Shown: one piece after another, positions 1 through 61,474 of the stretch | How the letters are laid out: every line of letters begins with the position of its first letter | Numbering within the stretch: the first letter of the stretch is position 1 | From: an uncultured virus (IMG/VR IMGVR_UViG_3300028595_000010) | Taxonomy: Duplodnaviria > Heunggongvirae > Uroviricota > Caudoviricetes | Strand: one strand, 5' to 3' | DNA length: 61,474 nt | Virus record (IMG/VR): IMGVR_UViG_3300028595_000010 | The notes under the pieces: model-generated | What the model saw: only the letters and a program-made list of their open reading frames with translations | Told to the model about the DNA's origin: nothing | Database searches by the model: none | Position numbers and translations under genes: made by a program

Positions 1-8
1 GTTTACAT

Positions 9-329
9 ATGACAATTGAAAATATTCCTCTTAATATTTTGTTTGAGGCTGAAAGCCTTAAAGAATTTGCTACAGGTGCAGTAGGAGGAGCATTAGGCGG
101 GTATTATGCTGGTCATGCTTATGGCCGACATCAATATGCCAAAGAACTTCAACACTACATTAGATCTAATAATCTAGATCCATCTGAGCCTTTTGATAAA
201 AAACGAATCAAGAATATGAAAAAGATTCTTGCTAAGAAGTACGGACTATCCTCTACACTTATGGGCATCGGATTAGGTGCAGGCATAGGATCTGCTGTTG
301 GGATAGCCTCTAGATACGGAAGAGGTTAA
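9..329 (+). CDS. IPxxILFE-leader protein with Gly-zipper-like segments
   Basis: N-term MTIENIPLNILFE; GAVGGALGG and GIGLGAGIG segments; paralog of the next gene. Confidence 0.8.
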   Translation: MTIENIPLNILFEAESLKEFATGAVGGALGGYYAGHAYGRHQYAKELQHYIRSNNLDPSEPFDKKRIKNMKKILAKKYGLSSTLMGIGLGAGIGSAVGIASRYGRG

Positions 330-330
330 C

Positions 331-687
331 ATGTCATTACATAAACTTCCATTGCAAATTTTATTTGAAAAACAGAGTCTTGAAGAAATAACCGCTGGTC
401 CAGCATTAGGAACATATGCTGGAATGGCAGGAGGTTATGGATACGGTCGTCATAAATTTGCATCCGAACTTCAGCAGTATATTAAAGAAGAAGGATTAGA
501 TCCTTCTGTTCCTGAAGATATGGCCAAAATCAAAAAAGCATCCAGACGTTTAGCAATCCAGTACAAAATTCCTTTTGCAATTGGTGGAATGTTGGTTGGC
601 CAAATAATAGGAGGATTCCTCAAAGGCGCTAACCGAGGAGTCAAAGTAGCAGTCAAAGCTCAGCGTCTTGCTACTAGAGGAAGATAA
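331..687 (+). CDS. IPxxILFE-leader protein, paralog of 9..329
   Basis: MSLHKLPLQILFE; shares YGRHxxAxELQxYI...LDPS with 9..329. Confidence 0.8.
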   Translation: MSLHKLPLQILFEKQSLEEITAGPALGTYAGMAGGYGYGRHKFASELQQYIKEEGLDPSVPEDMAKIKKASRRLAIQYKIPFAIGGMLVGQIIGGFLKGANRGVKVAVKAQRLATRGR

Positions 688-968
688 TGATTTACAATAT
701 TCCAGTTCAAATTATATTTGAAAATTACGAAGAAGAATTGATGGGAATTCCTCGTAGCCCAAAATCTTCATCTGCAGAATTGACTACTGGAACAAGACCT
801 CCGATGGTGATATGGAACCAATCAGAAGATCCAGATGATATGGAGGAATTTGAAATTGCAGTTCCTCCATCATCTCATGTTAATACAGGAGGAGGACCTC
901 ACGCTCCTGACCTTCCATTAAATCTATCAAAAACCGGATCTAGGCAAGGAGAAGGACCAACAACATAG
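687..968 (+). CDS. IPxxILFE-leader protein, probably disordered
   Basis: MIYNIPVQIIFE; TAATG overlap with the upstream gene. Confidence 0.75.
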   Translation: MIYNIPVQIIFENYEEELMGIPRSPKSSSAELTTGTRPPMVIWNQSEDPDDMEEFEIAVPPSSHVNTGGGPHAPDLPLNLSKTGSRQGEGPTT

Positions 969-1026
969 ATCCCAAACAAACCTATGGGAACAAATAAAGG
1001 AGAGTACGCTAATCAAGGAGTTTAAA

Positions 1027-1386
1027 ATGATAGGCCGCAAAGAACAAAAACAAATTCGTAATAAGCTACTAAGAAAATACTATGTTCTTAATAAGGAAAT
1101 TTTTGTCCCACACAAAGAAGTAAGATTTTGGGGCAACAACTATGTTACAGTAAAATGCAAATATTCAGATGATGCTGAGATTGCTGCCCTCCTTATCACT
1201 GAATTGTTACAAGAACAATTGCAGAAATTCATTGCTCTATCTACAAATCCTTTCTCTCCTACCCCATCCTTTGGGAAGTATACTTTAGTATTTAAAAAAA
1301 TTGAACGGTCAAATAGATATGTCAGATGCACATTCCAACTTGTTAAAACCTTTACTTCTTTCAGATTAAAAACAAGCACACTCTAA
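1027..1386 (+). CDS. hypothetical protein
   Basis: AAGGAG RBS; GAACAAA motif at 988-994. Confidence 0.7.
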   Translation: MIGRKEQKQIRNKLLRKYYVLNKEIFVPHKEVRFWGNNYVTVKCKYSDDAEIAALLITELLQEQLQKFIALSTNPFSPTPSFGKYTLVFKKIERSNRYVRCTFQLVKTFTSFRLKTSTL

Positions 1387-1401
1387 AATATAAAAAATAT
1401 C

Positions 1402-1767
1402 ATGGCAATGAGACAAGTAAAATTGGATACATCTCAATTAGATACTGCTATGCATACAACAGCATGGATAGATATAGATATCACATCATTGGAAGATATA
1501 ATATTCTTAGATGTGCAGAAGAAAAAGAAGTATAAATATCTAAAAGAATATCTATCTAAAGAACTCACATTCATCTGCATAGGAGATGCAGATGATGCAG
1601 AGATACTAATGCATAAGGTAGCTCCTGAAGCAAGTCTATTCCATGAATTCACTTTTGCGAAGGGCCAAACATTTCTTCATAATGGCCAATTATATGTAGT
1701 CAATAAAGTTAAAGAAGATGAATCTAGTTGTACAATAATATCTGCATCCACAGTATATCAAACATAG
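1402..1767 (+). CDS. hypothetical protein
   Basis: ORF packed in a plus-strand run. Confidence 0.6.
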   Translation: MAMRQVKLDTSQLDTAMHTTAWIDIDITSLEDIIFLDVQKKKKYKYLKEYLSKELTFICIGDADDAEILMHKVAPEASLFHEFTFAKGQTFLHNGQLYVVNKVKEDESSCTIISASTVYQT

Positions 1768-2129
1768 GTAAAATTATGACCAATGTCAACATTTCTGATC
1801 AAATGATGAGAAGAAGATATCTTAATAAGAAGATCTATAGATCTAATTATAATAACGAATTTTGGGATATGATTGTTCAAAAGATTCTTGAAACTGATAT
1901 GAAAGAGTTAGAGAGCGAAAAAAGAATACCTACTTCATCAGAATTATTAGAATGTATAATAAAAGCCAGAAATGGAGCTGAGATACATGATTCTATTATT
2001 CATAACCCATATATTCCTTTACAGAGTTCTGATCCTACAAGTATGTCGTGGAATGTTATGAAAAATAGAGTTGGAGGTTATGGGATGAAAGTTATCAAAC
2101 CAAAATATCACGGTATCATAAAAATCTAA
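1728..2129 (+). CDS. hypothetical protein (true start probably MTNVN, about 1776)
   Basis: ORF followed by a hairpin at about 2137-2162. Confidence 0.6.
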   Translation: MYNNICIHSISNIGKIMTNVNISDQMMRRRYLNKKIYRSNYNNEFWDMIVQKILETDMKELESEKRIPTSSELLECIIKARNGAEIHDSIIHNPYIPLQSSDPTSMSWNVMKNRVGGYGMKVIKPKYHGIIKI

Positions 2130-2524
2130 GCAAAAATAGGGAGAGTTGTACACCCCTCCCTAAGCCACTTTTTCACACTTCCCGGCGGGCCATGCCCGGG
2201 TCGTGGGTGAAGCACTTCACGAGAGACCAAACTCATACTTCACCATTATACACACTTTGATCTTCTATCAAAGCGTGGGTTAATCGAAGACTTATCCCAT
2301 ATCCTCTATAACGAATCATAGGGTAGAGGGGATAAAACTTCTTCCAGCTAACGTTTTTATGTCTTCGCTGGTGGGAAGACAATTCCGCGGAAACTGAAAG
2401 AAAATGGAACTCAGCTTGGCCTAGCTGAGGATATCCAACTACCAGTAAGATGCCATAAATTAATATGACTAAAATTGAAGGCGCCCATACAATTTCTCAT
2501 ATGGACGCCTCGTTGGAAGCTGGC

Positions 2525-2968
2525 CTAGTTGGCGGGAACGACTTCCGGTTGCATTACCGGAACCTCAATGTTCTGACTGGAAGAAGCCCGTTTGGCTTCG
2601 TCCATCTTCCGTTCTGCTTGGAGACGCAACAATTCAGCTTGCCGCTCCATTTGGATTGCTTCGTCAGCCAGCCGCATGGATCTGGCATTCTGATACTCGG
2701 ATGTGATACCGAGTGCCTTGAACGTTTCAGCCCGGTTTTCATGCTCCTTATCAATCTCCGCGAAGCGCTCCTTTCTGCACTTCTTTGCGAGATCCTTCGG
2801 TGCGCCGTCCAGAAGTCGGAAGTGATAGTCAGCGTCAGCGTCGAGTTTTTGACCGACTGACTTTTCGGTGTTTGCTGCGGCGTGGGTGCAGCGATCCCAA
2901 AATCCCCTCTTAACCTTGATGGGGGCCTGAACTTTGACGGTTTTGGAGGCGTTTGCTTTGCTTGCCAT
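2525..2968 (-). CDS. hypothetical coiled-coil protein
   Basis: AAGGAG RBS before MASKAN; charged helical sequence. Confidence 0.7.
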   Translation of the reverse strand: MASKANASKTVKVQAPIKVKRGFWDRCTHAAANTEKSVGQKLDADADYHFRLLDGAPKDLAKKCRKERFAEIDKEHENRAETFKALGITSEYQNARSMRLADEAIQMERQAELLRLQAERKMDEAKRASSSQNIEVPVMQPEVVPAN

Positions 2969-3096
2969 TTGGATTTCTCCTTTTTTTGGCATTTGAGGTC
3001 TAGGATTGCTCACTTTGTGCGTGCAATGTTATCCTATTCCTTCACCCTATTATATATATAGAAATAGCGAATCCATCCAAACCTATAGGTTTATAT

Positions 3097-3462
3097 ATGC
3101 TCATTTCCGCTAAATATCTAAAATATCTATCAAAACCACTAAATCCTCCATATATCTCAGAACAGGATGTATTACAGGATGTTGAAAGTTATAATTGTAT
3201 GTTTGTAGACTATCCTGTAAGAAAAGGTGATGAATATGTGGAATTCCATAAAGAGGATGAAAGGAGCGATAGATTCTTCGCATTGAAGCTCCATATTGAT
3301 ACATATTTAAGAATGATCGAAAATGGAGAATATGAAATAAAGATACTAGAAGAAATCCAACCAACAAATCCACAGGTTCCAATTTTTGCATTTAAGAATA
3401 CTGTATGGGTATTCATCAAACATCTAGGAATGACATTTGAAAAAGTCCTACACAGATTTTGA
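3097..3462 (+). CDS. hypothetical protein
   Basis: ORF with an AGG RBS-like site. Confidence 0.6.
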   Translation: MLISAKYLKYLSKPLNPPYISEQDVLQDVESYNCMFVDYPVRKGDEYVEFHKEDERSDRFFALKLHIDTYLRMIENGEYEIKILEEIQPTNPQVPIFAFKNTVWVFIKHLGMTFEKVLHRF

Positions 3463-3496
3463 GAACAAATAATAAAGTTCAACTATGAGGTTATAA

Positions 3497-3670
3497 ATGG
3501 CACTCCATCATATTCCGATTAATATTCTTTTCGAACAGACTGAATCTGAACTTAGTGATCCTAAAAGAAGCAAAGAAGGAATGGATTCTCCTGTGGAAAA
3601 AAGTGAAACTAAACCTAACGCTAAAAAAGATACTAAGTTCAATAATATGAAGTACAAGCTAAAACGCTAA
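3497..3670 (+). CDS. small IPxxILFE-leader protein (57 aa, absent from the ORF track)
   Basis: Manual translation MALHHIPINILFEQTESELSDPKRSKEG...KLKR*; GAGG RBS; GAACAAA at 3463-3469. Confidence 0.8.
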   Translation: MALHHIPINILFEQTESELSDPKRSKEGMDSPVEKSETKPNAKKDTKFNNMKYKLKR

Positions 3671-3694
3671 ATGTATCTATCATAAAAAGTAATT

Positions 3695-4327
3695 ATGGCT
3701 TTAGATAATATACCCGTAATCGTTCTGTTTGAACAAGAAAGTCTACAAGAGCGTACCGCAGGAAGCGTCGGGACAACTAAAGCAATGTCTAGATTATGGA
3801 TTAGAAATCCTTGGGCATGGGCGTCATATGTAGCAATGACAATTCCGTATGGGCCAGGAATGTTGATGTCAATTTTTGCAGTTTCAGATGTAAAAAGAAA
3901 AATCATCAAATTCAGAAAAACTCCCGATGAACAAAAAGTAAGAAGATATTCTGCCGGGACAGTGGCCGCATATACAATGATTGTTACTGCCCAACTAGTT
4001 CAAGATAAACTAGATATGGAAGATGATCCGAGAGCAAGAGCCCAAATAATATTAAGTGTGCTTAATAACGTTCAGCATCAAATATTTAAATTTAGAAAGA
4101 TAGAATATCAGATTTATTCAGCGACTCATGCTGAAAAACGAGGCGCAGGATATGATCCATATATCAAAGATATCGAAGAGCAAAAGATGATCATGAGAAA
4201 GATCATACAGAATCCAAACTATAAAGCCTTCTTCGATTATAGCAGATCTCCTATCCTCAATCTCATCAAAAAAATACTTGGACGAAAGGATAGAGAAAAA
4301 CAAATGGCGGCGAGATATGCGCATTGA
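3695..4327 (+). CDS. IPxxILFE-leader protein with a hydrophobic segment
   Basis: MALDNIPVIVLFEQESLQE. Confidence 0.8.
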   Translation: MALDNIPVIVLFEQESLQERTAGSVGTTKAMSRLWIRNPWAWASYVAMTIPYGPGMLMSIFAVSDVKRKIIKFRKTPDEQKVRRYSAGTVAAYTMIVTAQLVQDKLDMEDDPRARAQIILSVLNNVQHQIFKFRKIEYQIYSATHAEKRGAGYDPYIKDIEEQKMIMRKIIQNPNYKAFFDYSRSPILNLIKKILGRKDREKQMAARYAH

Positions 4328-4685
4328 TGATATTCCTATAGACATCTTATTCGAAGCTAAATCTATCAAAAATGTCTGGAATGCTTGGCAGAATAAACTC
4401 AATGGATATTCTATGAGATGCGGAGTATCAAGAACCAAGCGAAGTATTGATAGAATCAAAAAGAGAATTGATAGAACTGGAAGTAGAGAGAAATTAAATC
4501 TCCTACATAGAATGTATGGTTTGAGTAGACAGATTCTTTCTTTATATGAGAAGGGAGTGAAAATAGTAGATGATAGGAACTTCAAGGAAAAGAAAAGTCA
4601 GCTATTCAATATTGCTTCCAAAATCAGTGATCTAGAAGAAGACAAATTCAAACTACAACGCAGACTTGGAATGCTTAGAGCTTAA
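4317..4685 (+). CDS. basic IPxxILFE-leader protein
   Basis: Start reassigned to MRIDDIPIDILFE. Confidence 0.75.
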   Translation: MRIDDIPIDILFEAKSIKNVWNAWQNKLNGYSMRCGVSRTKRSIDRIKKRIDRTGSREKLNLLHRMYGLSRQILSLYEKGVKIVDDRNFKEKKSQLFNIASKISDLEEDKFKLQRRLGMLRA

Positions 4686-4788
4686 AAATTTTTACATGTA
4701 AGCTCCTATAGCGTATTTAATATTGTAATAATCCCAAACGAAAATGGATATGTACCTTCGGGTAAACCAAAAGAAAAGGAAACCAGAA

Positions 4789-5121
4789 ATGAGTAACTGC
4801 CACATTAAACCATTAGGAGTTAACGTACTTCTAAAGGAAATCAAAGAGAAACAAGGAAACGAAGACCTAGTAGAAAATGGCATCATCATGCCCGATATGG
4901 TGAAAGCCGCTAGAGTAGCTCAAGGACGCACAATCATCAAATGTGAAGTTGTAAGACTTGGCGATGGAAAAGATGGACTTGAGATTGTAGAAGACTTTGC
5001 AAATATCCCAGTAGGCTCAACTGTGCTTATAGGTAGTCATGCAGGAATACCTGTATTTGATAATGGGATTGAATACCGAATGGTTGAAAGAAAAACTATT
5101 ATTGGTGTTGTAGAAAATTAG
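4789..5121 (+). CDS. groES: GroES/Cpn10-like co-chaperonin
   Basis: IKPLGxxVLLK, GIIMPD, VVRLGDG, VGSTVL, Y...IIGVVE; AAGGA RBS before MSNC. Confidence 0.85.
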   Translation: MSNCHIKPLGVNVLLKEIKEKQGNEDLVENGIIMPDMVKAARVAQGRTIIKCEVVRLGDGKDGLEIVEDFANIPVGSTVLIGSHAGIPVFDNGIEYRMVERKTIIGVVEN

Positions 5122-5241
5122 AGTTTTAGTAGTAATGGGAAGGTGCCTCAAACGGCGAGGTACCTTTTCCTAAAATTTTAAGATCAAAAAAAAGAGACCT
5201 GCGCTAAATGCAACAGGCCTCTTGCTTTTGGGTAGGGACGG

Positions 5242-5688
5242 TTAAATATCGTTAATGATACAGGATGGAGTCCATCCGTCATAGCGATAAGACTGCATGT
5301 CTATGTTTTCTGAGAGCCGAAACTCATTAGTCTTATCGAATTCCTCAATCAATATTCTTGCTGTCTTATGTGATTGCAAGTTCATGTTGAGAAACTGATT
5401 CAGTTGAATACAATAGGGACTTTTACATCCCGGCACACTTGTTATTTTGTAGACGAAGTTCCCATCAACTTCGCCTTCAACAATCCTGGTTCGAGACCTG
5501 ATAATTCTGTTGCAATAGATGCAAACTTTCTTGATCTCGATTTTGGTGTATTTTTTCTCTTCACTGTTACGGGTGTAGAGAAATGATACCCCTACACCCA
5601 TTCCTATTTCAGTGGCCTTCTTTTTAGCTTCCTTCAATGTATCCACGGGATACACTTTATCAAGATACTGCAGATATGCGCGGGTCAT
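5242..5688 (-). CDS. hypothetical protein with Cys pairs
   Basis: AGGAG RBS; CIYC and CKSPYC. Confidence 0.65.
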   Translation of the reverse strand: MTRAYLQYLDKVYPVDTLKEAKKKATEIGMGVGVSFLYTRNSEEKKYTKIEIKKVCIYCNRIIRSRTRIVEGEVDGNFVYKITSVPGCKSPYCIQLNQFLNMNLQSHKTARILIEEFDKTNEFRLSENIDMQSYRYDGWTPSCIINDI

Positions 5689-5825
5689 AGGAATACTCCT
5701 GTTTTACCATTTTGTGATTTATGTGGATAAGTTAATCCTCCGACATATTTTCGTGTTTTCCGGAAAATCATCCCTATCCTTTCCACAGAATATCGCCGAG
5801 ATACCACCCCTCCTCGAAGGGATGG

Positions 5826-5939
5826 TCAGATGTGGTCGGAGCAAGCATAAGTGAACGTTTCACCTGCTTCGGCCAACAAGCTTTCGATTTCCGCTATTTC
5901 GGGATCGCTCGCCCCGAGAATCCAGAGTCTATTAAACAT
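5826..5939 (-). CDS. 37-aa ORF, possibly a truncated gene
   Basis: AGGAG RBS; MFNRLWILGASDPEIAEIESLLAEAG...; downstream of the CTAAATATATA motif. Confidence 0.5.
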   Translation of the reverse strand: MFNRLWILGASDPEIAEIESLLAEAGETFTYACSDHI

Positions 5940-5990
5940 TAGATGAACTCCTATGTTTGGAGGTAAATGTTTCTTCAGATATCAATTTAT

Positions 5991-6001
5991 TATATATTTA
6001 G
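5991..6001 (-). promoter_or_regulatory. CTAAATATATA promoter-like motif (representative of 9 exact intergenic copies)
   Basis: Plus-strand TATATATTTAG at 5991, 8414, 11916, 15001, 17589, 25785, 28717, 31904, 32040; mostly just upstream of minus-strand genes. Confidence 0.75.
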
Positions 6002-6045
6002 ACTTCATATGCATATACCAAGTAACCAAAAAATTGGATATTACA

Positions 6046-6312
6046 ATGTTATACAAAATTCCTCTTGAGATTCTTTTTGAACAAGGATCCATACCTACAA
6101 AAATGGCAACTAACACTGCTCGTCAAGATGTAAGAAATATAGCCACAAGAGCATCTAATGCTGTTGCTAATAAATTTCCTGTGAATAAACCGCCCAATCA
6201 ACCAAAGCCAAAAACAGTAGCCGGAAAAGTATGGGGTGCAGCTAAAGCATTTGAACGTCGAGTAAGAAAAAACAATCAAGTAGCAGCCAAAAAGATGGCT
6301 AAAAATTTATAA
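6046..6312 (+). CDS. basic IPxxILFE-leader protein
   Basis: Start reassigned to MLYKIPLEILFE. Confidence 0.8.
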   Translation: MLYKIPLEILFEQGSIPTKMATNTARQDVRNIATRASNAVANKFPVNKPPNQPKPKTVAGKVWGAAKAFERRVRKNNQVAAKKMAKNL

Positions 6313-6355
6313 GATTCTTATATGAACTTTCATACCGAGTCATATAAGAATCTTA

Positions 6356-6391
6356 AAAAAAGAGCCAGGGAGATAAATCTCTCAAGGCTCT
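6356..6391 (-). terminator. intrinsic terminator, GAGCC...GGCTC family
   Basis: Hairpin plus A-tract (U-tract on minus strand); near-identical copy at about 13631-13665 and relatives at about 8452, 9109, 15914, 31936. Confidence 0.65.
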
Positions 6392-6403
6392 AATTTTTAA
6401 ATG

Positions 6404-6649
6404 TTATGCTAGAATTTCAGAACTCAAATTCATGAGTTCTGTCTTTACTAGTTTTGGATCTTTACCAGCTGCAATTTGAGATAGCAAATTTTCACATAGA
6501 TCTTTAGTTTCCTGACAATCTTTGTATATGTCAGGCATGGTAAAGATTGCCTGATAAACCAGTAAAACAGCATGTATATCGTGCACATTCTTCCCATTTG
6601 TCATATTCTGCAGTCGCAGAACCAACCCTTCATTTTGTTTCAGTTTCAT
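6404..6649 (-). CDS. hypothetical protein
   Basis: GAGG RBS; ends at a terminator. Confidence 0.65.
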   Translation of the reverse strand: MKLKQNEGLVLRLQNMTNGKNVHDIHAVLLVYQAIFTMPDIYKDCQETKDLCENLLSQIAAGKDPKLVKTELMNLSSEILA

Positions 6650-6668
6650 TCCCCATTCCTCTTTGTTT

Positions 6669-6836
6669 TTAACGATTGAGTTTATTCAAATTCAATCGTT
6701 GAAGTTCGATTACCTCAATCAGTTCTTGTGATTGAGTTAATATTTGTACCCGGTACCGTAGTTGAATTATCCACAAAGACATTCCCACTATGGTACAGAT
6801 TAGAGCTATAAACAGAATTCTTTCTTTGTTAGTCAT
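6669..6836 (-). CDS. small single-TM protein (55 aa, absent from the track)
   Basis: MTNKERILFIALICTIVGMSLWII...; paralog of 6833..7021. Confidence 0.7.
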   Translation of the reverse strand: MTNKERILFIALICTIVGMSLWIIQLRYRVQILTQSQELIEVIELQRLNLNKLNR

Positions 6837-7021
6837 CTCTTCATCTCTTTGTTTGTTTTATATGATCTCTTGAAGAGATCGTATTGAGCGTCAATGATAG
6901 TTTGGAGAACTTCTTGTTCTCTCATTCCTTCATTTATGCTATGAACATAAATGAACCTAATTGCAGTGGCGATGAAAACTATAAAAATCAACATCGCCCA
7001 ATTTAGTTGTTTGTTAGTCAT
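6833..7021 (-). CDS. small single-TM protein
   Basis: MTNKQLNWAMLIFIVFIATAI. Confidence 0.7.
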   Translation of the reverse strand: MTNKQLNWAMLIFIVFIATAIRFIYVHSINEGMREQEVLQTIIDAQYDLFKRSYKTNKEMKR

Positions 7022-7137
7022 CTCTTCATCTCTTTTGGTTAGTTACTTTCTAATAGTATTCAGTTAGGAATATATATAGATAGTTTTATCTTATCCAAAG
7101 TATAATAGAAGTCATATAAATTAACACGGAACTTATT

Positions 7138-7389
7138 ATGTCTTTATACAAAATCCCATTAGAAGTTCTTTTTGAATCCAAAAAGAAAAAAGATTACGAA
7201 CCACTTACTGCATCTGAAATAAAAGAATTTAATGATAGTCATGAAAAGACTGCATCACAATATGGTGTCAGTTTAAAGAAAGATAACAAAGGATATTTCT
7301 GTCATACCCATAGGGCTAGAAGTAAATCGAAGTCTAGTCCTAGTAAGATTACTAAGACAGAATTAAAGTTCATTGAGTCTACAGGATAA
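7138..7389 (+). CDS. basic IPxxILFE-leader protein
   Basis: MSLYKIPLEVLFE; C-term GYFCHTHRARSKS. Confidence 0.8.
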   Translation: MSLYKIPLEVLFESKKKKDYEPLTASEIKEFNDSHEKTASQYGVSLKKDNKGYFCHTHRARSKSKSSPSKITKTELKFIESTG

Positions 7390-7618
7390 AAATCAATAAG
7401 TTTATAGAATACCATCTTTCTATTTCTGGCACCGAAGTAAAGGAATTTAAAATTTAGAAAAAAAGAACCCTAAAGAATTTAATTCTTTAGGGTTCTTAAA
7501 ATTTAAGTCATCCGCATCCTGGGTAGCCGAAACTCCCAAACTTTGGCGGAAAGGTATATTATATACATTAATTATTATTATTATATCGAAATTAAGGCGG
7601 CATACATTATCTCCTAGA

Positions 7619-8380
7619 TTAGATTTTCGATACTTTGTATCTCATTTTGTGTATGGATGGATCAAACGAATAAGAATGATCTATCCATATAGGCTTGTTG
7701 AGCGCAGATACTAATATCTTGGAAAAAGATGTTGAGTTAAATAACTTGTTGGAAGCAATATCCAACTTCATCACATGGATTTTCCCTTTTAGTGCTTCAG
7801 CAATGTGCTGATGGGAAAATCCGTATCCATACATCTTATACAGTGCCAAAGCCGGTCTATTGTTGTACCGTACAATTCGGGCCCAACACCGTGCTTGATA
7901 TTTTCCAGATTTATCTGGTAGAAAGATAATACAGACATCTCGATCTGCCAAATGATGGAGCATTTGAGTACCCCTCCATTTTTTAAAACATGTGAATGTC
8001 TGCATTTTATCAGCTCTCAATAAATCATTATATCGACAGCTGAGTTTGAAAGAACAATTTTCTTGACTTACCCCTCTGAGTTTATAAATATGACTTATCT
8101 GAGACGGAGAAAAACCAAAGCGCCTCAAAGCTTTGCCCATCTTAGTTCCTCTAGGCGTATAGCCGTTGGATATGGTGTCTTTCCAGTCCTTCATAGATTC
8201 AATTTCAGGATACTCCTGAATAATCAATTGAAGTCCTATTCTGGAAAAATTATACCATCCTTCAAGATTTTGAAGGATTTTAAGTCTGGACTTCACATTT
8301 ATTTTTTCAGAAGATGCTTTCTTTCTTCTAGAAGCAATTTCTTTGATTCTTTGTCTAGTTCCCATTATCATCCTCCACAA
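7619..8380 (-). CDS. hypothetical phage protein
   Basis: 253-aa ORF downstream of the motif at 8414; GGAGG precedes the internal M codons near 8365. Confidence 0.7.
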   Translation of the reverse strand: MWRMIMGTRQRIKEIASRRKKASSEKINVKSRLKILQNLEGWYNFSRIGLQLIIQEYPEIESMKDWKDTISNGYTPRGTKMGKALRRFGFSPSQISHIYKLRGVSQENCSFKLSCRYNDLLRADKMQTFTCFKKWRGTQMLHHLADRDVCIIFLPDKSGKYQARCWARIVRYNNRPALALYKMYGYGFSHQHIAEALKGKIHVMKLDIASNKLFNSTSFSKILVSALNKPIWIDHSYSFDPSIHKMRYKVSKI

Positions 8381-8492
8381 AGATAGTTATGCTTTGGTTG
8401 TTTATCAAATAGGTATATATTTAGAAATTCTCCCCTTATTCAAACAAAGCAAAAAGAGCCAAGGAGTTTTCACTTCTTGGCTCAAATGGTTT

Positions 8493-8966
8493 TTATTCAA
8501 GGAGTTTTTGAATTGTAGGAACACCATCGAGGGGTATCGAATCTATCTCTTTCAGATGTTTATGCCCCTCCTTGGTTTTGGAAAGGTTTATACGAGCCAG
8601 CTCGCCTTTAACCTTCCTTTCCAAAAAAGGAATTTCTTTAAATGCCCGGTCGATATTTGCACGTTTTGTGTCAAGGTCAACCAAATCTTGCATAATAGAA
8701 GCTAAGGCAATCCCTGTTGCGGCAACATCTGGATCCTTTGACGGATCAATTTCTATTTCCACTTTCCGTCCAAGAGATCCTATTCTTACAGCAAACGGCC
8801 CAAGCCAATCTACAGGTCTGTCACGATTATCGGTCACAGAGAAACTTACATTGATCTTGAACGATTCACCGGTTTGGACACACTTACATGCATCCACAAG
8901 TTCATCGGACAAACCATCGGAATCTTGTGTATAAAATGTTATATGCAATCCAAAGAGTTCATCCAT
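8493..8966 (-). CDS. hypothetical protein
   Basis: ORF followed by a GAGCC-family terminator. Confidence 0.6.
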   Translation of the reverse strand: MDELFGLHITFYTQDSDGLSDELVDACKCVQTGESFKINVSFSVTDNRDRPVDWLGPFAVRIGSLGRKVEIEIDPSKDPDVAATGIALASIMQDLVDLDTKRANIDRAFKEIPFLERKVKGELARINLSKTKEGHKHLKEIDSIPLDGVPTIQKLLE

Positions 8967-9147
8967 CTCTTTGGATTGCTTAAAATACTTTCCGACCTTT
9001 CGGTTATTTTTCAGATTTTCTTCAATCGACTTTTTGAAGTTTTTTACTGCTTCCGCTCTTGCATCTAATGCTTCTTTCTGGTGCCAAAGAAAAAGAATTT
9101 ATGAGATAAAAAAAGAGCCAAGTGGAAATACACTTAGCTCGGCTCTT

Positions 9148-9714
9148 TTAGTTGGAATCGTGATTTTTATCTCGATTCTTTTTTCTCAAATATTTTTGTC
9201 GATCCCATTCCCTGTATTTTTCAGGATTCTTTTTTCGATCCTCCTTTGTTCTCTTTCTAGATATCTCATTAAGCCTTTCCCGATTTTCTTCTCTGTACTT
9301 TCTTTTTCTCTCTAGTACTTTTTCCCTATTGTCTTGGTGCCATTTTCTTTTTCTTGCTCGAATCTTTTCCTTATTTTTTGCATACCACTCTCTTTCGTAT
9401 TCTCTTCTCTTTTCAGGATCTTTTTTTCTTAGTTCTCTACTTTGAGCATTGAGTTTTTCTTTGTTCTTTTCTCTCCATACTCGTCTAGTGATTTTTGATT
9501 TTTCAGTTCGTGATTTTGCTCTTTCTTTTTCTATCCTAATTTTCTTTTCTTCTGGAGTTTCATTTTTTCGATCTTCGTAATATTTTATTAGAGTTTTCTC
9601 ATTATTCCTACACTTCTTACATACCAATGTGTTTGTATGAGGCCCAATGAATAAATCATTAAAACTTCCACATTTAGCACATTCCCCAATACTTTCAGGT
9701 ATAGTCCACACCAT
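9148..9714 (-). CDS. Zn-ribbon plus basic helical-repeat protein (like HNH-associated DNA-binding arms; no nuclease domain seen)
   Basis: CAKC...CKKC, then repeats such as WREKNKEK / WYAKNKEK / YREENRER; AAGGAG RBS. Confidence 0.7.
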   Translation of the reverse strand: MVWTIPESIGECAKCGSFNDLFIGPHTNTLVCKKCRNNEKTLIKYYEDRKNETPEEKKIRIEKERAKSRTEKSKITRRVWREKNKEKLNAQSRELRKKDPEKRREYEREWYAKNKEKIRARKRKWHQDNREKVLERKRKYREENRERLNEISRKRTKEDRKKNPEKYREWDRQKYLRKKNRDKNHDSN

Positions 9715-9765
9715 AAAAAATCTCCTTTAAGGCCGCCTCTAATTGAAGGGGCGGCCTTGTGAATA

Positions 9766-10485
9766 TTACGCAAAAGCCATATTCTTAGAGATAATCTCCA
9801 TGATGGTTTCTTGCGTCAACAGGCCAGGTACAGTGATGTAACTTTTCCCGTTTTTGATTTCAAGTACCGCAGTACCGTTAGCCGATGCTTCAGTGATAGC
9901 ATCCAATCGATCTTGGAGCTGCTGATTCTTCAGCGTGAGTTCTGCGATGATAGTTGCATCAGTCTTTTCAGACGTATCCTTCTCGTGCGGAGGCCGAACA
10001 TTGTTGCTGAGCATTTGCTCTAGCCGTATCTTCTGAGCTTCCACTGAAAGAATCGATGCCCTGTCATAGACCATCTTGAAATCAGCAGAACTCATTTCAA
10101 GATAGTTTTTGGTGACAACAACTGCAGTTCCTTCCGATGTGCTTTGAACTACATTGAACTTCTCATCCTTGACAACGTACTGGATCTGGTCTTCAACCGG
10201 TAGCCGAGACAGATATTGGAACGTCGTATAGGACACGAAGAACAGATCTGGAATCGCTTGCTTGCGCCCGATCTTTTCGAGACGCTCGAACATGGTCTTG
10301 GGATGACGTTTGTATGCAATCTCGACAAGAAATTGCCTAGTCTCCTTTGGCTTTTTCTCAAGGCAGATGACGTACTTGTCTCCTGCAACCTGAACATCAT
10401 CTTGCAGTTTTTCCATTGCCTTGATAAGGGCAACGATCTCCTGACATTTCCACGCAGGAGCCTTTTCGGTTTTCTTTGTTGACAT
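9766..10485 (-). CDS. hypothetical protein
   Basis: AAGGAG/GAGG RBS; 239 aa. Confidence 0.75.
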   Translation of the reverse strand: MSTKKTEKAPAWKCQEIVALIKAMEKLQDDVQVAGDKYVICLEKKPKETRQFLVEIAYKRHPKTMFERLEKIGRKQAIPDLFFVSYTTFQYLSRLPVEDQIQYVVKDEKFNVVQSTSEGTAVVVTKNYLEMSSADFKMVYDRASILSVEAQKIRLEQMLSNNVRPPHEKDTSEKTDATIIAELTLKNQQLQDRLDAITEASANGTAVLEIKNGKSYITVPGLLTQETIMEIISKNMAFA

Positions 10486-11876
10486 GTCCTCTTTCTCCTT
10501 TTGGGTTGAGGTTCAGTTTCTTCTAGGTATTCTAATAACATGGACATTGTTTCTTGCACTTTAAACATCTCATCAGTCATCATTAATCTTACTGACGACT
10601 TATGAGATTTTCCTTTATATGAAGGCATGGATGCCCTAATTCTATTAGTACATTTAGGGCAGGTACCATTTAGCTCTTCATATTTACTTTGATGGGTCAA
10701 TTTTCCATAACTACCACAATACTTACAATTTCCTATAGGGCAGGCGTTTGCAACATATCGTTTCTTCAAACAGGAGGGACAACAAGGACTTATATTTTTA
10801 TCCCACCACCATGATATGGTTAACTCATCAGAGTACTCACGACAGAATTCACATATTCCATGTTTCAATTCTTCTCTACAGTTTGAACACAATCTCCCAG
10901 ATCTAGATATATCTTCTTTATCTTTTTGAATGTATTCTTTACATCTAGAGCATATACACCCTAAGGATCTTTCTTCTATAATCCTAGATTTACATGCATC
11001 ACAATGTCCTTGATATTTTCCTGTCGCAAATAACTTTTTGGTTTTCTTACATCGTTTACATGTTACGAGACTATTAGTCTCGTAACATGTAACACAGATA
11101 TGACCATTTGTGTATTGACTACGAGCTCCTTGTTTTTTATATTTTACACTCATCTCTTGTTCACATATTGAACATCGAAAGGTTTCTTTGTGTTTCTTTT
11201 CTCGATTCAGAGTTGCTGTAATACAATTCTGACAATATCCTTTCCACTTTCCAATAATTGTTAAGCGGATCTTGGTTCGGCCACATCCTTTACAAGGTTT
11301 GCTTTTTAAGGATTCAATACATGATTTACACAGATTGTGTTTTCCATATGCTCCAGACGGTTTTTCCATTCTGGACTTTTCTTCATGACAATGAGAGCAT
11401 ATGAAAGTAGTAGAAAAATCTCCGCTCTTGTGAGCTCTCTGGTAGCATTTATCACAAAACCCGAATCCTTTAATATTCTTTCCCGTTCTGACATTGCCAG
11501 TTACCTCATTACACATACGGCAAGGACCATTTTTTATCCTATCATAACATTCTTGACAAATAGTGCCAGATCTTGCTAATGTGTTAGTTGGTGTTCCTTT
11601 TCCGCAATGCTCACAATATGGGCTTCCTCCTGTACTCCTTCTTTGATAACAAGCACTACATAATTTACGATTATATTTTGTGTTAACAAAAACAGGATGA
11701 AGTTGTCCACAATCTTCACATATATCAGTAGGGCGTCTTCGTTTTGCAAGACTTTCTTCTTTTAATGAAGGATAGCATTTTGTTTTACATACATAAGCAT
11801 TTACTCCACGATACATTCCTATTATATCGTGAGACCCGCAGATTTCACATATACCAGGTTCTTTAAGCCAATACAT
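10149..11876 (-). CDS. multi-CxxC (poly zinc-ribbon) protein
   Basis: About 21 CxxC motifs in paired spacing; AAGGAG RBS; last 337 nt overlap the next gene. Confidence 0.75.
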   Translation of the reverse strand: MYWLKEPGICEICGSHDIIGMYRGVNAYVCKTKCYPSLKEESLAKRRRPTDICEDCGQLHPVFVNTKYNRKLCSACYQRRSTGGSPYCEHCGKGTPTNTLARSGTICQECYDRIKNGPCRMCNEVTGNVRTGKNIKGFGFCDKCYQRAHKSGDFSTTFICSHCHEEKSRMEKPSGAYGKHNLCKSCIESLKSKPCKGCGRTKIRLTIIGKWKGYCQNCITATLNREKKHKETFRCSICEQEMSVKYKKQGARSQYTNGHICVTCYETNSLVTCKRCKKTKKLFATGKYQGHCDACKSRIIEERSLGCICSRCKEYIQKDKEDISRSGRLCSNCREELKHGICEFCREYSDELTISWWWDKNISPCCPSCLKKRYVANACPIGNCKYCGSYGKLTHQSKYEELNGTCPKCTNRIRASMPSYKGKSHKSSVRLMMTDEMFKVQETMSMLLEYLEETEPQPKRRKRTCQQRKPKRLLRGNVRRSLPLSRQWKNCKMMFRLQETSTSSALRKSQRRLGNFLSRLHTNVIPRPCSSVSKRSGASKRFQICSSCPIRRSNICLGYRLKTRSSTLSRMRSSM

Positions 11877-11903
11877 AGCAATTCTCCTTTGCTTAATAGA
11901 TTA

Positions 11904-12008
11904 TATTCAAATAGGTATATATTTAGTATCCTCTATCCTATCCCAAGCACCGCAGATAACGTCCATATAAAGAACAAATATAAAATCCACTACGGAGTTT
12001 CCAATATG
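11904..12008. repeat. about 100-bp divergent-promoter module, copy 1
   Basis: Near-identical to 14989-15090; contains TATATATTTAG, GCACCGCAG, GAACAAA and GGAG. Confidence 0.85.
11972..11978 (+). promoter_or_regulatory. GAACAAA promoter-like motif (representative)
   Basis: Intergenic copies: plus 988, 3463, 11972, 15056, 15727, 28753, 37788; minus 27784, 31362, 33620, 37757, 41439, 43359, 44565, 44865, 47564, 58727; each points into a gene or tRNA. Confidence 0.7.
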
Positions 12009-12482
12009 TCATTACATAAATTACCCATTCACATTTTATTCGAATCCGACTCATTAGAGAATTTAGATGAAGGTGATATTGGTAGAGCATACAATAAAGA
12101 ATTTTCCAGACATAGTCAAGATCCTGCATTACGTCAACAAGGAAGAAATTATTTAACCAAGCAAATTAAAGATGTAAGACGTAATGTTGTTAGAAAAGGA
12201 GCTAATAGCACATTCGGTTATCATCATTCTAAGCCTCCTGGTCGTCCAGAATATGGTAAAGGACAAAGAAGAGCTATAGGAAAGACAGCAGCCAGAAATG
12301 CTTTAAATCCTTCCAGAGAAGAAAAATATCCCTTACATGATAGAATCACAGGTGGGGATAAAGATAATCCTCGTAAAAGCGAAAGACACCCTACTAATAT
12401 TCAAAACCAAAAAGATAAAGAAAGATCCAAAAGAATAAAATCTAAGGCATTCAAAAATAAGCCTAATGAAGGATATTGGTAA
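12006..12482 (+). CDS. very basic IPxxILFE-leader protein
   Basis: Start reassigned to MSLHKLPIHILFESDSLENLDE. Confidence 0.8.
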   Translation: MSLHKLPIHILFESDSLENLDEGDIGRAYNKEFSRHSQDPALRQQGRNYLTKQIKDVRRNVVRKGANSTFGYHHSKPPGRPEYGKGQRRAIGKTAARNALNPSREEKYPLHDRITGGDKDNPRKSERHPTNIQNQKDKERSKRIKSKAFKNKPNEGYW

Positions 12483-12485
12483 TTA

Positions 12486-13106
12486 ATGTCTATCCACAGC
12501 ATTCCCATTGAAGTTCTCTTTGAATCTTACATATTCAGTGACAAGACTGTTAGCTGCGACTTGTCAAAATGGGGAAGGGATAAGAATACTTTATTCATAG
12601 TTGGTCTTCCTGGATCTGGTAAGTCTACATTGGGACAAGCGATGGCAAAAAAATACAATGCGGAATATTATGGTCTAGATAAATTATGGATCGATGTAAT
12701 AAAAAAGGATCATCCAGATTTTGATCCTTGGAAAGATAAAAAAGACCCAATGGATCCAAGAACCTTTGACAGGAAGTCAATAGTTGTAATAAAGGATAAG
12801 ATGAAATCTTCTCCCAAACTAATCCTTGAGGGTGTTCAGATTGTAGAATACTGGTTACAGGAACCGTCATTCAGAAAAATGATTAGTCCATACCCATGTA
12901 TCATATTAGGAGAGTCTATTCTTAAATCAGGATGGAGATCTATAAAACGACAAATGAACAACAAGCCACCACCAGGAGAGGATGATTCATGGTGGCAACA
13001 TTTCAAATGGATGAGAAATTATAAATACTTCAATAGAGAACTTAATTATTTCAGAGAAGAGCGTCTTGCAGTTCCTGGCACAGAGGTGAAGGAATTTAAA
13101 GTATGA
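12486..13106 (+). CDS. P-loop (NMP-kinase-like) protein with IPxxILFE leader
   Basis: FIVGLPGSGKST Walker A; LILEG; leader MSIHSIPIEVLFE. Confidence 0.8.
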   Translation: MSIHSIPIEVLFESYIFSDKTVSCDLSKWGRDKNTLFIVGLPGSGKSTLGQAMAKKYNAEYYGLDKLWIDVIKKDHPDFDPWKDKKDPMDPRTFDRKSIVVIKDKMKSSPKLILEGVQIVEYWLQEPSFRKMISPYPCIILGESILKSGWRSIKRQMNNKPPPGEDDSWWQHFKWMRNYKYFNRELNYFREERLAVPGTEVKEFKV

Positions 13107-13429
13107 TACATACTATCCCTCTTGAAGTTCTCTTTGAGTTTACGGATAGAAGTAAACTTCCTTATCGCCGTAGTAGCAAATGTATTCTTACTATGCCAGA
13201 TGGGAAGATTGTGGCACGAATAAGTCACAAGAATAAATATGTGGTATTTCCTGGAGGAGGAGTCGATCCAGGAGAAACATTGGAACAGTCGGTGAAGAGA
13301 GAATGCTTGGAAGAGGCTGGAGCTATTATAGATGGCCGGATAAAAGTATTCAATGTATTCAGATTCGATTGGTGGGAAGGATGGGCAACCAATGATAAGA
13401 TGAGAAGAAGATATGAGAAACTCCACTAA
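13103..13429 (+). CDS. Nudix hydrolase with IPxxILFE leader, probably C-terminally truncated
   Basis: Nudix box PGGGVDPGETLEQSVKRECLEEAG; leader MIHTIPLEVLFE. Confidence 0.8.
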   Translation: MIHTIPLEVLFEFTDRSKLPYRRSSKCILTMPDGKIVARISHKNKYVVFPGGGVDPGETLEQSVKRECLEEAGAIIDGRIKVFNVFRFDWWEGWATNDKMRRRYEKLH

Positions 13430-13673
13430 ATCGCCCTGCAAGAAAAGCCTTATATGGTAAAGGTGTAGATCCATTTTCTAGAAGAGCTGCCGCAGGAATG
13501 GTAGCAGGAGACGCAGGTAGAAGAGGAGAAGAAGCAAGAGTAGCTCGTCTAAAAAAGAGCAGCTAAAAAGATTTTTTAAGGACTTCTTATTAAAGTGTGA
13601 GAAGTCCTTCTCATTGGAGTTTAGTAAACAAAAAAAGAGCCAAGGAGATAATCTCTCAAGGCTCTAAAGGATT

Positions 13674-14963
13674 CTATTCATCTTGATGAGTGACGGTTCG
13701 AGACTCGGATGATATCCCAACCCAGCATCCTTTTACAAATACTGTTTTCGGATTACCATACTCATCTCTCTTATACCGATCACTCTTCAGAATCCTTATG
13801 CACCATGTTCGATAATGGGGCCGTTTCGATGAAACAACAACATCAACATCATCTCTACTATTTTTATTTGCCTCCTTTTCATCCAAAGCGTTGATTCTGG
13901 AGATTTTTGCTTGGATGATTTTAGAAACAGGTAGTGTATATCCTGTTTCCAGTTTGTCCGGGAACGTCAGGACATAGATGTTAAGAGCTAATGTTAACCT
14001 GAAACTGTAGAACATTAGCTTGATTTTTTCTTCGTCGACCCGATAATCAGATTTACATCCGACCATCTCCTTGAACTCATCAAGAAGGAGATGGTTCTTC
14101 TTTGCATCCGTTATCTTATTCTGGACAGATCTATATAGATCTGTCCGCTTCACTTCGTCAGGAAGATCTTGTATCTCTTCCTCCATTTTGTTCAGATCAT
14201 GTGTCTCATTGGAAGCATCGTCACATATTTCAAGTATGTACTTTCTGAATCTCCGCAAGTCATTAAGCACATGAAAATCGGCTACTGGGAGAATCATGTA
14301 TCTGCCTTTACAATGATCGGATTCGAGCAAAATAGCCGACGGCAATGAGAAGCAGATCACTCCGATGTAAGCTCTAAGAAGATCCTCATCGATAGTTGAT
14401 CTGCTTCTACACAGACTGATGTATTTCTTAAGATCTAAGGAATCTTCTTCCTTAGATATTCCAACGAAATGAACATTGTATCCAGTCAATTCAATTCCAT
14501 CATAAACAATTCCCTTAGGTAAAGCCACAGAGTAGTGATTCCGATAAGGGATGGAGTATGCATCGGTGTAGTTGAACTTGGCATTCAACAATGTTCCTAC
14601 CAATTCCTTGCATTGAGGATAAAGTACATGATTGCCATGTTTTAACTGTTGCCATGAACCAAAGTCTCCAGCCGCTAGTAATGCGGTTGTAGACTTATCA
14701 TCCTTGACGGGGCTACCAGAAGTCAGAAACTCTGCATAGAGTGCCACATTCAAATCGATAGGGTTGTTGGAAGGGATATTCGAAAATATATCCCTAAATT
14801 TGAACAGTGACTTTGGAGGAACATATTCCTCCAAAATTCTGTTGTTGAAGAATGAGATTTCATTCTTATCGTTGGGTAGTTGTTTAAGAATCTCGACTCG
14901 CTTTACGCGGTTCTTTCTGTTCTTTCTGTTCTGGCGACGCTGGGCTTTAGTTTTCTTCATCAC
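13674..14963 (-). CDS. hypothetical phage protein
   Basis: 429 aa; basic N-term; C-term KRPHYR...VKGCWVG; flanked by the promoter motif and a terminator. Confidence 0.75.
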   Translation of the reverse strand: MMKKTKAQRRQNRKNRKNRVKRVEILKQLPNDKNEISFFNNRILEEYVPPKSLFKFRDIFSNIPSNNPIDLNVALYAEFLTSGSPVKDDKSTTALLAAGDFGSWQQLKHGNHVLYPQCKELVGTLLNAKFNYTDAYSIPYRNHYSVALPKGIVYDGIELTGYNVHFVGISKEEDSLDLKKYISLCRSRSTIDEDLLRAYIGVICFSLPSAILLESDHCKGRYMILPVADFHVLNDLRRFRKYILEICDDASNETHDLNKMEEEIQDLPDEVKRTDLYRSVQNKITDAKKNHLLLDEFKEMVGCKSDYRVDEEKIKLMFYSFRLTLALNIYVLTFPDKLETGYTLPVSKIIQAKISRINALDEKEANKNSRDDVDVVVSSKRPHYRTWCIRILKSDRYKRDEYGNPKTVFVKGCWVGISSESRTVTHQDE

Positions 14964-14988
14964 GAAATCTCCGGAATTTAAGTTGTGG

Positions 14989-15090
14989 TATTCAAATAGG
15001 TATATATTTAGTATCCACTATCCTATCCCAAGCACCGCAGGTAACACCATAATAAGAACAAATATAAAATCTTACGGAGTTACCATAATG
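14989..15090. repeat. about 100-bp divergent-promoter module, copy 2
   Basis: Near-identical to 11904-12008. Confidence 0.85.
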
Positions 15091-15684
15091 GCCATTCATC
15101 AAATTCCTCCAGAAGTTCTTTTCGAATTTTCATTACCATGGAAAAAGAAAAAGAACAAAGAAAATCCTGCATACAAAATAAGCTATAATCCAATCGACTT
15201 CGATAAGTATCTACAGTTCACATTCAAGGCCTGCAAAGACCTAAAGAAATGTATAAAAGGATTCGGCAATCAAGTTAACATGAAAAATGATATGGATGTG
15301 TTTTATTCAACAAGTAAGATTTCAATATACGGTGCAATAGGGATAGACGTATGGACTCCAGTCAATTTAAAGAAAGCAGATGAAGTCTACAAAGAAACTG
15401 GAAACAGTATGGATTTTCATCAGACCTTACACGATATCCATTATGAGATCTTCAATAAATGCTTCATGGGTGTTGCCAAGAAATATAAGATGCAGAAGAT
15501 AGGGACTACAACTACCATCGCTCTCCTAAATAAGAAAAAAGAAATGATCATCGAATTCACTCTAGAATCAGATCATAAAGCAAGAGATGGTGCTCTATCA
15601 ATTATGTGGTATGGTAAACATGATGGAGACGATGATAACTATAGTAAGTCGTCTAAGATAGAAAAAGTTCTATCCAGAATTTAA
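15088..15684 (+). CDS. IPxxILFE-leader protein
   Basis: Start reassigned to MAIHQIPPEVLFE. Confidence 0.8.
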   Translation: MAIHQIPPEVLFEFSLPWKKKKNKENPAYKISYNPIDFDKYLQFTFKACKDLKKCIKGFGNQVNMKNDMDVFYSTSKISIYGAIGIDVWTPVNLKKADEVYKETGNSMDFHQTLHDIHYEIFNKCFMGVAKKYKMQKIGTTTTIALLNKKKEMIIEFTLESDHKARDGALSIMWYGKHDGDDDNYSKSSKIEKVLSRI

Positions 15685-15788
15685 TAGGCACCGCAGGAAA
15701 CGCTCGATCCCAAACACTCAACACTGGAACAAATAAACCCATAAAAGGAATTTTCTTATTAACCAAACAAAAGGAGTTATTAAGCTCT

Positions 15789-15906
15789 ATGAGTATACCA
15801 CAAGAATGGATATTTCTGTCATACACATAGGGCTAGAAGCAAATCAAAACCTAGTCCTTCCAAGATCACTAAGACAGAGTTAAAGTTCATTTCTTCCACA
15901 GGATAA
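15789..15906 (+). pseudogene. deleted and frameshifted paralog of 7138..7389
   Basis: MSI then, out of frame, HKNGYFCHTHRARSKSKPSPSKITKTELKFISSTG*, matching the C-terminus of 7138..7389. Confidence 0.8.
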
Positions 15907-15958
15907 TCTAAGGAAAAAAAGAGCTAAGTAAGTAACACTTAGCTCGGCTCTTTAATAG

Positions 15959-16390
15959 TTACGTCCCAAGAGTCTTCTTCCGTTTTGCGGCTGACTCTAA
16001 AGCTACCATGAGAGTAGCCTGGTTCGTAACTGATTTTGCATGAGCTGCTTTTTGCTCATTGGTGAGGTTTCCGACATCCACATTCATCTGCCGACGATGT
16101 GCTCTATACATCTTACGAATAGCACATCGAAAGGATTTGTCATTGTAGTCGACAGCTTCAGAATCCGTAAGAATTCTTAAGCCATTGTCTTCACTCTTAA
16201 TCGTTGGAATCCTACCAGTTTCCTTGTAGATATCCCTTTCGAGTCGAGCCTTCAATGCCATTAAGATGAAACTATATTCCCTGTCAGTCGGAGGTTCATC
16301 GAGTTTGAGTTCCTCAAGAATTGTCGACTTAGGAATGTAAGAACCTTTGGTCTTTGGAAAACCAGCAACTGCAGTTGTGGTTTTGGCCAT
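15959..16390 (-). CDS. 143-aa accessory protein coupled to the RAMP-like gene
   Basis: TAATG stop/start overlap at 16388-16392; GGAGG RBS; ends at a terminator near 15914-15952. Confidence 0.8.
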   Translation of the reverse strand: MAKTTTAVAGFPKTKGSYIPKSTILEELKLDEPPTDREYSFILMALKARLERDIYKETGRIPTIKSEDNGLRILTDSEAVDYNDKSFRCAIRKMYRAHRRQMNVDVGNLTNEQKAAHAKSVTNQATLMVALESAAKRKKTLGT

Positions 16391-16992
16391 TACGCCACCT
16401 CCAGAATCGTGAATCTTCCATGTTTTGGACGCCAGGTTCCCATTCCACACTGCTGCCCACAGAGCTCAATGCTCTGCTTCACAGATGCGATATCCATGAT
16501 GTCAGTATTGATAGACATTTTGAATTTCAAAGACCACACTGGGAAGTATGGACGAGTCCTAATTACAGAAGAGGTTCCTCCGACTTTGCAATCAGTGACC
16601 AGTCTGTAGTTCGGATCAGCGTGGAGCTCGGACAAGGATTTTCCTTTATCCGGGAAGATCAGTTCTGCATCTTCTTCGACGAAACACGCAGCCGGGAATT
16701 GCTTTCCCATTTTGATCTTCTTGGATCCTGAGCGAATGGCGGCTTCGATATGCAAAGACGGAAGAATAATCTTTGCATCATCGATGATTGCACCAGGATG
16801 AATTTCTGGATTGGTATACAGATATGCATACCATTCGGTGTCGGAAATGTCCTGATGGATCTCATCAGTCTTATTCCGAATCTTGGTCAGTTCCTTGAGC
16901 GCCTTAGTCCAGTCGTTCAAGGGGTTCTTGGTTGTGCCACTGTGAATGATCAGAGGACTGATCCCTTCGATGTGGATGTTCAGTGTTTCCAT
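16390..16992 (-). CDS. Cas7/RAMP-like RNA-binding protein (200 aa), candidate guide-RNA effector
   Basis: N-term IHIEGISPLIIHS; LPSLHIEAAI; RTRPYFPVWSLKF; C-term Gly-rich loop GQQCGMGTWRPKHGRF; AGGA RBS before METLN. Confidence 0.7.
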   Translation of the reverse strand: METLNIHIEGISPLIIHSGTTKNPLNDWTKALKELTKIRNKTDEIHQDISDTEWYAYLYTNPEIHPGAIIDDAKIILPSLHIEAAIRSGSKKIKMGKQFPAACFVEEDAELIFPDKGKSLSELHADPNYRLVTDCKVGGTSSVIRTRPYFPVWSLKFKMSINTDIMDIASVKQSIELCGQQCGMGTWRPKHGRFTILEVA

Positions 16993-17020
16993 TGTGGGGT
17001 TTCCTATCTTGTTGTGAAGG

Positions 17021-17080
17021 GGGTTACCGGATGGCGAACAGAAAACCTTTCCATTCATCTCTATTCCTATCCGGTAACCC
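17021..17080 (-). ncRNA. pentamer-repeat unit A (6 pentamers within a 12-bp inverted repeat)
   Basis: Minus strand ccGGA taGGA atAGA gaTGA atGGA aaGGT; flanks GGGTTACCGGAT/ATCCGGTAACCC. Confidence 0.55.
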
Positions 17081-17103
17081 ACGTTCATTAAAGAAATTAT
17101 TAT

Positions 17104-17190
17104 AAAAGGACCGTTTCGATAAGATAGAGAGTATGTCCATTCCATTCCTCTCCTGTCATATCAGCTCATATCAGCTCTAATCCGGTCCTC
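17104..17190 (-). ncRNA. pentamer-repeat unit B (11 pentamers)
   Basis: Pentamers at 17136-17190; AGGACCG/CGGTCCT closing stem; U-tract. Confidence 0.65.
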
Positions 17191-17198
17191 AAAATTTT

Positions 17199-17294
17199 AA
17201 AAGAGCCCCTCCGTAGAAAGGCTCGGAATGCACCTCCGGGCAGATCATCTCCCGTGACTTCCTGTCCTATCACTTCTGCTCCAATCCGCGCACT
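17199..17294 (-). ncRNA. pentamer-repeat unit C (13 pentamers plus 3' hairpin)
   Basis: Pentamers at 17230-17294; GAGCC/GGCTC hairpin and U-tract. Confidence 0.65.
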
Positions 17295-17326
17295 CCCAAA
17301 ATTCAGTATCGATCCTATTAAAAGCT

Positions 17327-17418
17327 AAAAGAGTCCTTTCGAAAAAGGACTCATGTCTTCCACTCATGTCATCACCATTCTCATCCAATCCTTTCTTCTC
17401 CTTTCATGACCAAACCAA
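17327..17418 (-). ncRNA. pentamer-repeat unit D (12 pentamers plus 3' hairpin)
   Basis: Pentamers at 17359-17418; GAGTCCTTT/AAAGGACTC hairpin and U-tract. Confidence 0.65.
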
Positions 17419-17428
17419 GGGAAAATTT

Positions 17429-17532
17429 AAAAGAGGATGTCAAAATTAATTGGCATCCTCTAACCTTTCATTTCATCTCCAGTCCATTCATCGCATCTCT
17501 AATCATCTCATCTCAGCTCCGTTCAACTCCAA
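17429..17532 (-). ncRNA. pentamer-repeat unit E (14 pentamers plus 3' hairpin)
   Basis: Pentamers at 17463-17532; 12-bp hairpin at 17432-17461 and U-tract. Confidence 0.65.
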
Positions 17533-17588
17533 TGAGTAATTAGGAATACTCTTTTTATGAGTGAATGTTTCAGGAGATATCAATTAGA

Positions 17589-17599
17589 TATATATTTAG
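17589..17599 (-). promoter_or_regulatory. CTAAATATATA motif upstream of the pentamer array/RAMP locus
   Basis: Exact copy of the motif about 55 nt upstream of unit E. Confidence 0.7.
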
Positions 17600-18050
17600 A
17601 TTCCTCCTAAGTATTCAAGGAACAAGTTAACGATCTGTAGCCATTTAAAATGGATCCCCCTATACATCCAAAAAAATTCCCACAAAAATATTTCCGACTC
17701 CTCGATCTAAAGTAGATCTCTCCCTATACCAAAAAGGAATTTCCTAAAAGTCCATTAGGAATTGTTTTGAAATAGATAAGAAATTTGCTAGAGAAGTAAG
17801 AAAAAGCGATTTCCCTATAGAGATCAAAATGGTATTATAATAGATTCTCTGGTTTAACCTTAACTTAAACGAACTACCAAACTGTATCCAATCAAGATTT
17901 TTCACAAGATACATTAAGTTCCAACTTGGCTCCTACATAGAGAACAATTGATTTAAGGAAAATTTACCAAAAAAAGACTATCATGGTATTCTCCCAGTAT
18001 CCACTTGAATAGCCAAATAGCCCAAATCCGGCAAAATACCGAATTTGGAC

Positions 18051-18395
18051 TTATTTGGCAAATGAAGAGATTCTAATCTTATACTGATTTTTATCCCAAT
18101 TGAAGTATAAGGCATAATACCTATATGGAGTTCTAAGGAAATATTTACCATTTAAAGTATTTAAGGGTAAGTTATGCCATCCTAAATATTCCCCTTGTGT
18201 AATATTAGCTGTAATCACTTTAGGATTCATATGACAATAAATATAATCCTTAAATTTCTCATTCCATGTGAATGAGTAGAACTCCACTAAATCACTATAA
18301 GAATAAAGCAGATATAGATCTAATACCATTTTAGAACTTAAGAAATAACTTAAGTTCCATCCATTTACAGATACGTGTTTTTTGGGAGAATTCAT
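18051..18395 (-). CDS. hypothetical protein
   Basis: Perfect AAGGAGGTGA RBS. Confidence 0.7.
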   Translation of the reverse strand: MNSPKKHVSVNGWNLSYFLSSKMVLDLYLLYSYSDLVEFYSFTWNEKFKDYIYCHMNPKVITANITQGEYLGWHNLPLNTLNGKYFLRTPYRYYALYFNWDKNQYKIRISSFAK

Positions 18396-18449
18396 GTAAT
18401 CACCTCCTTAGATCATTATGGGCAGCGATTTTTTCTTAATTCTTAATTT

Positions 18450-19370
18450 GCTCGAAATGATAATATTTTACATGTTCGATGTATTCCCTATAGAGTTAGA
18501 CAATTTGCACTCGAAATGATAATATTTTACATGTTTGGTCTTTGCATGAGTATAGCAAACAGTAGAATTTAGTTATAGATTATCCTTTTTTGCTATACGT
18601 ATGAATAAGATTAGTATCTTAAATGAATTCAAGTTATGCTTTGTTGGAACTTTGTTGGAACTTTTAGTATCTTAAATGAATTCAAGTTATACTTTGTTGG
18701 AACTTAAGTGATTATTTGGTAAAAATTGGTTTAAGATACTGATCTTAAATGAGTCTTATTGAAAAATCCATTGTGGGCAGTGAGCAATGTCCATAGAATT
18801 TTGCTCTAATTTTCTACTTCTTGAGCCTGTTGAGAGACTTATTGGAACTTAAATTGGATTTGTGTTAAAATCTATCGGACTTTCCCCTAGGGAATCAATG
18901 AACGGGAAACTAAGTGAGATTATTTTTGGCTTCTTAGTTGGATTTATGTTGGAATTGTGTAGAAATTCCGTTAGATCTTTAGAAGAAGCCTAACTTTAGC
19001 CTTCTAAAGTTCCATAAAAGATTTCCAAAATTAAGATACTATTCTTTAACCGTCCAATAAAGTCTCATCTAAATTCCAATGAAACACCTTCTAAGTCTCA
19101 TCTAATCCTTATCTAAATTCCAATGAAACACCTTCTAAGTCTCATCTAAATTCCAATAAAACAATCTTATAAGGACTTACTTTAGCATTCCATAAAAGAT
19201 TTCCAAAATTAAGATACTATTCTTTAAACTGTTTTATTATTTTACATTTAAATTCCGTCTATAATCCAATACTATCCCCTAATTCCTTTCTAATAGATCT
19301 TAGTCTATCATCTTGTAATAGAATCCTTTCCTCCAATATACTATTTATATTTTTAGTATCTTATCCTAAT
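18450..19370. repeat. non-coding direct/inverted repeat region, candidate replication origin
   Basis: 26-bp DR (18451/18510), about 41-bp DR (18611/18664), 40-bp DR (19010/19188), TAAGTCTCATCTAA-type repeats at 19058-19160, central IR 18977-19009. Confidence 0.7.
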
Positions 19371-19535
19371 TCATTTTAGGACGTTTTGAGGTCATCATTA
19401 TACTTTGGTGATTACAAGGGTTACTTTATTACTTTAACTGCTCTACTGTGGTTGTAACATAGCCTAAATTAGATATTTAATCCTACATTTGTTTTTGTAG
19501 CTTAGATATCCTTTTTAATATCTTGTTGAACACAT

Positions 19536-19853
19536 TTATGGGATCTTGTTATCTGTAATTTGAGAACTTGCAATTTGTTTTCTTCGATTTGTATCTATTG
19601 TAATATCACAATACCAAGTTTTCTTAATGATGCTATCTGAATATACTAAACATAAATTCACTATACTGTGAATCTTATCATTAAGAAATAATAAATATGA
19701 AATAGTAACTGTTAAGTGATTAGATTCTAGCCATTGTTGTATATCTTCTATTGTAACGTAATCACTATATGAAGTAGTACGTTTGAACAAAAATGTTTCT
19801 TGTTTGAGTATTTCGTAATAGAAATAGATTTCCTGTGAAGTTGGTAGGTTCAT
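19536..19853 (-). CDS. small paralog-array protein
   Basis: MNLPTSQEIYF...WLESNHLTV. Confidence 0.65.
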   Translation of the reverse strand: MNLPTSQEIYFYYEILKQETFLFKRTTSYSDYVTIEDIQQWLESNHLTVTISYLLFLNDKIHSIVNLCLVYSDSIIKKTWYCDITIDTNRRKQIASSQITDNKIP

Positions 19854-19899
19854 GTGAAGGTTCTTGTGAAGTTGAAAACTTTTAGTATCTTATTTTGGC

Positions 19900-20184
19900 T
19901 CATTTTTTATGTTTCTGTAGTTCTTCAAAGATAACTTTGTCTATCTTATTATTAGTATCTAAAGTAATAGTATGATGAAAGTAAGAGCTAGAAACATTCA
20001 CACATATGTCTATATCAAATATTCCTGGATGTTTGAAATGGGGATTAGAGCAATTTATCAATTTTGATTCTATTGTAAAGTCTTTAAACTCTTCTATATA
20101 AATACAGTATCTAGTGGGATTGACATTGCGTTGTGACTTTAACATTGCTAATATTTTGATTTCTATTGCTTTAGTTAATCTCAT
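19900..20184 (-). CDS. small paralog-array protein
   Basis: MRLTKAIEIKIL...YIEE. Confidence 0.7.
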   Translation of the reverse strand: MRLTKAIEIKILAMLKSQRNVNPTRYCIYIEEFKDFTIESKLINCSNPHFKHPGIFDIDICVNVSSSYFHHTITLDTNNKIDKVIFEELQKHKK

Positions 20185-20480
20185 GTTGAAGTAAAGTAGA
20201 ATGTGTTAGAGTAATATTGATCGTCTTTTGATGTCCATTGTAATTTAATTAAATTTGTTGTCCAGTTTAATTTTGTTATACTAGATGTTGCTGTAATTGA
20301 TTCTTTATATGAAACTTCAAATCTATTTTCTTCTATTAATTCAATTATTTCTGGTAACTGTAAGAGACTCCATTTGCAGGCAGCAGTTTTGTTTATAGCA
20401 ACACTGTAGGATATTCCGTGTTTGCAACTTTTGAGCCTCCAATATAATAAATAGATATCTGCTGCTTTACTTAGCTTCAT
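20181..20480 (-). CDS. small paralog-array protein
   Basis: MKLSKAADIYLL...LIEENRFEV. Confidence 0.7.
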   Translation of the reverse strand: MKLSKAADIYLLYWRLKSCKHGISYSVAINKTAACKWSLLQLPEIIELIEENRFEVSYKESITATSSITKLNWTTNLIKLQWTSKDDQYYSNTFYFTST

Positions 20481-20763
20481 TTCTTTGTTTGAATTCCTTT
20501 AGATAATTAACTCTTGATATTATAATCTTGTGTGCGAGAAATGGTTTTTTGTCTGAGTATAGTAAATAGCTAAATTTGATATATGGATAATCATCAAATG
20601 ATAATTGGATTATATGTAGATTGTCTTCTTCTATTATCTGTATTAAATAATCTATATCTATTCTTTCATGACTAACACCATTAGTGAGAACAGTTAAAGA
20701 TCTTTTTTCTTTAATGAAATAGACATACAAAAAGTAAATATGGAATGCTTTATGTAGCCTCAT
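20467..20763 (-). CDS. small paralog-array protein
   Basis: MRLHKAFHIYFL...IIEEDNLHI. Confidence 0.7.
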   Translation of the reverse strand: MRLHKAFHIYFLYVYFIKEKRSLTVLTNGVSHERIDIDYLIQIIEEDNLHIIQLSFDDYPYIKFSYLLYSDKKPFLAHKIIISRVNYLKEFKQRNEAK

Positions 20764-20811
20764 AATTTAATTGAAAAACCTCCTACTTATTATGATAAGT
20801 ATTCTCATTCA

Positions 20812-21090
20812 TCATTTAAAAAGTGATATTACTGAAATGACATCTGTAGTTAATACCTTAACGTCTGCCTGTACTAAGTGGAATCTAATACATTGATAGA
20901 ATGGATCAGAACTCCGTTCAATTTCTAATTTATCACTTTCAATGTACTGGGTTACTTTATAGATGTCTAATGTCTGACTGAACGATTTACGATAGAACAT
21001 AATGTAGAAGGGTAAATATTGAGAGTCTCTAAACCATTTCCAGAGGATCTTAATTTCTGCTGCTTTACAGACCTTGTGTCTATAACTCAT
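20812..21090 (-). CDS. small paralog-array protein
   Basis: KAAEIKILW...YIESDKLEI. Confidence 0.7.
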   Translation of the reverse strand: MSYRHKVCKAAEIKILWKWFRDSQYLPFYIMFYRKSFSQTLDIYKVTQYIESDKLEIERSSDPFYQCIRFHLVQADVKVLTTDVISVISLFK

Positions 21091-21115
21091 TTAGCCCATC
21101 GTCCTATGAATGTCT

Positions 21116-21364
21116 TCATGTTATACTATAGCTTCTTTTGTAAGGATTTTCATTATTCTTACCCTTGACTACTTTATGGAGATGCCATAAGAACTGTGCA
21201 AATTGATTATTATCATCTATCTTGATCTCCAATCTATCCTTCTCAATGATATCACATATCTCATTGATGGACATAGCTCTATTTTTGAAAGAGAAGACTA
21301 TCCCTTCATCTTCCCTGTATATGGAATTGATTATTTTTAGGTGTTCTGCTTTATGTAGTTTCAT
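21116..21364 (-). CDS. small paralog-array protein
   Basis: MKLHKAEHLKII...IIEKDRLEI. Confidence 0.7.
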   Translation of the reverse strand: MKLHKAEHLKIINSIYREDEGIVFSFKNRAMSINEICDIIEKDRLEIKIDDNNQFAQFLWHLHKVVKGKNNENPYKRSYSIT

Positions 21365-21627
21365 GTTTTTATCCTTGTGTACTTTCTACTTACACATCTA
21401 CGTGTACCATCAGGATAATAGAGGATGAATTGAAAGGCTATAGTTTTCTTTTGTAATGACTCTAGATAAACTAATTGAATGAGATCTAATTCTATTAACT
21501 GACAGGTTGCATGAAATGTACCTGGAATAATATAAGTGCTATGCCATTGTATTGTAAGCTGTGGATTGTATTTGAAGAATAAAGCTATTTCCTTAATGAG
21601 ATTTGTTGTTACTCTCATTCTGCACAC
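21361..21627 (-). CDS. small paralog-array protein
   Basis: LIELDLIQL motif. Confidence 0.65.
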   Translation of the reverse strand: MCRMRVTTNLIKEIALFFKYNPQLTIQWHSTYIIPGTFHATCQLIELDLIQLVYLESLQKKTIAFQFILYYPDGTRRCVSRKYTRIKT

Positions 21628-21941
21628 ACTGTGAGTTCTTTAAAGAACCAAAATCCATCATCCCATGTTCCACAAAAAAGATATTCAATATCGAAATCAA
21701 TGGATGATGGGACGTGTCTATTAACTTCTATATTTGTTATCCTAATGCGATCTAGTTCTATAAATTGTATGATATTGTATTGGTTGATTGCTAATAGATT
21801 ACCATTGATATCTGATGTTTCACTCCATTCTACTTTTCTCTTTTCTACAAAGAACAGATATCTAAGTATACTGAGGTGGGTTGAGTTAATCATTTTAAAG
21901 AAATATATTTTTTGTAGATAATTTCCTATCTGGATCATCAT
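21615..21941 (-). CDS. small paralog-array protein (start probably MINSTHL)
   Basis: FIELDRIRI motif. Confidence 0.65.
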   Translation of the reverse strand: MMIQIGNYLQKIYFFKMINSTHLSILRYLFFVEKRKVEWSETSDINGNLLAINQYNIIQFIELDRIRITNIEVNRHVPSSIDFDIEYLFCGTWDDGFWFFKELTVCAE

Positions 21942-22134
21942 AAATTAATAAGTGAAATTTAGCATAAGAACTTGAGTTGTCTGAATTCCACTCAATTTCC
22001 AATTTGGCATTTTCAATGTATTGGATTGTTTCATAGATATTTGGTGCCCGAAAGGCTCCTTCCCTCATACTATATATGAATAGATGAGGAAATTTTTTTG
22101 AACCATTGATAAAGGATCTTAATATCTTCAGCAT
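21895..22134 (-). CDS. small paralog-array protein
   Basis: YIENAKLEI motif. Confidence 0.65.
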   Translation of the reverse strand: MLKILRSFINGSKKFPHLFIYSMREGAFRAPNIYETIQYIENAKLEIEWNSDNSSSYAKFHLLIYDDPDRKLSTKNIFL

Positions 22135-22166
22135 TACGAACCTTGCGTTTAGATTTCATCTGATAT

Positions 22167-22478
22167 TCATGTTGTTTTTAACTTCCTATATATCCTTTTG
22201 GGTATTTCGAGATAAATCATGGGAGAGGATACATTCATAAATTTTCCTTTCTTGATTACAGGGTAGTTCATAATAGTGATAAATATAGTACATCCGTATT
22301 CGTAATTAGTATTTTCATCTAATTCTACAGATAGATGTACTTTATCTTTTTCAATGTACTCTTCAAATACTTTTTTATGTACGTTACCTATATCATTAAT
22401 CCAGATGTGATTCCTAGGAATTGATTCATGTAGCTTTTGATATAATAGGTATAGTTCTGCTGCTTTGTGTAGTCTCAT
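22167..22478 (-). CDS. small paralog-array protein
   Basis: MRLHKAAELYLL...YIEKDKVHL. Confidence 0.7.
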   Translation of the reverse strand: MRLHKAAELYLLYQKLHESIPRNHIWINDIGNVHKKVFEEYIEKDKVHLSVELDENTNYEYGCTIFITIMNYPVIKKGKFMNVSSPMIYLEIPKRIYRKLKTT

Positions 22479-22726
22479 TTTTTCATTTTCATCTCTTTCT
22501 TTATTCGTTCAAGTAGGGTTTTGGATGGGTTACTAATGTATTTTCTTAAGGGTGTTTTGGATCCTTTGATATATAGATTGTATTTAAGCAATGAAGTTCC
22601 ATTCGACCAGCTGAAGATTGGATATTCAGCAAACTCTATCTCTACACTGTTGTCTTCAATGAGATCTCCCCATCCATCATCTATTCCTGCTTCTTTCAAT
22701 ATAAGTAGTTCTGTTGATGTGATCAT
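22475..22726 (-). CDS. small paralog-array protein
   Basis: MITSTELLIL...LIEDNSVEI. Confidence 0.7.
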   Translation of the reverse strand: MITSTELLILKEAGIDDGWGDLIEDNSVEIEFAEYPIFSWSNGTSLLKYNLYIKGSKTPLRKYISNPSKTLLERIKKEMKMKK

Positions 22727-22756
22727 GTTGTTTTAACTTCCTTCGATAGTCATATC

Positions 22757-23008
22757 TTAAATGGTTAGATCTTCTAGCTTTATTCTGTGGATTGTTTTTC
22801 CTTGGCTTATTAAATGTATCATGAATGTTACATATCCAGTTAGAGGATTTTGGTTGAATTCTATTCTCTCTATTGCTTTGATTCTTATTTTATCCTCTTC
22901 GATGAGACACATAACTTCGTCGAGGAGGAAGGTCATCTCATTGATTAACAAATCGTAATGAGTGTGAAAGTATCTATTTAATAGAAGTAGTTCTGTTGAT
23001 GTGGTCAT
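22757..23008 (-). CDS. small paralog-array protein
   Basis: MTTSTELLLL...LIEEDKIRI. Confidence 0.7.
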   Translation of the reverse strand: MTTSTELLLLNRYFHTHYDLLINEMTFLLDEVMCLIEEDKIRIKAIERIEFNQNPLTGYVTFMIHLISQGKTIHRIKLEDLTI

Positions 23009-23271
23009 AGATTCTCTTTTAATATGTAGGTCCCTCCAGTAGCCAATATATTTTTATCAGTTTTAAAGCAAAGATGATATCCAATGTAAGTTGGCGGCGG
23101 AAGATTTTTTGGAGTTCTGTCCCAGTATACGTATATTCGTCCAATTTCAATATTTAAACACACTTCCTCTAGAGTAAGATTGAAAGATATATCCTCATTT
23201 AAATGAAATAATATTTTGTTGTTTAAACGGTATCCACTAATTGCTTTAATGTCTTTTGCTGTAGGTAACAT
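23005..23271 (-). CDS. small paralog-array protein
   Basis: MLPTAKDIKAI...NIEIGRIYV. Confidence 0.65.
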   Translation of the reverse strand: MLPTAKDIKAISGYRLNNKILFHLNEDISFNLTLEEVCLNIEIGRIYVYWDRTPKNLPPPTYIGYHLCFKTDKNILATGGTYILKENL

Positions 23272-23737
23272 GTAAGTCTATCTCATTGATATATTCCTGT
23301 TCAAACCTCGCTGGCAACCTAAGAGGTATAATTTCAGAGAGCCCAAACATATCCTTGTTGTGTGACATAAATCTTAACTCTACAATTATGGTATCGTTAA
23401 TTTTATCCCTACAAATCCCTCTTATTTTTAGGGATAGGTCATCTTTTTCTATCATATTAATGATGTTTTTGGTGTTCATATTTACAGCCTTTGCTGCAAA
23501 CCAGACAAAAGTATTTTGTTTGGATTCTAGGATAAATTTGGAAACTAATAGCAAGTCTTTAGCTCTATGTAGTCTCGTGTTAAAATTCCTTTTGTATTTA
23601 TCTATTGCTTTCAATGCACGGAATAATTTTATATTAATTGCATATCGACTAAATTTGCATACCAATGTAGGAGGAGCATTGAATCCATAAAATATCCTAT
23701 TATGTATTTTTTGCAAATGTGTTGATGAAAATATCAT
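23246..23737 (-). CDS. paralog-array protein (extended)
   Basis: Internal RLHRAKDLLL...MIEKDDLSL. Confidence 0.65.
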   Translation of the reverse strand: MIFSSTHLQKIHNRIFYGFNAPPTLVCKFSRYAINIKLFRALKAIDKYKRNFNTRLHRAKDLLLVSKFILESKQNTFVWFAAKAVNMNTKNIINMIEKDDLSLKIRGICRDKINDTIIVELRFMSHNKDMFGLSEIIPLRLPARFEQEYINEIDLHVTYSKRH

Positions 23738-24125
23738 TTTCTACCTTCTTGTATAAGTCCTCGTCTAATGATAGACATGTAGTTCTACGGATTGCTCTAA
23801 ATACTTTTGGATTTGTAGATACACAATATCTGAGTATACTAAATGACAATCTAACTTTTCCGTAACAAGAAGAATCTGACCAACTTGTTATATACATATG
23901 TTTCACTTTACAAACAATCCTATTTTGTTCAACAAGAGATAAAAGATAAGCATTCGTAATAGGAAAGCTGTTGAAGCGCCAGGTGTACGTTTTTGGGCGG
24001 GGTCCCACATGGGATAATCTAAGAAGTTGGATTGCTAATGATGTGTGCAGATTCATTTGTCTTTCCTTTCCATAATACAGATATCCTATTGTATCACAAT
24101 ATGCTTCTAGTCTTACAAACTCCAA
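23700..24125 (-). CDS. paralog-array protein (start probably MNLHTS)
   Basis: MNLHTSLAIQLL...LVEQNRIVC. Confidence 0.65.
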   Translation of the reverse strand: MEFVRLEAYCDTIGYLYYGKERQMNLHTSLAIQLLRLSHVGPRPKTYTWRFNSFPITNAYLLSLVEQNRIVCKVKHMYITSWSDSSCYGKVRLSFSILRYCVSTNPKVFRAIRRTTCLSLDEDLYKKVENDIFINTFAKNT

Positions 24126-24246
24126 AAAGTGCTAAGGAGAGACATCGTAGCTAAGATTATCTCCCTTGATAGTAGTTATTCCTATTATTTTCTATGTCTT
24201 CGATAGTGTATGTAGGTTTAAGACATACACTCGCACAAATATATCT

Positions 24247-24459
24247 TCAAGTTTTATCCTCCATCATTGAACGGGATAGATCACGAGCCAGTAATTTGTG
24301 ACAAACCCCATGTGTTCCCCATTGGGGATCTATCTCTAGAGCATTAACTACTTCTCTAATATCTGCATCGGACGCATTAGCCCATTTTAATTCTTTGTAA
24401 ATAATAGATAAGGATTTTATTGAAGGGAAACCTCTTCCTCTTTTCTTACGCTTACTCAT
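24247..24459 (-). CDS. hypothetical protein
   Basis: Coupled ORF. Confidence 0.55.
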   Translation of the reverse strand: MSKRKKRGRGFPSIKSLSIIYKELKWANASDADIREVVNALEIDPQWGTHGVCHKLLARDLSRSMMEDKT

Positions 24460-24814
24460 ATCTTAAATTCTTCTTCGTAGTTCCAGTCTTCTTTAGTCCA
24501 AGTGAAGCCTTTACCTTTATAAGTGAACTGACAATTACATCCGTTCTTTTCACATATGGGGCAATTAGATATTTTAAAAACTTAAGGCTAACATAATGAG
24601 AACCGTCAGTATAAGAGACCCCATGAGGATGAAATTCATAGGATTGGTTTTCTAATATTTCAACGATATCTTCTTCAAAAATAATTTCAGTTTTTCTTTC
24701 ATGAATAGAACCACACTCAAATGCCATTCTATTTTGCATACCCAGTTCAAGATACCATTTTCTGGTGCTGTGCAGGATTCGAGCAATTAATTCTATCACT
24801 AGACGTTTGGTCAT
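24452..24814 (-). CDS. hypothetical protein (possible distant array member)
   Basis: ILENQSYEF motif. Confidence 0.55.
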   Translation of the reverse strand: MTKRLVIELIARILHSTRKWYLELGMQNRMAFECGSIHERKTEIIFEEDIVEILENQSYEFHPHGVSYTDGSHYVSLKFLKYLIAPYVKRTDVIVSSLIKVKASLGLKKTGTTKKNLRYE

Positions 24815-24841
24815 AGGAGAATTCTCTTTCTTATGAATTTC

Positions 24842-25312
24842 TTACCTATTTGGTTGTTGTACTACAATTACTCCTTCTGGAGGATTGATAAATCCTATTC
24901 GGCATAAGAATTCAGATCCTTTGGTCGCTTCTCCGCTATATCCAATACCTCCTTGACGGAATATGTATCCTTTTTCTATAGCCTTTATAGCAGAATCTAT
25001 ATCAATCCACTTAGCGAATTCTGCTAAATTGAATATAAGTTGGTTAGGCGATTTGGAATTAATAGAGAGATCATCTTCTTCCCACATATGATCCATTAGA
25101 TTTATATGTATGGGTTTTCCTATACCTTTTACTGCCTGAACGAACTCTTCAGGAGTCATCTTTGTATATTCTGAGGGATATGTAAAAAACTTATAGTATT
25201 CCTCATATGTAAAATCTTTTGAATCCAGTATGATTTCATCAATATCAGGATGATGTGCTACAATGAAACTGGATGATGAACTATTACTTACAAAACCGTT
25301 TCTAAATTTCAT
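24842..25312 (-). CDS. 'RxGFVSNSSSSSF' family phage protein
   Basis: MKFRNGFVSNSSSSSFIV. Confidence 0.75.
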   Translation of the reverse strand: MKFRNGFVSNSSSSSFIVAHHPDIDEIILDSKDFTYEEYYKFFTYPSEYTKMTPEEFVQAVKGIGKPIHINLMDHMWEEDDLSINSKSPNQLIFNLAEFAKWIDIDSAIKAIEKGYIFRQGGIGYSGEATKGSEFLCRIGFINPPEGVIVVQQPNR

Positions 25313-25712
25313 GTAACTTCCTATAGCTAGAGTGGTTCTTAAAGGTTGTTGTGAATAATCTTCGATTGTATTTATTAGTATGTATATCTAAATATTCCAT
25401 AAATTTTCTATTTAGTTTTGGAGCTGTAAAATTGATGGTTGTTATATATGAATATAAATCTTGCATTCCGATTTTAGGTGGTATATATCCATATGTAATA
25501 ACAAACCAATGATAAATCATCTTATCAGTAATATAGAAATATATGTGTCCCATACCCCTATTGTTAATTCCAATTAAAAGAAAAACAAAAGAAGTATGGG
25601 TTCTGGTTATTGTATCCTCACGGAAGACGTTATAACCAGGATGAAAATTATCCATCAATCCAGTTATAATCGTCTTCTGTGCTTTTACTTGATTGGGGAA
25701 TGCAGCATGCAA
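25302..25712 (-). CDS. hypothetical protein
   Basis: Downstream of the motif at 25785; start uncertain. Confidence 0.55.
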   Translation of the reverse strand: MHAAFPNQVKAQKTIITGLMDNFHPGYNVFREDTITRTHTSFVFLLIGINNRGMGHIYFYITDKMIYHWFVITYGYIPPKIGMQDLYSYITTINFTAPKLNRKFMEYLDIHTNKYNRRLFTTTFKNHSSYRKLHEI

Positions 25713-25863
25713 CCATCTGCAAAAGTATGACCATACAAATTTTAACCTCCTATAAATTTGTGAGTGATATGGCTCTCACAAATTTATATATTTAGTATTT
25801 CATTCTTTAACCCATTTCTATAGCTACTATAAATTAGATATAGAATAATTTTGTTAGGTATTT

Positions 25864-26232
25864 TTACCTCACATTGAAGTATGCTTCACCATTAGAAATA
25901 GACTTCAATTTGAATTTGGGGCTGTAATTATCCTTCAAATAATCAAGGAGAGGTTTAGTATCTTCTTCATCTTTGAATTCTAAACCTTTAGGCTTGACCG
26001 TCATCTTGCACGAGGTAACATAGAATATTCCTCTAAAATTTCCAAGCTTCATATCTAGAGATTGTACTACATAATGATTACTCAAATCCTTCTTCAATTT
26101 AGCAGAGAGGTCGTCTACAGCTTGTTGAGACATGCCCTTGATGATGGACTTACCTTTCTTACGCACCTCTTTCATAGCGTCTTTAAATGCATTTGCTTCA
26201 AAGATGATACAAGAAGGAATTTTATGCATCAT
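25864..26232 (-). CDS. IPxxILFE-leader protein (variant)
   Basis: MMHKIPSCIIFE. Confidence 0.7.
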   Translation of the reverse strand: MMHKIPSCIIFEANAFKDAMKEVRKKGKSIIKGMSQQAVDDLSAKLKKDLSNHYVVQSLDMKLGNFRGIFYVTSCKMTVKPKGLEFKDEEDTKPLLDYLKDNYSPKFKLKSISNGEAYFNVR

Positions 26233-26267
26233 TAAATTATAATATTTGGGCATCAATTAACCTATTT

Positions 26268-27731
26268 TTACCAATTGGTTCCTTTGCTCCATGTATAAGT
26301 AATGCTACCAAGAATAACAGTATTCTCATTTACACCAGATGCTAAATCAGGATAGTAAGTAGCAGGATATGGAGAATATTTAATAATACTATTAAGATTA
26401 GTGACATTGGTCCCATACCATCCAGTACCATGACTGGAGTTATACCATCCATTACCAGTTCCAATTATAAGTCGATTTCCAACAAAAGCTGGATCGTCAT
26501 ATACAGCTGCCATTACCAACTGTCTGTTTATTGAATTACAATTCCATGTTTTTCCGTCTTTCGCTGAATTATAATAAGTAGGGCAGACTTCTTGTTTTTT
26601 CCCAGAATCAGATGGAAGATTCCACGTTTTTCCGCACCACACAATAGTACCAGTAGTTCCAGATATAGAAAGTACCATAGATGGTTCGGAACCACCATCA
26701 CATGATAAAGATGGAGTAAAACTACTACTCTAGGAACTACTAGAGCTGCTTATACCACTACTAGAAGATGTAGACGAGGAGCTAGAAGAACTACTTATAC
26801 CACTGCTTGAGGAACTAGAAGAACTGCTACTTGAGGAGCTAGAAGAACTACTTATACCACTGCTTGAGGAACTACTTATACCACTGCTTGAGGAACTAGA
26901 AGAACTGCTAATTCCACTGCTGCTACTAGAGGAAGAACTAGAAGATGTAGACGAGGAACTGCTAATTCCACTGCTGCTACTAGAGGAAGAACTAGAAGAT
27001 GTAGACGAGGAACTACTTGAGGAACTACTTATACCACTGCTGCTACTTGAGGAACTAGAAGAACTGCTACTAGAAGAACTACTTATACCACTGCTGCTAC
27101 TTGAGGAACTAGAAGAACTGCTACTAGAAGAACTGCTTATACCACTGCTGCTACTTGAGGAACTAGAAGATGTAGATGAGGAGCTAGAAGAACTAGAAGA
27201 TGTAGACGAGGAACTACTTGAGGAACTGCTTATACCACTGCTGCTACTTGAGGAACTAGAAGATGTAGATGAGGAGCTAGAAGAACTGCTTATACCACTG
27301 CTGCTACTTGAGGAACTAGAAGATGTAGATGAGGAACTAGAAGAACTGCTACTAGAAGAACTGCTTATACCACTGCTGCTACTTGAGGAACTAGAAGAAC
27401 TGCTACTAGAAGAACTGCTTATACCACTGCTGCTACTTGAGGAGCTAGAAGAACTAGAAGAACTGCTTATACCACTGCTGCTACTTGAGGAACTAGAAGA
27501 TGTAGATGAGGAGCTAGAAGAACTGCTACTAGAAGATATAGAACTTGAACTTGAAGAAGACGGACACTCTTCATAGACCCAATTATGATTGTAGCACTCT
27601 ACACAATCTGAATAAACTCCATCCACAGTCGTATGGGTAGAATCTTCTTCTGTTATTTGTTTGAATCGATAACATGTATCATCGACTCTAATTACAGATC
27701 CCATATCGTTTGGGAAAATGATATTTGCCAT
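26268..27731 (-). CDS. poly-serine linker protein interrupted by one in-frame TAG at 26730-26732
   Basis: N-term Cys domain, about 275 aa of (S)nGI/(S)nT repeats; after the TAG the frame continues SSSFTPSLSCDGGSEPS into MVLSISG... (26268..26678); GAACAAA motif upstream. Confidence 0.7.
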
Positions 27732-27850
27732 GATAAAATTTAATCCAGTAACAGTTTACCCATTAATTGTCTAGTATTTTTTATTTGTTCTTATTCTTAT
27801 TTTATGGGCAAAAAAGAGAGAAGGGATATAAATCCTTCTCTCTTTTTAAG

Positions 27851-28054
27851 CTAGGTCAGATCTTGAACATCCCAAAGGAGCCTCTGATATGCTGCTATGA
27901 TGTTCATCTCCTCAGGATGAAACTTCATGGAAGCAGGCGTTGATTTTTTTTGTTGGCATTCCTTGTCATATGCACAACCCTTACAGTTTGTGCACGATCC
28001 TGGTAGTTCGGTTTCCAAACTAGCCTCCACTACAATCATCATATCTGATGTCAT
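27851..28054 (-). CDS. small Cys-rich protein
   Basis: CTNCKGC...C. Confidence 0.55.
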   Translation of the reverse strand: MTSDMMIVVEASLETELPGSCTNCKGCAYDKECQQKKSTPASMKFHPEEMNIIAAYQRLLWDVQDLT

Positions 28055-28458
28055 TATAGTTGCCTCCGACTGGATGGGTCTATCCTCCTAAGGAAAATCG
28101 AAGTCAGTCCATCAGCCCCAGTCTCTAGCTGATAACTTTCACCGAGTTCCTTTTTTATTTTACTATCTATTAGTTTATCTAGAGTAGAATTTCCAGACTT
28201 TACTAAAGGTAGTATAATTTTCGTCAGTTGCATCTGCTTTCCCTTCACAATTAATGCAGATACATATTTTCTGTATTGTTGATAAGTTTCTTCAGCTACG
28301 TCTTCAGGAATTTCTGCTGATGTTTCCAATTCGCCTTGTAAACGGGAAAGTTCCATCTTAGCGTAGTCTGGTCTTGTTTTGGGGTCAGGATAGAGAGCCT
28401 TAATTGTTTCTATCCTGACCCTTTTTATGAAAATCTCTGGGTTCAAATCTAAACCCAT
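28054..28458 (-). CDS. hypothetical protein
   Basis: Coupled overlaps at both ends. Confidence 0.65.
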   Translation of the reverse strand: MGLDLNPEIFIKRVRIETIKALYPDPKTRPDYAKMELSRLQGELETSAEIPEDVAEETYQQYRKYVSALIVKGKQMQLTKIILPLVKSGNSTLDKLIDSKIKKELGESYQLETGADGLTSIFLRRIDPSSRRQL

Positions 28459-28682
28459 CAGTTTTCAGTACCGCACGCTGTGCAAGTCCATTTACCGCCA
28501 ATTTTCATTGTGAGGATGTGCCACACGATTGCGTAAACCAGTACAAAACTCCAAAGACCAGCAGTCACAATGGTCAGCACAATGTGCATGGCCCAGTTGA
28601 TCTTTTTGTCGTTTCTGCAATGCAGGGTTTGATGCCTACATTTGCTGCACATTCTCATGGATTCCTTTACGACTGTTGCCAT
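28458..28682 (-). CDS. membrane-anchored Zn-ribbon protein
   Basis: CSKC, hydrophobic hairpin, WTCTAC; AGGAG RBS. Confidence 0.7.
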   Translation of the reverse strand: MATVVKESMRMCSKCRHQTLHCRNDKKINWAMHIVLTIVTAGLWSFVLVYAIVWHILTMKIGGKWTCTACGTEN

Positions 28683-28780
28683 TTTTGGTCTCCTAGTTTA
28701 GTTAGATTCAACTTATTATATATTTAGTAGGACAATCCTTAACCAAACTTAAGAACAAAAACAAAAGGGAAGTTTATTAA

Positions 28781-30013
28781 ATGCGTCCTGATCAAAGTAG
28801 AAGTGTAGATTACTCAAAAGAGTACAGCAGCAAAGCAAATAATCGTATAACACGAATGCTGACTGCTGGTGCTAATGGTATTGCTAGAGATCAAGATCTA
28901 TATCCTACGTTTGAAACAGAATCATCCATAAGGATATCTAATGGGGTTGCAATCAAAGATGATGAATTGATTCATATAGGCGCCAAAAGGACAGGAGATA
29001 ATTGGAATGATTTTTCGGTCAACGACATTATCATAGATTTGTCTGACGCCAATAACTACATACAAAGTAGTACCAATCCAACAGAAGATGTTTTTGAAAT
29101 GCCTGGATATTGGCCTGTAGATTCAACATCTGCTAGAGCCTATGTGATTCTATCCTTTACTTATGTTAAACCAGAAGATCAATTATACGCATCTAGAGGC
29201 GAGAAATCTTTTGAGGAAGATGGATACGTTAGAGGTCAGCTATCTGAAGAGCAGGATATAATTGAAGAATCTTATACTGAAGGACAATCTCCAAGATATA
29301 CATTTCAAAAATCTGATTATCATTCAACATTCGCAGAGAATAAAACTTTCTGGCCAGGAAAAAACATTCCTGCTATTCAGCCAGGAAGTATAACTGTATT
29401 ACATCGAGATCCGAAAGAAGTGGTACCAGATTGGATTACATATCATGTATCTACTCCAGGGATAGTATCATCGATTAAGATATTAAAGAATCCTGACGAT
29501 TTTGATCCATTAACTCATTTATTTTTAGGGATGATATTTTTCAAGGAACCCAAAAAGATAGTCAATCCTGTAATGGTCTTTGACTATCTATTAGGAAGTG
29601 ATCCATTAGATACCAATTATTATGTAACTCGTCCTATCCTCAATTTTGTTCAAAAGTATACTGATGAAAAAGCTAAAACTGCAGATGCTCAAAACTTCAT
29701 AACTAGACATGAAGCGGATGGATCTAATTTAAACAAACTAGTAGTATCTGGAACTATAGTTGATTCTCCTCCAGGAAAAATTACATTTTTCGAACTGGAA
29801 GGATTCGGTAGTTATATCAATACAGAAGATGCAATTTGGAATGGAACTCCAATAGTTGTTACACATAACTTTGATCAATATGTTCAGATACAAGTTATAG
29901 ATGCAACATCTAAAGAGCCTATTCAAGCAGAGATAATACAAACATTAAATTCCTTCACTGTTGCCCTAGATAGCAACGAAACAACTCCTCTTCCTATTAC
30001 TATCAGATATTAA
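28781..30013 (+). CDS. putative virion structural protein
   Basis: 410 aa, acidic and beta-rich; C-term VVTHNFDQYVQIQVID; GAACAAA upstream; function inferred. Confidence 0.55.
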   Translation: MRPDQSRSVDYSKEYSSKANNRITRMLTAGANGIARDQDLYPTFETESSIRISNGVAIKDDELIHIGAKRTGDNWNDFSVNDIIIDLSDANNYIQSSTNPTEDVFEMPGYWPVDSTSARAYVILSFTYVKPEDQLYASRGEKSFEEDGYVRGQLSEEQDIIEESYTEGQSPRYTFQKSDYHSTFAENKTFWPGKNIPAIQPGSITVLHRDPKEVVPDWITYHVSTPGIVSSIKILKNPDDFDPLTHLFLGMIFFKEPKKIVNPVMVFDYLLGSDPLDTNYYVTRPILNFVQKYTDEKAKTADAQNFITRHEADGSNLNKLVVSGTIVDSPPGKITFFELEGFGSYINTEDAIWNGTPIVVTHNFDQYVQIQVIDATSKEPIQAEIIQTLNSFTVALDSNETTPLPITIRY

Positions 30014-30894
30014 AATGGCGCTATTTTGGTATCAATATAATTACCTAATCCTGTAAGAAAGCTAGTGAATGCAAAAGCTGCTTCATCGTAACCATTTTCA
30101 ATAAGGAATATTTGGATTTCTCTAGTGATTAATTGAAATGCTCCAAACAATCCTGCCCCTGCAAATGCTCTTCCTGAGCTAGTTATAGTGCTTGAGATAA
30201 AGAATCCATAAATTGTTTTAATTAGTGTTTCAATTACTGTAATTAATCTAGAAGTTCCCTTTCTTCCAAATTTAATAATTATTTGGTGAGTCATAGTAGG
30301 CAGTACAGCAAGCATTACTTTTACTACTATTTTGTATGCATCGCTTTTGCTAAACTTGGTCATACCAACTAACAATACAAGCGCTTGAATGAAAACTGCA
30401 TATACTACAATTCTCACGTAAATAATTTTCATTCTGTGTTTGTTTCTCTCTTCTGCATCTTCTCCGCCTATTGATTTGGCATCAGGAAGCAAGTTATCAA
30501 AGTTATTTTCTAATATTCTTTGAATAGCTTTAGGAGATGGTTTGTTAGAATCAAGGAGTCTTGATATTTGTTTAGATGCATTTTTTGAAGCTGATATGAG
30601 TTTTTTGGCAGGATATCCTAATTTCTTTAGAACTTTTATAGCTTTGGATAATGACTTTTCAACTATCTTTTGTGCTTTGTCGTCTGTTACATTGACTGAT
30701 TCGCCTAATGCTTGGCCTACAGATGTATCAGATTCTCCTGAGCTTCTGTATACTGGATGTGTTCCTGTGTCCCAATCTTCTTCTGGTTCAGGCTGGACAT
30801 TACTGGTGGTATATCTGGGAAGGAGTTTATCATATTTATTAAACTCAACAGGAGCATTGTCATCCATGCGGCGACGAACAATCTTCACATTCAT
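30010..30894 (-). CDS. hypothetical membrane protein
   Basis: Several hydrophobic helices in the C-terminal half. Confidence 0.6.
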   Translation of the reverse strand: MNVKIVRRRMDDNAPVEFNKYDKLLPRYTTSNVQPEPEEDWDTGTHPVYRSSGESDTSVGQALGESVNVTDDKAQKIVEKSLSKAIKVLKKLGYPAKKLISASKNASKQISRLLDSNKPSPKAIQRILENNFDNLLPDAKSIGGEDAEERNKHRMKIIYVRIVVYAVFIQALVLLVGMTKFSKSDAYKIVVKVMLAVLPTMTHQIIIKFGRKGTSRLITVIETLIKTIYGFFISSTITSSGRAFAGAGLFGAFQLITREIQIFLIENGYDEAAFAFTSFLTGLGNYIDTKIAPF

Positions 30895-30919
30895 ATCTTG
30901 AAGATCTTCACATAGAAAT

Positions 30920-31345
30920 TCATTTTGTTTTTACCATCATCCAAACATCATTTCTACGAGTTCCTGACTTTTTGAAAAGAATATATTTACCTCTTAGCCT
31001 CTTTCCTTTAAAGTCAAGTTTGAAATATTTAGGAGAAGATACGAGAACTTTGGCTTCTCCTTCCTCTAACTTCTTAATGCGATAAGTTTCTGTATTCAGC
31101 CAATGCTCTGGATGAGGACGAGTTCTATAAATTGCCATTTTATCTGGCACTTTTTTATGCAAATCGTACTGAGTCGGAATAGCAAAACTTATTAATTCGT
31201 TCTTTTTATATGGGTCAAGTATTCTTAAATCGTAATGAGCTCCCGTATTGCGTGGATCATTATGAAAATGCAAGACCCAAGGGACTTGATGAAGAACTTC
31301 TGCCTTCTCTGTCAATAACTGAGATAGGATACTATATTTGTCCAT
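30920..31345 (-). CDS. stand-alone LigD-type 3'-phosphoesterase (PE) domain
   Basis: H...HYDLRI...SFAIP...H...FKGKRLRGKYIL...W. Confidence 0.75.
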   Translation of the reverse strand: MDKYSILSQLLTEKAEVLHQVPWVLHFHNDPRNTGAHYDLRILDPYKKNELISFAIPTQYDLHKKVPDKMAIYRTRPHPEHWLNTETYRIKKLEEGEAKVLVSSPKYFKLDFKGKRLRGKYILFKKSGTRRNDVWMMVKTK

Positions 31346-31671
31346 AAATCTCTTTTTAAAATTTGTTCTAGAATAAAAAAGTACCCTTTGGGTACAACCC
31401 CGACCAATCGGCCGGGAGGGAACTAAACAAACTCTTTTCTGGCCTCAATCAAAATCCTCCCTGTGCAGGAGCTCCCTAATATACGCGTGTATCCATTCAT
31501 TGCGCATTATGTCCGATCCCTGTCTCACCATCAAATGATACTCCTTCTTGTTTAGTGGTGATTACATAGGCGAATACTGAATGCCATTTATCTCTCTCTA
31601 AGCGGCAAACAGTGTGTTTCATTATGTCCCTCCGGTTCGTGTTGCTGTAAAGTTTTTATCAGATTTATAAT

Positions 31672-31878
31672 TTATCCAAACCGTGGATCATTTCGGTCTG
31701 GAGGATAGGGCGTCCAAGCCTCTGGTGTTTCGTTAAGTTCCCAAGAATTTGTTTCTGGAAAAAACGATCGCACTATCCATGTTTTCTTTTCTTCTTTACC
31801 TAAGAACGTAGTGAATCTACAAATGTAGTTACCACGTCTCGTAGGAAGTTTTTCCGATGTGAGATATATTTTTTGCAT
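31672..31878 (-). CDS. hypothetical protein
   Basis: AAGGA RBS; downstream of the motif at 31904. Confidence 0.6.
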   Translation of the reverse strand: MQKIYLTSEKLPTRRGNYICRFTTFLGKEEKKTWIVRSFFPETNSWELNETPEAWTPYPPDRNDPRFG

Positions 31879-32144
31879 TATAATCCTTTCTTCTTCAATT
31901 ATTTATATATTTAGATTTACTTAGATTTTTTAAGTAAAAAAAGAGCTCAAGAGACAATCCCTCTACTTTAGGGATTTTGCCTTGGCTCTAGATAGAAACT
32001 CCTTGAAATTACAAACCTAGATTCCTCTATCCAAAAAAATATATATTTAGTATCTAATTCCTATATAAAGCAGGGATTTCTATTAAGAAACCCCTGCTCA
32101 GCTATGCTCTCATACGAGAGGATCCCTTACTAGGGCAGTAGCGT

Positions 32145-33176
32145 TTAACTCAATTCAAATGAGATGAAGTTATAGTCTCCATGCTTGGGATGCACAAGCC
32201 ATGCAACTTGAGATGGTGGAGAATATCTTCCACATCCATGATCAAACTCAGTCGTGCCTGATAATGATCCATTCATAATGTAGCTGGGTCCATACATAGG
32301 CGTGTGAAAATGTCCAATTACGATTTTATGGAACTTCTTACTCTCGATATTCATTCGATACTTCGCCTCTCTCGAGACTTCTCTTTCGGCTGCGTAGTAT
32401 GGAATTCCCATCCATGATTTTAAACCATGGCCATGAGCACATAAGTACTTATATCCTCTAACTTCAATTAGAGCCTTAATAACAGTATGCAAATTAAATT
32501 CTACATTCTCATGCAAATCCAGTTGTTGCTGAGCTATCCACCCAACTAAATAGTTGTAAGAGTTCAGCCCTGCCTGTTTGAATTGATACTTTTTAGATCT
32601 CCTTGAGTGGTTATCAGCAGCAATAAATTCAACACGAACTGTTTTGAATACTCTTGCTATCTCTCCCACACAGTCAGCTAATAAATTAGCAGATTCTACA
32701 ATTTGTACAGGAACAGGCCATTCATTAGTTACTCTTAGTTCCTCGTGTATATCTCCGGAAATCATATCTCCTGCACAAATGATTACTACTTCATCTATAG
32801 ATCCTTGTGCAATTGACCATTTGCAAAATTTATTAACTAGCTTTTTAACTCTATCCCTTGCAATCTTGAGATTATAACTATTGAGTCCCTCAATTTCGTC
32901 AGCCTCAATTACTTCCCCAATATGCCAGTCTGATAATAATAAAGCTGTTGATGTTTTGATGTCCGATTTATTTACAACGTCAACATCTATTTTGTGTTTA
33001 GGAGGAAATGCTTGAACTATTTGTTTCAAATCAAGAAGCAATGATTGATCTGCTCCAATCTGTAACTTCAATTCTTGATTTTTACTTTTCAGTTTTTTAA
33101 TGTCATTTTCTAGCTTTTTGACAATCGGAGGAGGATCTATCCCATCTTTGATGTCTTTTGGTGATAGTTTACTCAT
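32145..33176 (-). CDS. calcineurin-like metallophosphoesterase with N-terminal coiled coil
   Basis: SDWH, GDMISGDIH, DNH, HGH, GHFH, NGS motifs. Confidence 0.85.
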   Translation of the reverse strand: MSKLSPKDIKDGIDPPPIVKKLENDIKKLKSKNQELKLQIGADQSLLLDLKQIVQAFPPKHKIDVDVVNKSDIKTSTALLLSDWHIGEVIEADEIEGLNSYNLKIARDRVKKLVNKFCKWSIAQGSIDEVVIICAGDMISGDIHEELRVTNEWPVPVQIVESANLLADCVGEIARVFKTVRVEFIAADNHSRRSKKYQFKQAGLNSYNYLVGWIAQQQLDLHENVEFNLHTVIKALIEVRGYKYLCAHGHGLKSWMGIPYYAAEREVSREAKYRMNIESKKFHKIVIGHFHTPMYGPSYIMNGSLSGTTEFDHGCGRYSPPSQVAWLVHPKHGDYNFISFELS

Positions 33177-33553
33177 ATAACTCTTTCCTCTATAAATTGT
33201 TTCATATCTTCTACTACTGCTTTGTTGCCTATGTATACACCTTTAGTTTTACCTTTGGATACAACAACTCTATAACCATCCAAGCAGTAATTGCTTCTTA
33301 AACGTCTCCATTTATCCTTATTGATATTTAAATTTTTAAGGACAGTTATTTCGTCAATCAAATCTCCATTCAATCCATTAACAATATCCCAAAAATTACA
33401 CAACGTATAAACTTCAGGAATTCTGTTAATCAATTTGTATGCATAGCTTTTTGAAATGTCAAACTTAGAAGAGCAGCGATCTGCAACATCATTTCGACTA
33501 GTTAAGGATTTAGTATTTTCTTTTAACCAATTAACAATGTTTTCTTCCAGCAT
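33173..33553 (-). CDS. hypothetical, possible HTH protein
   Basis: RNDVADRCSSKFDISKSYAYKLI. Confidence 0.6.
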   Translation of the reverse strand: MLEENIVNWLKENTKSLTSRNDVADRCSSKFDISKSYAYKLINRIPEVYTLCNFWDIVNGLNGDLIDEITVLKNLNINKDKWRRLRSNYCLDGYRVVVSKGKTKGVYIGNKAVVEDMKQFIEERVI

Positions 33554-33739
33554 AATATTAGCAATCCTTTAACTTGAAATGATAATCAACTGCCCCTTTT
33601 CACCCATTTCAATTTATTATTTGTTCACAAAATTGGATAAAAAAAGGGATTTGGGATCCCTTTTTAAGGTTTCTAATTATTTATTAAGTTTTTTGATTGA
33701 TAAAGTGTCTTAACATATATGTTAAGTTATTCACACCCT

Positions 33740-34307
33740 TTATTCAGCGTGTTCCATTATTTCTACCCTTGCTGCTATTTCCATAATTTGATGGAATAAC
33801 TCATCCTCTTTTGTGAGTGATAGTTTACCTCTCAGTACTTCGTTAAGAGCTACTGATTCACTGACGTATTGTTTCATCCAGTTAGTATTGGTGCTTCTCT
33901 CCATTTCTCGGAGATTATCTATCCTATCACACGCTTTGATTGTGCATACTTTCCAATCAGATTTTTTGAGTCTGTTACGTTCATATTCGAGACGCTCAGC
34001 TCTAGGCGGTTTGTCCTTTCCCCAATCTTTTTTGGTCAAACCATCAACTAATTTGGCAACTTTGCTTCCAAAAATTGATTTGATATCAAGCAATGTTAGC
34101 TTAGTATCCTCTACTGTATCATGTAGTACTGCAGCCATTGCCATAATAGATTTGTCTGGTTCTTTGATTGGCTCTTGTAATATTTGAGCCATTACTCTTA
34201 AGGGGTGGTAGATATAGTCTTCTTTAGTTTCCTTTATGAGCTTCCATCGCTACTGCTATTGCATTTTGAAGGCTATTCTTTTTCGTCTTCTTTGTCTTCC
34301 AACACAT
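33740..34307 (-). pseudogene. HD-domain (RelA/SpoT hydrolase, Mesh1-like) gene with an N-terminal frameshift
   Basis: AAVLHDTVEDT, FG..VA.LV.GLT, KACDRIDNLR in 33740..34192; YIYHPLRV in frame upstream; AIAVAMEAHKG in another frame, break near 34225-34232. Confidence 0.65.
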
Positions 34308-34560
34308 CTATATCAAGTGTCCTTTGTTTGGTTACAAATACTTTAAAGAATTGTATGTCTTTCTCTTTGAGAGATCTATTAACGTTTTTGGCTATTTTGA
34401 ATAAATTTATTTTATTTTTTCGTGGATCATTGTTAATTGCATCCACGAATGAATCGGCTATATCAAGACAAACATCTTGTAAGGCATAGCCTAATTTTTC
34501 TATAGAATTCATACATTTTTTCCTTTTTAAGGGGGAGAAAGATGTTACTCTAACCCCCAC
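34273..34560 (-). CDS. hypothetical protein
   Basis: Start probably MNSIEK (AAGGA RBS). Confidence 0.55.
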   Translation of the reverse strand: MGVRVTSFSPLKRKKCMNSIEKLGYALQDVCLDIADSFVDAINNDPRKNKINLFKIAKNVNRSLKEKDIQFFKVFVTKQRTLDIDVLEDKEDEKE

Positions 34561-34565
34561 TATAA

Positions 34566-35048
34566 TTAATGATGAGAAATCTTTATTGTATCAGGAAAAA
34601 CCCGAGATATATCTGAGCCATGCTCTAAATAAGCTCCAATTTCATCGTGATCTTCAATTTCAACAATAAAGAATTTCATCGCAATTGGTTGACTTTCAAT
34701 TATGTCACAAGTTTTGGCAATGCCTATGAGATTTGCGTCTTCTATTGCTTTTGTCCATTTTTTACGACGAACCTCAATGGGCATATGTTCACCAATATCG
34801 GGATATACATAAAAATCTCGGCTGATAAGTTGAACTAACTCATCTAGGTTTTTATTTGAATTATTAAAAGTATCAACAATATACTTACATATGTTGAAGA
34901 CAGAAATACATCCATTATATGTGCGAATAACTTCAGTATCTGGCCAAAATAAATCTTTGACCTCTTCAACAGTTTGAGGTAGCTTTTTAGCCCAAATAAT
35001 AAAGCTTGAGCTAGAGCTATTGCTAACAAAGCCATTACGAACTTTCAT
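34566..35048 (-). CDS. 'RxGFVSNSSSSSF' family phage protein
   Basis: MKVRNGFVSNSSSSSFII. Confidence 0.75.
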   Translation of the reverse strand: MKVRNGFVSNSSSSSFIIWAKKLPQTVEEVKDLFWPDTEVIRTYNGCISVFNICKYIVDTFNNSNKNLDELVQLISRDFYVYPDIGEHMPIEVRRKKWTKAIEDANLIGIAKTCDIIESQPIAMKFFIVEIEDHDEIGAYLEHGSDISRVFPDTIKISHH

Positions 35049-35439
35049 TTGACATAAGTCCTTCCGATTCAAGTTGACTTATTATCATATTTCCTTTGAT
35101 TCTTATAATTTCTTGTTCAAGATCATTGGAAATGTATTGCAACATTTCAGTATATTCTTTTTGGTTGTGTGATTTGTCCTGAGCAAAGATTTTTATTAAG
35201 TAAGTAACAAAATTGATAAATTGACTGTGATATGTCAAAAGTCGATTTTTCATTATTTGCTTTGCTAAATCGTTTGGTCCTTCGAACTGAAAGATTATCT
35301 TTCTAGATAAGGCTTCTTCAATTGCATCTTTTAATTGCTTATCGTCCATCCGAATATTTTGCATATTATAGTCTTCTCCAGAATATTGAGCGCTTGGGAC
35401 ATTACTTATCAGATTGTGATTGTCATAGTCATTTGTCAT
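35035..35439 (-). CDS. hypothetical protein
   Basis: Overlaps both neighbours by a few codons. Confidence 0.6.
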   Translation of the reverse strand: MTNDYDNHNLISNVPSAQYSGEDYNMQNIRMDDKQLKDAIEEALSRKIIFQFEGPNDLAKQIMKNRLLTYHSQFINFVTYLIKIFAQDKSHNQKEYTEMLQYISNDLEQEIIRIKGNMIISQLESEGLMSNESS

Positions 35440-36517
35440 TTTTGCACGGAGTTATATCAAATACAGGACATGCTCTGCATATACTCTGCATTTTACATTT
35501 GCAGTTTGCAGTTGAGTGAATAAGATTTTTTCTCCACTCAGCAACACGAGGATGCATCCAGATATCTTTGAGAAAATTGTTACAATCAAAGACATCTAAG
35601 CCTTCAGTCCAACCTTTCTCTCCTTCAATAAATGAACATGGAAAGAATTCTCCATGACAACTTATATAGGATGAGAACAATGCTGATTCGCAAGGTTCGC
35701 CGCACATAGAAATCTTTTCTAATTGATCACTATCGATTGTTTGATACCAGCTGGGACAACTACATGAGTCGAACCCATATCCAACATCAGCAGCTACACA
35801 ATGATCAATAAGTTTTTTGTATTTTTCTACAGTTTTTACAACTGAGAATGCAGCTGGATTTCTTCCCTTGGGTTTATATTGTAAGAACACTAAAGCTCTA
35901 AATCCTTGAACGTGTTTCAACTCTTCAATCAGCAAATGAGCACGGTCGTAGGTTTCTTCACTCAACATGTAATGAATATTAACTTGGGGACAACCTGCGT
36001 CTATAAACCGTTTAACAGCGTCTATTGTACGGTTTTTATTAACCAAACTGACTGCAACAGCTCCACATAATTCGGCTGTTTTCTTTGCAACTTTATCAGT
36101 TACCTGAAATCCATTACATGTGTAATTTGGAATGACGCCTTGATTCCTAGAATATTTTAACATTTTCCAGAAGTCTTTGTTAGACTCAATATCACAGATA
36201 CCAAATGCAATCTGTGTAAGAGTCTTAGGCATCTTAGATAAAATAGTTTTAAATTCATCAAGAGACATGTGATGATCTTTTGCATCTTTTCCATTACTCT
36301 TGTAACAATATGGACAATTGCCCATACATATCCCTTCTGAAATTTCTAAGTCCAGTATCTCTGGCCCAAATGGAGACCAAACTGGATCGTCTTCTGAAGA
36401 CATAGTCTTACCCCACCTTATATGGACGCCATTCTTTTTATTGAAGTGATAGTTATATTGTGGAGAACTTAAAATCTTTACTTCATCGTTCTCTTCAACA
36501 TGTGCTATATCGATCAC
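35429..36517 (-). CDS. radical SAM protein with SPASM/twitch-like C-terminus
   Basis: CMGNCPYC (CxxxCxxC); C-term CES...G.FFPCSF...CKC...CRACP. Confidence 0.85.
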   Translation of the reverse strand: MIDIAHVEENDEVKILSSPQYNYHFNKKNGVHIRWGKTMSSEDDPVWSPFGPEILDLEISEGICMGNCPYCYKSNGKDAKDHHMSLDEFKTILSKMPKTLTQIAFGICDIESNKDFWKMLKYSRNQGVIPNYTCNGFQVTDKVAKKTAELCGAVAVSLVNKNRTIDAVKRFIDAGCPQVNIHYMLSEETYDRAHLLIEELKHVQGFRALVFLQYKPKGRNPAAFSVVKTVEKYKKLIDHCVAADVGYGFDSCSCPSWYQTIDSDQLEKISMCGEPCESALFSSYISCHGEFFPCSFIEGEKGWTEGLDVFDCNNFLKDIWMHPRVAEWRKNLIHSTANCKCKMQSICRACPVFDITPCKNDK

Positions 36518-36519
36518 AA

Positions 36520-37023
36520 TTAAATTCCTTCGTTTTGAAGCTGATTAATGATAACCTCTTGCATGATTATTAATTGCTTCTCTTGGAGTGCATCGGATAT
36601 ATCTCCAAGGAGACTGACTTCTCCTTTTAGTCCTCTTCCATTCTTCTTGCATATTTTGTTTATGAGCTCGAGAATGAAATACATTGCCTCGCCAGGCTTC
36701 ATTTTATCCACAGCTATCTGCACAAAGTGTTCCATATCAAATTCCATTTCGTCATTAATAGGAATAAGAATAGGAGATGTTATATGCTTTCTGTAATAGA
36801 TAGCAAGTTCTTCATCTTCAGATTCAAAAATTTCAACTTTGCCGGCTTTGTCCATAGGCTCATAACCTAGATTCTGTTGAGATATTGTATCTGTATGTTT
36901 ATTAAGATAATTTCCCAATAGATATTGATTTGATAGATTATACATCTCCTTCAATCTCAATTGAATAGAAGCAGAAAGAGACCAATCCTTTATTTCATCA
37001 CTTAACCGAACTTTTTCCGCCAT
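36520..37023 (-). CDS. hypothetical protein
   Basis: ORF in operon. Confidence 0.65.
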   Translation of the reverse strand: MAEKVRLSDEIKDWSLSASIQLRLKEMYNLSNQYLLGNYLNKHTDTISQQNLGYEPMDKAGKVEIFESEDEELAIYYRKHITSPILIPINDEMEFDMEHFVQIAVDKMKPGEAMYFILELINKICKKNGRGLKGEVSLLGDISDALQEKQLIIMQEVIINQLQNEGI

Positions 37024-37077
37024 CTGTAACCTTCCAATTTGTAAGGTTCATAAAATTAACTCCTTTAATTGTAAATA

Positions 37078-37347
37078 CTACTGTTTACTTGATCTCCTTG
37101 AAGCCATTCTAGCATTTTTGATCGCTTCTTGTTCTTTTCTTTCTACTTCATCTGCGAGCTTAATTCTTTCAGCTCCACGCTGGTAGTCATTTTTTCTTTT
37201 GTTTCTTATCTCGCCGTATTTCTTAACTTCGTTTCGATTTTTTCTCTCTACAAAATAGCTTATAAAGGGGACAATGAGTGCTACCCCAATAAGCCCAACG
37301 GCTATTACAATTCCGAGTACAATATCAACATCAATTTTGTCTATCAT
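37078..37347 (-). CDS. single-TM protein
   Basis: N-term hydrophobic helix; AGGAG RBS. Confidence 0.7.
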   Translation of the reverse strand: MIDKIDVDIVLGIVIAVGLIGVALIVPFISYFVERKNRNEVKKYGEIRNKRKNDYQRGAERIKLADEVERKEQEAIKNARMASRRSSKQ

Positions 37348-37374
37348 TTCTAACTCCTAAAAATAGAAGGAGGG

Positions 37375-37737
37375 CTAATCTAAAGTAAGTAAATATTTAA
37401 GTTTATGCAATAATGCAACCATCTCGTCTCTGATTGCCAATAGATCAACATCCTTATCAGACGCCAGCTGTGGAATATCATTGACTAAGAAAGATATGTA
37501 CCCATTGATGAACTGACCAAGATTCAATTCGTCAATGTTTTTGACCACGATATCTCCGACGAGCTTAACCCTCTCACCTTTCTTTCCCATGTATGCTTCT
37601 ACAAATCTGTCAACTAGATCTTCTAACTCTTCATTGACTTCATCGAAGGCAATATGCCTTCCATATTTTTTTGTTTGCCAGTGCAGCAGATATAATTGGC
37701 TATATGCTTCGAAAAATCTTCTAATAAATTCGTCCAT
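37375..37737 (-). CDS. ferritin/Dps-like (DUF5856-type) protein
   Basis: LHWQT..YGRH.AFDE...DRFVEAYMGK...RDEM...KLKYLLTL. Confidence 0.75.
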   Translation of the reverse strand: MDEFIRRFFEAYSQLYLLHWQTKKYGRHIAFDEVNEELEDLVDRFVEAYMGKKGERVKLVGDIVVKNIDELNLGQFINGYISFLVNDIPQLASDKDVDLLAIRDEMVALLHKLKYLLTLD

Positions 37738-37835
37738 GAGGTAACTCCCTTTTACTTTTGTTCTACATCTTGCTCAGATAATTCCTAGAACAAATGATTG
37801 TAAATAAATGAACGTCGCCAGGGAAAAACATTAGT

Positions 37836-38507
37836 ATGTTAACAAACGTGTATATAAATCTGTTTCTTAATACTGTAGCAGAAATTGATCCAATTTTTGG
37901 GGCAAATATGTGGAAAATTTTATTGAATCTGTTGCTTATTGTTGTGGCATGTATTTTGTTTATTGTCGGAACTTACCTTAAAGAGAAAGTTGTATCTATC
38001 TGGAAAAGAAAGAAACTAACTCCTAAGAAATTAAGAAGTGATGTCGTAAGAGATAACAAGATTTATTCTATCTTAGGACAGATGGAAGAAAAGTTCCATT
38101 GTGATAGAGCATTTGTTTTCCTTTTACATAATGGCGGAGCATTTGGCAACGGTATTGATATGAAAAAGATGAGTTGTGTTTATGAAGTAACCAGATTAGG
38201 AATTGAGCCAACTATCCAAAAATGTCAATCTCTTCTATTAACAGGAATGCCTGCTGCTGTTCAGACTATTATTGAATCGAACGAAAAGCCTTTCCATGTT
38301 AAAGTAAAAGATATAAAACAATCCCATTTTAAACAAATGCTTGTCAGGCACGGAGTGGAACTTTTTGTAATCCGAGCATTACATCAAGGTGATAGAATTA
38401 TAGGATTTATAGGAGTTGATTATTGTTGGGAGTACGACCAGAACATTCAAGATATCTCATTGAATGAATACGCCCTTCAATGTGAAAGTCTCCTATCTGG
38501 AAATTAG
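37836..38507 (+). CDS. single TM plus GAF-like domain, possible T4-type holin
   Basis: One TM helix then DRAFVFLLHNGG...IGFIGVDY; GAACAAA upstream. Confidence 0.55.
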   Translation: MLTNVYINLFLNTVAEIDPIFGANMWKILLNLLLIVVACILFIVGTYLKEKVVSIWKRKKLTPKKLRSDVVRDNKIYSILGQMEEKFHCDRAFVFLLHNGGAFGNGIDMKKMSCVYEVTRLGIEPTIQKCQSLLLTGMPAAVQTIIESNEKPFHVKVKDIKQSHFKQMLVRHGVELFVIRALHQGDRIIGFIGVDYCWEYDQNIQDISLNEYALQCESLLSGN

Positions 38508-38812
38508 AACTGTAAAGAGAAATAAAATCTATTATAGTTCTTCTTTTTATTTTCTCCTTTTTCCCAAAATGATACATCTAATCCTTCTCTTTTTGCCCAT
38601 TCTCTAATTAGAGTAACATATGGATTTTTGTGATGATCTCCTTGGATTACATCATCGTTGAATTCAATTACCGCTGATCCTCCTTTCTTTTTTACCTTCA
38701 CAGACAAATCATATTCTATCTTAGCAAAGATAGAGTTTAGTTTTTGAGGGTCTACTAATGAATAGATTAATTTATCATTCAATCTAGGAGTTTGAGGTAC
38801 CATTTTCTTCAA
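38504..38812 (-). CDS. hypothetical protein
   Basis: ORF in operon. Confidence 0.55.
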   Translation of the reverse strand: MKKMVPQTPRLNDKLIYSLVDPQKLNSIFAKIEYDLSVKVKKKGGSAVIEFNDDVIQGDHHKNPYVTLIREWAKREGLDVSFWEKGENKKKNYNRFYFSLQF

Positions 38813-39170
38813 TCCGTCCTTTTTCTAATAGGAAGTTATATCGTTGCACACATAGAGGGCATCTAGACAAAAGATCATTTCTAGCAGATGCTCTGTTAAT
38901 CTTTGTATTGATATCTATTTGACCTAAATATTGAATAGTTTGTAGATCAAAATCTAATGGGGTATGATGATTATACCCACGTCTGAGCATCTCCGCAACT
39001 AATGTGTCATGCCTCTCTAAGAGAGATAGGGGCTCCAATAAATTGTTATCTAGGTAGCCCCTCATGCTCAATTTTTTCTTCATAGATCCCCAAAACATAT
39101 GGTGTTCCACATGTTCACCCATAAGATGTTTACGGCACATAATTATAGGATTTATTTGCCATTGGCGCAC
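38784..39170 (-). CDS. pyrimidine-dimer DNA glycosylase / endonuclease V-like protein
   Basis: MRxW..P..MCRKHLMGEH.E.H...RHD.LV.EM.RRGY.H..PL. Confidence 0.7.
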   Translation of the reverse strand: MRQWQINPIIMCRKHLMGEHVEHHMFWGSMKKKLSMRGYLDNNLLEPLSLLERHDTLVAEMLRRGYNHHTPLDFDLQTIQYLGQIDINTKINRASARNDLLSRCPLCVQRYNFLLEKGRIEENGTSNS

Positions 39171-39694
39171 TTCTGAATTTCTCCTTGCATTTCTTCAGTC
39201 AATTGTTCAAGAATTTTATCTGCTTGTGCGAATGTAGATAATTCATCAACTGCCTTTCTTATTATATTCTCTAGTTCATTAACTCGTTTTTTATTGTGTG
39301 GACGAGCCATTCCTTTAAGTTCAATATATTTACCAAGCATCTCATTTATTGAGTGCTCTTCTCTTTGCTTAGATTCCTTCATGTATTTGAATAGAAAGAA
39401 TGTTAATAAGTCTGGAAGAACTTCCTCTTGAAAGTGTGCCTCCATATTATTAAATATTTTCTTTATGAATTTAACTTTTGTAATAGCATCACAATACCAA
39501 GTCTTTCCTAACTCGTATGCTATATCATCCAGGTCTATAGGAAGAGATACTCTAGAATAAGATACATTTTCCATACAATTTAAATCTGGAAAAGTCTGAG
39601 CCTTATCTCCAAATAATAACTCAGCTGCTTCTTTGTATGTCTCTGGAAATTTGGGATCTTCCACAAATTCCTCAAATAGTTCATCCTGATACAT
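39152..39694 (-). CDS. hypothetical protein
   Basis: AAGGAG RBS. Confidence 0.65.
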   Translation of the reverse strand: MYQDELFEEFVEDPKFPETYKEAAELLFGDKAQTFPDLNCMENVSYSRVSLPIDLDDIAYELGKTWYCDAITKVKFIKKIFNNMEAHFQEEVLPDLLTFFLFKYMKESKQREEHSINEMLGKYIELKGMARPHNKKRVNELENIIRKAVDELSTFAQADKILEQLTEEMQGEIQKCANGK

Positions 39695-39741
39695 AAAACT
39701 CCTTAAAAGGGAGTCAGCGTTTAAACTGACTCCCTTTTAAT

Positions 39742-40116
39742 TTATGCTTCTACCAGAGACCTAGTAATAGCCACAATGGGTCTTGCCGATCCACGATTTT
39801 TGCATACTTGCTCCCATCGTTCGTTGGCAATAGTGGTGGCTTTTTCAAACATATCTTCACGAGTTTGAAGGAACCACATTGCATTTTTGTCTCTCTTTTC
39901 CAGGTGTTTGGCATTACCTCTAGCCTTGATAGACCCAAGCCTCTTTTGATAATTGTCATTGGCAGAACAAACTGAAGAACCAAAATAGCATTGATTCCCA
40001 TCTTCGGTGACATAATAGCACACTGTTACTCCGCCGCAAGGATTGATAGAGCCATCTGGATTTTGTGTTCTAAAATGAATCATTTCTTCTTTCGTCATGA
40101 GTTTGTCTTCGGACAT
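39742..40116 (-). CDS. conserved-type phage protein
   Basis: GGVTV...G.SVCS..DNY.KR.G...A; AGGAG RBS; terminator at 39707-39738. Confidence 0.65.
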   Translation of the reverse strand: MSEDKLMTKEEMIHFRTQNPDGSINPCGGVTVCYYVTEDGNQCYFGSSVCSANDNYQKRLGSIKARGNAKHLEKRDKNAMWFLQTREDMFEKATTIANERWEQVCKNRGSARPIVAITRSLVEA

Positions 40117-40128
40117 GATATTTAGCTC

Positions 40129-40419
40129 CTATGCTAGTTTGAGCTGTGAAAATACATCAGTTGCACACATTGGTTGGATAGCAACTGCAGTAATAAAATT
40201 ACCTAAATCTTCATCAATGAATGCTTTACTTTTGTAATCTCGCAAAACGCATTTTAAGACGTTTTCGGGACACTTTAATACGACCATGGTTTTATGGTCA
40301 CGCACCCAATCAATAACCTCCTGGTCTGTTCCATACTGATGCATATACTCTGCAACAGCATGACACGCTTGTGGAATCCTTTGGGACTTAGTCAATTCCT
40401 CATTTACGAGGATGTACAT
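40129..40419 (-). CDS. peptidyl-tRNA hydrolase, Pth2-like
   Basis: MYILV...QACHA...KTMVVLK...DEDLGN..TAVA. Confidence 0.75.
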   Translation of the reverse strand: MYILVNEELTKSQRIPQACHAVAEYMHQYGTDQEVIDWVRDHKTMVVLKCPENVLKCVLRDYKSKAFIDEDLGNFITAVAIQPMCATDVFSQLKLA

Positions 40420-40484
40420 TCTTGTGCCTTAGGTGTAACCGGACATGTTTGTCTCCTTCTTGATAGTGGGGTTTGTATTTAGTT

Positions 40485-40772
40485 CTATTCTTTGCAATGA
40501 CCTCTTAGCCAGTAAGTGAAATCAACTTTCATTTCTTCTAGTTGAGATTTAATGAAATCAAATTCAGGATCTTTTTCTAGATGCTCGCATACTCCCTCAT
40601 ATTTATTAAGAACTGCGACCGATATATCTACAAAAGCATCTTGAACTATGGAAAGACCTGCTTCTGCAGAATCTGAATGATCTGCTGATAGTACGAAAGA
40701 AAATAATATTTTAGAATTTTCTACATCTTGAAATAATTGAATCTTGCGGTTATACAACAATTCATCGGCCAT
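40485..40772 (-). CDS. hypothetical protein
   Basis: GAGG RBS. Confidence 0.6.
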   Translation of the reverse strand: MADELLYNRKIQLFQDVENSKILFSFVLSADHSDSAEAGLSIVQDAFVDISVAVLNKYEGVCEHLEKDPEFDFIKSQLEEMKVDFTYWLRGHCKE

Positions 40773-41322
40773 TAATTACCTCAAATATTTCAACCTCAAT
40801 AGATTTGCCTATCTTTTGTTCATGTATTTTACGTTGCTTTTGTATTGTTACAAACATAGAATATGGTTTTCTATAAATGAAAGATGATAATTCTTGCCTG
40901 GCTTTGTATATTGTTTCAGTCAAATTTGATTTTTCAAATCTATTGTATGTTGCAATCCAAACATCGAAGTCATCAAAAAAGATTCCTGCTAAAGCCTTAC
41001 CGTTCTGTTTGCACCAATTTTCTTTTTCATTGATTAGATCCTTTAATTGCTCCATAGATCTAATGCTGCCTTGCCTTAAGGGCATAAATATTGTTACAAC
41101 TTTATCTGATTTAAAGAATTCTTGTAAATGCTTCATTTGCGAAGAATGAATATTGTATTCTGCGTACATAAACAACACTACATGATTAGAAGGAAGATTA
41201 TGTACAAATTTTTGCATTGTCCCAAGTAGAAAGTTGGTTTTCCCATCTCCAGCTAATGAACTAATGGTAAAAAATCCTCTCTGCTCCTGTGAAACAATAT
41301 CGACATTGGGTGTTTTATACAT
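40762..41322 (-). CDS. degenerate RecA/DnaB-like P-loop protein
   Basis: AGDGKT; IFFDD; TIQ; start reassigned to MYKTP (AAGGAG) to avoid the tRNA. Confidence 0.55.
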   Translation of the reverse strand: MYKTPNVDIVSQEQRGFFTISSLAGDGKTNFLLGTMQKFVHNLPSNHVVLFMYAEYNIHSSQMKHLQEFFKSDKVVTIFMPLRQGSIRSMEQLKDLINEKENWCKQNGKALAGIFFDDFDVWIATYNRFEKSNLTETIYKARQELSSFIYRKPYSMFVTIQKQRKIHEQKIGKSIEVEIFEVINGR

Positions 41323-41342
41323 AATAACTCCTTTGATACTTT

Positions 41343-41427
41343 TGGTGGGCCAACCTGGATTCGAACCAGGACGTCCTAAGGAACAAGATTTACAGTCTTG
41401 CGAGCCAGCCATTTGCTCAATTGACCC
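41343..41427 (-). tRNA. tRNA-Tyr (GTA)
   Basis: caaga-CT GTA AA-tcttg arm; TTCGAAT; long variable arm; CCA. Confidence 0.9.
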
Positions 41428-41465
41428 ACTATTTAAATTTTGTTCCCTAAGACAATTTTTGGTAT

Positions 41466-41873
41466 CTAAGCTGGAGATCTTCCCATCTGATAGTTGTCAT
41501 AACTCTTCCATGATTTTTTTGGATCAGTGAATGGGTCAAGCTTATTCATAGGATCTTTGATATATCTTTGCCTGTCCCATTTAGTCAAAACATCTTCCCC
41601 CTTAGCCGAGAGACCTGGTTTCTTTTGGCCTGTTGATGTAGTCTTCATTGTAGAGTATTTTCTCAACCTTGGTTCAGATCTCATAAGCTGCTTTTGAGCT
41701 TCCACATCGCCCATCCTAGCAGCCTGAATCCTCTCTCCCTTGCTTCCAGGTTTATTCTGAAAGGCTCGTCTTACTTTAACGGCAGCCTTTCTCATAAGAG
41801 TTGGTTTAATCAGCTCATCAACGTTTTCAATATTCTCAAATAGAATACTGAGAGGTATATTATATAGCGCCAT
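41466..41873 (-). CDS. basic IPxxILFE-leader protein
   Basis: MALYNIPLSILFENIENVDE. Confidence 0.8.
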   Translation of the reverse strand: MALYNIPLSILFENIENVDELIKPTLMRKAAVKVRRAFQNKPGSKGERIQAARMGDVEAQKQLMRSEPRLRKYSTMKTTSTGQKKPGLSAKGEDVLTKWDRQRYIKDPMNKLDPFTDPKKSWKSYDNYQMGRSPA

Positions 41874-42067
41874 TAATATTTTCCTGGTTGGTCCATTATA
41901 TCTCTTTGCATTTCTTCATCAAGGATAAGATCTTCCTCATTAGTGCAGCCTTCACATTGATCTGATTCAGATTCAATTTTTGGAGAATCGGTAGGTAATC
42001 CAAATGTTCCATGTGGGTAACTTCGTTCTTCAAAGAGAACTAGAGGGGGAATGTCATGAATTGCCAT
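41873..42067 (-). CDS. acidic IPxxILFE-leader protein
   Basis: Start reassigned to MAIHDIPPLVLFE. Confidence 0.75.
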   Translation of the reverse strand: MAIHDIPPLVLFEERSYPHGTFGLPTDSPKIESESDQCEGCTNEEDLILDEEMQRDIMDQPGKY

Positions 42068-42443
42068 CTGCTTTCTTACCTTTTTCGTATGCGCTGTTAC
42101 CAAAATCAGCTACAGCTTCATAATATTTGTAAGCTCTACGACGCCTAAGCCATCGCATCAAACCTTTATACCAAGCCTTGGATTTTGAATAGTAATTATC
42201 AATAATCCATAAAACATTTTCTAAGAATATTCTATCAGCTCGTCTTTTATCATCTTTGGTCTTTCCCTCATAATACATCCAATCATGGACGTTGCATGCT
42301 TCAGTAATGGAAAGGCCATAAATTGTATCTGGAATTAAATCAAACTTCCATCCGCCAGGTCCACATCCATTACAAACTTCTTTTTTAAGACCCTTTGAAG
42401 CATTAATGTAGCTTTTAGGTTTATAAATCTCGTTAGTCGACAT
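42054..42443 (-). CDS. phospholipase A2-like / DUF1353-like protein
   Basis: CNGCG...ACNVHDWMY...AD..FL.N. Confidence 0.65.
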   Translation of the reverse strand: MSTNEIYKPKSYINASKGLKKEVCNGCGPGGWKFDLIPDTIYGLSITEACNVHDWMYYEGKTKDDKRRADRIFLENVLWIIDNYYSKSKAWYKGLMRWLRRRRAYKYYEAVADFGNSAYEKGKKADGNS

Positions 42444-42791
42444 TTTCTGGATCTCCTACAAATGTATTAAACTGTAGGCAGCTACTAAGATACCTTATAA
42501 TTTAGCGGGAAATTCCAGTAATGATTTTTGATCGAGAAAGATATCAATTGAAACTTTGTTAGGGTGCAGTTTTCTATTAAGTATAACTTTTATAATAAGG
42601 CTTAACTTGGTCAGACTGCCTTCTCATTTATTTGTTCTCATTTCTGCCAACATTTTCTCCATTTTCATGATATTAGATTCCAAAGATGCAACTCTTTGAC
42701 CTCCAATATCAATCAGTTTTTGGAGAAGTTTCTTATCATGTTGTATTTTCTTTTCTAGTGCTTTCTCATCTAATTTTATAGGTTTCATTCT

Positions 42792-43307
42792 TTAATCCTC
42801 ATCTTTGCTACGTATCGTCACAGAGGGAGCACCATATCTTCCTGTTTCTGCATCCTCTGGCATCCATGTGATATCGCCAGCACTATTGTTTCTAGCATCG
42901 TAAGGAGTTGGTAGTTCAGCTTCAGCACTATATGTTTTAACGCCAAAATAGAATCTTCCAAATAAACTAATAAAGAATGAAGGAAGTCTTATTTTACTAT
43001 CCCATACGAACCAATAATTTCCTTTCCAAGGATTGGTTATGTCATACTTGTAATCTCTAACTTCTTGTCTTGGTATGTTGTCTGGATTCTTTTCATTTAA
43101 CTTTTCAACAAGTTTGTCTGGTAGTTTGTCCCAATTGTAATCTCTAATCTTGGTATCATCGGGCCACCGACTTTGAGGTCTCAACCATCTGACCATAAAT
43201 AAGTCTAATTTGAAATACTTTGGGAGAACACCTTTCTTATAACTTCCACAATAGAATCCATCTTCGTCCCATTGAATTGTTAGTCCTTTAGGTGGCTTGT
43301 ATCCCAT
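42792..43307 (-). CDS. hypothetical protein
   Basis: GGAG RBS; GAACAAA motif at 43359. Confidence 0.65.
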   Translation of the reverse strand: MGYKPPKGLTIQWDEDGFYCGSYKKGVLPKYFKLDLFMVRWLRPQSRWPDDTKIRDYNWDKLPDKLVEKLNEKNPDNIPRQEVRDYKYDITNPWKGNYWFVWDSKIRLPSFFISLFGRFYFGVKTYSAEAELPTPYDARNNSAGDITWMPEDAETGRYGAPSVTIRSKDED

Positions 43308-43416
43308 GATTCTTCTCCAATTCTGTCTTTTTATCCTACATTAACATTTATTAGATAATTTGTTCCCTTAATCAATAAATGGATTTATGTGAAACCAATA
43401 TTCAATTCCTTCATAT

Positions 43417-43644
43417 TCATCGTATAGCATTATTTCTAGGTCTTACTTCTAAATTGCTTGCATCACACCATCCAACAATCTTTGCTTTTATTCCATAACA
43501 GTTTGCAAGAAATCTATTTTTAGAAAACATCCAATTGGTGGATGGAGATATTCCTGCCTTGCTGCAATAATTATCAAAATTGAATCTGTGAGTGGGTAGT
43601 CTGTCAATGTTTTCTAAATCAGGATAAGATAGATTATCTTCCAT
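43417..43644 (-). CDS. hypothetical protein
   Basis: ORF adjacent to the next gene. Confidence 0.5.
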   Translation of the reverse strand: MEDNLSYPDLENIDRLPTHRFNFDNYCSKAGISPSTNWMFSKNRFLANCYGIKAKIVGWCDASNLEVRPRNNAIR

Positions 43645-43908
43645 TTATAGTATATCTCCTACTTTGCCGTAAGATTTAGATAATAATTCCTCTAGATCTT
43701 CAAACCAAAGATCTCCTGGTGCTACTGAATAACAAGTAAGCCATTTGTTATAGACTTTCTTGTGGTCAGCGACTCTGATTACACACCACTCGTCTTTTCG
43801 ATTGAGGTCCATGTAAATAGACCCTGTGGAGGCAATTCTTGTTTCTACGACTCTCCAGCCCATGCTTTCGGCTAAAGATTTCACTTCTTTTTGTATTTTG
43901 ATTAACAT
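43645..43908 (-). CDS. hypothetical protein
   Basis: Start reassigned to MLIKIQ (outside the tRNA-like RNA); TGSIY...IRVADH. Confidence 0.6.
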   Translation of the reverse strand: MLIKIQKEVKSLAESMGWRVVETRIASTGSIYMDLNRKDEWCVIRVADHKKVYNKWLTCYSVAPGDLWFEDLEELLSKSYGKVGDIL

Positions 43909-43914
43909 AGTTAG

Positions 43915-44026
43915 TGCTCTTGGCAGGATTCGAACCTGCAACTTTGTCGATATCCAGCCGAGACAAGTTCCTCATAGGCTGGTATCCCGGAACCTTCGGC
44001 GCGTCTGCCAATTCCGCCACAAGAGC
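43915..44026 (-). ncRNA. tRNA-Leu-derived RNA with non-canonical, expanded anticodon/variable region (112 nt)
   Basis: Acceptor GCTCTTG/CAAGAGC; Leu-type D arm; T arm GCAGG-TTCGAAT-CCTGC; no canonical anticodon arm; no CCA. Confidence 0.7.
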
Positions 44027-44038
44027 AATAATTTCTTT

Positions 44039-44083
44039 TGGTACACCCACTCGGATTCGAACCGAGGACCTACTGAGTGCAAC
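44039..44083 (-). pseudogene. 3' half of tRNA-Ala (TGC)
   Basis: T TGC AC loop, tcagt, T arm CTCGG-TTCGAAT-CCGAG, TGGGTGT-A-CCA; 5' half absent. Confidence 0.65.
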
Positions 44084-44559
44084 TATAAAGACTTCCTTAT
44101 AATGTTAGCTAAAGATAGCCACCATTTTTTAAACAAGACAGGATCTTTTTCGTACCACAAATTAGCAGTAATTATTATTCTGGGCAATCCTTCTTGTCCT
44201 ACATTATAACAACATGATAAATGTTTATGTTTATTTATTTTGGAGGACACTTCTTTTGCATAATTTTCATCTCTATTCATCAATCTGAAAATTACAAAAG
44301 TCAAATGTCTCTCAGAATCTCCTTGACATGAACTTCTTAATTCTATCTCTTTGATAGAATTTAAGTCATTTAGAGCTTTCATTGGAATATATTTATCAAT
44401 GCCTATTCCTCTATACATCATTTGAGGATGACTTGCTTCTCTTCCTGATATGGGAGGATTAGGCATCTTCTTATTAAGACAAAAATATGCAAACTCTGGA
44501 GCATTGAGTTTTTGTTTTTGCCTAAACAACTGCTCGCATAATAATTGATACTTTTTCAT
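44083..44559 (-). CDS. hypothetical protein abutting the half-tRNA
   Basis: Own GAACAAA motif at 44565; stop codon abuts the anticodon loop. Confidence 0.7.
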   Translation of the reverse strand: MKKYQLLCEQLFRQKQKLNAPEFAYFCLNKKMPNPPISGREASHPQMMYRGIGIDKYIPMKALNDLNSIKEIELRSSCQGDSERHLTFVIFRLMNRDENYAKEVSSKINKHKHLSCCYNVGQEGLPRIIITANLWYEKDPVLFKKWWLSLANIIRKSL

Positions 44560-44683
44560 ATTAGTTTGTTCTAACTATTAGAAAAACCAACTTTGGCAAC
44601 CAGCAACTATTACGTGATATCATGCTACAAGACCGGGCAAGCTCTCAAATCCTCTGATTGCATTTTTACATTTGTCATGTTTT

Positions 44684-44759
44684 TGGTGGATCGCCTCAGA
44701 ATCGAACTGAGATATCTCGGGCTTCAACCGAGAGCCTTGACCACATCGGCTAACGATCC
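44684..44759 (-). tRNA. tRNA-Phe (GAA)
   Basis: ctcgg-TT GAA GC-ccgag; CCA. Confidence 0.9.
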
Positions 44760-44777
44760 AAATCTGATTACAAGACT

Positions 44778-44854
44778 TGGCGGGATATACGGAACTCGAA
44801 TCCGTGACCTTCTCCGTGACAGGGAGACGTTCTAGCCAACTGAACTAATACCCC
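44778..44854 (-). tRNA. tRNA-Asp (GTC)
   Basis: tctcc-CT GTC AC-ggaga; CCA. Confidence 0.9.
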
Positions 44855-44891
44855 AATTTAAGCCTTTGTTCTCAGATTTTATTTTTGGTAT

Positions 44892-45230
44892 CTATTTTGC
44901 ATTCGGATCAAATGCGATTGGGCCACCAGCAGGTCTTCCTTGAGGATCCACAATTCGATTTGCTTCTTTAGCTTGTTCATTCATCTGAGTAACATATTGC
45001 ATCATATACTTTGTATGATTCTCAAAAGCATCTTCGAGAGTTACACCAGATGGAAATGGGAATTGTACTGGCATCTTTCTTTTAACACCAGGAGTCACTT
45101 CCTGTTCAAGTGCGCCGCCGCCTTGAACAACCTCGATATCTGTTGGATCTTTGACGTTTTCAAGTACTGTTACTTGCTGATCTTTCTCTTTACACACATA
45201 CTGCTTCACTTCACGGATTACTTGGTTCAC
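44892..45230 (-). CDS. hypothetical protein
   Basis: AAGGA RBS. Confidence 0.65.
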   Translation of the reverse strand: MNQVIREVKQYVCKEKDQQVTVLENVKDPTDIEVVQGGGALEQEVTPGVKRKMPVQFPFPSGVTLEDAFENHTKYMMQYVTQMNEQAKEANRIVDPQGRPAGGPIAFDPNAK

Positions 45231-45427
45231 GATTTTGTTTCCTTTTTCTTGTTTTCGAGTTGTTCAAATAAGAGTATTCTTATTTGTTCCGATAGATTTT
45301 TATGATGGAAGAGTTGGTTAGGACTCTCTTCATGAAACTTATCGATGAACTCTTGGTATTCTGGAGATTTCATAAGTTCCAGTAACCAAGTGCCATGCAT
45401 ACTAGGAATTTGAATCATTCCCTTCAT
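45227..45427 (-). CDS. hypothetical protein
   Basis: AAGGAG RBS. Confidence 0.6.
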   Translation of the reverse strand: MKGMIQIPSMHGTWLLELMKSPEYQEFIDKFHEESPNQLFHHKNLSEQIRILLFEQLENKKKETKS

Positions 45428-45459
45428 TGTTTGACTCCTTATTGGATATCTTGATCAAC

Positions 45460-45840
45460 TTATAACCAAGCTGCTTTGCTGCCATATCCAGCAACTCCTT
45501 CAAATCCTTCTCTTCCATTGCGGAAGAGTTGTACGTCCTTGCTAACATTTTTCCACGATGGCCCCAACAGCAACCAATGAAACATTGTCAGCATGATGCC
45601 ACTCAACAACTTGAGCAGCGTGTCCATGATAACTGTATTCTCCGCTTGCAGGGATGTTAACAGAGCGACCAAGTGATGCTTCATTAATGCTATAGCCAGA
45701 TTCTTACAAAAGTCAGGATCTGTTTCAATAGCATGTAAAGCATCATTACATATCACCACTGTCGTATTGTTTCCCATAATCTCTCCTTTTAAAGCGTTTA
45801 ACTCCATGACGATTTCCGTAGATTGGGTATTTACTTCCAT
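45460..45840 (-). CDS. hypothetical protein (start probably MGNNTT; 3' part may be frameshifted)
   Basis: AAGGAG RBS before MGNN. Confidence 0.45.
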   Translation of the reverse strand: MEVNTQSTEIVMELNALKGEIMGNNTTVVICNDALHAIETDPDFCKNLAIALMKHHLVALLTSLQAENTVIMDTLLKLLSGIMLTMFHWLLLGPSWKNVSKDVQLFRNGREGFEGVAGYGSKAAWL

Positions 45841-45929
45841 CGCCCACTAACTAAAACACCAAACCTTTCTTTTAGGCTGTTGCCTTTTGTGACGATTCGG
45901 CTTTCCAAATTTCATACTTCCTTAGGATT

Positions 45930-46005
45930 TGGCTCCTCAGACAGGACTCGAACCTATGACAGGGTGATTAACAGCCACCTGCTCTACCAACTGAGCTACT
46001 GAGGA
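45930..46005 (-). tRNA. tRNA-Asn (GTT)
   Basis: ggtgg-CT GTT AA-tcacc; CCA. Confidence 0.92.
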
Positions 46006-46013
46006 ACGACAAA

Positions 46014-46514
46014 TTATTTTTCTTGAAGTTCTTTTTTCTTCTCTTCAAATCTCATTTTTGCTATCTGGTCATGTAGGCTGTTTGTAACTACATGAATTTG
46101 ATATTCTGAGCTAAGATCTGAAAACCATTCTCCCCATTCATTTAGTTCCCTTTTGGGAATTTTCACTTCTGTATTTATATTTTCCCTTTTTAGAGCAGCT
46201 TTTATAAAGGCGATGTGGATGAATTTGTCTTCCGCCACAAACTCTTGTCGATGGTCGGTAATGACAACTTCCCATGTTTCTTTCTTCTTCCAGTGGAATG
46301 TAATATCCACTCTTGCCTTTTTGAGATTTTTGAACATTGTGCGCAAGTGTAATGGATGCTTGGAGAATTGAGGAATCTCTTCCTCGCTATATGAATTATA
46401 TCTTCCCCATTCATTTTTTCCGTGCCAATGTTTAGATTCCTTAGAATAGCATAACACATTCTCAAGAATTAAAATATCTAACTCTTTGAAGGTTGTTGCT
46501 ATTACGTCATTCAT
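46014..46514 (-). CDS. hypothetical protein
   Basis: Start reassigned to MNDVIA (AAGGAG RBS). Confidence 0.6.
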   Translation of the reverse strand: MNDVIATTFKELDILILENVLCYSKESKHWHGKNEWGRYNSYSEEEIPQFSKHPLHLRTMFKNLKKARVDITFHWKKKETWEVVITDHRQEFVAEDKFIHIAFIKAALKRENINTEVKIPKRELNEWGEWFSDLSSEYQIHVVTNSLHDQIAKMRFEEKKKELQEK

Positions 46515-46554
46515 ATACTTACTCCTTTTTGTATTTGTTCCAATATACGTATGT

Positions 46555-47307
46555 TTACTTCCTTTCATTGCTAAAGAATGATGATGAAATAAGATGATCA
46601 ATTGTTGGTTCTGATTCAATTTTTCCCATTTTACAATCGAACACAACAGTTCGTATATAGCCTTCCAGATTCGATGGAAGACCATGAAATTCCGTTCCTT
46701 CTTGGTATTTCTTAAAGTCAACATGATAGTGTCCAAAGAACCAATAACGAGGATCAAGTTTGTCCTTAATAATGTCTAACCGCTCTCTAGTAGGAATTGC
46801 TAGTAGATGATTATTTGATACTACATTAACAGAGAAAGGGCAATCATGACTGAATATAATATCCATGGGAACAAATTCCTTATGGATTAAACATTTATCA
46901 ACATCATAATTACTAATCTCTTCTTCATGATACCATGAATGACCTTCAATGCGATGAGGTCTATCGATTGAAAATGCGCCACCAATAGCAACACAATCCA
47001 TATTGCCAATTTTTAGATAAGTTCCCCTTGATATATGATAAACATTAGGAACTATTTCTGTATATTCTTCATTTTGATTCAATTTTGGATGCTCTTCGTG
47101 ATTTCCATCTATAAAATAGATAGGCATATATGGAGATGCTTTTGGAAAGTTTGCATTATGAGTAGGCCAATATCCAAAATCTCCAAGTTGAAAGATAGCA
47201 TCACAAATGTGATCTCTTGCTGTCTTTATAACTTTCTTTAAGAATGTTGCATCAGCATGAACATCTGCAACAATCAATATTCTTTCATAATTACTTAGAT
47301 CAATCAT
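46555..47307 (-). CDS. calcineurin-like metallophosphoesterase
   Basis: ADVH, GDFG, DGNHE, SHDCP, FGHYH; start MIDLS. Confidence 0.85.
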   Translation of the reverse strand: MIDLSNYERILIVADVHADATFLKKVIKTARDHICDAIFQLGDFGYWPTHNANFPKASPYMPIYFIDGNHEEHPKLNQNEEYTEIVPNVYHISRGTYLKIGNMDCVAIGGAFSIDRPHRIEGHSWYHEEEISNYDVDKCLIHKEFVPMDIIFSHDCPFSVNVVSNNHLLAIPTRERLDIIKDKLDPRYWFFGHYHVDFKKYQEGTEFHGLPSNLEGYIRTVVFDCKMGKIESEPTIDHLISSSFFSNERK

Positions 47308-47453
47308 TGCCAAAGTCCATTCTTTAAAATATCCCAAAGGAATATTAAAGCAATAATTCCAATAATTCCAATAAATACAAGAATTGGAATAATGACTCCG
47401 GCGCCGATGATTCCTAATGTCCACAACAACCATACTGGGATTTCAATAGTCAT
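47304..47453 (-). CDS. 49-aa hydrophobic membrane protein (absent from the track)
   Basis: MTIEIPVWLLWTLGIIGAGVIIPILVFIGIIG...; AAGGAG RBS. Confidence 0.65.
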   Translation of the reverse strand: MTIEIPVWLLWTLGIIGAGVIIPILVFIGIIGIIALIFLWDILKNGLWQ

Positions 47454-47469
47454 AATTAACTCCTTCGTC

Positions 47470-47555
47470 TGGTGCACTTGGAGAGACTCGAACTCTCATG
47501 AGCTAAGCTCACATGGCCCTCAACCATGCGCGTCTGCCAGTTCCGCCACAAGTGC
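47470..47555 (-). tRNA. tRNA-Leu (GAG)
   Basis: catgg-TT GAG GG-ccatg; variable arm; CCA. Confidence 0.92.
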
Positions 47556-47577
47556 ATTTGACGTTTGTTCTTAAAAA

Positions 47578-49356
47578 TTAGGAATAGATTCTTTTTGGTG
47601 TGACGATATCCTTTCGGTTTGAATTAGATCCATTGAAGTCACATCCATTAAATACTCCGTAAACTTGTTTAAGATACTCATTGTATCTTGCCTTAGCACA
47701 TTCAATTGAGAAATTATTTACAGCCCAATGTCTGCAATCAATATTCTTAATGTTGTTAATATTTCGTATGGCCCAATCAAACTGGTCCATGTTTCTACAT
47801 CTATATCCTGTAACTCCATGAACTACGGTGTCAACAAAGCCTCCCCAATCACTAGAGATGACTGGAGTTCCACACATTGCTGCTTCAATTGCGATGTACC
47901 CAAATGGTTCATTGAATCTACTAGGGCATATCAATACCTTAGCTCTTCTAAGATGATCAATCTTGGATTCAAAATCTAAATATCCTAACATCTCAACATG
48001 TGGAGGAACCTCATCTAGATTTCCCTGACCTGCCATTTTGAGTTTCATTCCTGTTCGTTGACAAGTCTTAATGGCTACGTCAATCCCCTTGACTGAATCA
48101 ATTCTTCCCAAGAAGAGTGCCCAATCTTCTTTCTCTTCCTGATATTTGAATTCATCAGGTTCCACAAATCCTGGGATGACTGCATCATACCATTGGGGAG
48201 TCTTGTTAGTTGAGCCAAGAATGAAATTCATTACAGAATAGCTTTCAAACACTCTGAAAGGAGCGAAAGATCTGAAACATCCAATACTTGGCTCAACTAC
48301 AATTGCATCTGGAAATGCATCTGCTACAGCCTTATGTCCACATCCATACCAACAGAGAATGAAATCTCTAGAGCGATATCGTTTTCTTAATTCACGGATA
48401 GTGTTCTGTGTGAATTCTTTATGACAATCATCTCCAATCTTGCAGTTGTATGATGTCTTAATCCAATCGTAGTTCCCGTCATAACATTTATCAAAAGTCT
48501 TATCTGTTGTGACAGTTACATGTTCTGCTCCCTCAACCTCAGATCTTTCATGCCCATAATGATAAATTGTATGACCGTCCTCTCCCATAAACTTACAGAA
48601 TCTTCGAACCTTCTGAGTGAATGCGCAATGAGCAAACTCTTTACTTGTAACAGTGTGTGGGATCCCCAAGACATGCATCCTGAACTTCCCTTTGAACATC
48701 CCCTTGAGTCCAACAGGATTAAGTGGAATGATTTCAACGTTTGGATATGCTTTTGCTACCCACTGTTCAAATTCTTTCCATCGATCAAGGTGGTATTGAG
48801 ATTCATAATCCTGATAAGATATATCTTCATTGAATCTTCTTCCATCCTTTATATCTGCCCCAACAATATAAATCTTAGAAACACCTGTCCATAATAGGAA
48901 CTGCAAAGCCGGAAAAGCAATAGATCCACCAGCTGCTACATGTTTATTTTCTAAATCATTTGAAAAATCAATTGGAACTTTTGGATCCTCAATTCTAGAT
49001 GTCCCCACTTGAACAATTGGCCCATGAGTAAATTGATAAGGTATCGCTCCAGCTTTATCCGCATTATCTCTTATCGGAGTAGATAACGTAACTCCATAGA
49101 ATTTTGCTATGTTTGGTTGATACGAATCATATTCTTCAGTTCTATTTACATACGAATTCTTATGATTTGGTTTTCCAGGATCCTGAATAAAGAAATAATC
49201 AAGATCTAGTCCTTCGTGGAAAATTGAAGTATTAACACCAACCTTAATAAGATTAGGTTCTGGTTCCACATAATCATTTAGAGTTGGACCTGTGCAGAAT
49301 AATACTGCCGACTTACCTTTATGAACATCCTTGTATGCTGAAATCATATCTTCCAT
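47578..49356 (-). CDS. two-domain glycosyltransferase: DUF115/sialyltransferase-like plus GT-B (GT4-like)
   Basis: CTGPTL...GVN...GGSI..ALQ...IYIVGAD; FLGRI..KG; EPFG...IEA..CGTPVI. Confidence 0.8.
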   Translation of the reverse strand: MEDMISAYKDVHKGKSAVLFCTGPTLNDYVEPEPNLIKVGVNTSIFHEGLDLDYFFIQDPGKPNHKNSYVNRTEEYDSYQPNIAKFYGVTLSTPIRDNADKAGAIPYQFTHGPIVQVGTSRIEDPKVPIDFSNDLENKHVAAGGSIAFPALQFLLWTGVSKIYIVGADIKDGRRFNEDISYQDYESQYHLDRWKEFEQWVAKAYPNVEIIPLNPVGLKGMFKGKFRMHVLGIPHTVTSKEFAHCAFTQKVRRFCKFMGEDGHTIYHYGHERSEVEGAEHVTVTTDKTFDKCYDGNYDWIKTSYNCKIGDDCHKEFTQNTIRELRKRYRSRDFILCWYGCGHKAVADAFPDAIVVEPSIGCFRSFAPFRVFESYSVMNFILGSTNKTPQWYDAVIPGFVEPDEFKYQEEKEDWALFLGRIDSVKGIDVAIKTCQRTGMKLKMAGQGNLDEVPPHVEMLGYLDFESKIDHLRRAKVLICPSRFNEPFGYIAIEAAMCGTPVISSDWGGFVDTVVHGVTGYRCRNMDQFDWAIRNINNIKNIDCRHWAVNNFSIECAKARYNEYLKQVYGVFNGCDFNGSNSNRKDIVTPKRIYS

Positions 49357-50387
49357 CCAATCTCATGAGGTCTCGGTTTACCATGAAAACAAACAACACT
49401 TGCATCTTCAGGAACTCCATCTTTACAATGAAGTTTATAGCTGTATGTCTTTACGATATTCTGAATGATATCAACGTTCCATTTGTGTGCTTTAAGCAAC
49501 GATTCAATAAGATGTTGGTCCCACATTTTAGGATTCTTTCTGATTGAATCTTCTTGAGACATTGCATTTCTGTAGATGAATTGAAGTGGACTATTCCATG
49601 CCATGACTCCACTAGCAAGTTCAGGATTGCAAAAGTCTTTAAGCATTGCAAATGGGCCATCGTAATTGAGGAGTGAATCAATGTTGCCTACAATTATAGT
49701 ATCTAAATCGAAATAGACAACTCTGCCTGCAAAGTTTTTAAACATCTCAATTTTAGACCACCATCCAGGAAGATCATCTTGTAATGGAATTTTAGTTCCT
49801 GGCAACTCTTCATCTGAATCTGTGAAACACCAAAAATTGAATGGAAGATTGGTATTCTGTTTTACTCCTTCGTAAATCCTTCTCACATATTCTGATGTGT
49901 AATCTCCTCCAGTTTTGTATACTGTATAAATTGTAGCAACTGAAGAAGAATGAGTATGCAATCTTATATTAATTACATTACTCATTGCCACAGATGGAGG
50001 ATTGCCATGAAGAGTAGTTGAAAATTTTGCTCCCCATTCATTAGTTCCAAAATCGTGGCATATGACCACATCGCTGGTATCTAAAAGTTTAGGAACAAGT
50101 AACTTCCTATCTCTAACATACTGCTCATTATCTAAAAATGTAAATCCGCATTTCGGATATGGATATTGATCCCAGCTAGTGATATGATTTACTTTACATA
50201 GAGACTTATACTTTGATCCCCATACCATATCAGTAGTATAAACTTCAAAAGATCTCTTTTGAAATTTTGCAATTTCAGCCAGTAAAGGAGTGGAATAATC
50301 TCCACATCCCATTTCGATCATATCGCCATCAGATTGTAATGCCGCCGCAATAAGCAGTTGTTGATGTGACGCATATGGATCCATCAT
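49344..50387 (-). CDS. methyltransferase-like plus GT-A (GT8-like) glycosyltransferase
   Basis: IEMGCG; GWWSKIEMF; YFDLD (DxD); CFHGKPRPHE. Confidence 0.75.
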   Translation of the reverse strand: MMDPYASHQQLLIAAALQSDGDMIEMGCGDYSTPLLAEIAKFQKRSFEVYTTDMVWGSKYKSLCKVNHITSWDQYPYPKCGFTFLDNEQYVRDRKLLVPKLLDTSDVVICHDFGTNEWGAKFSTTLHGNPPSVAMSNVINIRLHTHSSSVATIYTVYKTGGDYTSEYVRRIYEGVKQNTNLPFNFWCFTDSDEELPGTKIPLQDDLPGWWSKIEMFKNFAGRVVYFDLDTIIVGNIDSLLNYDGPFAMLKDFCNPELASGVMAWNSPLQFIYRNAMSQEDSIRKNPKMWDQHLIESLLKAHKWNVDIIQNIVKTYSYKLHCKDGVPEDASVVCFHGKPRPHEIGWKI

Positions 50388-50480
50388 ATTAATTCCTTAC
50401 AGATTCAAATAATTAGTTTCTAATGTATTAAATGAGACTGAGAAATTCCTGCACAATTTTCCCAGTCTCATGGAAAAAAT

Positions 50481-50822
50481 TTATTCTATCTGAGCTATTC
50501 CATTAGTATCAAATCCAGTAATTCTGCCTTCAAGATTCAATATAGCAATAGCTCCAATATAAGTTGATATGCCTATATCGGATATCCATTGCTTAATCTT
50601 AGTAATCTCATCAGATTCAAGATTAACTGATTCTTTTCCTTTAATCTTATTCATCAAATCAAATCTGGACATGTATTCTGATACAGGTATTTTCTTATCG
50701 TTGAATAAGATTGCCTGCTCATATAAAGCTCCAAACGTATAATCTGAACCATTCATTTTCGCAGGTCGACCATCCATCATTTTCACAAAAACTTTCAAAT
50801 TCTTTACTTCGGCCATCGTCAA
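50481..50822 (-). CDS. hypothetical protein
   Basis: AAGGA RBS. Confidence 0.6.
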   Translation of the reverse strand: MTMAEVKNLKVFVKMMDGRPAKMNGSDYTFGALYEQAILFNDKKIPVSEYMSRFDLMNKIKGKESVNLESDEITKIKQWISDIGISTYIGAIAILNLEGRITGFDTNGIAQIE

Positions 50823-50852
50823 TTCCTTTTTCAGTTATTACAGATTATAAAA

Positions 50853-51158
50853 TTATCTTCCTGCATTACGAAGCTGATTAACTGTCACTCCATAATCTCC
50901 AGTTGTCACAGCGGCATTTTTGAAAAGATTATTAAACTGCTGAGCTAATGTGATAAATGAAGCGATTTGTGCGGCTGTCACATTATAATCAGTAAGATCT
51001 TCATCAGTAATCTCATCTACTCCACCTGAATTATAACCACAATCAAAATAAATTCCTTCAATATCAGTACACATATCCATTAATTGAACTGCATTTTGAT
51101 TTAAAGAAATGATTGATTGGGCGAATTTAGTCTTTGGATTTACTGGAATTGTTGCCAT
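50853..51158 (-). CDS. hypothetical protein (possibly virion-associated)
   Basis: GAGGA RBS; GAACAAT variant upstream. Confidence 0.6.
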   Translation of the reverse strand: MATIPVNPKTKFAQSIISLNQNAVQLMDMCTDIEGIYFDCGYNSGGVDEITDEDLTDYNVTAAQIASFITLAQQFNNLFKNAAVTTGDYGVTVNQLRNAGR

Positions 51159-51222
51159 ATTTATCCTCGTTTTTTAGTAAGTTGCCTTTTATTATTGTTC
51201 TGATTATATTAAAAGTTTATCT

Positions 51223-52026
51223 TTAAACTACAGGATATGCTCTCTTATACTTATGCCCTGTTTCAAGGTCATCCAATCTATTCCATTTATGTGCCAGATA
51301 TCCTTGAAGAAGGAGAACCTCTTCATCCGTAGGATATTTATTCAGAATTATCATTTCTCCTAAATCGTGATCTGTCACATTTAGGCCGAGATATACACCA
51401 CCAGAAACTGTAGCCGATGAATTTAATCCATTTCCGGATGTAGATTTTCCCACTCCTGCTGACTGCAAATAAATCCATTGATCTGATGAGCTTGACCAAT
51501 ATACCACAGAAATAACAGAATTTCCCACTGTTACTGAAGAAGGAATTGACTCTCTGCCACTCCCTTCCGTAATTGAATTTATATCCCAATACCATCCTCG
51601 ATTTCCGCCATACGGCATATGAGAACTAACACGAGTTGTAGAAGTAGAACTAGATCCATTTAAACTAAGAAGAAAATTGTCTGATGAAATATTTTCCCTC
51701 GTAATAGCAGCTACACAAATTGTATCTGCTGTAGCTCCCCAAGGAGATCCTCCTGACATTCTATTATTAGTTAGTATTCGGGCACAAGAAAGTCCGCCAA
51801 TTCTGGAAGTCTGATAATCAAAGCCCGTATAAGTGGAAACAGGCGTGAGATCATTAGCCTGACTACTCTTATCAGCCCATACTGTTATTTCATCACTTAC
51901 TTCTGTAATAGTATCAGAGTCCTGAGCATCATACCAACCGTATAGATCGGATCCAAAATAATCTAGTGGATCAAAAGCCTTCGGTACAACCATTCTATAT
52001 CCAGTTGGTACTATAAGTCTAGACAT
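51223..52026 (-). CDS. LamG/ConA-like fibre-associated protein
   Basis: WYDAQD...WADKS...GYLAHKW; paralog of the next gene. Confidence 0.65.
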   Translation of the reverse strand: MSRLIVPTGYRMVVPKAFDPLDYFGSDLYGWYDAQDSDTITEVSDEITVWADKSSQANDLTPVSTYTGFDYQTSRIGGLSCARILTNNRMSGGSPWGATADTICVAAITRENISSDNFLLSLNGSSSTSTTRVSSHMPYGGNRGWYWDINSITEGSGRESIPSSVTVGNSVISVVYWSSSSDQWIYLQSAGVGKSTSGNGLNSSATVSGGVYLGLNVTDHDLGEMIILNKYPTDEEVLLLQGYLAHKWNRLDDLETGHKYKRAYPVV

Positions 52027-52728
52027 TTGGCATTATCCTCTTATATGGATGATCTGAATCTAGAATAGTAGTAATACCCCACATCCATACAAGATACCCT
52101 TCAACAGATTCCATTTCTGAATCTGATAATCCATAATTAAAGAATAGAATTTCTGCTATTCCTCCAGCAAAAGATTCGCCGCCTGATGAGTTAGAAAATA
52201 AATGCATTAGTGACGGATTGGATGTTCCAACATTACCGAACGCTCGCTGTTTTCCGCCTGTACGTAATTTAGAAGATGATCCGTTATATACACACGATAC
52301 AATATTAGTTTCAGTTGTATGAACAAGACCATCACTAATACTTTCTCCAGACCATGCTGTGATAATGGAATTTCTATTGTATCCGATATTTCCGGCATTT
52401 CCAGTTCCATAGCAGAGACGTTGTTTGTCTCCTGTTGCCGTCCTTTTACTCACCACAATAATAGTATGAGGTTGTGTCTGTCCAAACCCAGTCATAATCA
52501 TGCGAGAATCTTTATTGGAGTATGGAAGATCAAATCCATTTAGAGTAGTACCTCCTAATTCCGGATAAAGACTAGCTTCTGATGCGTCATTGCCATTGCC
52601 GCTTATATCGGCCCAACCAGTTACATCAGTACCAGATGTTGTAAATGTATCCGGTCGAGCAGCTGTTAACCAGGCATCAGGACCTGTTGTAAGATCTGAT
52701 GGATCCCATATTCTAGGTATTATCATTC

Positions 52729-52732
<4 letters not shown>
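52019..52732 (-). CDS. LamG/ConA-like fibre-associated protein
   Basis: WLTAA...WADISG...GGIAEIL...EGYL..W...HPYK. Confidence 0.65.
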
Positions 52733-58653
<5,921 letters not shown>

Positions 58654-58744
58654 TCTATACCTTTAGAGATTTAAGACTTTTTGAAAGAAGTCCCATAATA
58701 AATATCCTATTTGGATGGATTTTATATTTGTTCTGGATATTTAT

Positions 58745-58984
58745 TTACTGGTTTTCTAGAATTACCTCAAAGTCTTCTATCTTATCTTTTTCAGGATGAT
58801 CATTCCCTGGATTCTTAAGCCGCTCATCAAAGATGATAATTTCGTCTTTATCTTTAAATGATTCTCTAAATTGAGAATGACATTCTGCACACCAAATATC
58901 ATCTGTTAACATTTCTTCATTCCGCTCATGTACAATCCAATACCAAAACCTCCAAATCGTTCTACCACACACACAACATTTCAT
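58745..58984 (-). CDS. small Zn-finger protein
   Basis: MKCCVC...CAEC; GGAGG RBS; start reassigned out of the tRNA. Confidence 0.6.
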   Translation of the reverse strand: MKCCVCGRTIWRFWYWIVHERNEEMLTDDIWCAECHSQFRESFKDKDEIIIFDERLKNPGNDHPEKDKIEDFEVILENQ

Positions 58985-59022
58985 TATTAAAATTCCTCCA
59001 ATGAAATGAGTTAGTAATAACT

Positions 59023-59112
59023 TGGCGGAGAGCATGGGACTTGAACCCACATATGTATTACTACATAACCTGATTTCCAATCAGGCGCCTTAACCAATTC
59101 AGCCAACTCTCC
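59023..59112 (-). tRNA. tRNA-Ser (GGA)
   Basis: cctga-TT GGA AA-tcagg; long variable arm; CCA. Confidence 0.9.
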
Positions 59113-59174
59113 GACTTGTTATTTAGTTCTATTTTTGTCTTTCGACTTCTTTTTTTCTTTTTGTGGTAGCCATG

Positions 59175-59654
59175 TTACATCAATTCTTTTATTTCATCTT
59201 GTTCTTCATCTGTTAAAGGAAGCATTTTTTTAACATCATCATCTGTGCATATTGATAAAAGTAGTTCGTAACCTCGTTTCACAACTTTGAAATTTCCTGT
59301 AAATGCCACTTTATCTCCTTGATAATCATTTTCATATAATGGATTTTTTGGAATGATCACTCTTTCATATAATACAGTTCCGTCATTCATTCCATGCAAT
59401 ATGCCTTCAACTAAAGTTCCACAACAATTATGAATCCTAGCAGATCCTACTTCTTGAAATGTATGACTTTTTGTACCTGAGTGCATATATGCAATGGCCA
59501 TGTTAATGACTGGTGTGAATGATAATTCCTTCTCATGTTTTTTAAGCCCATTCCATCCTATATTCCCAGTCTTAATGGTAGGAATAAGTTCTGGATCATT
59601 AGACAAAATACTTGGGGACTTAGACTTCTTCCTTAGCTTTCCTACAATGTTCAT
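59175..59654 (-). CDS. hypothetical protein
   Basis: ORF. Confidence 0.6.
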   Translation of the reverse strand: MNIVGKLRKKSKSPSILSNDPELIPTIKTGNIGWNGLKKHEKELSFTPVINMAIAYMHSGTKSHTFQEVGSARIHNCCGTLVEGILHGMNDGTVLYERVIIPKNPLYENDYQGDKVAFTGNFKVVKRGYELLLSICTDDDVKKMLPLTDEEQDEIKELM

Positions 59655-59675
59655 AACTCAATTGTATTCCATTCT

Positions 59676-59873
59676 TTAAGTGTTATCATTCCATTTTCCT
59701 CTTTTGATTCGTTCTCTCAATTCCTTGAGACCTTCAGATTCTGGTTCTTTGGCTCTACAATCTGCACACATCACTTGATTCTCATGGCAGATACCCTCAG
59801 ATGCATTGACATATACAGTATTCCCACATTTTGGACACTTTGATTCGTAAGAATATTTAGAGTATAAAACCAT
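59676..59873 (-). CDS. small Zn-ribbon protein
   Basis: CPKC...CADC; AAGGAG RBS. Confidence 0.65.
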   Translation of the reverse strand: MVLYSKYSYESKCPKCGNTVYVNASEGICHENQVMCADCRAKEPESEGLKELRERIKRGKWNDNT

Positions 59874-59895
59874 AACTTAAACTCCTTTATAACCT

Positions 59896-59981
59896 TGGCG
59901 GAAGGTGTGGGAGTCGAACCCACATGCCGTTTCCGACGCCAGTTTAGCAAACTGGTCCCTTACCATTCGGGACAACCTTCC
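59896..59981 (-). tRNA. tRNA-Ser (GCT)
   Basis: ccagt-TT GCT AA-actgg; CCA. Confidence 0.9.
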
Positions 59982-59999
59982 GTCTAAATTATTTAGTTC

Positions 60000-60200
60000 T
60001 TATTCTTCAAATTTAGATTCTAACGCCTCGATTCTCTTCTCGAGTTGTTTGTAGTTGCATTGCTGTGGATTCATAGATCTGGCTACACCTACAACCATTC
60101 CAGTCAACATGGATATAACAATCAATGACCAAAGCCAATTGTCAACTAATATCTCCAATGTCTTATTGAATTTATCCACGGCTGAAGAACTCCTTTTCAT
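60000..60200 (-). CDS. small TM plus coiled-coil protein
   Basis: Hydrophobic helix; LEKRIEALE. Confidence 0.55.
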   Translation of the reverse strand: MKRSSSAVDKFNKTLEILVDNWLWSLIVISMLTGMVVGVARSMNPQQCNYKQLEKRIEALESKFEE

Positions 60201-61131
60201 CTATATATTCCATTCCTAATCTCTTGGCGAATGTCTTGTCAGATGTGTAATCGCCAACCATGATACATTGGTTCACATCAAGTTTATATTTTTCAATAAG
60301 ATATACTCCCATTCCGCTTTGAGGTTTTCGACAGTAGCAGAAACACTTTGGCGATGGATGAACACACCAGCAAGTTTCCTTGAAGGCAATCCCCATTTGA
60401 TGTTGAGTTTCAATGAACAGATCTGCTGCCTGTTCATTTGTTATGATTCCTTTCCCGACACCAGATTGATTAGATACTCCAAGCAGAAGATATCTCTCCT
60501 TCTGGTACTCCTTAAGTACCTCAGTGCCTGAAAGGAGTTTGACCTCTTCCTTCGTTGTTGGATATCCATACCCATTATCTGGTGACTCTCTGAGTGTCCC
60601 ATCAAAGTCCAAGAAGACTGCTCGGTTAACGTAGCCGCTCTCCTTCGTAAACAGTTCGCCTGTCCATTTCTCTTTGTGGATCGTATCAAATCCTTCATCC
60701 TTTGTTGGTTTCTCGAATTGTTTCTTGTATTTGAAGATGACAGCGATGGGAAACATATTGGGGTCATCTTTTACTTCCTTGAGAGAATCAGTGTCAACGA
60801 AGATCTTTCTATGTCTTTCCCACATACGATGCAAGGCATTGATTTGACATTGTTCATATGAGGTGTTCATCCAAAAGCAGATCGATTTTGCTTTATGTAA
60901 ACTTGCAGCAGCTAGAAATGGTTCTCTTGATTTAACTGTTGGAAACAATCCATCAATAATGACATCTTTTCCTGCCGCTAGTGTATTTACAACATGAACG
61001 AGTAGCATATCATTGGTCCCACCCATGAGATCTCTATTTAATCTTTTGAAATTCTTGAAATCCGAGTTCTTCAATGCTGCTCGAGTTTTTCCAGATGCTG
61101 GCGGCCCAATAACCATACATAGTGTGCTCAT
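60172..61131 (-). CDS. polynucleotide kinase / 3'-phosphatase (P-loop kinase plus HAD)
   Basis: GPPASGKT, RD, IIDG...R; FLDFDGT, SNQ, CRKP..GM, MVGD..SD. Confidence 0.85.
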   Translation of the reverse strand: MSTLCMVIGPPASGKTRAALKNSDFKNFKRLNRDLMGGTNDMLLVHVVNTLAAGKDVIIDGLFPTVKSREPFLAAASLHKAKSICFWMNTSYEQCQINALHRMWERHRKIFVDTDSLKEVKDDPNMFPIAVIFKYKKQFEKPTKDEGFDTIHKEKWTGELFTKESGYVNRAVFLDFDGTLRESPDNGYGYPTTKEEVKLLSGTEVLKEYQKERYLLLGVSNQSGVGKGIITNEQAADLFIETQHQMGIAFKETCWCVHPSPKCFCYCRKPQSGMGVYLIEKYKLDVNQCIMVGDYTSDKTFAKRLGMEYIDEKEFFSRG

Positions 61132-61160
61132 AATAACTCCTTAAAAATTAATAAATTCAT

Positions 61161-61474
61161 TTAAAATATTGACATATCTATATAACATCGTGCATCATTA
61201 TTTTGTCTAACTGCTTCTAAACAGATTTCTTCTGTTTGATTGTGGGCATATTTGAGTGCATATCCATCTTGTTTAACTGCTTCTAAACAGATTTCTTCTG
61301 TTTGATTTTGGACATATTGAAGGACAAGTCCATTTCGTTTAACTGCTTCTAAACAGATTTCTTCTGTTTGATTGTGGACATGAAGAAGTATACGTCCATT
61401 TTGTTTAACTGCCTCTAAACAGATTTCTTCTGTTTGATTTCGGACATATTGAAGGGAAAATGGATTTTGTTTAA
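61161..61474 (-). CDS. partial gene with 22-aa DUF4116-like repeats (5' end outside the window)
   Basis: 66-nt repeats encoding NQTEEICLEAVKQxG. Confidence 0.75.
   Translation of the reverse strand, partial: KQNPFSLQYVRNQTEEICLEAVKQNGRILLHVHNQTEEICLEAVKRNGLVLQYVQNQTEEICLEAVKQDGYALKYAHNQTEEICLEAVRQNNDARCYIDMSIF

Follow-up and report, generated by a model that had tools for sequence, protein, structure and literature searches.

Organization of the Locus

The DNA analyzed here (the window) is a stretch of 61,474 nucleotides from an uncultured virus (IMG/VR record IMGVR_UViG_3300028595_000010). On its minus strand, a promoter-like motif is followed by five tracts of five-base repeats, a gene encoding a 200-aa protein (P0001), a gene encoding a 143-aa protein (P0002) and a terminator-like hairpin (Table 1). 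An earlier note on this DNA had listed these same elements, all of which were found on this strand, and the peptide motifs that it quoted are present in the 200-aa open reading frame (ORF). The two ORFs overlap by 1 base, the last of the vipr stop codon, with which the ATG of P0002 begins.

Table 1. Features of the locus and their positions in the window; the vrRNA units are predicted
Feature	Position	Strand	Description
Promoter-like motif CTAAATATATA	17589..17599	-	~60 nt before the first pentamer; recurrent in the window
vrRNA unit 1	17429..17530	-	14 pentamers (17530-17461), tail hairpin (17460-17433; predicted fold), U-run
vrRNA unit 2	17327..17416	-	12 pentamers (17416-17357), terminator-like hairpin (17352-17331), U-run
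vrRNA unit 3	17200..17297	-	14 pentamers (17297-17228, one off-pattern), hairpin (17224-17203), U-run
vrRNA unit 4	17102..17190	-	11 pentamers (17188-17134); long-range helix (17190-17183 with 17113-17106), then U-run
Unit 5	17021..17080	-	6 pentamers (17072-17043) within a 12-bp hairpin immediately before the vipr start; without U-run
vipr gene, 200 aa (P0001)	16390..16992	-	RAMP-fold protein, G-loop GMGTWRPKHGRF
vap-like accessory gene, 143 aa (P0002)	15959..16390	-	Homologs downstream of Vipr genes
Terminator-like hairpin	15914..15945	-	10 pairs (stem-loop 15945-15921) and T-run; closes the operon

The window contains nine exact copies of the motif CTAAATATATA, each on the minus strand; of the copies other than that at the locus, most have a ribosome-binding site and a start codon within about 25-60 nt after them. 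When up to one mismatch is allowed there are 12 copies, compared to 3.76 expected, a number that was reached in none of 100 shuffled sequences.

The window is phage DNA, with genes for a tail fibre, an exonuclease and glycosyltransferases as well as 7 tRNAs. The stretch is contained, with 1-2 differences and with invariant arrays, in three DNA runs labelled marine sediment metagenome. As in the earlier note, which saw neither cas1/cas2 nor a CRISPR repeat in the window, a PHROG scan of the 76 window ORFs returned no Cas-named family, no CRISPR repeat was seen, and the Rfam scan of the window returned tRNAs alone. At the locus itself, where no Rfam family scored above threshold and no ribozyme was found, the only repeats are the five-base units.

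Homology and Fold of the Vipr Protein

The term VIPR (Viral Interference Programmable Repeat) denotes RNA-guided DNA silencers related to CRISPR, of which the first description dates from 2026 and which are covered in two preprints (10.64898/2026.04.26.720920, 10.64898/2026.04.26.720927). The likeness to such systems, put forward in the earlier note, is borne out by the homology of P0001, of which residues 1-196 match the PDB entry 36pp_D, “SUSP1 Vipr protein”, with an E-value of 5.7e-20, i.e., over the full length. P0001 also matches phrog_4652 (E 8.5e-39), which is the family of Vipr genes in Felixounavirus, Pseudomonas and Gordonia phages, and has 1940 representative relatives at E <= 0.001. 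Pfam and NCBIfam gave nothing for P0001 and P0002 except a sub-threshold MCM_N match, a word-indexed protein search with P0001 returned the window's own protein alone, and neither a search of IMG/VR for related loci using P0001 or P0004 singly nor a strict G-loop pattern search of IMG/VR gave any result.

The AlphaFold2 model of P0001, built from an alignment of 40 homologs, has a pLDDT of 97 and a pTM of 0.90, while the model obtained with no alignment, at a pLDDT of 32.7, was unusable. The PDB matches listed by Foldseek for the former model are all subunits of CRISPR effector complexes, largely Csm3/Cas7-type RAMPs, with a best E-value of 6.4e-6, 71 matches at E <= 0.001 and sequence identities of 9-17%. 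The RAMP/Cas7 likeness that had been proposed from the letters is thereby shown.

The Pentamer Arrays

The five tracts together contain 57 phased pentamers. Position 1 is G in 29, T in 22, A in 6 and C in 0 of these. A G occupies position 2 in 56 and an A position 3 in 47, while the information content of the variable positions 4 and 5 is 0.05 and 0.17 bits, respectively. Counted by hand, the triplet (G/T/A)GA is found in 46/57 pentamers and GG[C/T], i.e., the canonical GGY, in 5/57. The variant code (G/T/A)GA that had been suggested for this DNA is thus confirmed, and there is precedent in other non-canonical units described in the available text of the October 2026 preprint 10.64898/2026.10.21.760802. 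Because only 5/57 pentamers fit GG[C/T]NN, published callers would miss these arrays, and callers restricted to that pattern overlook systems like the present one.

In each of units 1-4, the predicted 3' end is a hairpin with a U-run after it, and these tails do not have a common sequence. The predicted folds have z-scores of -4.26 for unit 3, -3.64 for unit 4, in which the closing helix spans the entire repeat tract, and -4.07 for unit 5. The last of these units is shorter than units 1-4 and of another form, and could represent a leader structure or a vrRNA that is short or worn.

Similar arrays accompany the relatives of P0001. Among 100 loci of full-length relatives, at least one pentamer array was found on the strand of the gene in 84, arrays called only on the opposite strand in 1 and none in 15, where the strand of an array was called by a heuristic. 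In the locus of the closest relative (L084; 44% identity to P0001), the layout is the same as here, with five upstream (T/A/G)G(T/C)/NN arrays followed by vipr and a P0002-like gene.

These data also bear on the question of whether the tracts are RNAs at all. They could instead act at the level of the DNA, for instance as iterons to which a protein binds or as bent DNA, or be a periodicity that arose by chance next to a RAMP-like gene, and the runs listed as containing the stretch include none of RNA. This explanation is very improbable. The longest phased run of 14 units exceeds those of all 100 shuffled sequences (at most 9), phased DGA runs were found nowhere else on either strand of the 61-kb window, the same-strand arrays of the relatives resemble those seen here, and the hairpins and U-runs of units 1-4 (including the unit 4 helix that spans its tract) are at odds with it. 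In addition, the tracts of SUSP1 are sequenced RNAs that co-purify with Vipr, as reported in the accessible parts of 10.64898/2026.04.26.720920 and 10.64898/2026.04.26.720927.

The Accessory Gene

P0002 is 38% identical (E 3e-26) to the product of the gene located downstream of the closest Vipr relative. Homologs of P0002 are found downstream of Vipr in 11/72 loci and in 71/96 loci that encode Vipr with a Thr in the G-loop (Thr-type, see below). P0002 recurs directly downstream of Vipr genes in the manner of an accessory (vap) gene, one of the components expected of a VIPR locus. Its similarity to phrog_5926, the vap family of the SUSP1 type, is weak (E 0.022; hhalign probability 34%).

Residues Predicted to Face the Fixed Triplet

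To relate the scaffold of the pentamers to the protein, the alignment of P0001 with 36pp_D was read against the contacts published for SUSP1. The contacts H17, K33, R147, C182, W187 and R188 are conserved, while three sites have changed: D177 is replaced by T186, E71/M72 by L80/H81, and the residue two positions before D177 (Val175 in the aligned PDB chain, named T175 in the preprint) by M184. According to the available text of 10.64898/2026.04.26.720920 and 10.64898/2026.04.26.720927, the G-loop residue Asp177 of SUSP1 reads the first G, silencing is abolished in the D177A variant, and K33 holds the skipped target base.

The nearly invariant G at position 2 matches the conserved contacts Arg147 and Trp187, which correspond to R138 and W178 in SUSP1, and the relaxed first base agrees with the Thr186 found where SUSP1 has Asp177; both correspondences are read from the alignment. 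The A at position 3 coincides with the changed pocket residues Leu80/His81 and Met184. Other loci with A at position 3 have Ser/Gly/Ala (L028) or Arg/Val/Leu (L074) as pocket residues, and no residue that would explain the A is common to P0001, L028 and L074.

The relation between the G-loop residue and the first base was also seen among the relatives. In a set of 82 de-replicated Vipr proteins, in which loci with at least 18 pooled pentamers were counted, G is the majority base at position 1 in 45/45 Asp-type loci, while position 1 is T (5) or C (2) in 7/7 Thr-type loci; the D/E-type and Thr-type sets were each fetched by patterns that fix that residue. The Thr is found in at least three separate places of the tree, i.e., in P0001 together with L084 (support 0.85), in L205 together with the Asp-type L032 (0.985) and in a distant clade (1.0). 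The array detector found arrays in only 20/96 Thr-type loci. The partial Thr-type locus L189 carries GGC/NN repeats, and a Thr by itself is thus compatible with G at position 1. In the available text of 10.64898/2026.10.21.760802 and of the methods of 10.64898/2026.04.26.720920, which treat non-canonical repeats, D177 and the G-loop have no occurrences.

The loss of the Asp could also mean that the locus is a decayed or inactive VIPR remnant, in which the arrays drifted from GGY, the residue that reads the first G was lost and nothing is guided. The effect of D177A in SUSP1 (as given in the accessible preprint text) and the Thr at this site in P0001 would agree with such decay, as would the mere 5/57 units that fit GGY, and unit 5, which is short and buried in a hairpin. 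Against these points, both ORFs are intact and coupled, and a G at position 2 in 56/57 pentamers combined with an A at position 3 in 47/57 is a new consensus rather than drift. Thr-type Viprs are common (encoded in 96/104 loci fetched with a pattern that fixed Thr), those Thr-type loci in which arrays are visible have their own regular non-G position 1, and the locus is near-identical across the three metagenome runs. Decay is consequently an improbable explanation.

A tentative idea, which we consider possible but by no means established, is that a small, swappable set of Vipr residues reads the fixed triplet of the vrRNA and that changes in these residues create private scaffolds. The residue equivalent to Asp177 would then set base 1, with Asp for G and Thr for U or another pyrimidine, and base 3 would be set by a pocket composed of helix 1 and the G-loop, represented in P0001 by His81 and Met184 and paired with A. 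If this idea is correct, a Vipr loads only its own guides and ignores the solo or decoy vrRNAs of rivals, and private scaffolds add a layer of insulation to the conflict between phages and satellites that has been described for SUSP1. The rule for Asp and Thr obtained from the relatives is testable and, if true, explains the origin of non-canonical scaffolds and offers a handle for building Vipr-guide pairs without cross-loading.

Candidate Targets of the Guides

When the guides were compared to DNA with one base skipped per step, the best match of any guide was found in the phage itself. Here, 22 of 28 informative bases of vr1 match positions 58786-58746. The match keeps the reading frame of a small Cys-rich ORF (58745-59080), of which it covers the stop codon and the 13 codons before it; the tail-fibre gene lies immediately downstream of this ORF. 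This score, for the best of four guides tested, was equalled by 1 of 300 permuted guides, and the match of 79% falls under the 80% cut-off used in the preprints. The scores of vr2-vr4 in the window were no better than those of permuted guides, no guide scored above decoys in 468 kb of fetched loci, and the four guides of L084 did not match the window. Exact scans of IMG/VR with pentamers 4-14 of vr1, pentamers 3-12 of vr2 and full-length vr4 returned 0 matches; a natural target was thus identified neither in the window, nor in the fetched loci, nor by these scans.

The self-match raises the alternative that the Vipr-vrRNA complex works but with another readout, i.e., with an RNA target, a different skip rule or a role in regulation of the phage's own genes. 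Both the match itself, with its rarity among permuted guides, and the differences from SUSP1 in the scaffold triplet and in three pocket residues are in favor of this alternative, while its identity below the cut-off, its origin from four guides and the conserved skip-base residue K33 argue against it. Furthermore, self-matches of VIPR guides are reported, in the available text of 10.64898/2026.04.26.720920 and 10.64898/2026.04.26.720927, to score below matches to rivals, so a homologous gene in a rival phage fits the vr1 match equally well. Another readout is therefore unlikely.

Proposed Function

Taken together, we consider the locus to be a phage-encoded VIPR system, with a probability of roughly 80%. 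The evidence for this assignment, computed here, consists of the homology and fold of P0001, the anatomy of the arrays, the layout of the operon and the recurrence of arrays and vap beside relatives of Vipr.

In such a system, transcription would start at the phage promoter-like motif, and the transcript would presumably be processed to four full vrRNAs and one short one, followed by an mRNA for Vipr and Vap. Each vrRNA would be a run of five-base steps that ends in a hairpin and a U-tract. By analogy with the solved complex of SUSP1, for which cryo-EM revealed one Vipr protomer per pentamer with the fixed triplet as a handle (according to the available text of 10.64898/2026.04.26.720920 and 10.64898/2026.04.26.720927), Vipr protomers would line up as a filament along the vrRNA, one per step, as the earlier note had also proposed. 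Each protomer would hold the fixed (G/T/A)-G-A triplet and expose the two variable bases, which together would read a target that is probably DNA rather than RNA, with every third base skipped. We infer that binding to the target would block transcription of a competing mobile element, i.e., that the locus may act in silencing of competing elements, as had been thought plausible from the sequence.

The VIPR family is only months old and the tested systems are all of the GGY type. The locus described here adds a compact and intact example from an uncultured marine-sediment phage, in which the first base of the scaffold is mixed and the third is a purine.

Comparison with Known Systems

The backbone RAMPs of class 1 CRISPR systems (type III Csm3/Cas7, type IV Csf and type VII) have a fold in common with P0001, composed of an RRM core, a thumb and a C-terminal Gly-rich loop. 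No repeat-spacer array and no other cas genes of class 1 CRISPR-Cas were, however, seen at the locus. In addition, the step of the class 1 complexes is 6 nt with one base flipped, whereas here it is 5 nt and, by analogy with SUSP1, three bases would be sequestered.

The closest known counterpart is type II VIPR, found in Escherichia phage SUSP1 and in a Pseudomonas fulva prophage (PDB 36pp), where Vipr is homologous to P0001 from end to end. The likeness extends to a phage-borne, two-gene vipr-vap operon, to flanking same-strand vrRNA arrays of about 11-14 units, and to the G2 contacts (Arg and Trp) and the skip-base Lys, which are kept in P0001. The scaffold of SUSP1 is GGY, while that found here is (G/T/A)GA, and its G-loop Asp177 is a Thr in P0001. 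SUSP1 harbors one array upstream and three downstream of the genes, while here all arrays are upstream. The SUSP1 tails form a conserved pseudoknot, in contrast to the unrelated hairpins and U-runs seen here in predicted folds, and any relationship of P0002 to the SUSP1-type Vap is distant.

The locus L205, from a cyanobacterial metagenome-assembled genome, encodes a Vipr that is 38% identical to P0001, also has Thr in the G-loop and is accompanied by TG(T/C)/NN units. A Hammerhead_II ribozyme (39.9 bits compared to a cut-off of 37) is located between the arrays of that locus, and none is found in the present window; the Vipr of L205 is not grouped with P0001 in the tree. VIPR arrays interspersed with hammerhead ribozymes are named for types I and V in the accessible text of 10.64898/2026.04.26.720920.

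A consensus related to, but going beyond, GGY is permitted in the available text of the papers that describe VIPR (10.64898/2026.04.26.720920, 10.64898/2026.10.21.760802). Repeats of the form NNNGG, YNNNG and NNNNG are named in the methods of the former, as far as these are accessible, while the available text of the latter describes non-canonical units, including WGT/NN and TGH/NN, in 21 clusters. Compared by the examples given in these texts, the non-canonical arrays likewise have a five-base period, a fixed triplet other than GGY and an adjoining Vipr-like fold. In the present locus, position 1 of this triplet is split between G, T and A, and position 3 is mainly A; among the published examples, it is the WGT/NN and TGH/NN units that resemble those of L084 and of the present window.

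Organization of the locus

VIPR (Viral Interference Programmable Repeat) systems have been in print since April 2026; as described there, the central component Vipr is a minimal RAMP protein, mostly from phages, which co-purifies with guide RNAs (vrRNAs) composed of 9-16 tandem GGY/NN units and a structured tail. Each vrRNA unit is bound by one Vipr protomer, and pairing of its NN bases with double-stranded DNA skips every third target base. This binding leads to repression of transcription and is naturally directed against satellites and rival phages; seven VIPR types have been described and six accessory (vap) genes named (10.64898/2026.04.26.720920, 10.64898/2026.04.26.720927).

The layout described in the earlier note for the minus strand, i.e., a motif, five non-coding units, two genes and a terminator, is borne out by the sequence (see table). 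In the 57 pooled pentamers, position 1 is G in 29, T in 22, A in 6 and C in none, while G is found at position 2 in 56/57 and A at position 3 in 47/57. The information content is 0.05 bits at position 4 and 0.17 bits at position 5. Phased runs reach 14 units, whereas none of 100 shuffles exceeds 9; autocorrelation across 17600-16993 has maxima at lags 5, 10 and 15, and a scan of both strands revealed no phased runs of this kind elsewhere in the window.

Features of the VIPR locus and sites of the associated motif
Feature	Position	Strand	Remarks
Motif CTAAATATATA	17599-17589	-	promoter-like, upstream of unit 1
Pentamer tract 1	17530-17461	-	14 units, phased by five bases
Pentamer tract 2	17416-17357	-	12 units, phased by five bases
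Pentamer tract 3	17297-17228	-	14 units, one off-pattern
Pentamer tract 4	17188-17134	-	11 units, phased by five bases
Pentamer tract 5	17072-17043	-	6 units, phased by five bases
200-aa ORF (P0001, vipr)	16992-16390	-	after the pentamer tracts
143-aa ORF (P0002)	16390-15959	-	ATG shares one base with the vipr stop codon
Terminator-like hairpin	15945-15921	-	predicted, 3' of the 143-aa ORF
CTAAATATATA, exact sites	within 5991-32050	-	ends 6001, 8424, 11926, 15011, 17599, 25795, 28727, 31914, 32050

Units 1-3 each end in a stable predicted hairpin followed by a U-run, and in unit 4 a predicted long-range helix closes the tract, again followed by a U-run. Unit 5 lies within a predicted 12-bp hairpin without a U-run, immediately 5' of the vipr start. 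Judged from sequence, these hairpins may be terminators, processing sites or structured guide tails. A public gene call for Vipr (P0003, 251 aa; 16390-17145, minus strand) begins 51 codons too far upstream; alignments of relatives begin at its residue 52, and the call is therefore over-extended, into pentamer units 4 and 5.

The motif CTAAATATATA is found in 9 exact copies in the window, every one on the minus strand, and in 12 copies when up to one mismatch is allowed (3.76 expected; 12 reached by 0/100 shuffles). A ribosome-binding site and a start codon follow most of the other exact copies about 25-60 nt downstream. The motif is probably a promoter consensus of this phage, and the VIPR locus harbors a single copy, before unit 1. 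A TTGA-like element is often seen a few bases past the motif. Just upstream of the locus, the only four TATAGGGRR sites of the window lie within ~840 nt (17656-18492, minus strand), a total that is not above chance in the window (4 is reached by 20/100 shuffles); in the part read, a short palindrome follows each of the three sites in 17656-17819.

The Vipr protein and its relatives

The 200-aa product, P0001, has no match in Pfam or NCBIfam, but matches phrog_4652 (E 8.5e-39). Its residues 1-196 align to PDB chain 36pp_D, "SUSP1 Vipr protein", from an Escherichia phage (E 5.7e-20), an alignment that confirms the resemblance to VIPR suggested in the earlier note. A search of 1.84 billion representatives yielded 1940 relatives at E <= 0.001, of which the nearest non-self sequence is 44% identical. 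The structural model, obtained from an alignment with 40 relatives, has a pLDDT of 97 and a pTM of 0.90. Each of the listed Foldseek matches in the PDB is a subunit of a CRISPR effector complex (type III, IV or VII), the bulk being of the Csm3/Cas7 type (best E 6.4e-6; 71 matches with E <= 0.001), i.e., the proposed RAMP/Cas7 likeness holds at the level of the predicted fold.

The Gordonia MakoManhole, Pseudomonas Medea1 and Escherichia Andreotti phages each carry a vipr-like gene with an adjacent gene of ~150-180 aa, and their records display same-strand GGY/NN arrays. Full-length relatives at 100 loci were compared (80 from IMG/VR, 17 from metagenomes and 3 from phage records, not de-replicated); at least one array is found on the gene's strand in 84, one locus has arrays on the opposite strand only, by heuristic, and in 15 none was called. 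In 56 loci the arrays are confined to the downstream side of the gene and in 15 to the upstream side, while 14 loci have them on both. Locus L084, which encodes the closest relative (43-44% identity), is organized like the window, with five upstream arrays of the pattern (T/A/G)G(T/C)/NN, vipr and then a 155-aa gene whose product is 38% identical to P0002.

A distant Vipr clade with Thr in the G-loop (21-27% identity; IMG/VR loci L117, L141, L149 and relatives) has arrays downstream of vipr, on the gene's strand, with the fixed triplet Y-T-C or Y-G-C; some arrays are therefore without any G. A conserved hairpin tail closes these arrays, and a P0002-like vap overlapping vipr comes before them. 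In L205, a cyanobacterial MAG contig, a Thr-type Vipr is followed by TG(T/C)/NN arrays with a Hammerhead_II ribozyme (3063-3121, plus strand; 39.9 bits, cut-off 37) between them.

The accessory gene

Homologs of P0002, the 143-aa product, are found directly 3' of Vipr in 11/72 loci in which a downstream ORF was found, and in 71/96 Thr-type loci, where the downstream sequence reaches 450 nt or more in 75 of the 96. The similarity of P0002 to phrog_5926, the family of the SUSP1-type vipr neighbor, is weak (E 0.022; hhalign probability 34% over 118 collinear columns). In the ESM Atlas, P0002 falls among viral hypothetical proteins (TM 0.76-0.78). The N-terminus of the model weakly resembles winged-helix DNA-binding domains (TM 0.33-0.39); this is no more than a lead.

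The fixed triplet and the G-loop residue

In the SUSP1 structure, as described in the preprints, H17 and D177 read G1, R138 and W178 read G2, and a pocket formed by E71, M72, C173, T175 and R179 accommodates Y3 and excludes purines (10.64898/2026.04.26.720920, 10.64898/2026.04.26.720927). The P0001-36pp_D alignment was projected onto these reported contacts. H17, K33, R147 (SUSP1 R138), C182, W187 and R188 are kept in the window's Vipr, which, at the sequence level, fits with position 2 being an invariant G. In contrast, SUSP1 Asp177 is replaced by Thr186 and E71/M72 by Leu80/His81, while the residue two before Asp177 is Met184 (Val175 in the aligned PDB chain; T175 in the preprint).

Loci encoding a Thr at this G-loop position numbered 104 (98 in IMG/VR and 6 in genomes); 96 of these encode a Vipr-like protein, and arrays were detected in only 20 of the 96. 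Covariation was evaluated on a de-replicated set of 82 proteins, with a minimum of 18 pooled pentamers required for a locus to count. G is the position-1 majority in 45/45 Asp-type loci, whereas of the 7 Thr-type loci 5 have T and 2 have C, each set having been retrieved by patterns fixing the residue in question. Thr appears in at least three places of the phylogeny (a quick FastTree, midpoint-rooted): in P0001 together with L084 (support 0.85), in L205 beside the Asp-type L032 (support 0.985) and in the distant clade (support 1.0). One exception is L189, a 630-nt IMG/VR locus with a partial Vipr, which has Thr in the G-loop yet GGC/NN arrays. For position 3 no residue rule was found: A occurs with a Ser/Gly/Ala pocket in L028, and A or C with Arg/Val/Leu in L074.

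Phage context and candidate targets

The window covers part of a large phage and encodes an exonuclease, glycosyltransferases, 7 tRNAs and a collagen-repeat tail fibre of 1974 aa. The locus stretch is nearly unchanged in three DNA runs labeled marine sediment metagenome. Three otherwise different plus-strand ORFs (12486-13106, 13103-13429 and 14764-15684), one with a NUDIX-like core, have in common the motif IH.IP.EVLFE, N-terminal in two and ~110 residues in from a TTG start in the third; it may represent a tag common to their N-termini or a module spread by recombination. At 19536-21090, minus strand, five small ORFs of 92-105 aa stand in tandem; with their similar N-termini (M.L.KA..I..L-type) they look like a paralogous gene array, and none of them matches a PHROG family.

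Targets were sought with the one-base-skip rule for the guides of units 1-4 (vr1-vr4), using permuted-guide nulls. At 58786-58746 of the window (minus strand), 22/28 informative bases of the vr1 guide are matched, a score reached by 1/300 permuted guides; for the other guides and in the remaining target searches, nothing was found. The match keeps the reading frame of a small Cys-rich ORF (58745-59080), at its final 13 codons and stop; this ORF lies just ahead of the tail-fibre gene. Because it is a self-match, falls below the published 80% threshold and is one outcome of four guides tested, we regard it as a lead. According to the preprint text, self-matches score below matches to rivals (10.64898/2026.04.26.720920, 10.64898/2026.04.26.720927), and the gene truly targeted by vr1 could be the homolog in a rival phage.

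Comparison with known systems

VIPR and its non-canonical repeat units were already known before this locus. The available text of one April preprint mentions the non-GGY repeats NNNGG, YNNNG and NNNNG (10.64898/2026.04.26.720920), and in October 2026 non-canonical units including WGT/NN and TGH/NN were reported beside Vipr-like folds (10.64898/2026.10.21.760802). The accessible portion of the latter text makes no mention of D177 or the G-loop, and that of the SUSP1 cryo-EM preprint does not discuss D177 variants. The window's locus contributes the Asp/Thr rule, together with a clean case of a purine at scaffold position 3.

Follow-up and report, generated by a model that had tools for sequence, protein, structure and literature searches.

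A series of five minus-strand arrays (17532-17021) in the window, by which we mean the whole 61,474-nt stretch of DNA analysed here (IMG/VR record IMGVR_UViG_3300028595_000010, an uncultured virus), very probably constitutes the guide-RNA part of a phage VIPR locus, in which five putative vrRNA units are followed by vipr, a vap1-like gene and a terminator, and in which the canonical scaffold is altered; this reading draws on sequence comparison and on analogy with published systems. On this reading the locus is a VIPR member with a K-G-A scaffold, and lies within the already reported spread of scaffolds. A preliminary description of this DNA had proposed an information-bearing guide array, a proposal that gains support because a Vipr homolog and a vap1-like gene adjoin the arrays, which is the architecture of VIPR; guide function we infer from this homology and layout.

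VIPR (Viral Interference Programmable Repeat) is described in preprints of 2026 as a CRISPR-related, RNA-guided DNA-silencing system that is carried mostly by phages and proviruses, and that is made up of Vipr, a minimal RAMP protein with an RRM core, a G-loop and a thumb, of the accessory gene vap, and of vrRNAs in which 9-16 YNNGG repeats precede a structured 3' tail, each pentamer consisting of a constant triplet and a hypervariable NN (bioRxiv 10.64898/2026.04.26.720920). According to the same preprint the vrRNA tail of the SUSP1 clade is invariant and contains a pseudoknot, perturbation of GGY abolished silencing in SUSP1 (GGY>GGA is among the scaffold changes of its fig. S12B), and NNNGG, YNNNG and NNNNG occur as alternative repeats. 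The SUSP1 structure paper reports one Vipr protomer per repeat, a thumb that flips bases out, contacts of G1 with H17 and D177 and of G2 with R138 and W178, and a Y3 pocket that sterically excludes purines (10.64898/2026.04.26.720927). A study employing a genomic language model reports 21 clusters with non-canonical triplets, and names GAC/NN, CAC/NN, WGT/NN and TGH/NN in its section 2.3 (10.64898/2026.10.21.760802); satellites are further reported to carry decoy or 'solo' vrRNAs, which redirect the VIPR of another element (10.64898/2026.10.15.759431). K-G-A is not named in the text of 10.64898/2026.04.26.720920 (with its supplement) or of 10.64898/2026.10.21.760802, a comparison that covers their wording; the logos of fig. 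S17 of the former and fig. S10 of the latter may include it.

Units E, D, C, B and A, vipr, vap and a terminator-like hairpin follow one another in this order on the same strand:

17461..17532, minus strand: candidate vrRNA unit E, repeat tract of 14 units of K-G-A/NN
17422..17461, minus strand: 3' tail of unit E, a hairpin then a U-rich run
17357..17416, minus strand: candidate vrRNA unit D, repeat tract of 12 units
17327..17352, minus strand: 3' tail of unit D, a 9-bp hairpin plus UUUU, terminator-like
17228..17292, minus strand: candidate vrRNA unit C, repeat tract of 12 units, or 13 counting the last TGCAT
17199..17224, minus strand: 3' tail of unit C, a hairpin plus UUUU
17104..17190, minus strand: candidate vrRNA unit B, 11 units (17188-17134) with arms GAGGACCG (17190-17183) and CGGTCC + UUUU (17113-17104)
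17021..17080, minus strand: unit A, 6 units (17072-17043) in a 12-bp inverted repeat (17080-17069 / 17032-17021)
16390..16992, minus strand: vipr gene, 200 aa, assigned by homology and predicted RAMP fold
15959..16390, minus strand: putative vap (vipr-accessory) gene, 143 aa, assigned by homology
15921..15945, minus strand: terminator-like hairpin and T-run closing the operon

The arrays combine a near-invariant G and a mostly constant A with a free NN pair. Counted in the register D-G-A-N-N of the minus strand they hold 55 pentamers (E 14, D 12, C 12, B 11, A 6), or 56 with the extra TGCAT of unit C, which is the total that the preliminary description had given for its five units; the triplet tallies reported there were likewise reproduced number for number on recounting (GGA 23, TGA 17, AGA 6, GGT 5, TGC 3, or 4 with TGCAT, and TCA 1). 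Across the 55 units, position 1 of the triplet is G in 28, T in 21 and A in 6 (0.63 bit), position 2 is G in 54 (1.87 bit), in keeping with the near-invariant middle G noted earlier, and position 3 is A in 47 and a pyrimidine in eight (1.26 bit). The dinucleotides, which had been said to vary freely, do so: the two N positions carry 0.04 and 0.20 bit, 16 of 16 combinations occur, and NN differs from unit to unit. The strict 5-nt period that had been claimed shows in the autocorrelation of G, which has its maxima at lags 5, 10 and 15 (0.29, 0.26 and 0.30) and is near zero or negative at other lags. This period is unique in the window: scanned over its whole length and on both strands, 'GA' at a 5-nt stride reaches at least 6 of 10 at these five places alone (at best 10/10), the best score on the plus strand being 5/10. 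Phase is constant inside each unit, and varies from one unit to another. The earlier observation that phase is kept without indels while the sequence is not homogenized, unlike in a slippage microsatellite, is borne out, the lack of homogenization by the presence of all 16 dinucleotides.

A stem-loop stands at the 3' end of every unit and a U-run follows most of them, the five tails being dissimilar in sequence. Units E, D and C end in a local GC hairpin and a T-run (a U-run in RNA), and the tracts of units B and A are enclosed by pairing 5' and 3' flanks (inverted repeats), with TTTT also after the 3' arm of B; both arrangements had been described before and both were seen here. With 11-14 pentamers, units B to E lie within the range of about 9-16 of VIPR RNAs; unit A, with six, falls under it, ends 29 nt before the vipr ATG (16992) on the same strand, and may be a short vrRNA or a leader element. 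Rfam at gathering thresholds returned only five tRNA matches in the window, none of them in the array region, and no CRISPR-type repeat appeared in the Tandem Repeats Finder or Rfam output for the window.

Homology, together with a structure model, clearly identifies the product of the 200-aa gene as a Vipr homolog with a predicted Cas7/Csm3-like RAMP fold. Its residues 1-196 match the PDB entry 36pp 'SUSP1 Vipr protein' (phmmer, E 5.7e-20), and a family profile of 67 sequences matches the protein at E 7.3e-58; an exhaustive HMMER search places 1940 cluster representatives in the Vipr family at E <= 0.001. The AlphaFold2 model (pLDDT 96.9) finds its best Foldseek matches among Csm3/Cas7-type RAMP chains of type III, IV and VII complexes, 74 of them at E <= 0.001. 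PHROGs place the protein in phrog_4652, of which the function is not annotated, and Pfam and NCBIfam returned no family for this open reading frame. Homologs of about 30% identity were found by tblastn in 131 phage records, mostly of Felix-O1-like phages; none of 50,697 phage records matched 15900-19000 in blastn, a single-protein search with Vipr returned no relative in viral contigs or metagenome contigs, and a word-based protein search recovered the query's own cluster alone, for Vipr and for vap.

The 143-aa gene, the ATG of which overlaps the vipr stop codon (TAATG), is on homology a vap1-like accessory gene. In profile comparisons (hhalign) its family matches gene 55 of phage Andreotti, which follows the vipr of that phage, with a probability of 97.6% (E 3.9e-12), and matches at 95.2% the 'DNA binding protein' that follows the Vipr homolog of Gordonia phage MakoManhole; the protein is also 38% identical to the neighbour of vipr in L205, a metagenome contig. 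Its predicted fold (pLDDT 91.8) had no Foldseek match at E <= 0.001, weaker hits being mostly winged-helix regulators, and VIA wide matched the C-terminal helical hairpin only (Z <= 7.2).

Arrays of this kind recur beside Vipr genes in other genomes. The Vipr of phage Andreotti matches that of SUSP1 across all 195 residues (E 2.2e-128), with three differences in the printed alignment; the Andreotti locus is therefore a SUSP1-clade VIPR. This gene has five arrays of 5-nt period around it, two upstream and three downstream, in which GGT or TGT is the constant triplet, and their position around a Vipr homolog therefore ties the arrays to the gene. A generic period-5 detector proved too permissive in AT-rich DNA and a G-anchored caller was used instead. 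The Vipr alignment was used to retrieve 80 IMG/VR loci, all 80 with a match to the Vipr profile; in 79 of them this caller found G-anchored 5-nt arrays on the strand of the gene, mostly GGC or GGY. Calls numbered 462 on the gene strand and 217 on the opposite one, though GC-rich DNA is a source of false positives for this caller. At least 121 loci came from a scan for GA-stride arrays, mostly plain microsatellites or coding repeats, and among the matches listed six contigs have an open reading frame with the Vipr profile in the fetched flank. The closest relative of the window Vipr (43% identity) is that of L205, where vipr lies at 485-1069 and four arrays reading TGT/NN lie upstream of it, at 95-461. 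In IMG/VR, L176 (2792-4407) has six and L202 (2911-4169; on the same contig as L059) has three GGA/NN arrays around an Asp-type Vipr gene, and the window is therefore not alone in having a purine at scaffold position 3.

As a separate observation, L045-L047 (one IMG/VR contig), L112, L023, L086 and L116 contain long non-homogenized arrays of N-GAC-N pentamers, of up to 25 units, with several arrays in tandem and conserved linkers between them. Open reading frames beside these arrays match the Vipr profile weakly (E 1e-8 to 1e-11), and in L112 and L045 a vap-like reading frame is present too.

The scaffold of the window, K-G-A/NN, departs from the canonical GGY triplet, position 1 being G, T or A and position 3 mostly A. 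In the protein, the contact residues H17, R147 (equivalent to R138), W187 (W178) and R188 (R179) are kept, and Thr186 stands at the place of SUSP1 Asp177, both in the alignment to 36pp and in a profile alignment of 85 Vipr proteins, among which the D177-equivalent is Asp in 82, Glu in two and Thr in one, namely the window. The L205 Vipr likewise has Thr at this place in the G-loop; among the best 150 representatives, a regular expression for the G-loop matched 119, with Thr in eight, the window's own cluster included. For a test of covariation a further 80 Thr-type loci were added. At position 1 the median share of G is 0.90 for 58 Asp-type loci versus 0.52 for 13 Thr-type loci, these 13 being the loci, out of 82 of the Thr type, in which the caller registered arrays; the difference has a one-sided Mann-Whitney p of 1.4e-6 between loci that are related and are not independent events, and three of the 13 Thr-type loci keep about 85% G. 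Replacement of Asp177, a G1 contact in SUSP1, by Thr fits the relaxed first base of the K-G-A scaffold. Position 3 follows no simple A-versus-Y rule: the residues of the Y3 pocket are identical in L176 and L202, with GGA arrays, and in L124, with GGY arrays. In a quick tree the window sits on a long unresolved branch, L176 and L202 group together and apart from it, and the label 'A at position 3' requires two changes.

As perturbation of GGY abolishes silencing in SUSP1, the function of a K-G-A scaffold rests on an assumed co-adaptation of the window Vipr. Taken further, the K-G-A scaffold and the Thr186 Vipr might form an orthogonal pair, re-specified by the Asp177-to-Thr change together with a modified Y3 pocket, which the GGY-type vrRNAs of competing phages or satellites could neither load nor hijack; we offer this tentatively, and rather doubt it. 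Were it true, viruses in conflict would insulate themselves through scaffold divergence, and such pairs would be a natural source for orthogonal programmable VIPR tools.

By analogy with SUSP1, each unit would give rise to a transcript of about 75-105 nt, along which Vipr protomers would polymerize, one per pentamer. Adjacent protomers would, in pairs, hold each constant triplet in a flipped-out position, leaving the two free bases of each pentamer to pair with double-stranded DNA, the matching strand reading NNxNNx... (the 1-nt-skip rule), and pairing would keep a competing mobile element from being transcribed. That the RNAs are made and loaded, that the skip rule applies to the K-G-A variant, and that targets exist are all inferred from this analogy.

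For a search of targets, each unit was read by the 1-nt-skip rule (NNxNNx...). In the window, unit E has no site within three mismatches, and self-scores were at shuffle level (22/28 for unit E against a shuffle maximum of 21, and for the other units no score above the best shuffled one); the fetched loci, 0.8 Mb in all, gave no score above the shuffle maximum. Scans of the larger collections covered exact patterns only, such that targets with mismatches would escape them: viral contigs hold no exact pattern of units E (13 NN), C (11), B (11) or D (10), and genome contigs none of unit C (10 NN). The 10-NN core of unit E has 13 matches in genome contigs, all in-frame within open reading frames and encoding the acidic peptide TA-[D/E]-[D/E]-[F/L]-[D/E]-[D/E]-[I/M]-L-[D/E], a common acidic helix motif. 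Eight of the 13 were sent to Pfam, where six proved to be unrelated cellular families (GntR regulator, ketopantoate reductase PanE, ABC transporter, adenylosuccinate lyase, C13 peptidase and, weakly, gluconate dehydrogenase) and two had no family; we treat all 13 as chance because just 0-4 of the 8 untested NN bases agree.

The phage stretch is present in three DNA runs, all from marine sediment metagenomes, and no RNA run is listed as a holder; contigs of two of the DNA runs have arrays identical to those of the window. In the third (X3), contig cover breaks off at 16992, where vipr starts, and returns at 17659, leaving 16993-17658 uncovered between near-identical flanks, at a low depth of 3-8. 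This gap is a pattern also expected from a strain with a different vrRNA set.

Several other readings of the arrays were weighed against that of a VIPR guide locus. They might derive from vrRNAs and no longer guide their own Vipr, either as decaying copies or as decoy or 'solo' vrRNAs turned against the VIPR of another element, and the departure of the scaffold from GGY at two of three positions, the heterogeneous tails, and the want of a target in exact-pattern and shuffle-controlled scans would all suit such derivatives. We nonetheless consider this improbable, given that phase is maintained without indels across 11-14 pentamers in four units and G2 in 54 of 55, that the cognate Vipr retains its G2 contacts and has altered exactly the G1 contact, that the arrays recur unchanged in two other DNA runs, and that intact Vipr genes are bordered by GGA/NN arrays in L176 and L202. 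Our initial idea was a different one, namely that the arrays are protein-titrating or attenuator RNAs, serving without any guiding as decoys or leaders for an RNA-binding protein of ring or filament form, TRAP-like or CsrA-like, and controlling read-through into the operon downstream. TRAP binds (G/U)AG repeats at 5-nt spacing and CsrA binds GGA, here the commonest triplet; a hairpin and U-run after each array, and the end of the series 29 nt before the first ATG of the operon, would also be in keeping with attenuation. This idea was dropped once the neighbouring gene proved to encode a Vipr homolog, and is very improbable in view of the recurrent pairing of arrays and Vipr in Andreotti and 80 IMG/VR loci, and of 16/16 dinucleotides that differ by unit, a diversity that a pure binding platform does not need. 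Nor did Pfam find a TRAP or CsrA family in the 20 open reading frames submitted from the window, or the PHROGs and NCBIfam scans an RNA-binding regulator.

That the periodicity reflects functionless slippage microsatellites, or chance, can be put aside almost entirely; a weak period-5 row of Tandem Repeats Finder (17468-17519) speaks for it, and it is refuted by the whole-window scan and by NN composition, the units being non-homogenized, with all 16 dinucleotides, strand-specific, provided with a hairpin each, and the sole such locus on either strand of 61 kb.

Set beside the SUSP1-type (type II) VIPR, the locus, which we read as a VIPR guide locus, is alike in being phage-borne, in its Vipr homolog with a predicted RAMP fold and vap1-like neighbour, in its several putative vrRNAs of 11-14 pentamers that combine a constant triplet with free NN, and in the equivalents of H17, R138, W178 and R179, which are kept. 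It differs in having K-G-A where SUSP1 has G-G-Y and Thr186 where SUSP1 has Asp177, in placing five units all upstream, where SUSP1 has one upstream and three downstream, and in tails that are mutually unlike, with no conserved pseudoknot tail seen in the window; homologs of the SUSP1 clade share only about 30% identity with its Vipr (tblastn). The non-canonical arrays of 10.64898/2026.10.21.760802 resemble it as 5-nt arrays beside Vipr-like folds with a fixed triplet other than GGY, although K-G-A is outside the examples named in that text and may be included in the logos of its fig. S10. With the Cas7/Csm3 backbone of class 1 CRISPR systems the locus shares the RAMP fold (Foldseek matches comprise Csm3, Cmr and Csf2 chains), and VIPR shares with that backbone the descriptions of one protomer per fixed guide step and of a thumb that flips bases out. 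The VIPR step is, however, 5 nt rather than 6, with three bases hidden and two read, and the window has a single RAMP gene alone, with no repeat-spacer array, cas genes or adaptation module. The (G/U)AG leaders of TRAP and GGA sponges of the CsrB type are likewise short purine triplets at fixed or near-fixed spacing in RNA, but no such protein is encoded among the reading frames scanned, Vipr is the partner gene, and the spacer bases are maximally diverse.

VIPR is so recent that each well-documented natural variant helps to define what the system tolerates. The present locus has a purine where the SUSP1 structure paper reports that purines are sterically excluded, and its relaxed first base coincides with the loss of the G1-reading Asp, which offers concrete and testable co-changes of protein and RNA (T186D; KGA to GGY). 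It hints, moreover, at scaffolds diverging into mutually orthogonal sets, and illustrates that such arrays can be recognized in the letters alone, without tools.

The remainder of the window is phage-like, with a collagen-like tail fibre, a virion structural protein, an exonuclease and glycosyltransferases among its PHROGs matches. All four window matches of TATAGGGRR lie at 17656-18492 on the minus strand, inside an 840-nt span immediately upstream of the arrays; this count is not significant (at least 4 in 20 of 100 shuffles), and the clustering could mark phage promoters. Between the arrays and an ORF-poor region lies a 114-aa reading frame (18051-18395, minus) with a strong Shine-Dalgarno sequence and no PHROGs, Pfam or NCBIfam family. 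Further out, a 22/44-nt tandem repeat (19060-19163, minus) sits in a largely ORF-free stretch of 1.5 kb, with a sequence of about 35 nt (…aatagtatcttaattttggaaatcttttatgga…) duplicated either side of it (18990-19260), and may be an origin or regulatory region. A 333-aa reading frame without family (26730-27731, minus) consists almost wholly of 54-57-nt tandem repeats. Seven tRNA genes (Tyr, Phe, Asp, Asn, Leu and two Ser) lie at 41343-59981 on the minus strand, and near them are a polynucleotide kinase/phosphatase-like reading frame (60172-61131) and a radical-SAM reading frame (35429-36517). A 1974-aa collagen-repeat protein (52729-58653, minus) matches many PHROG tail-fibre families.
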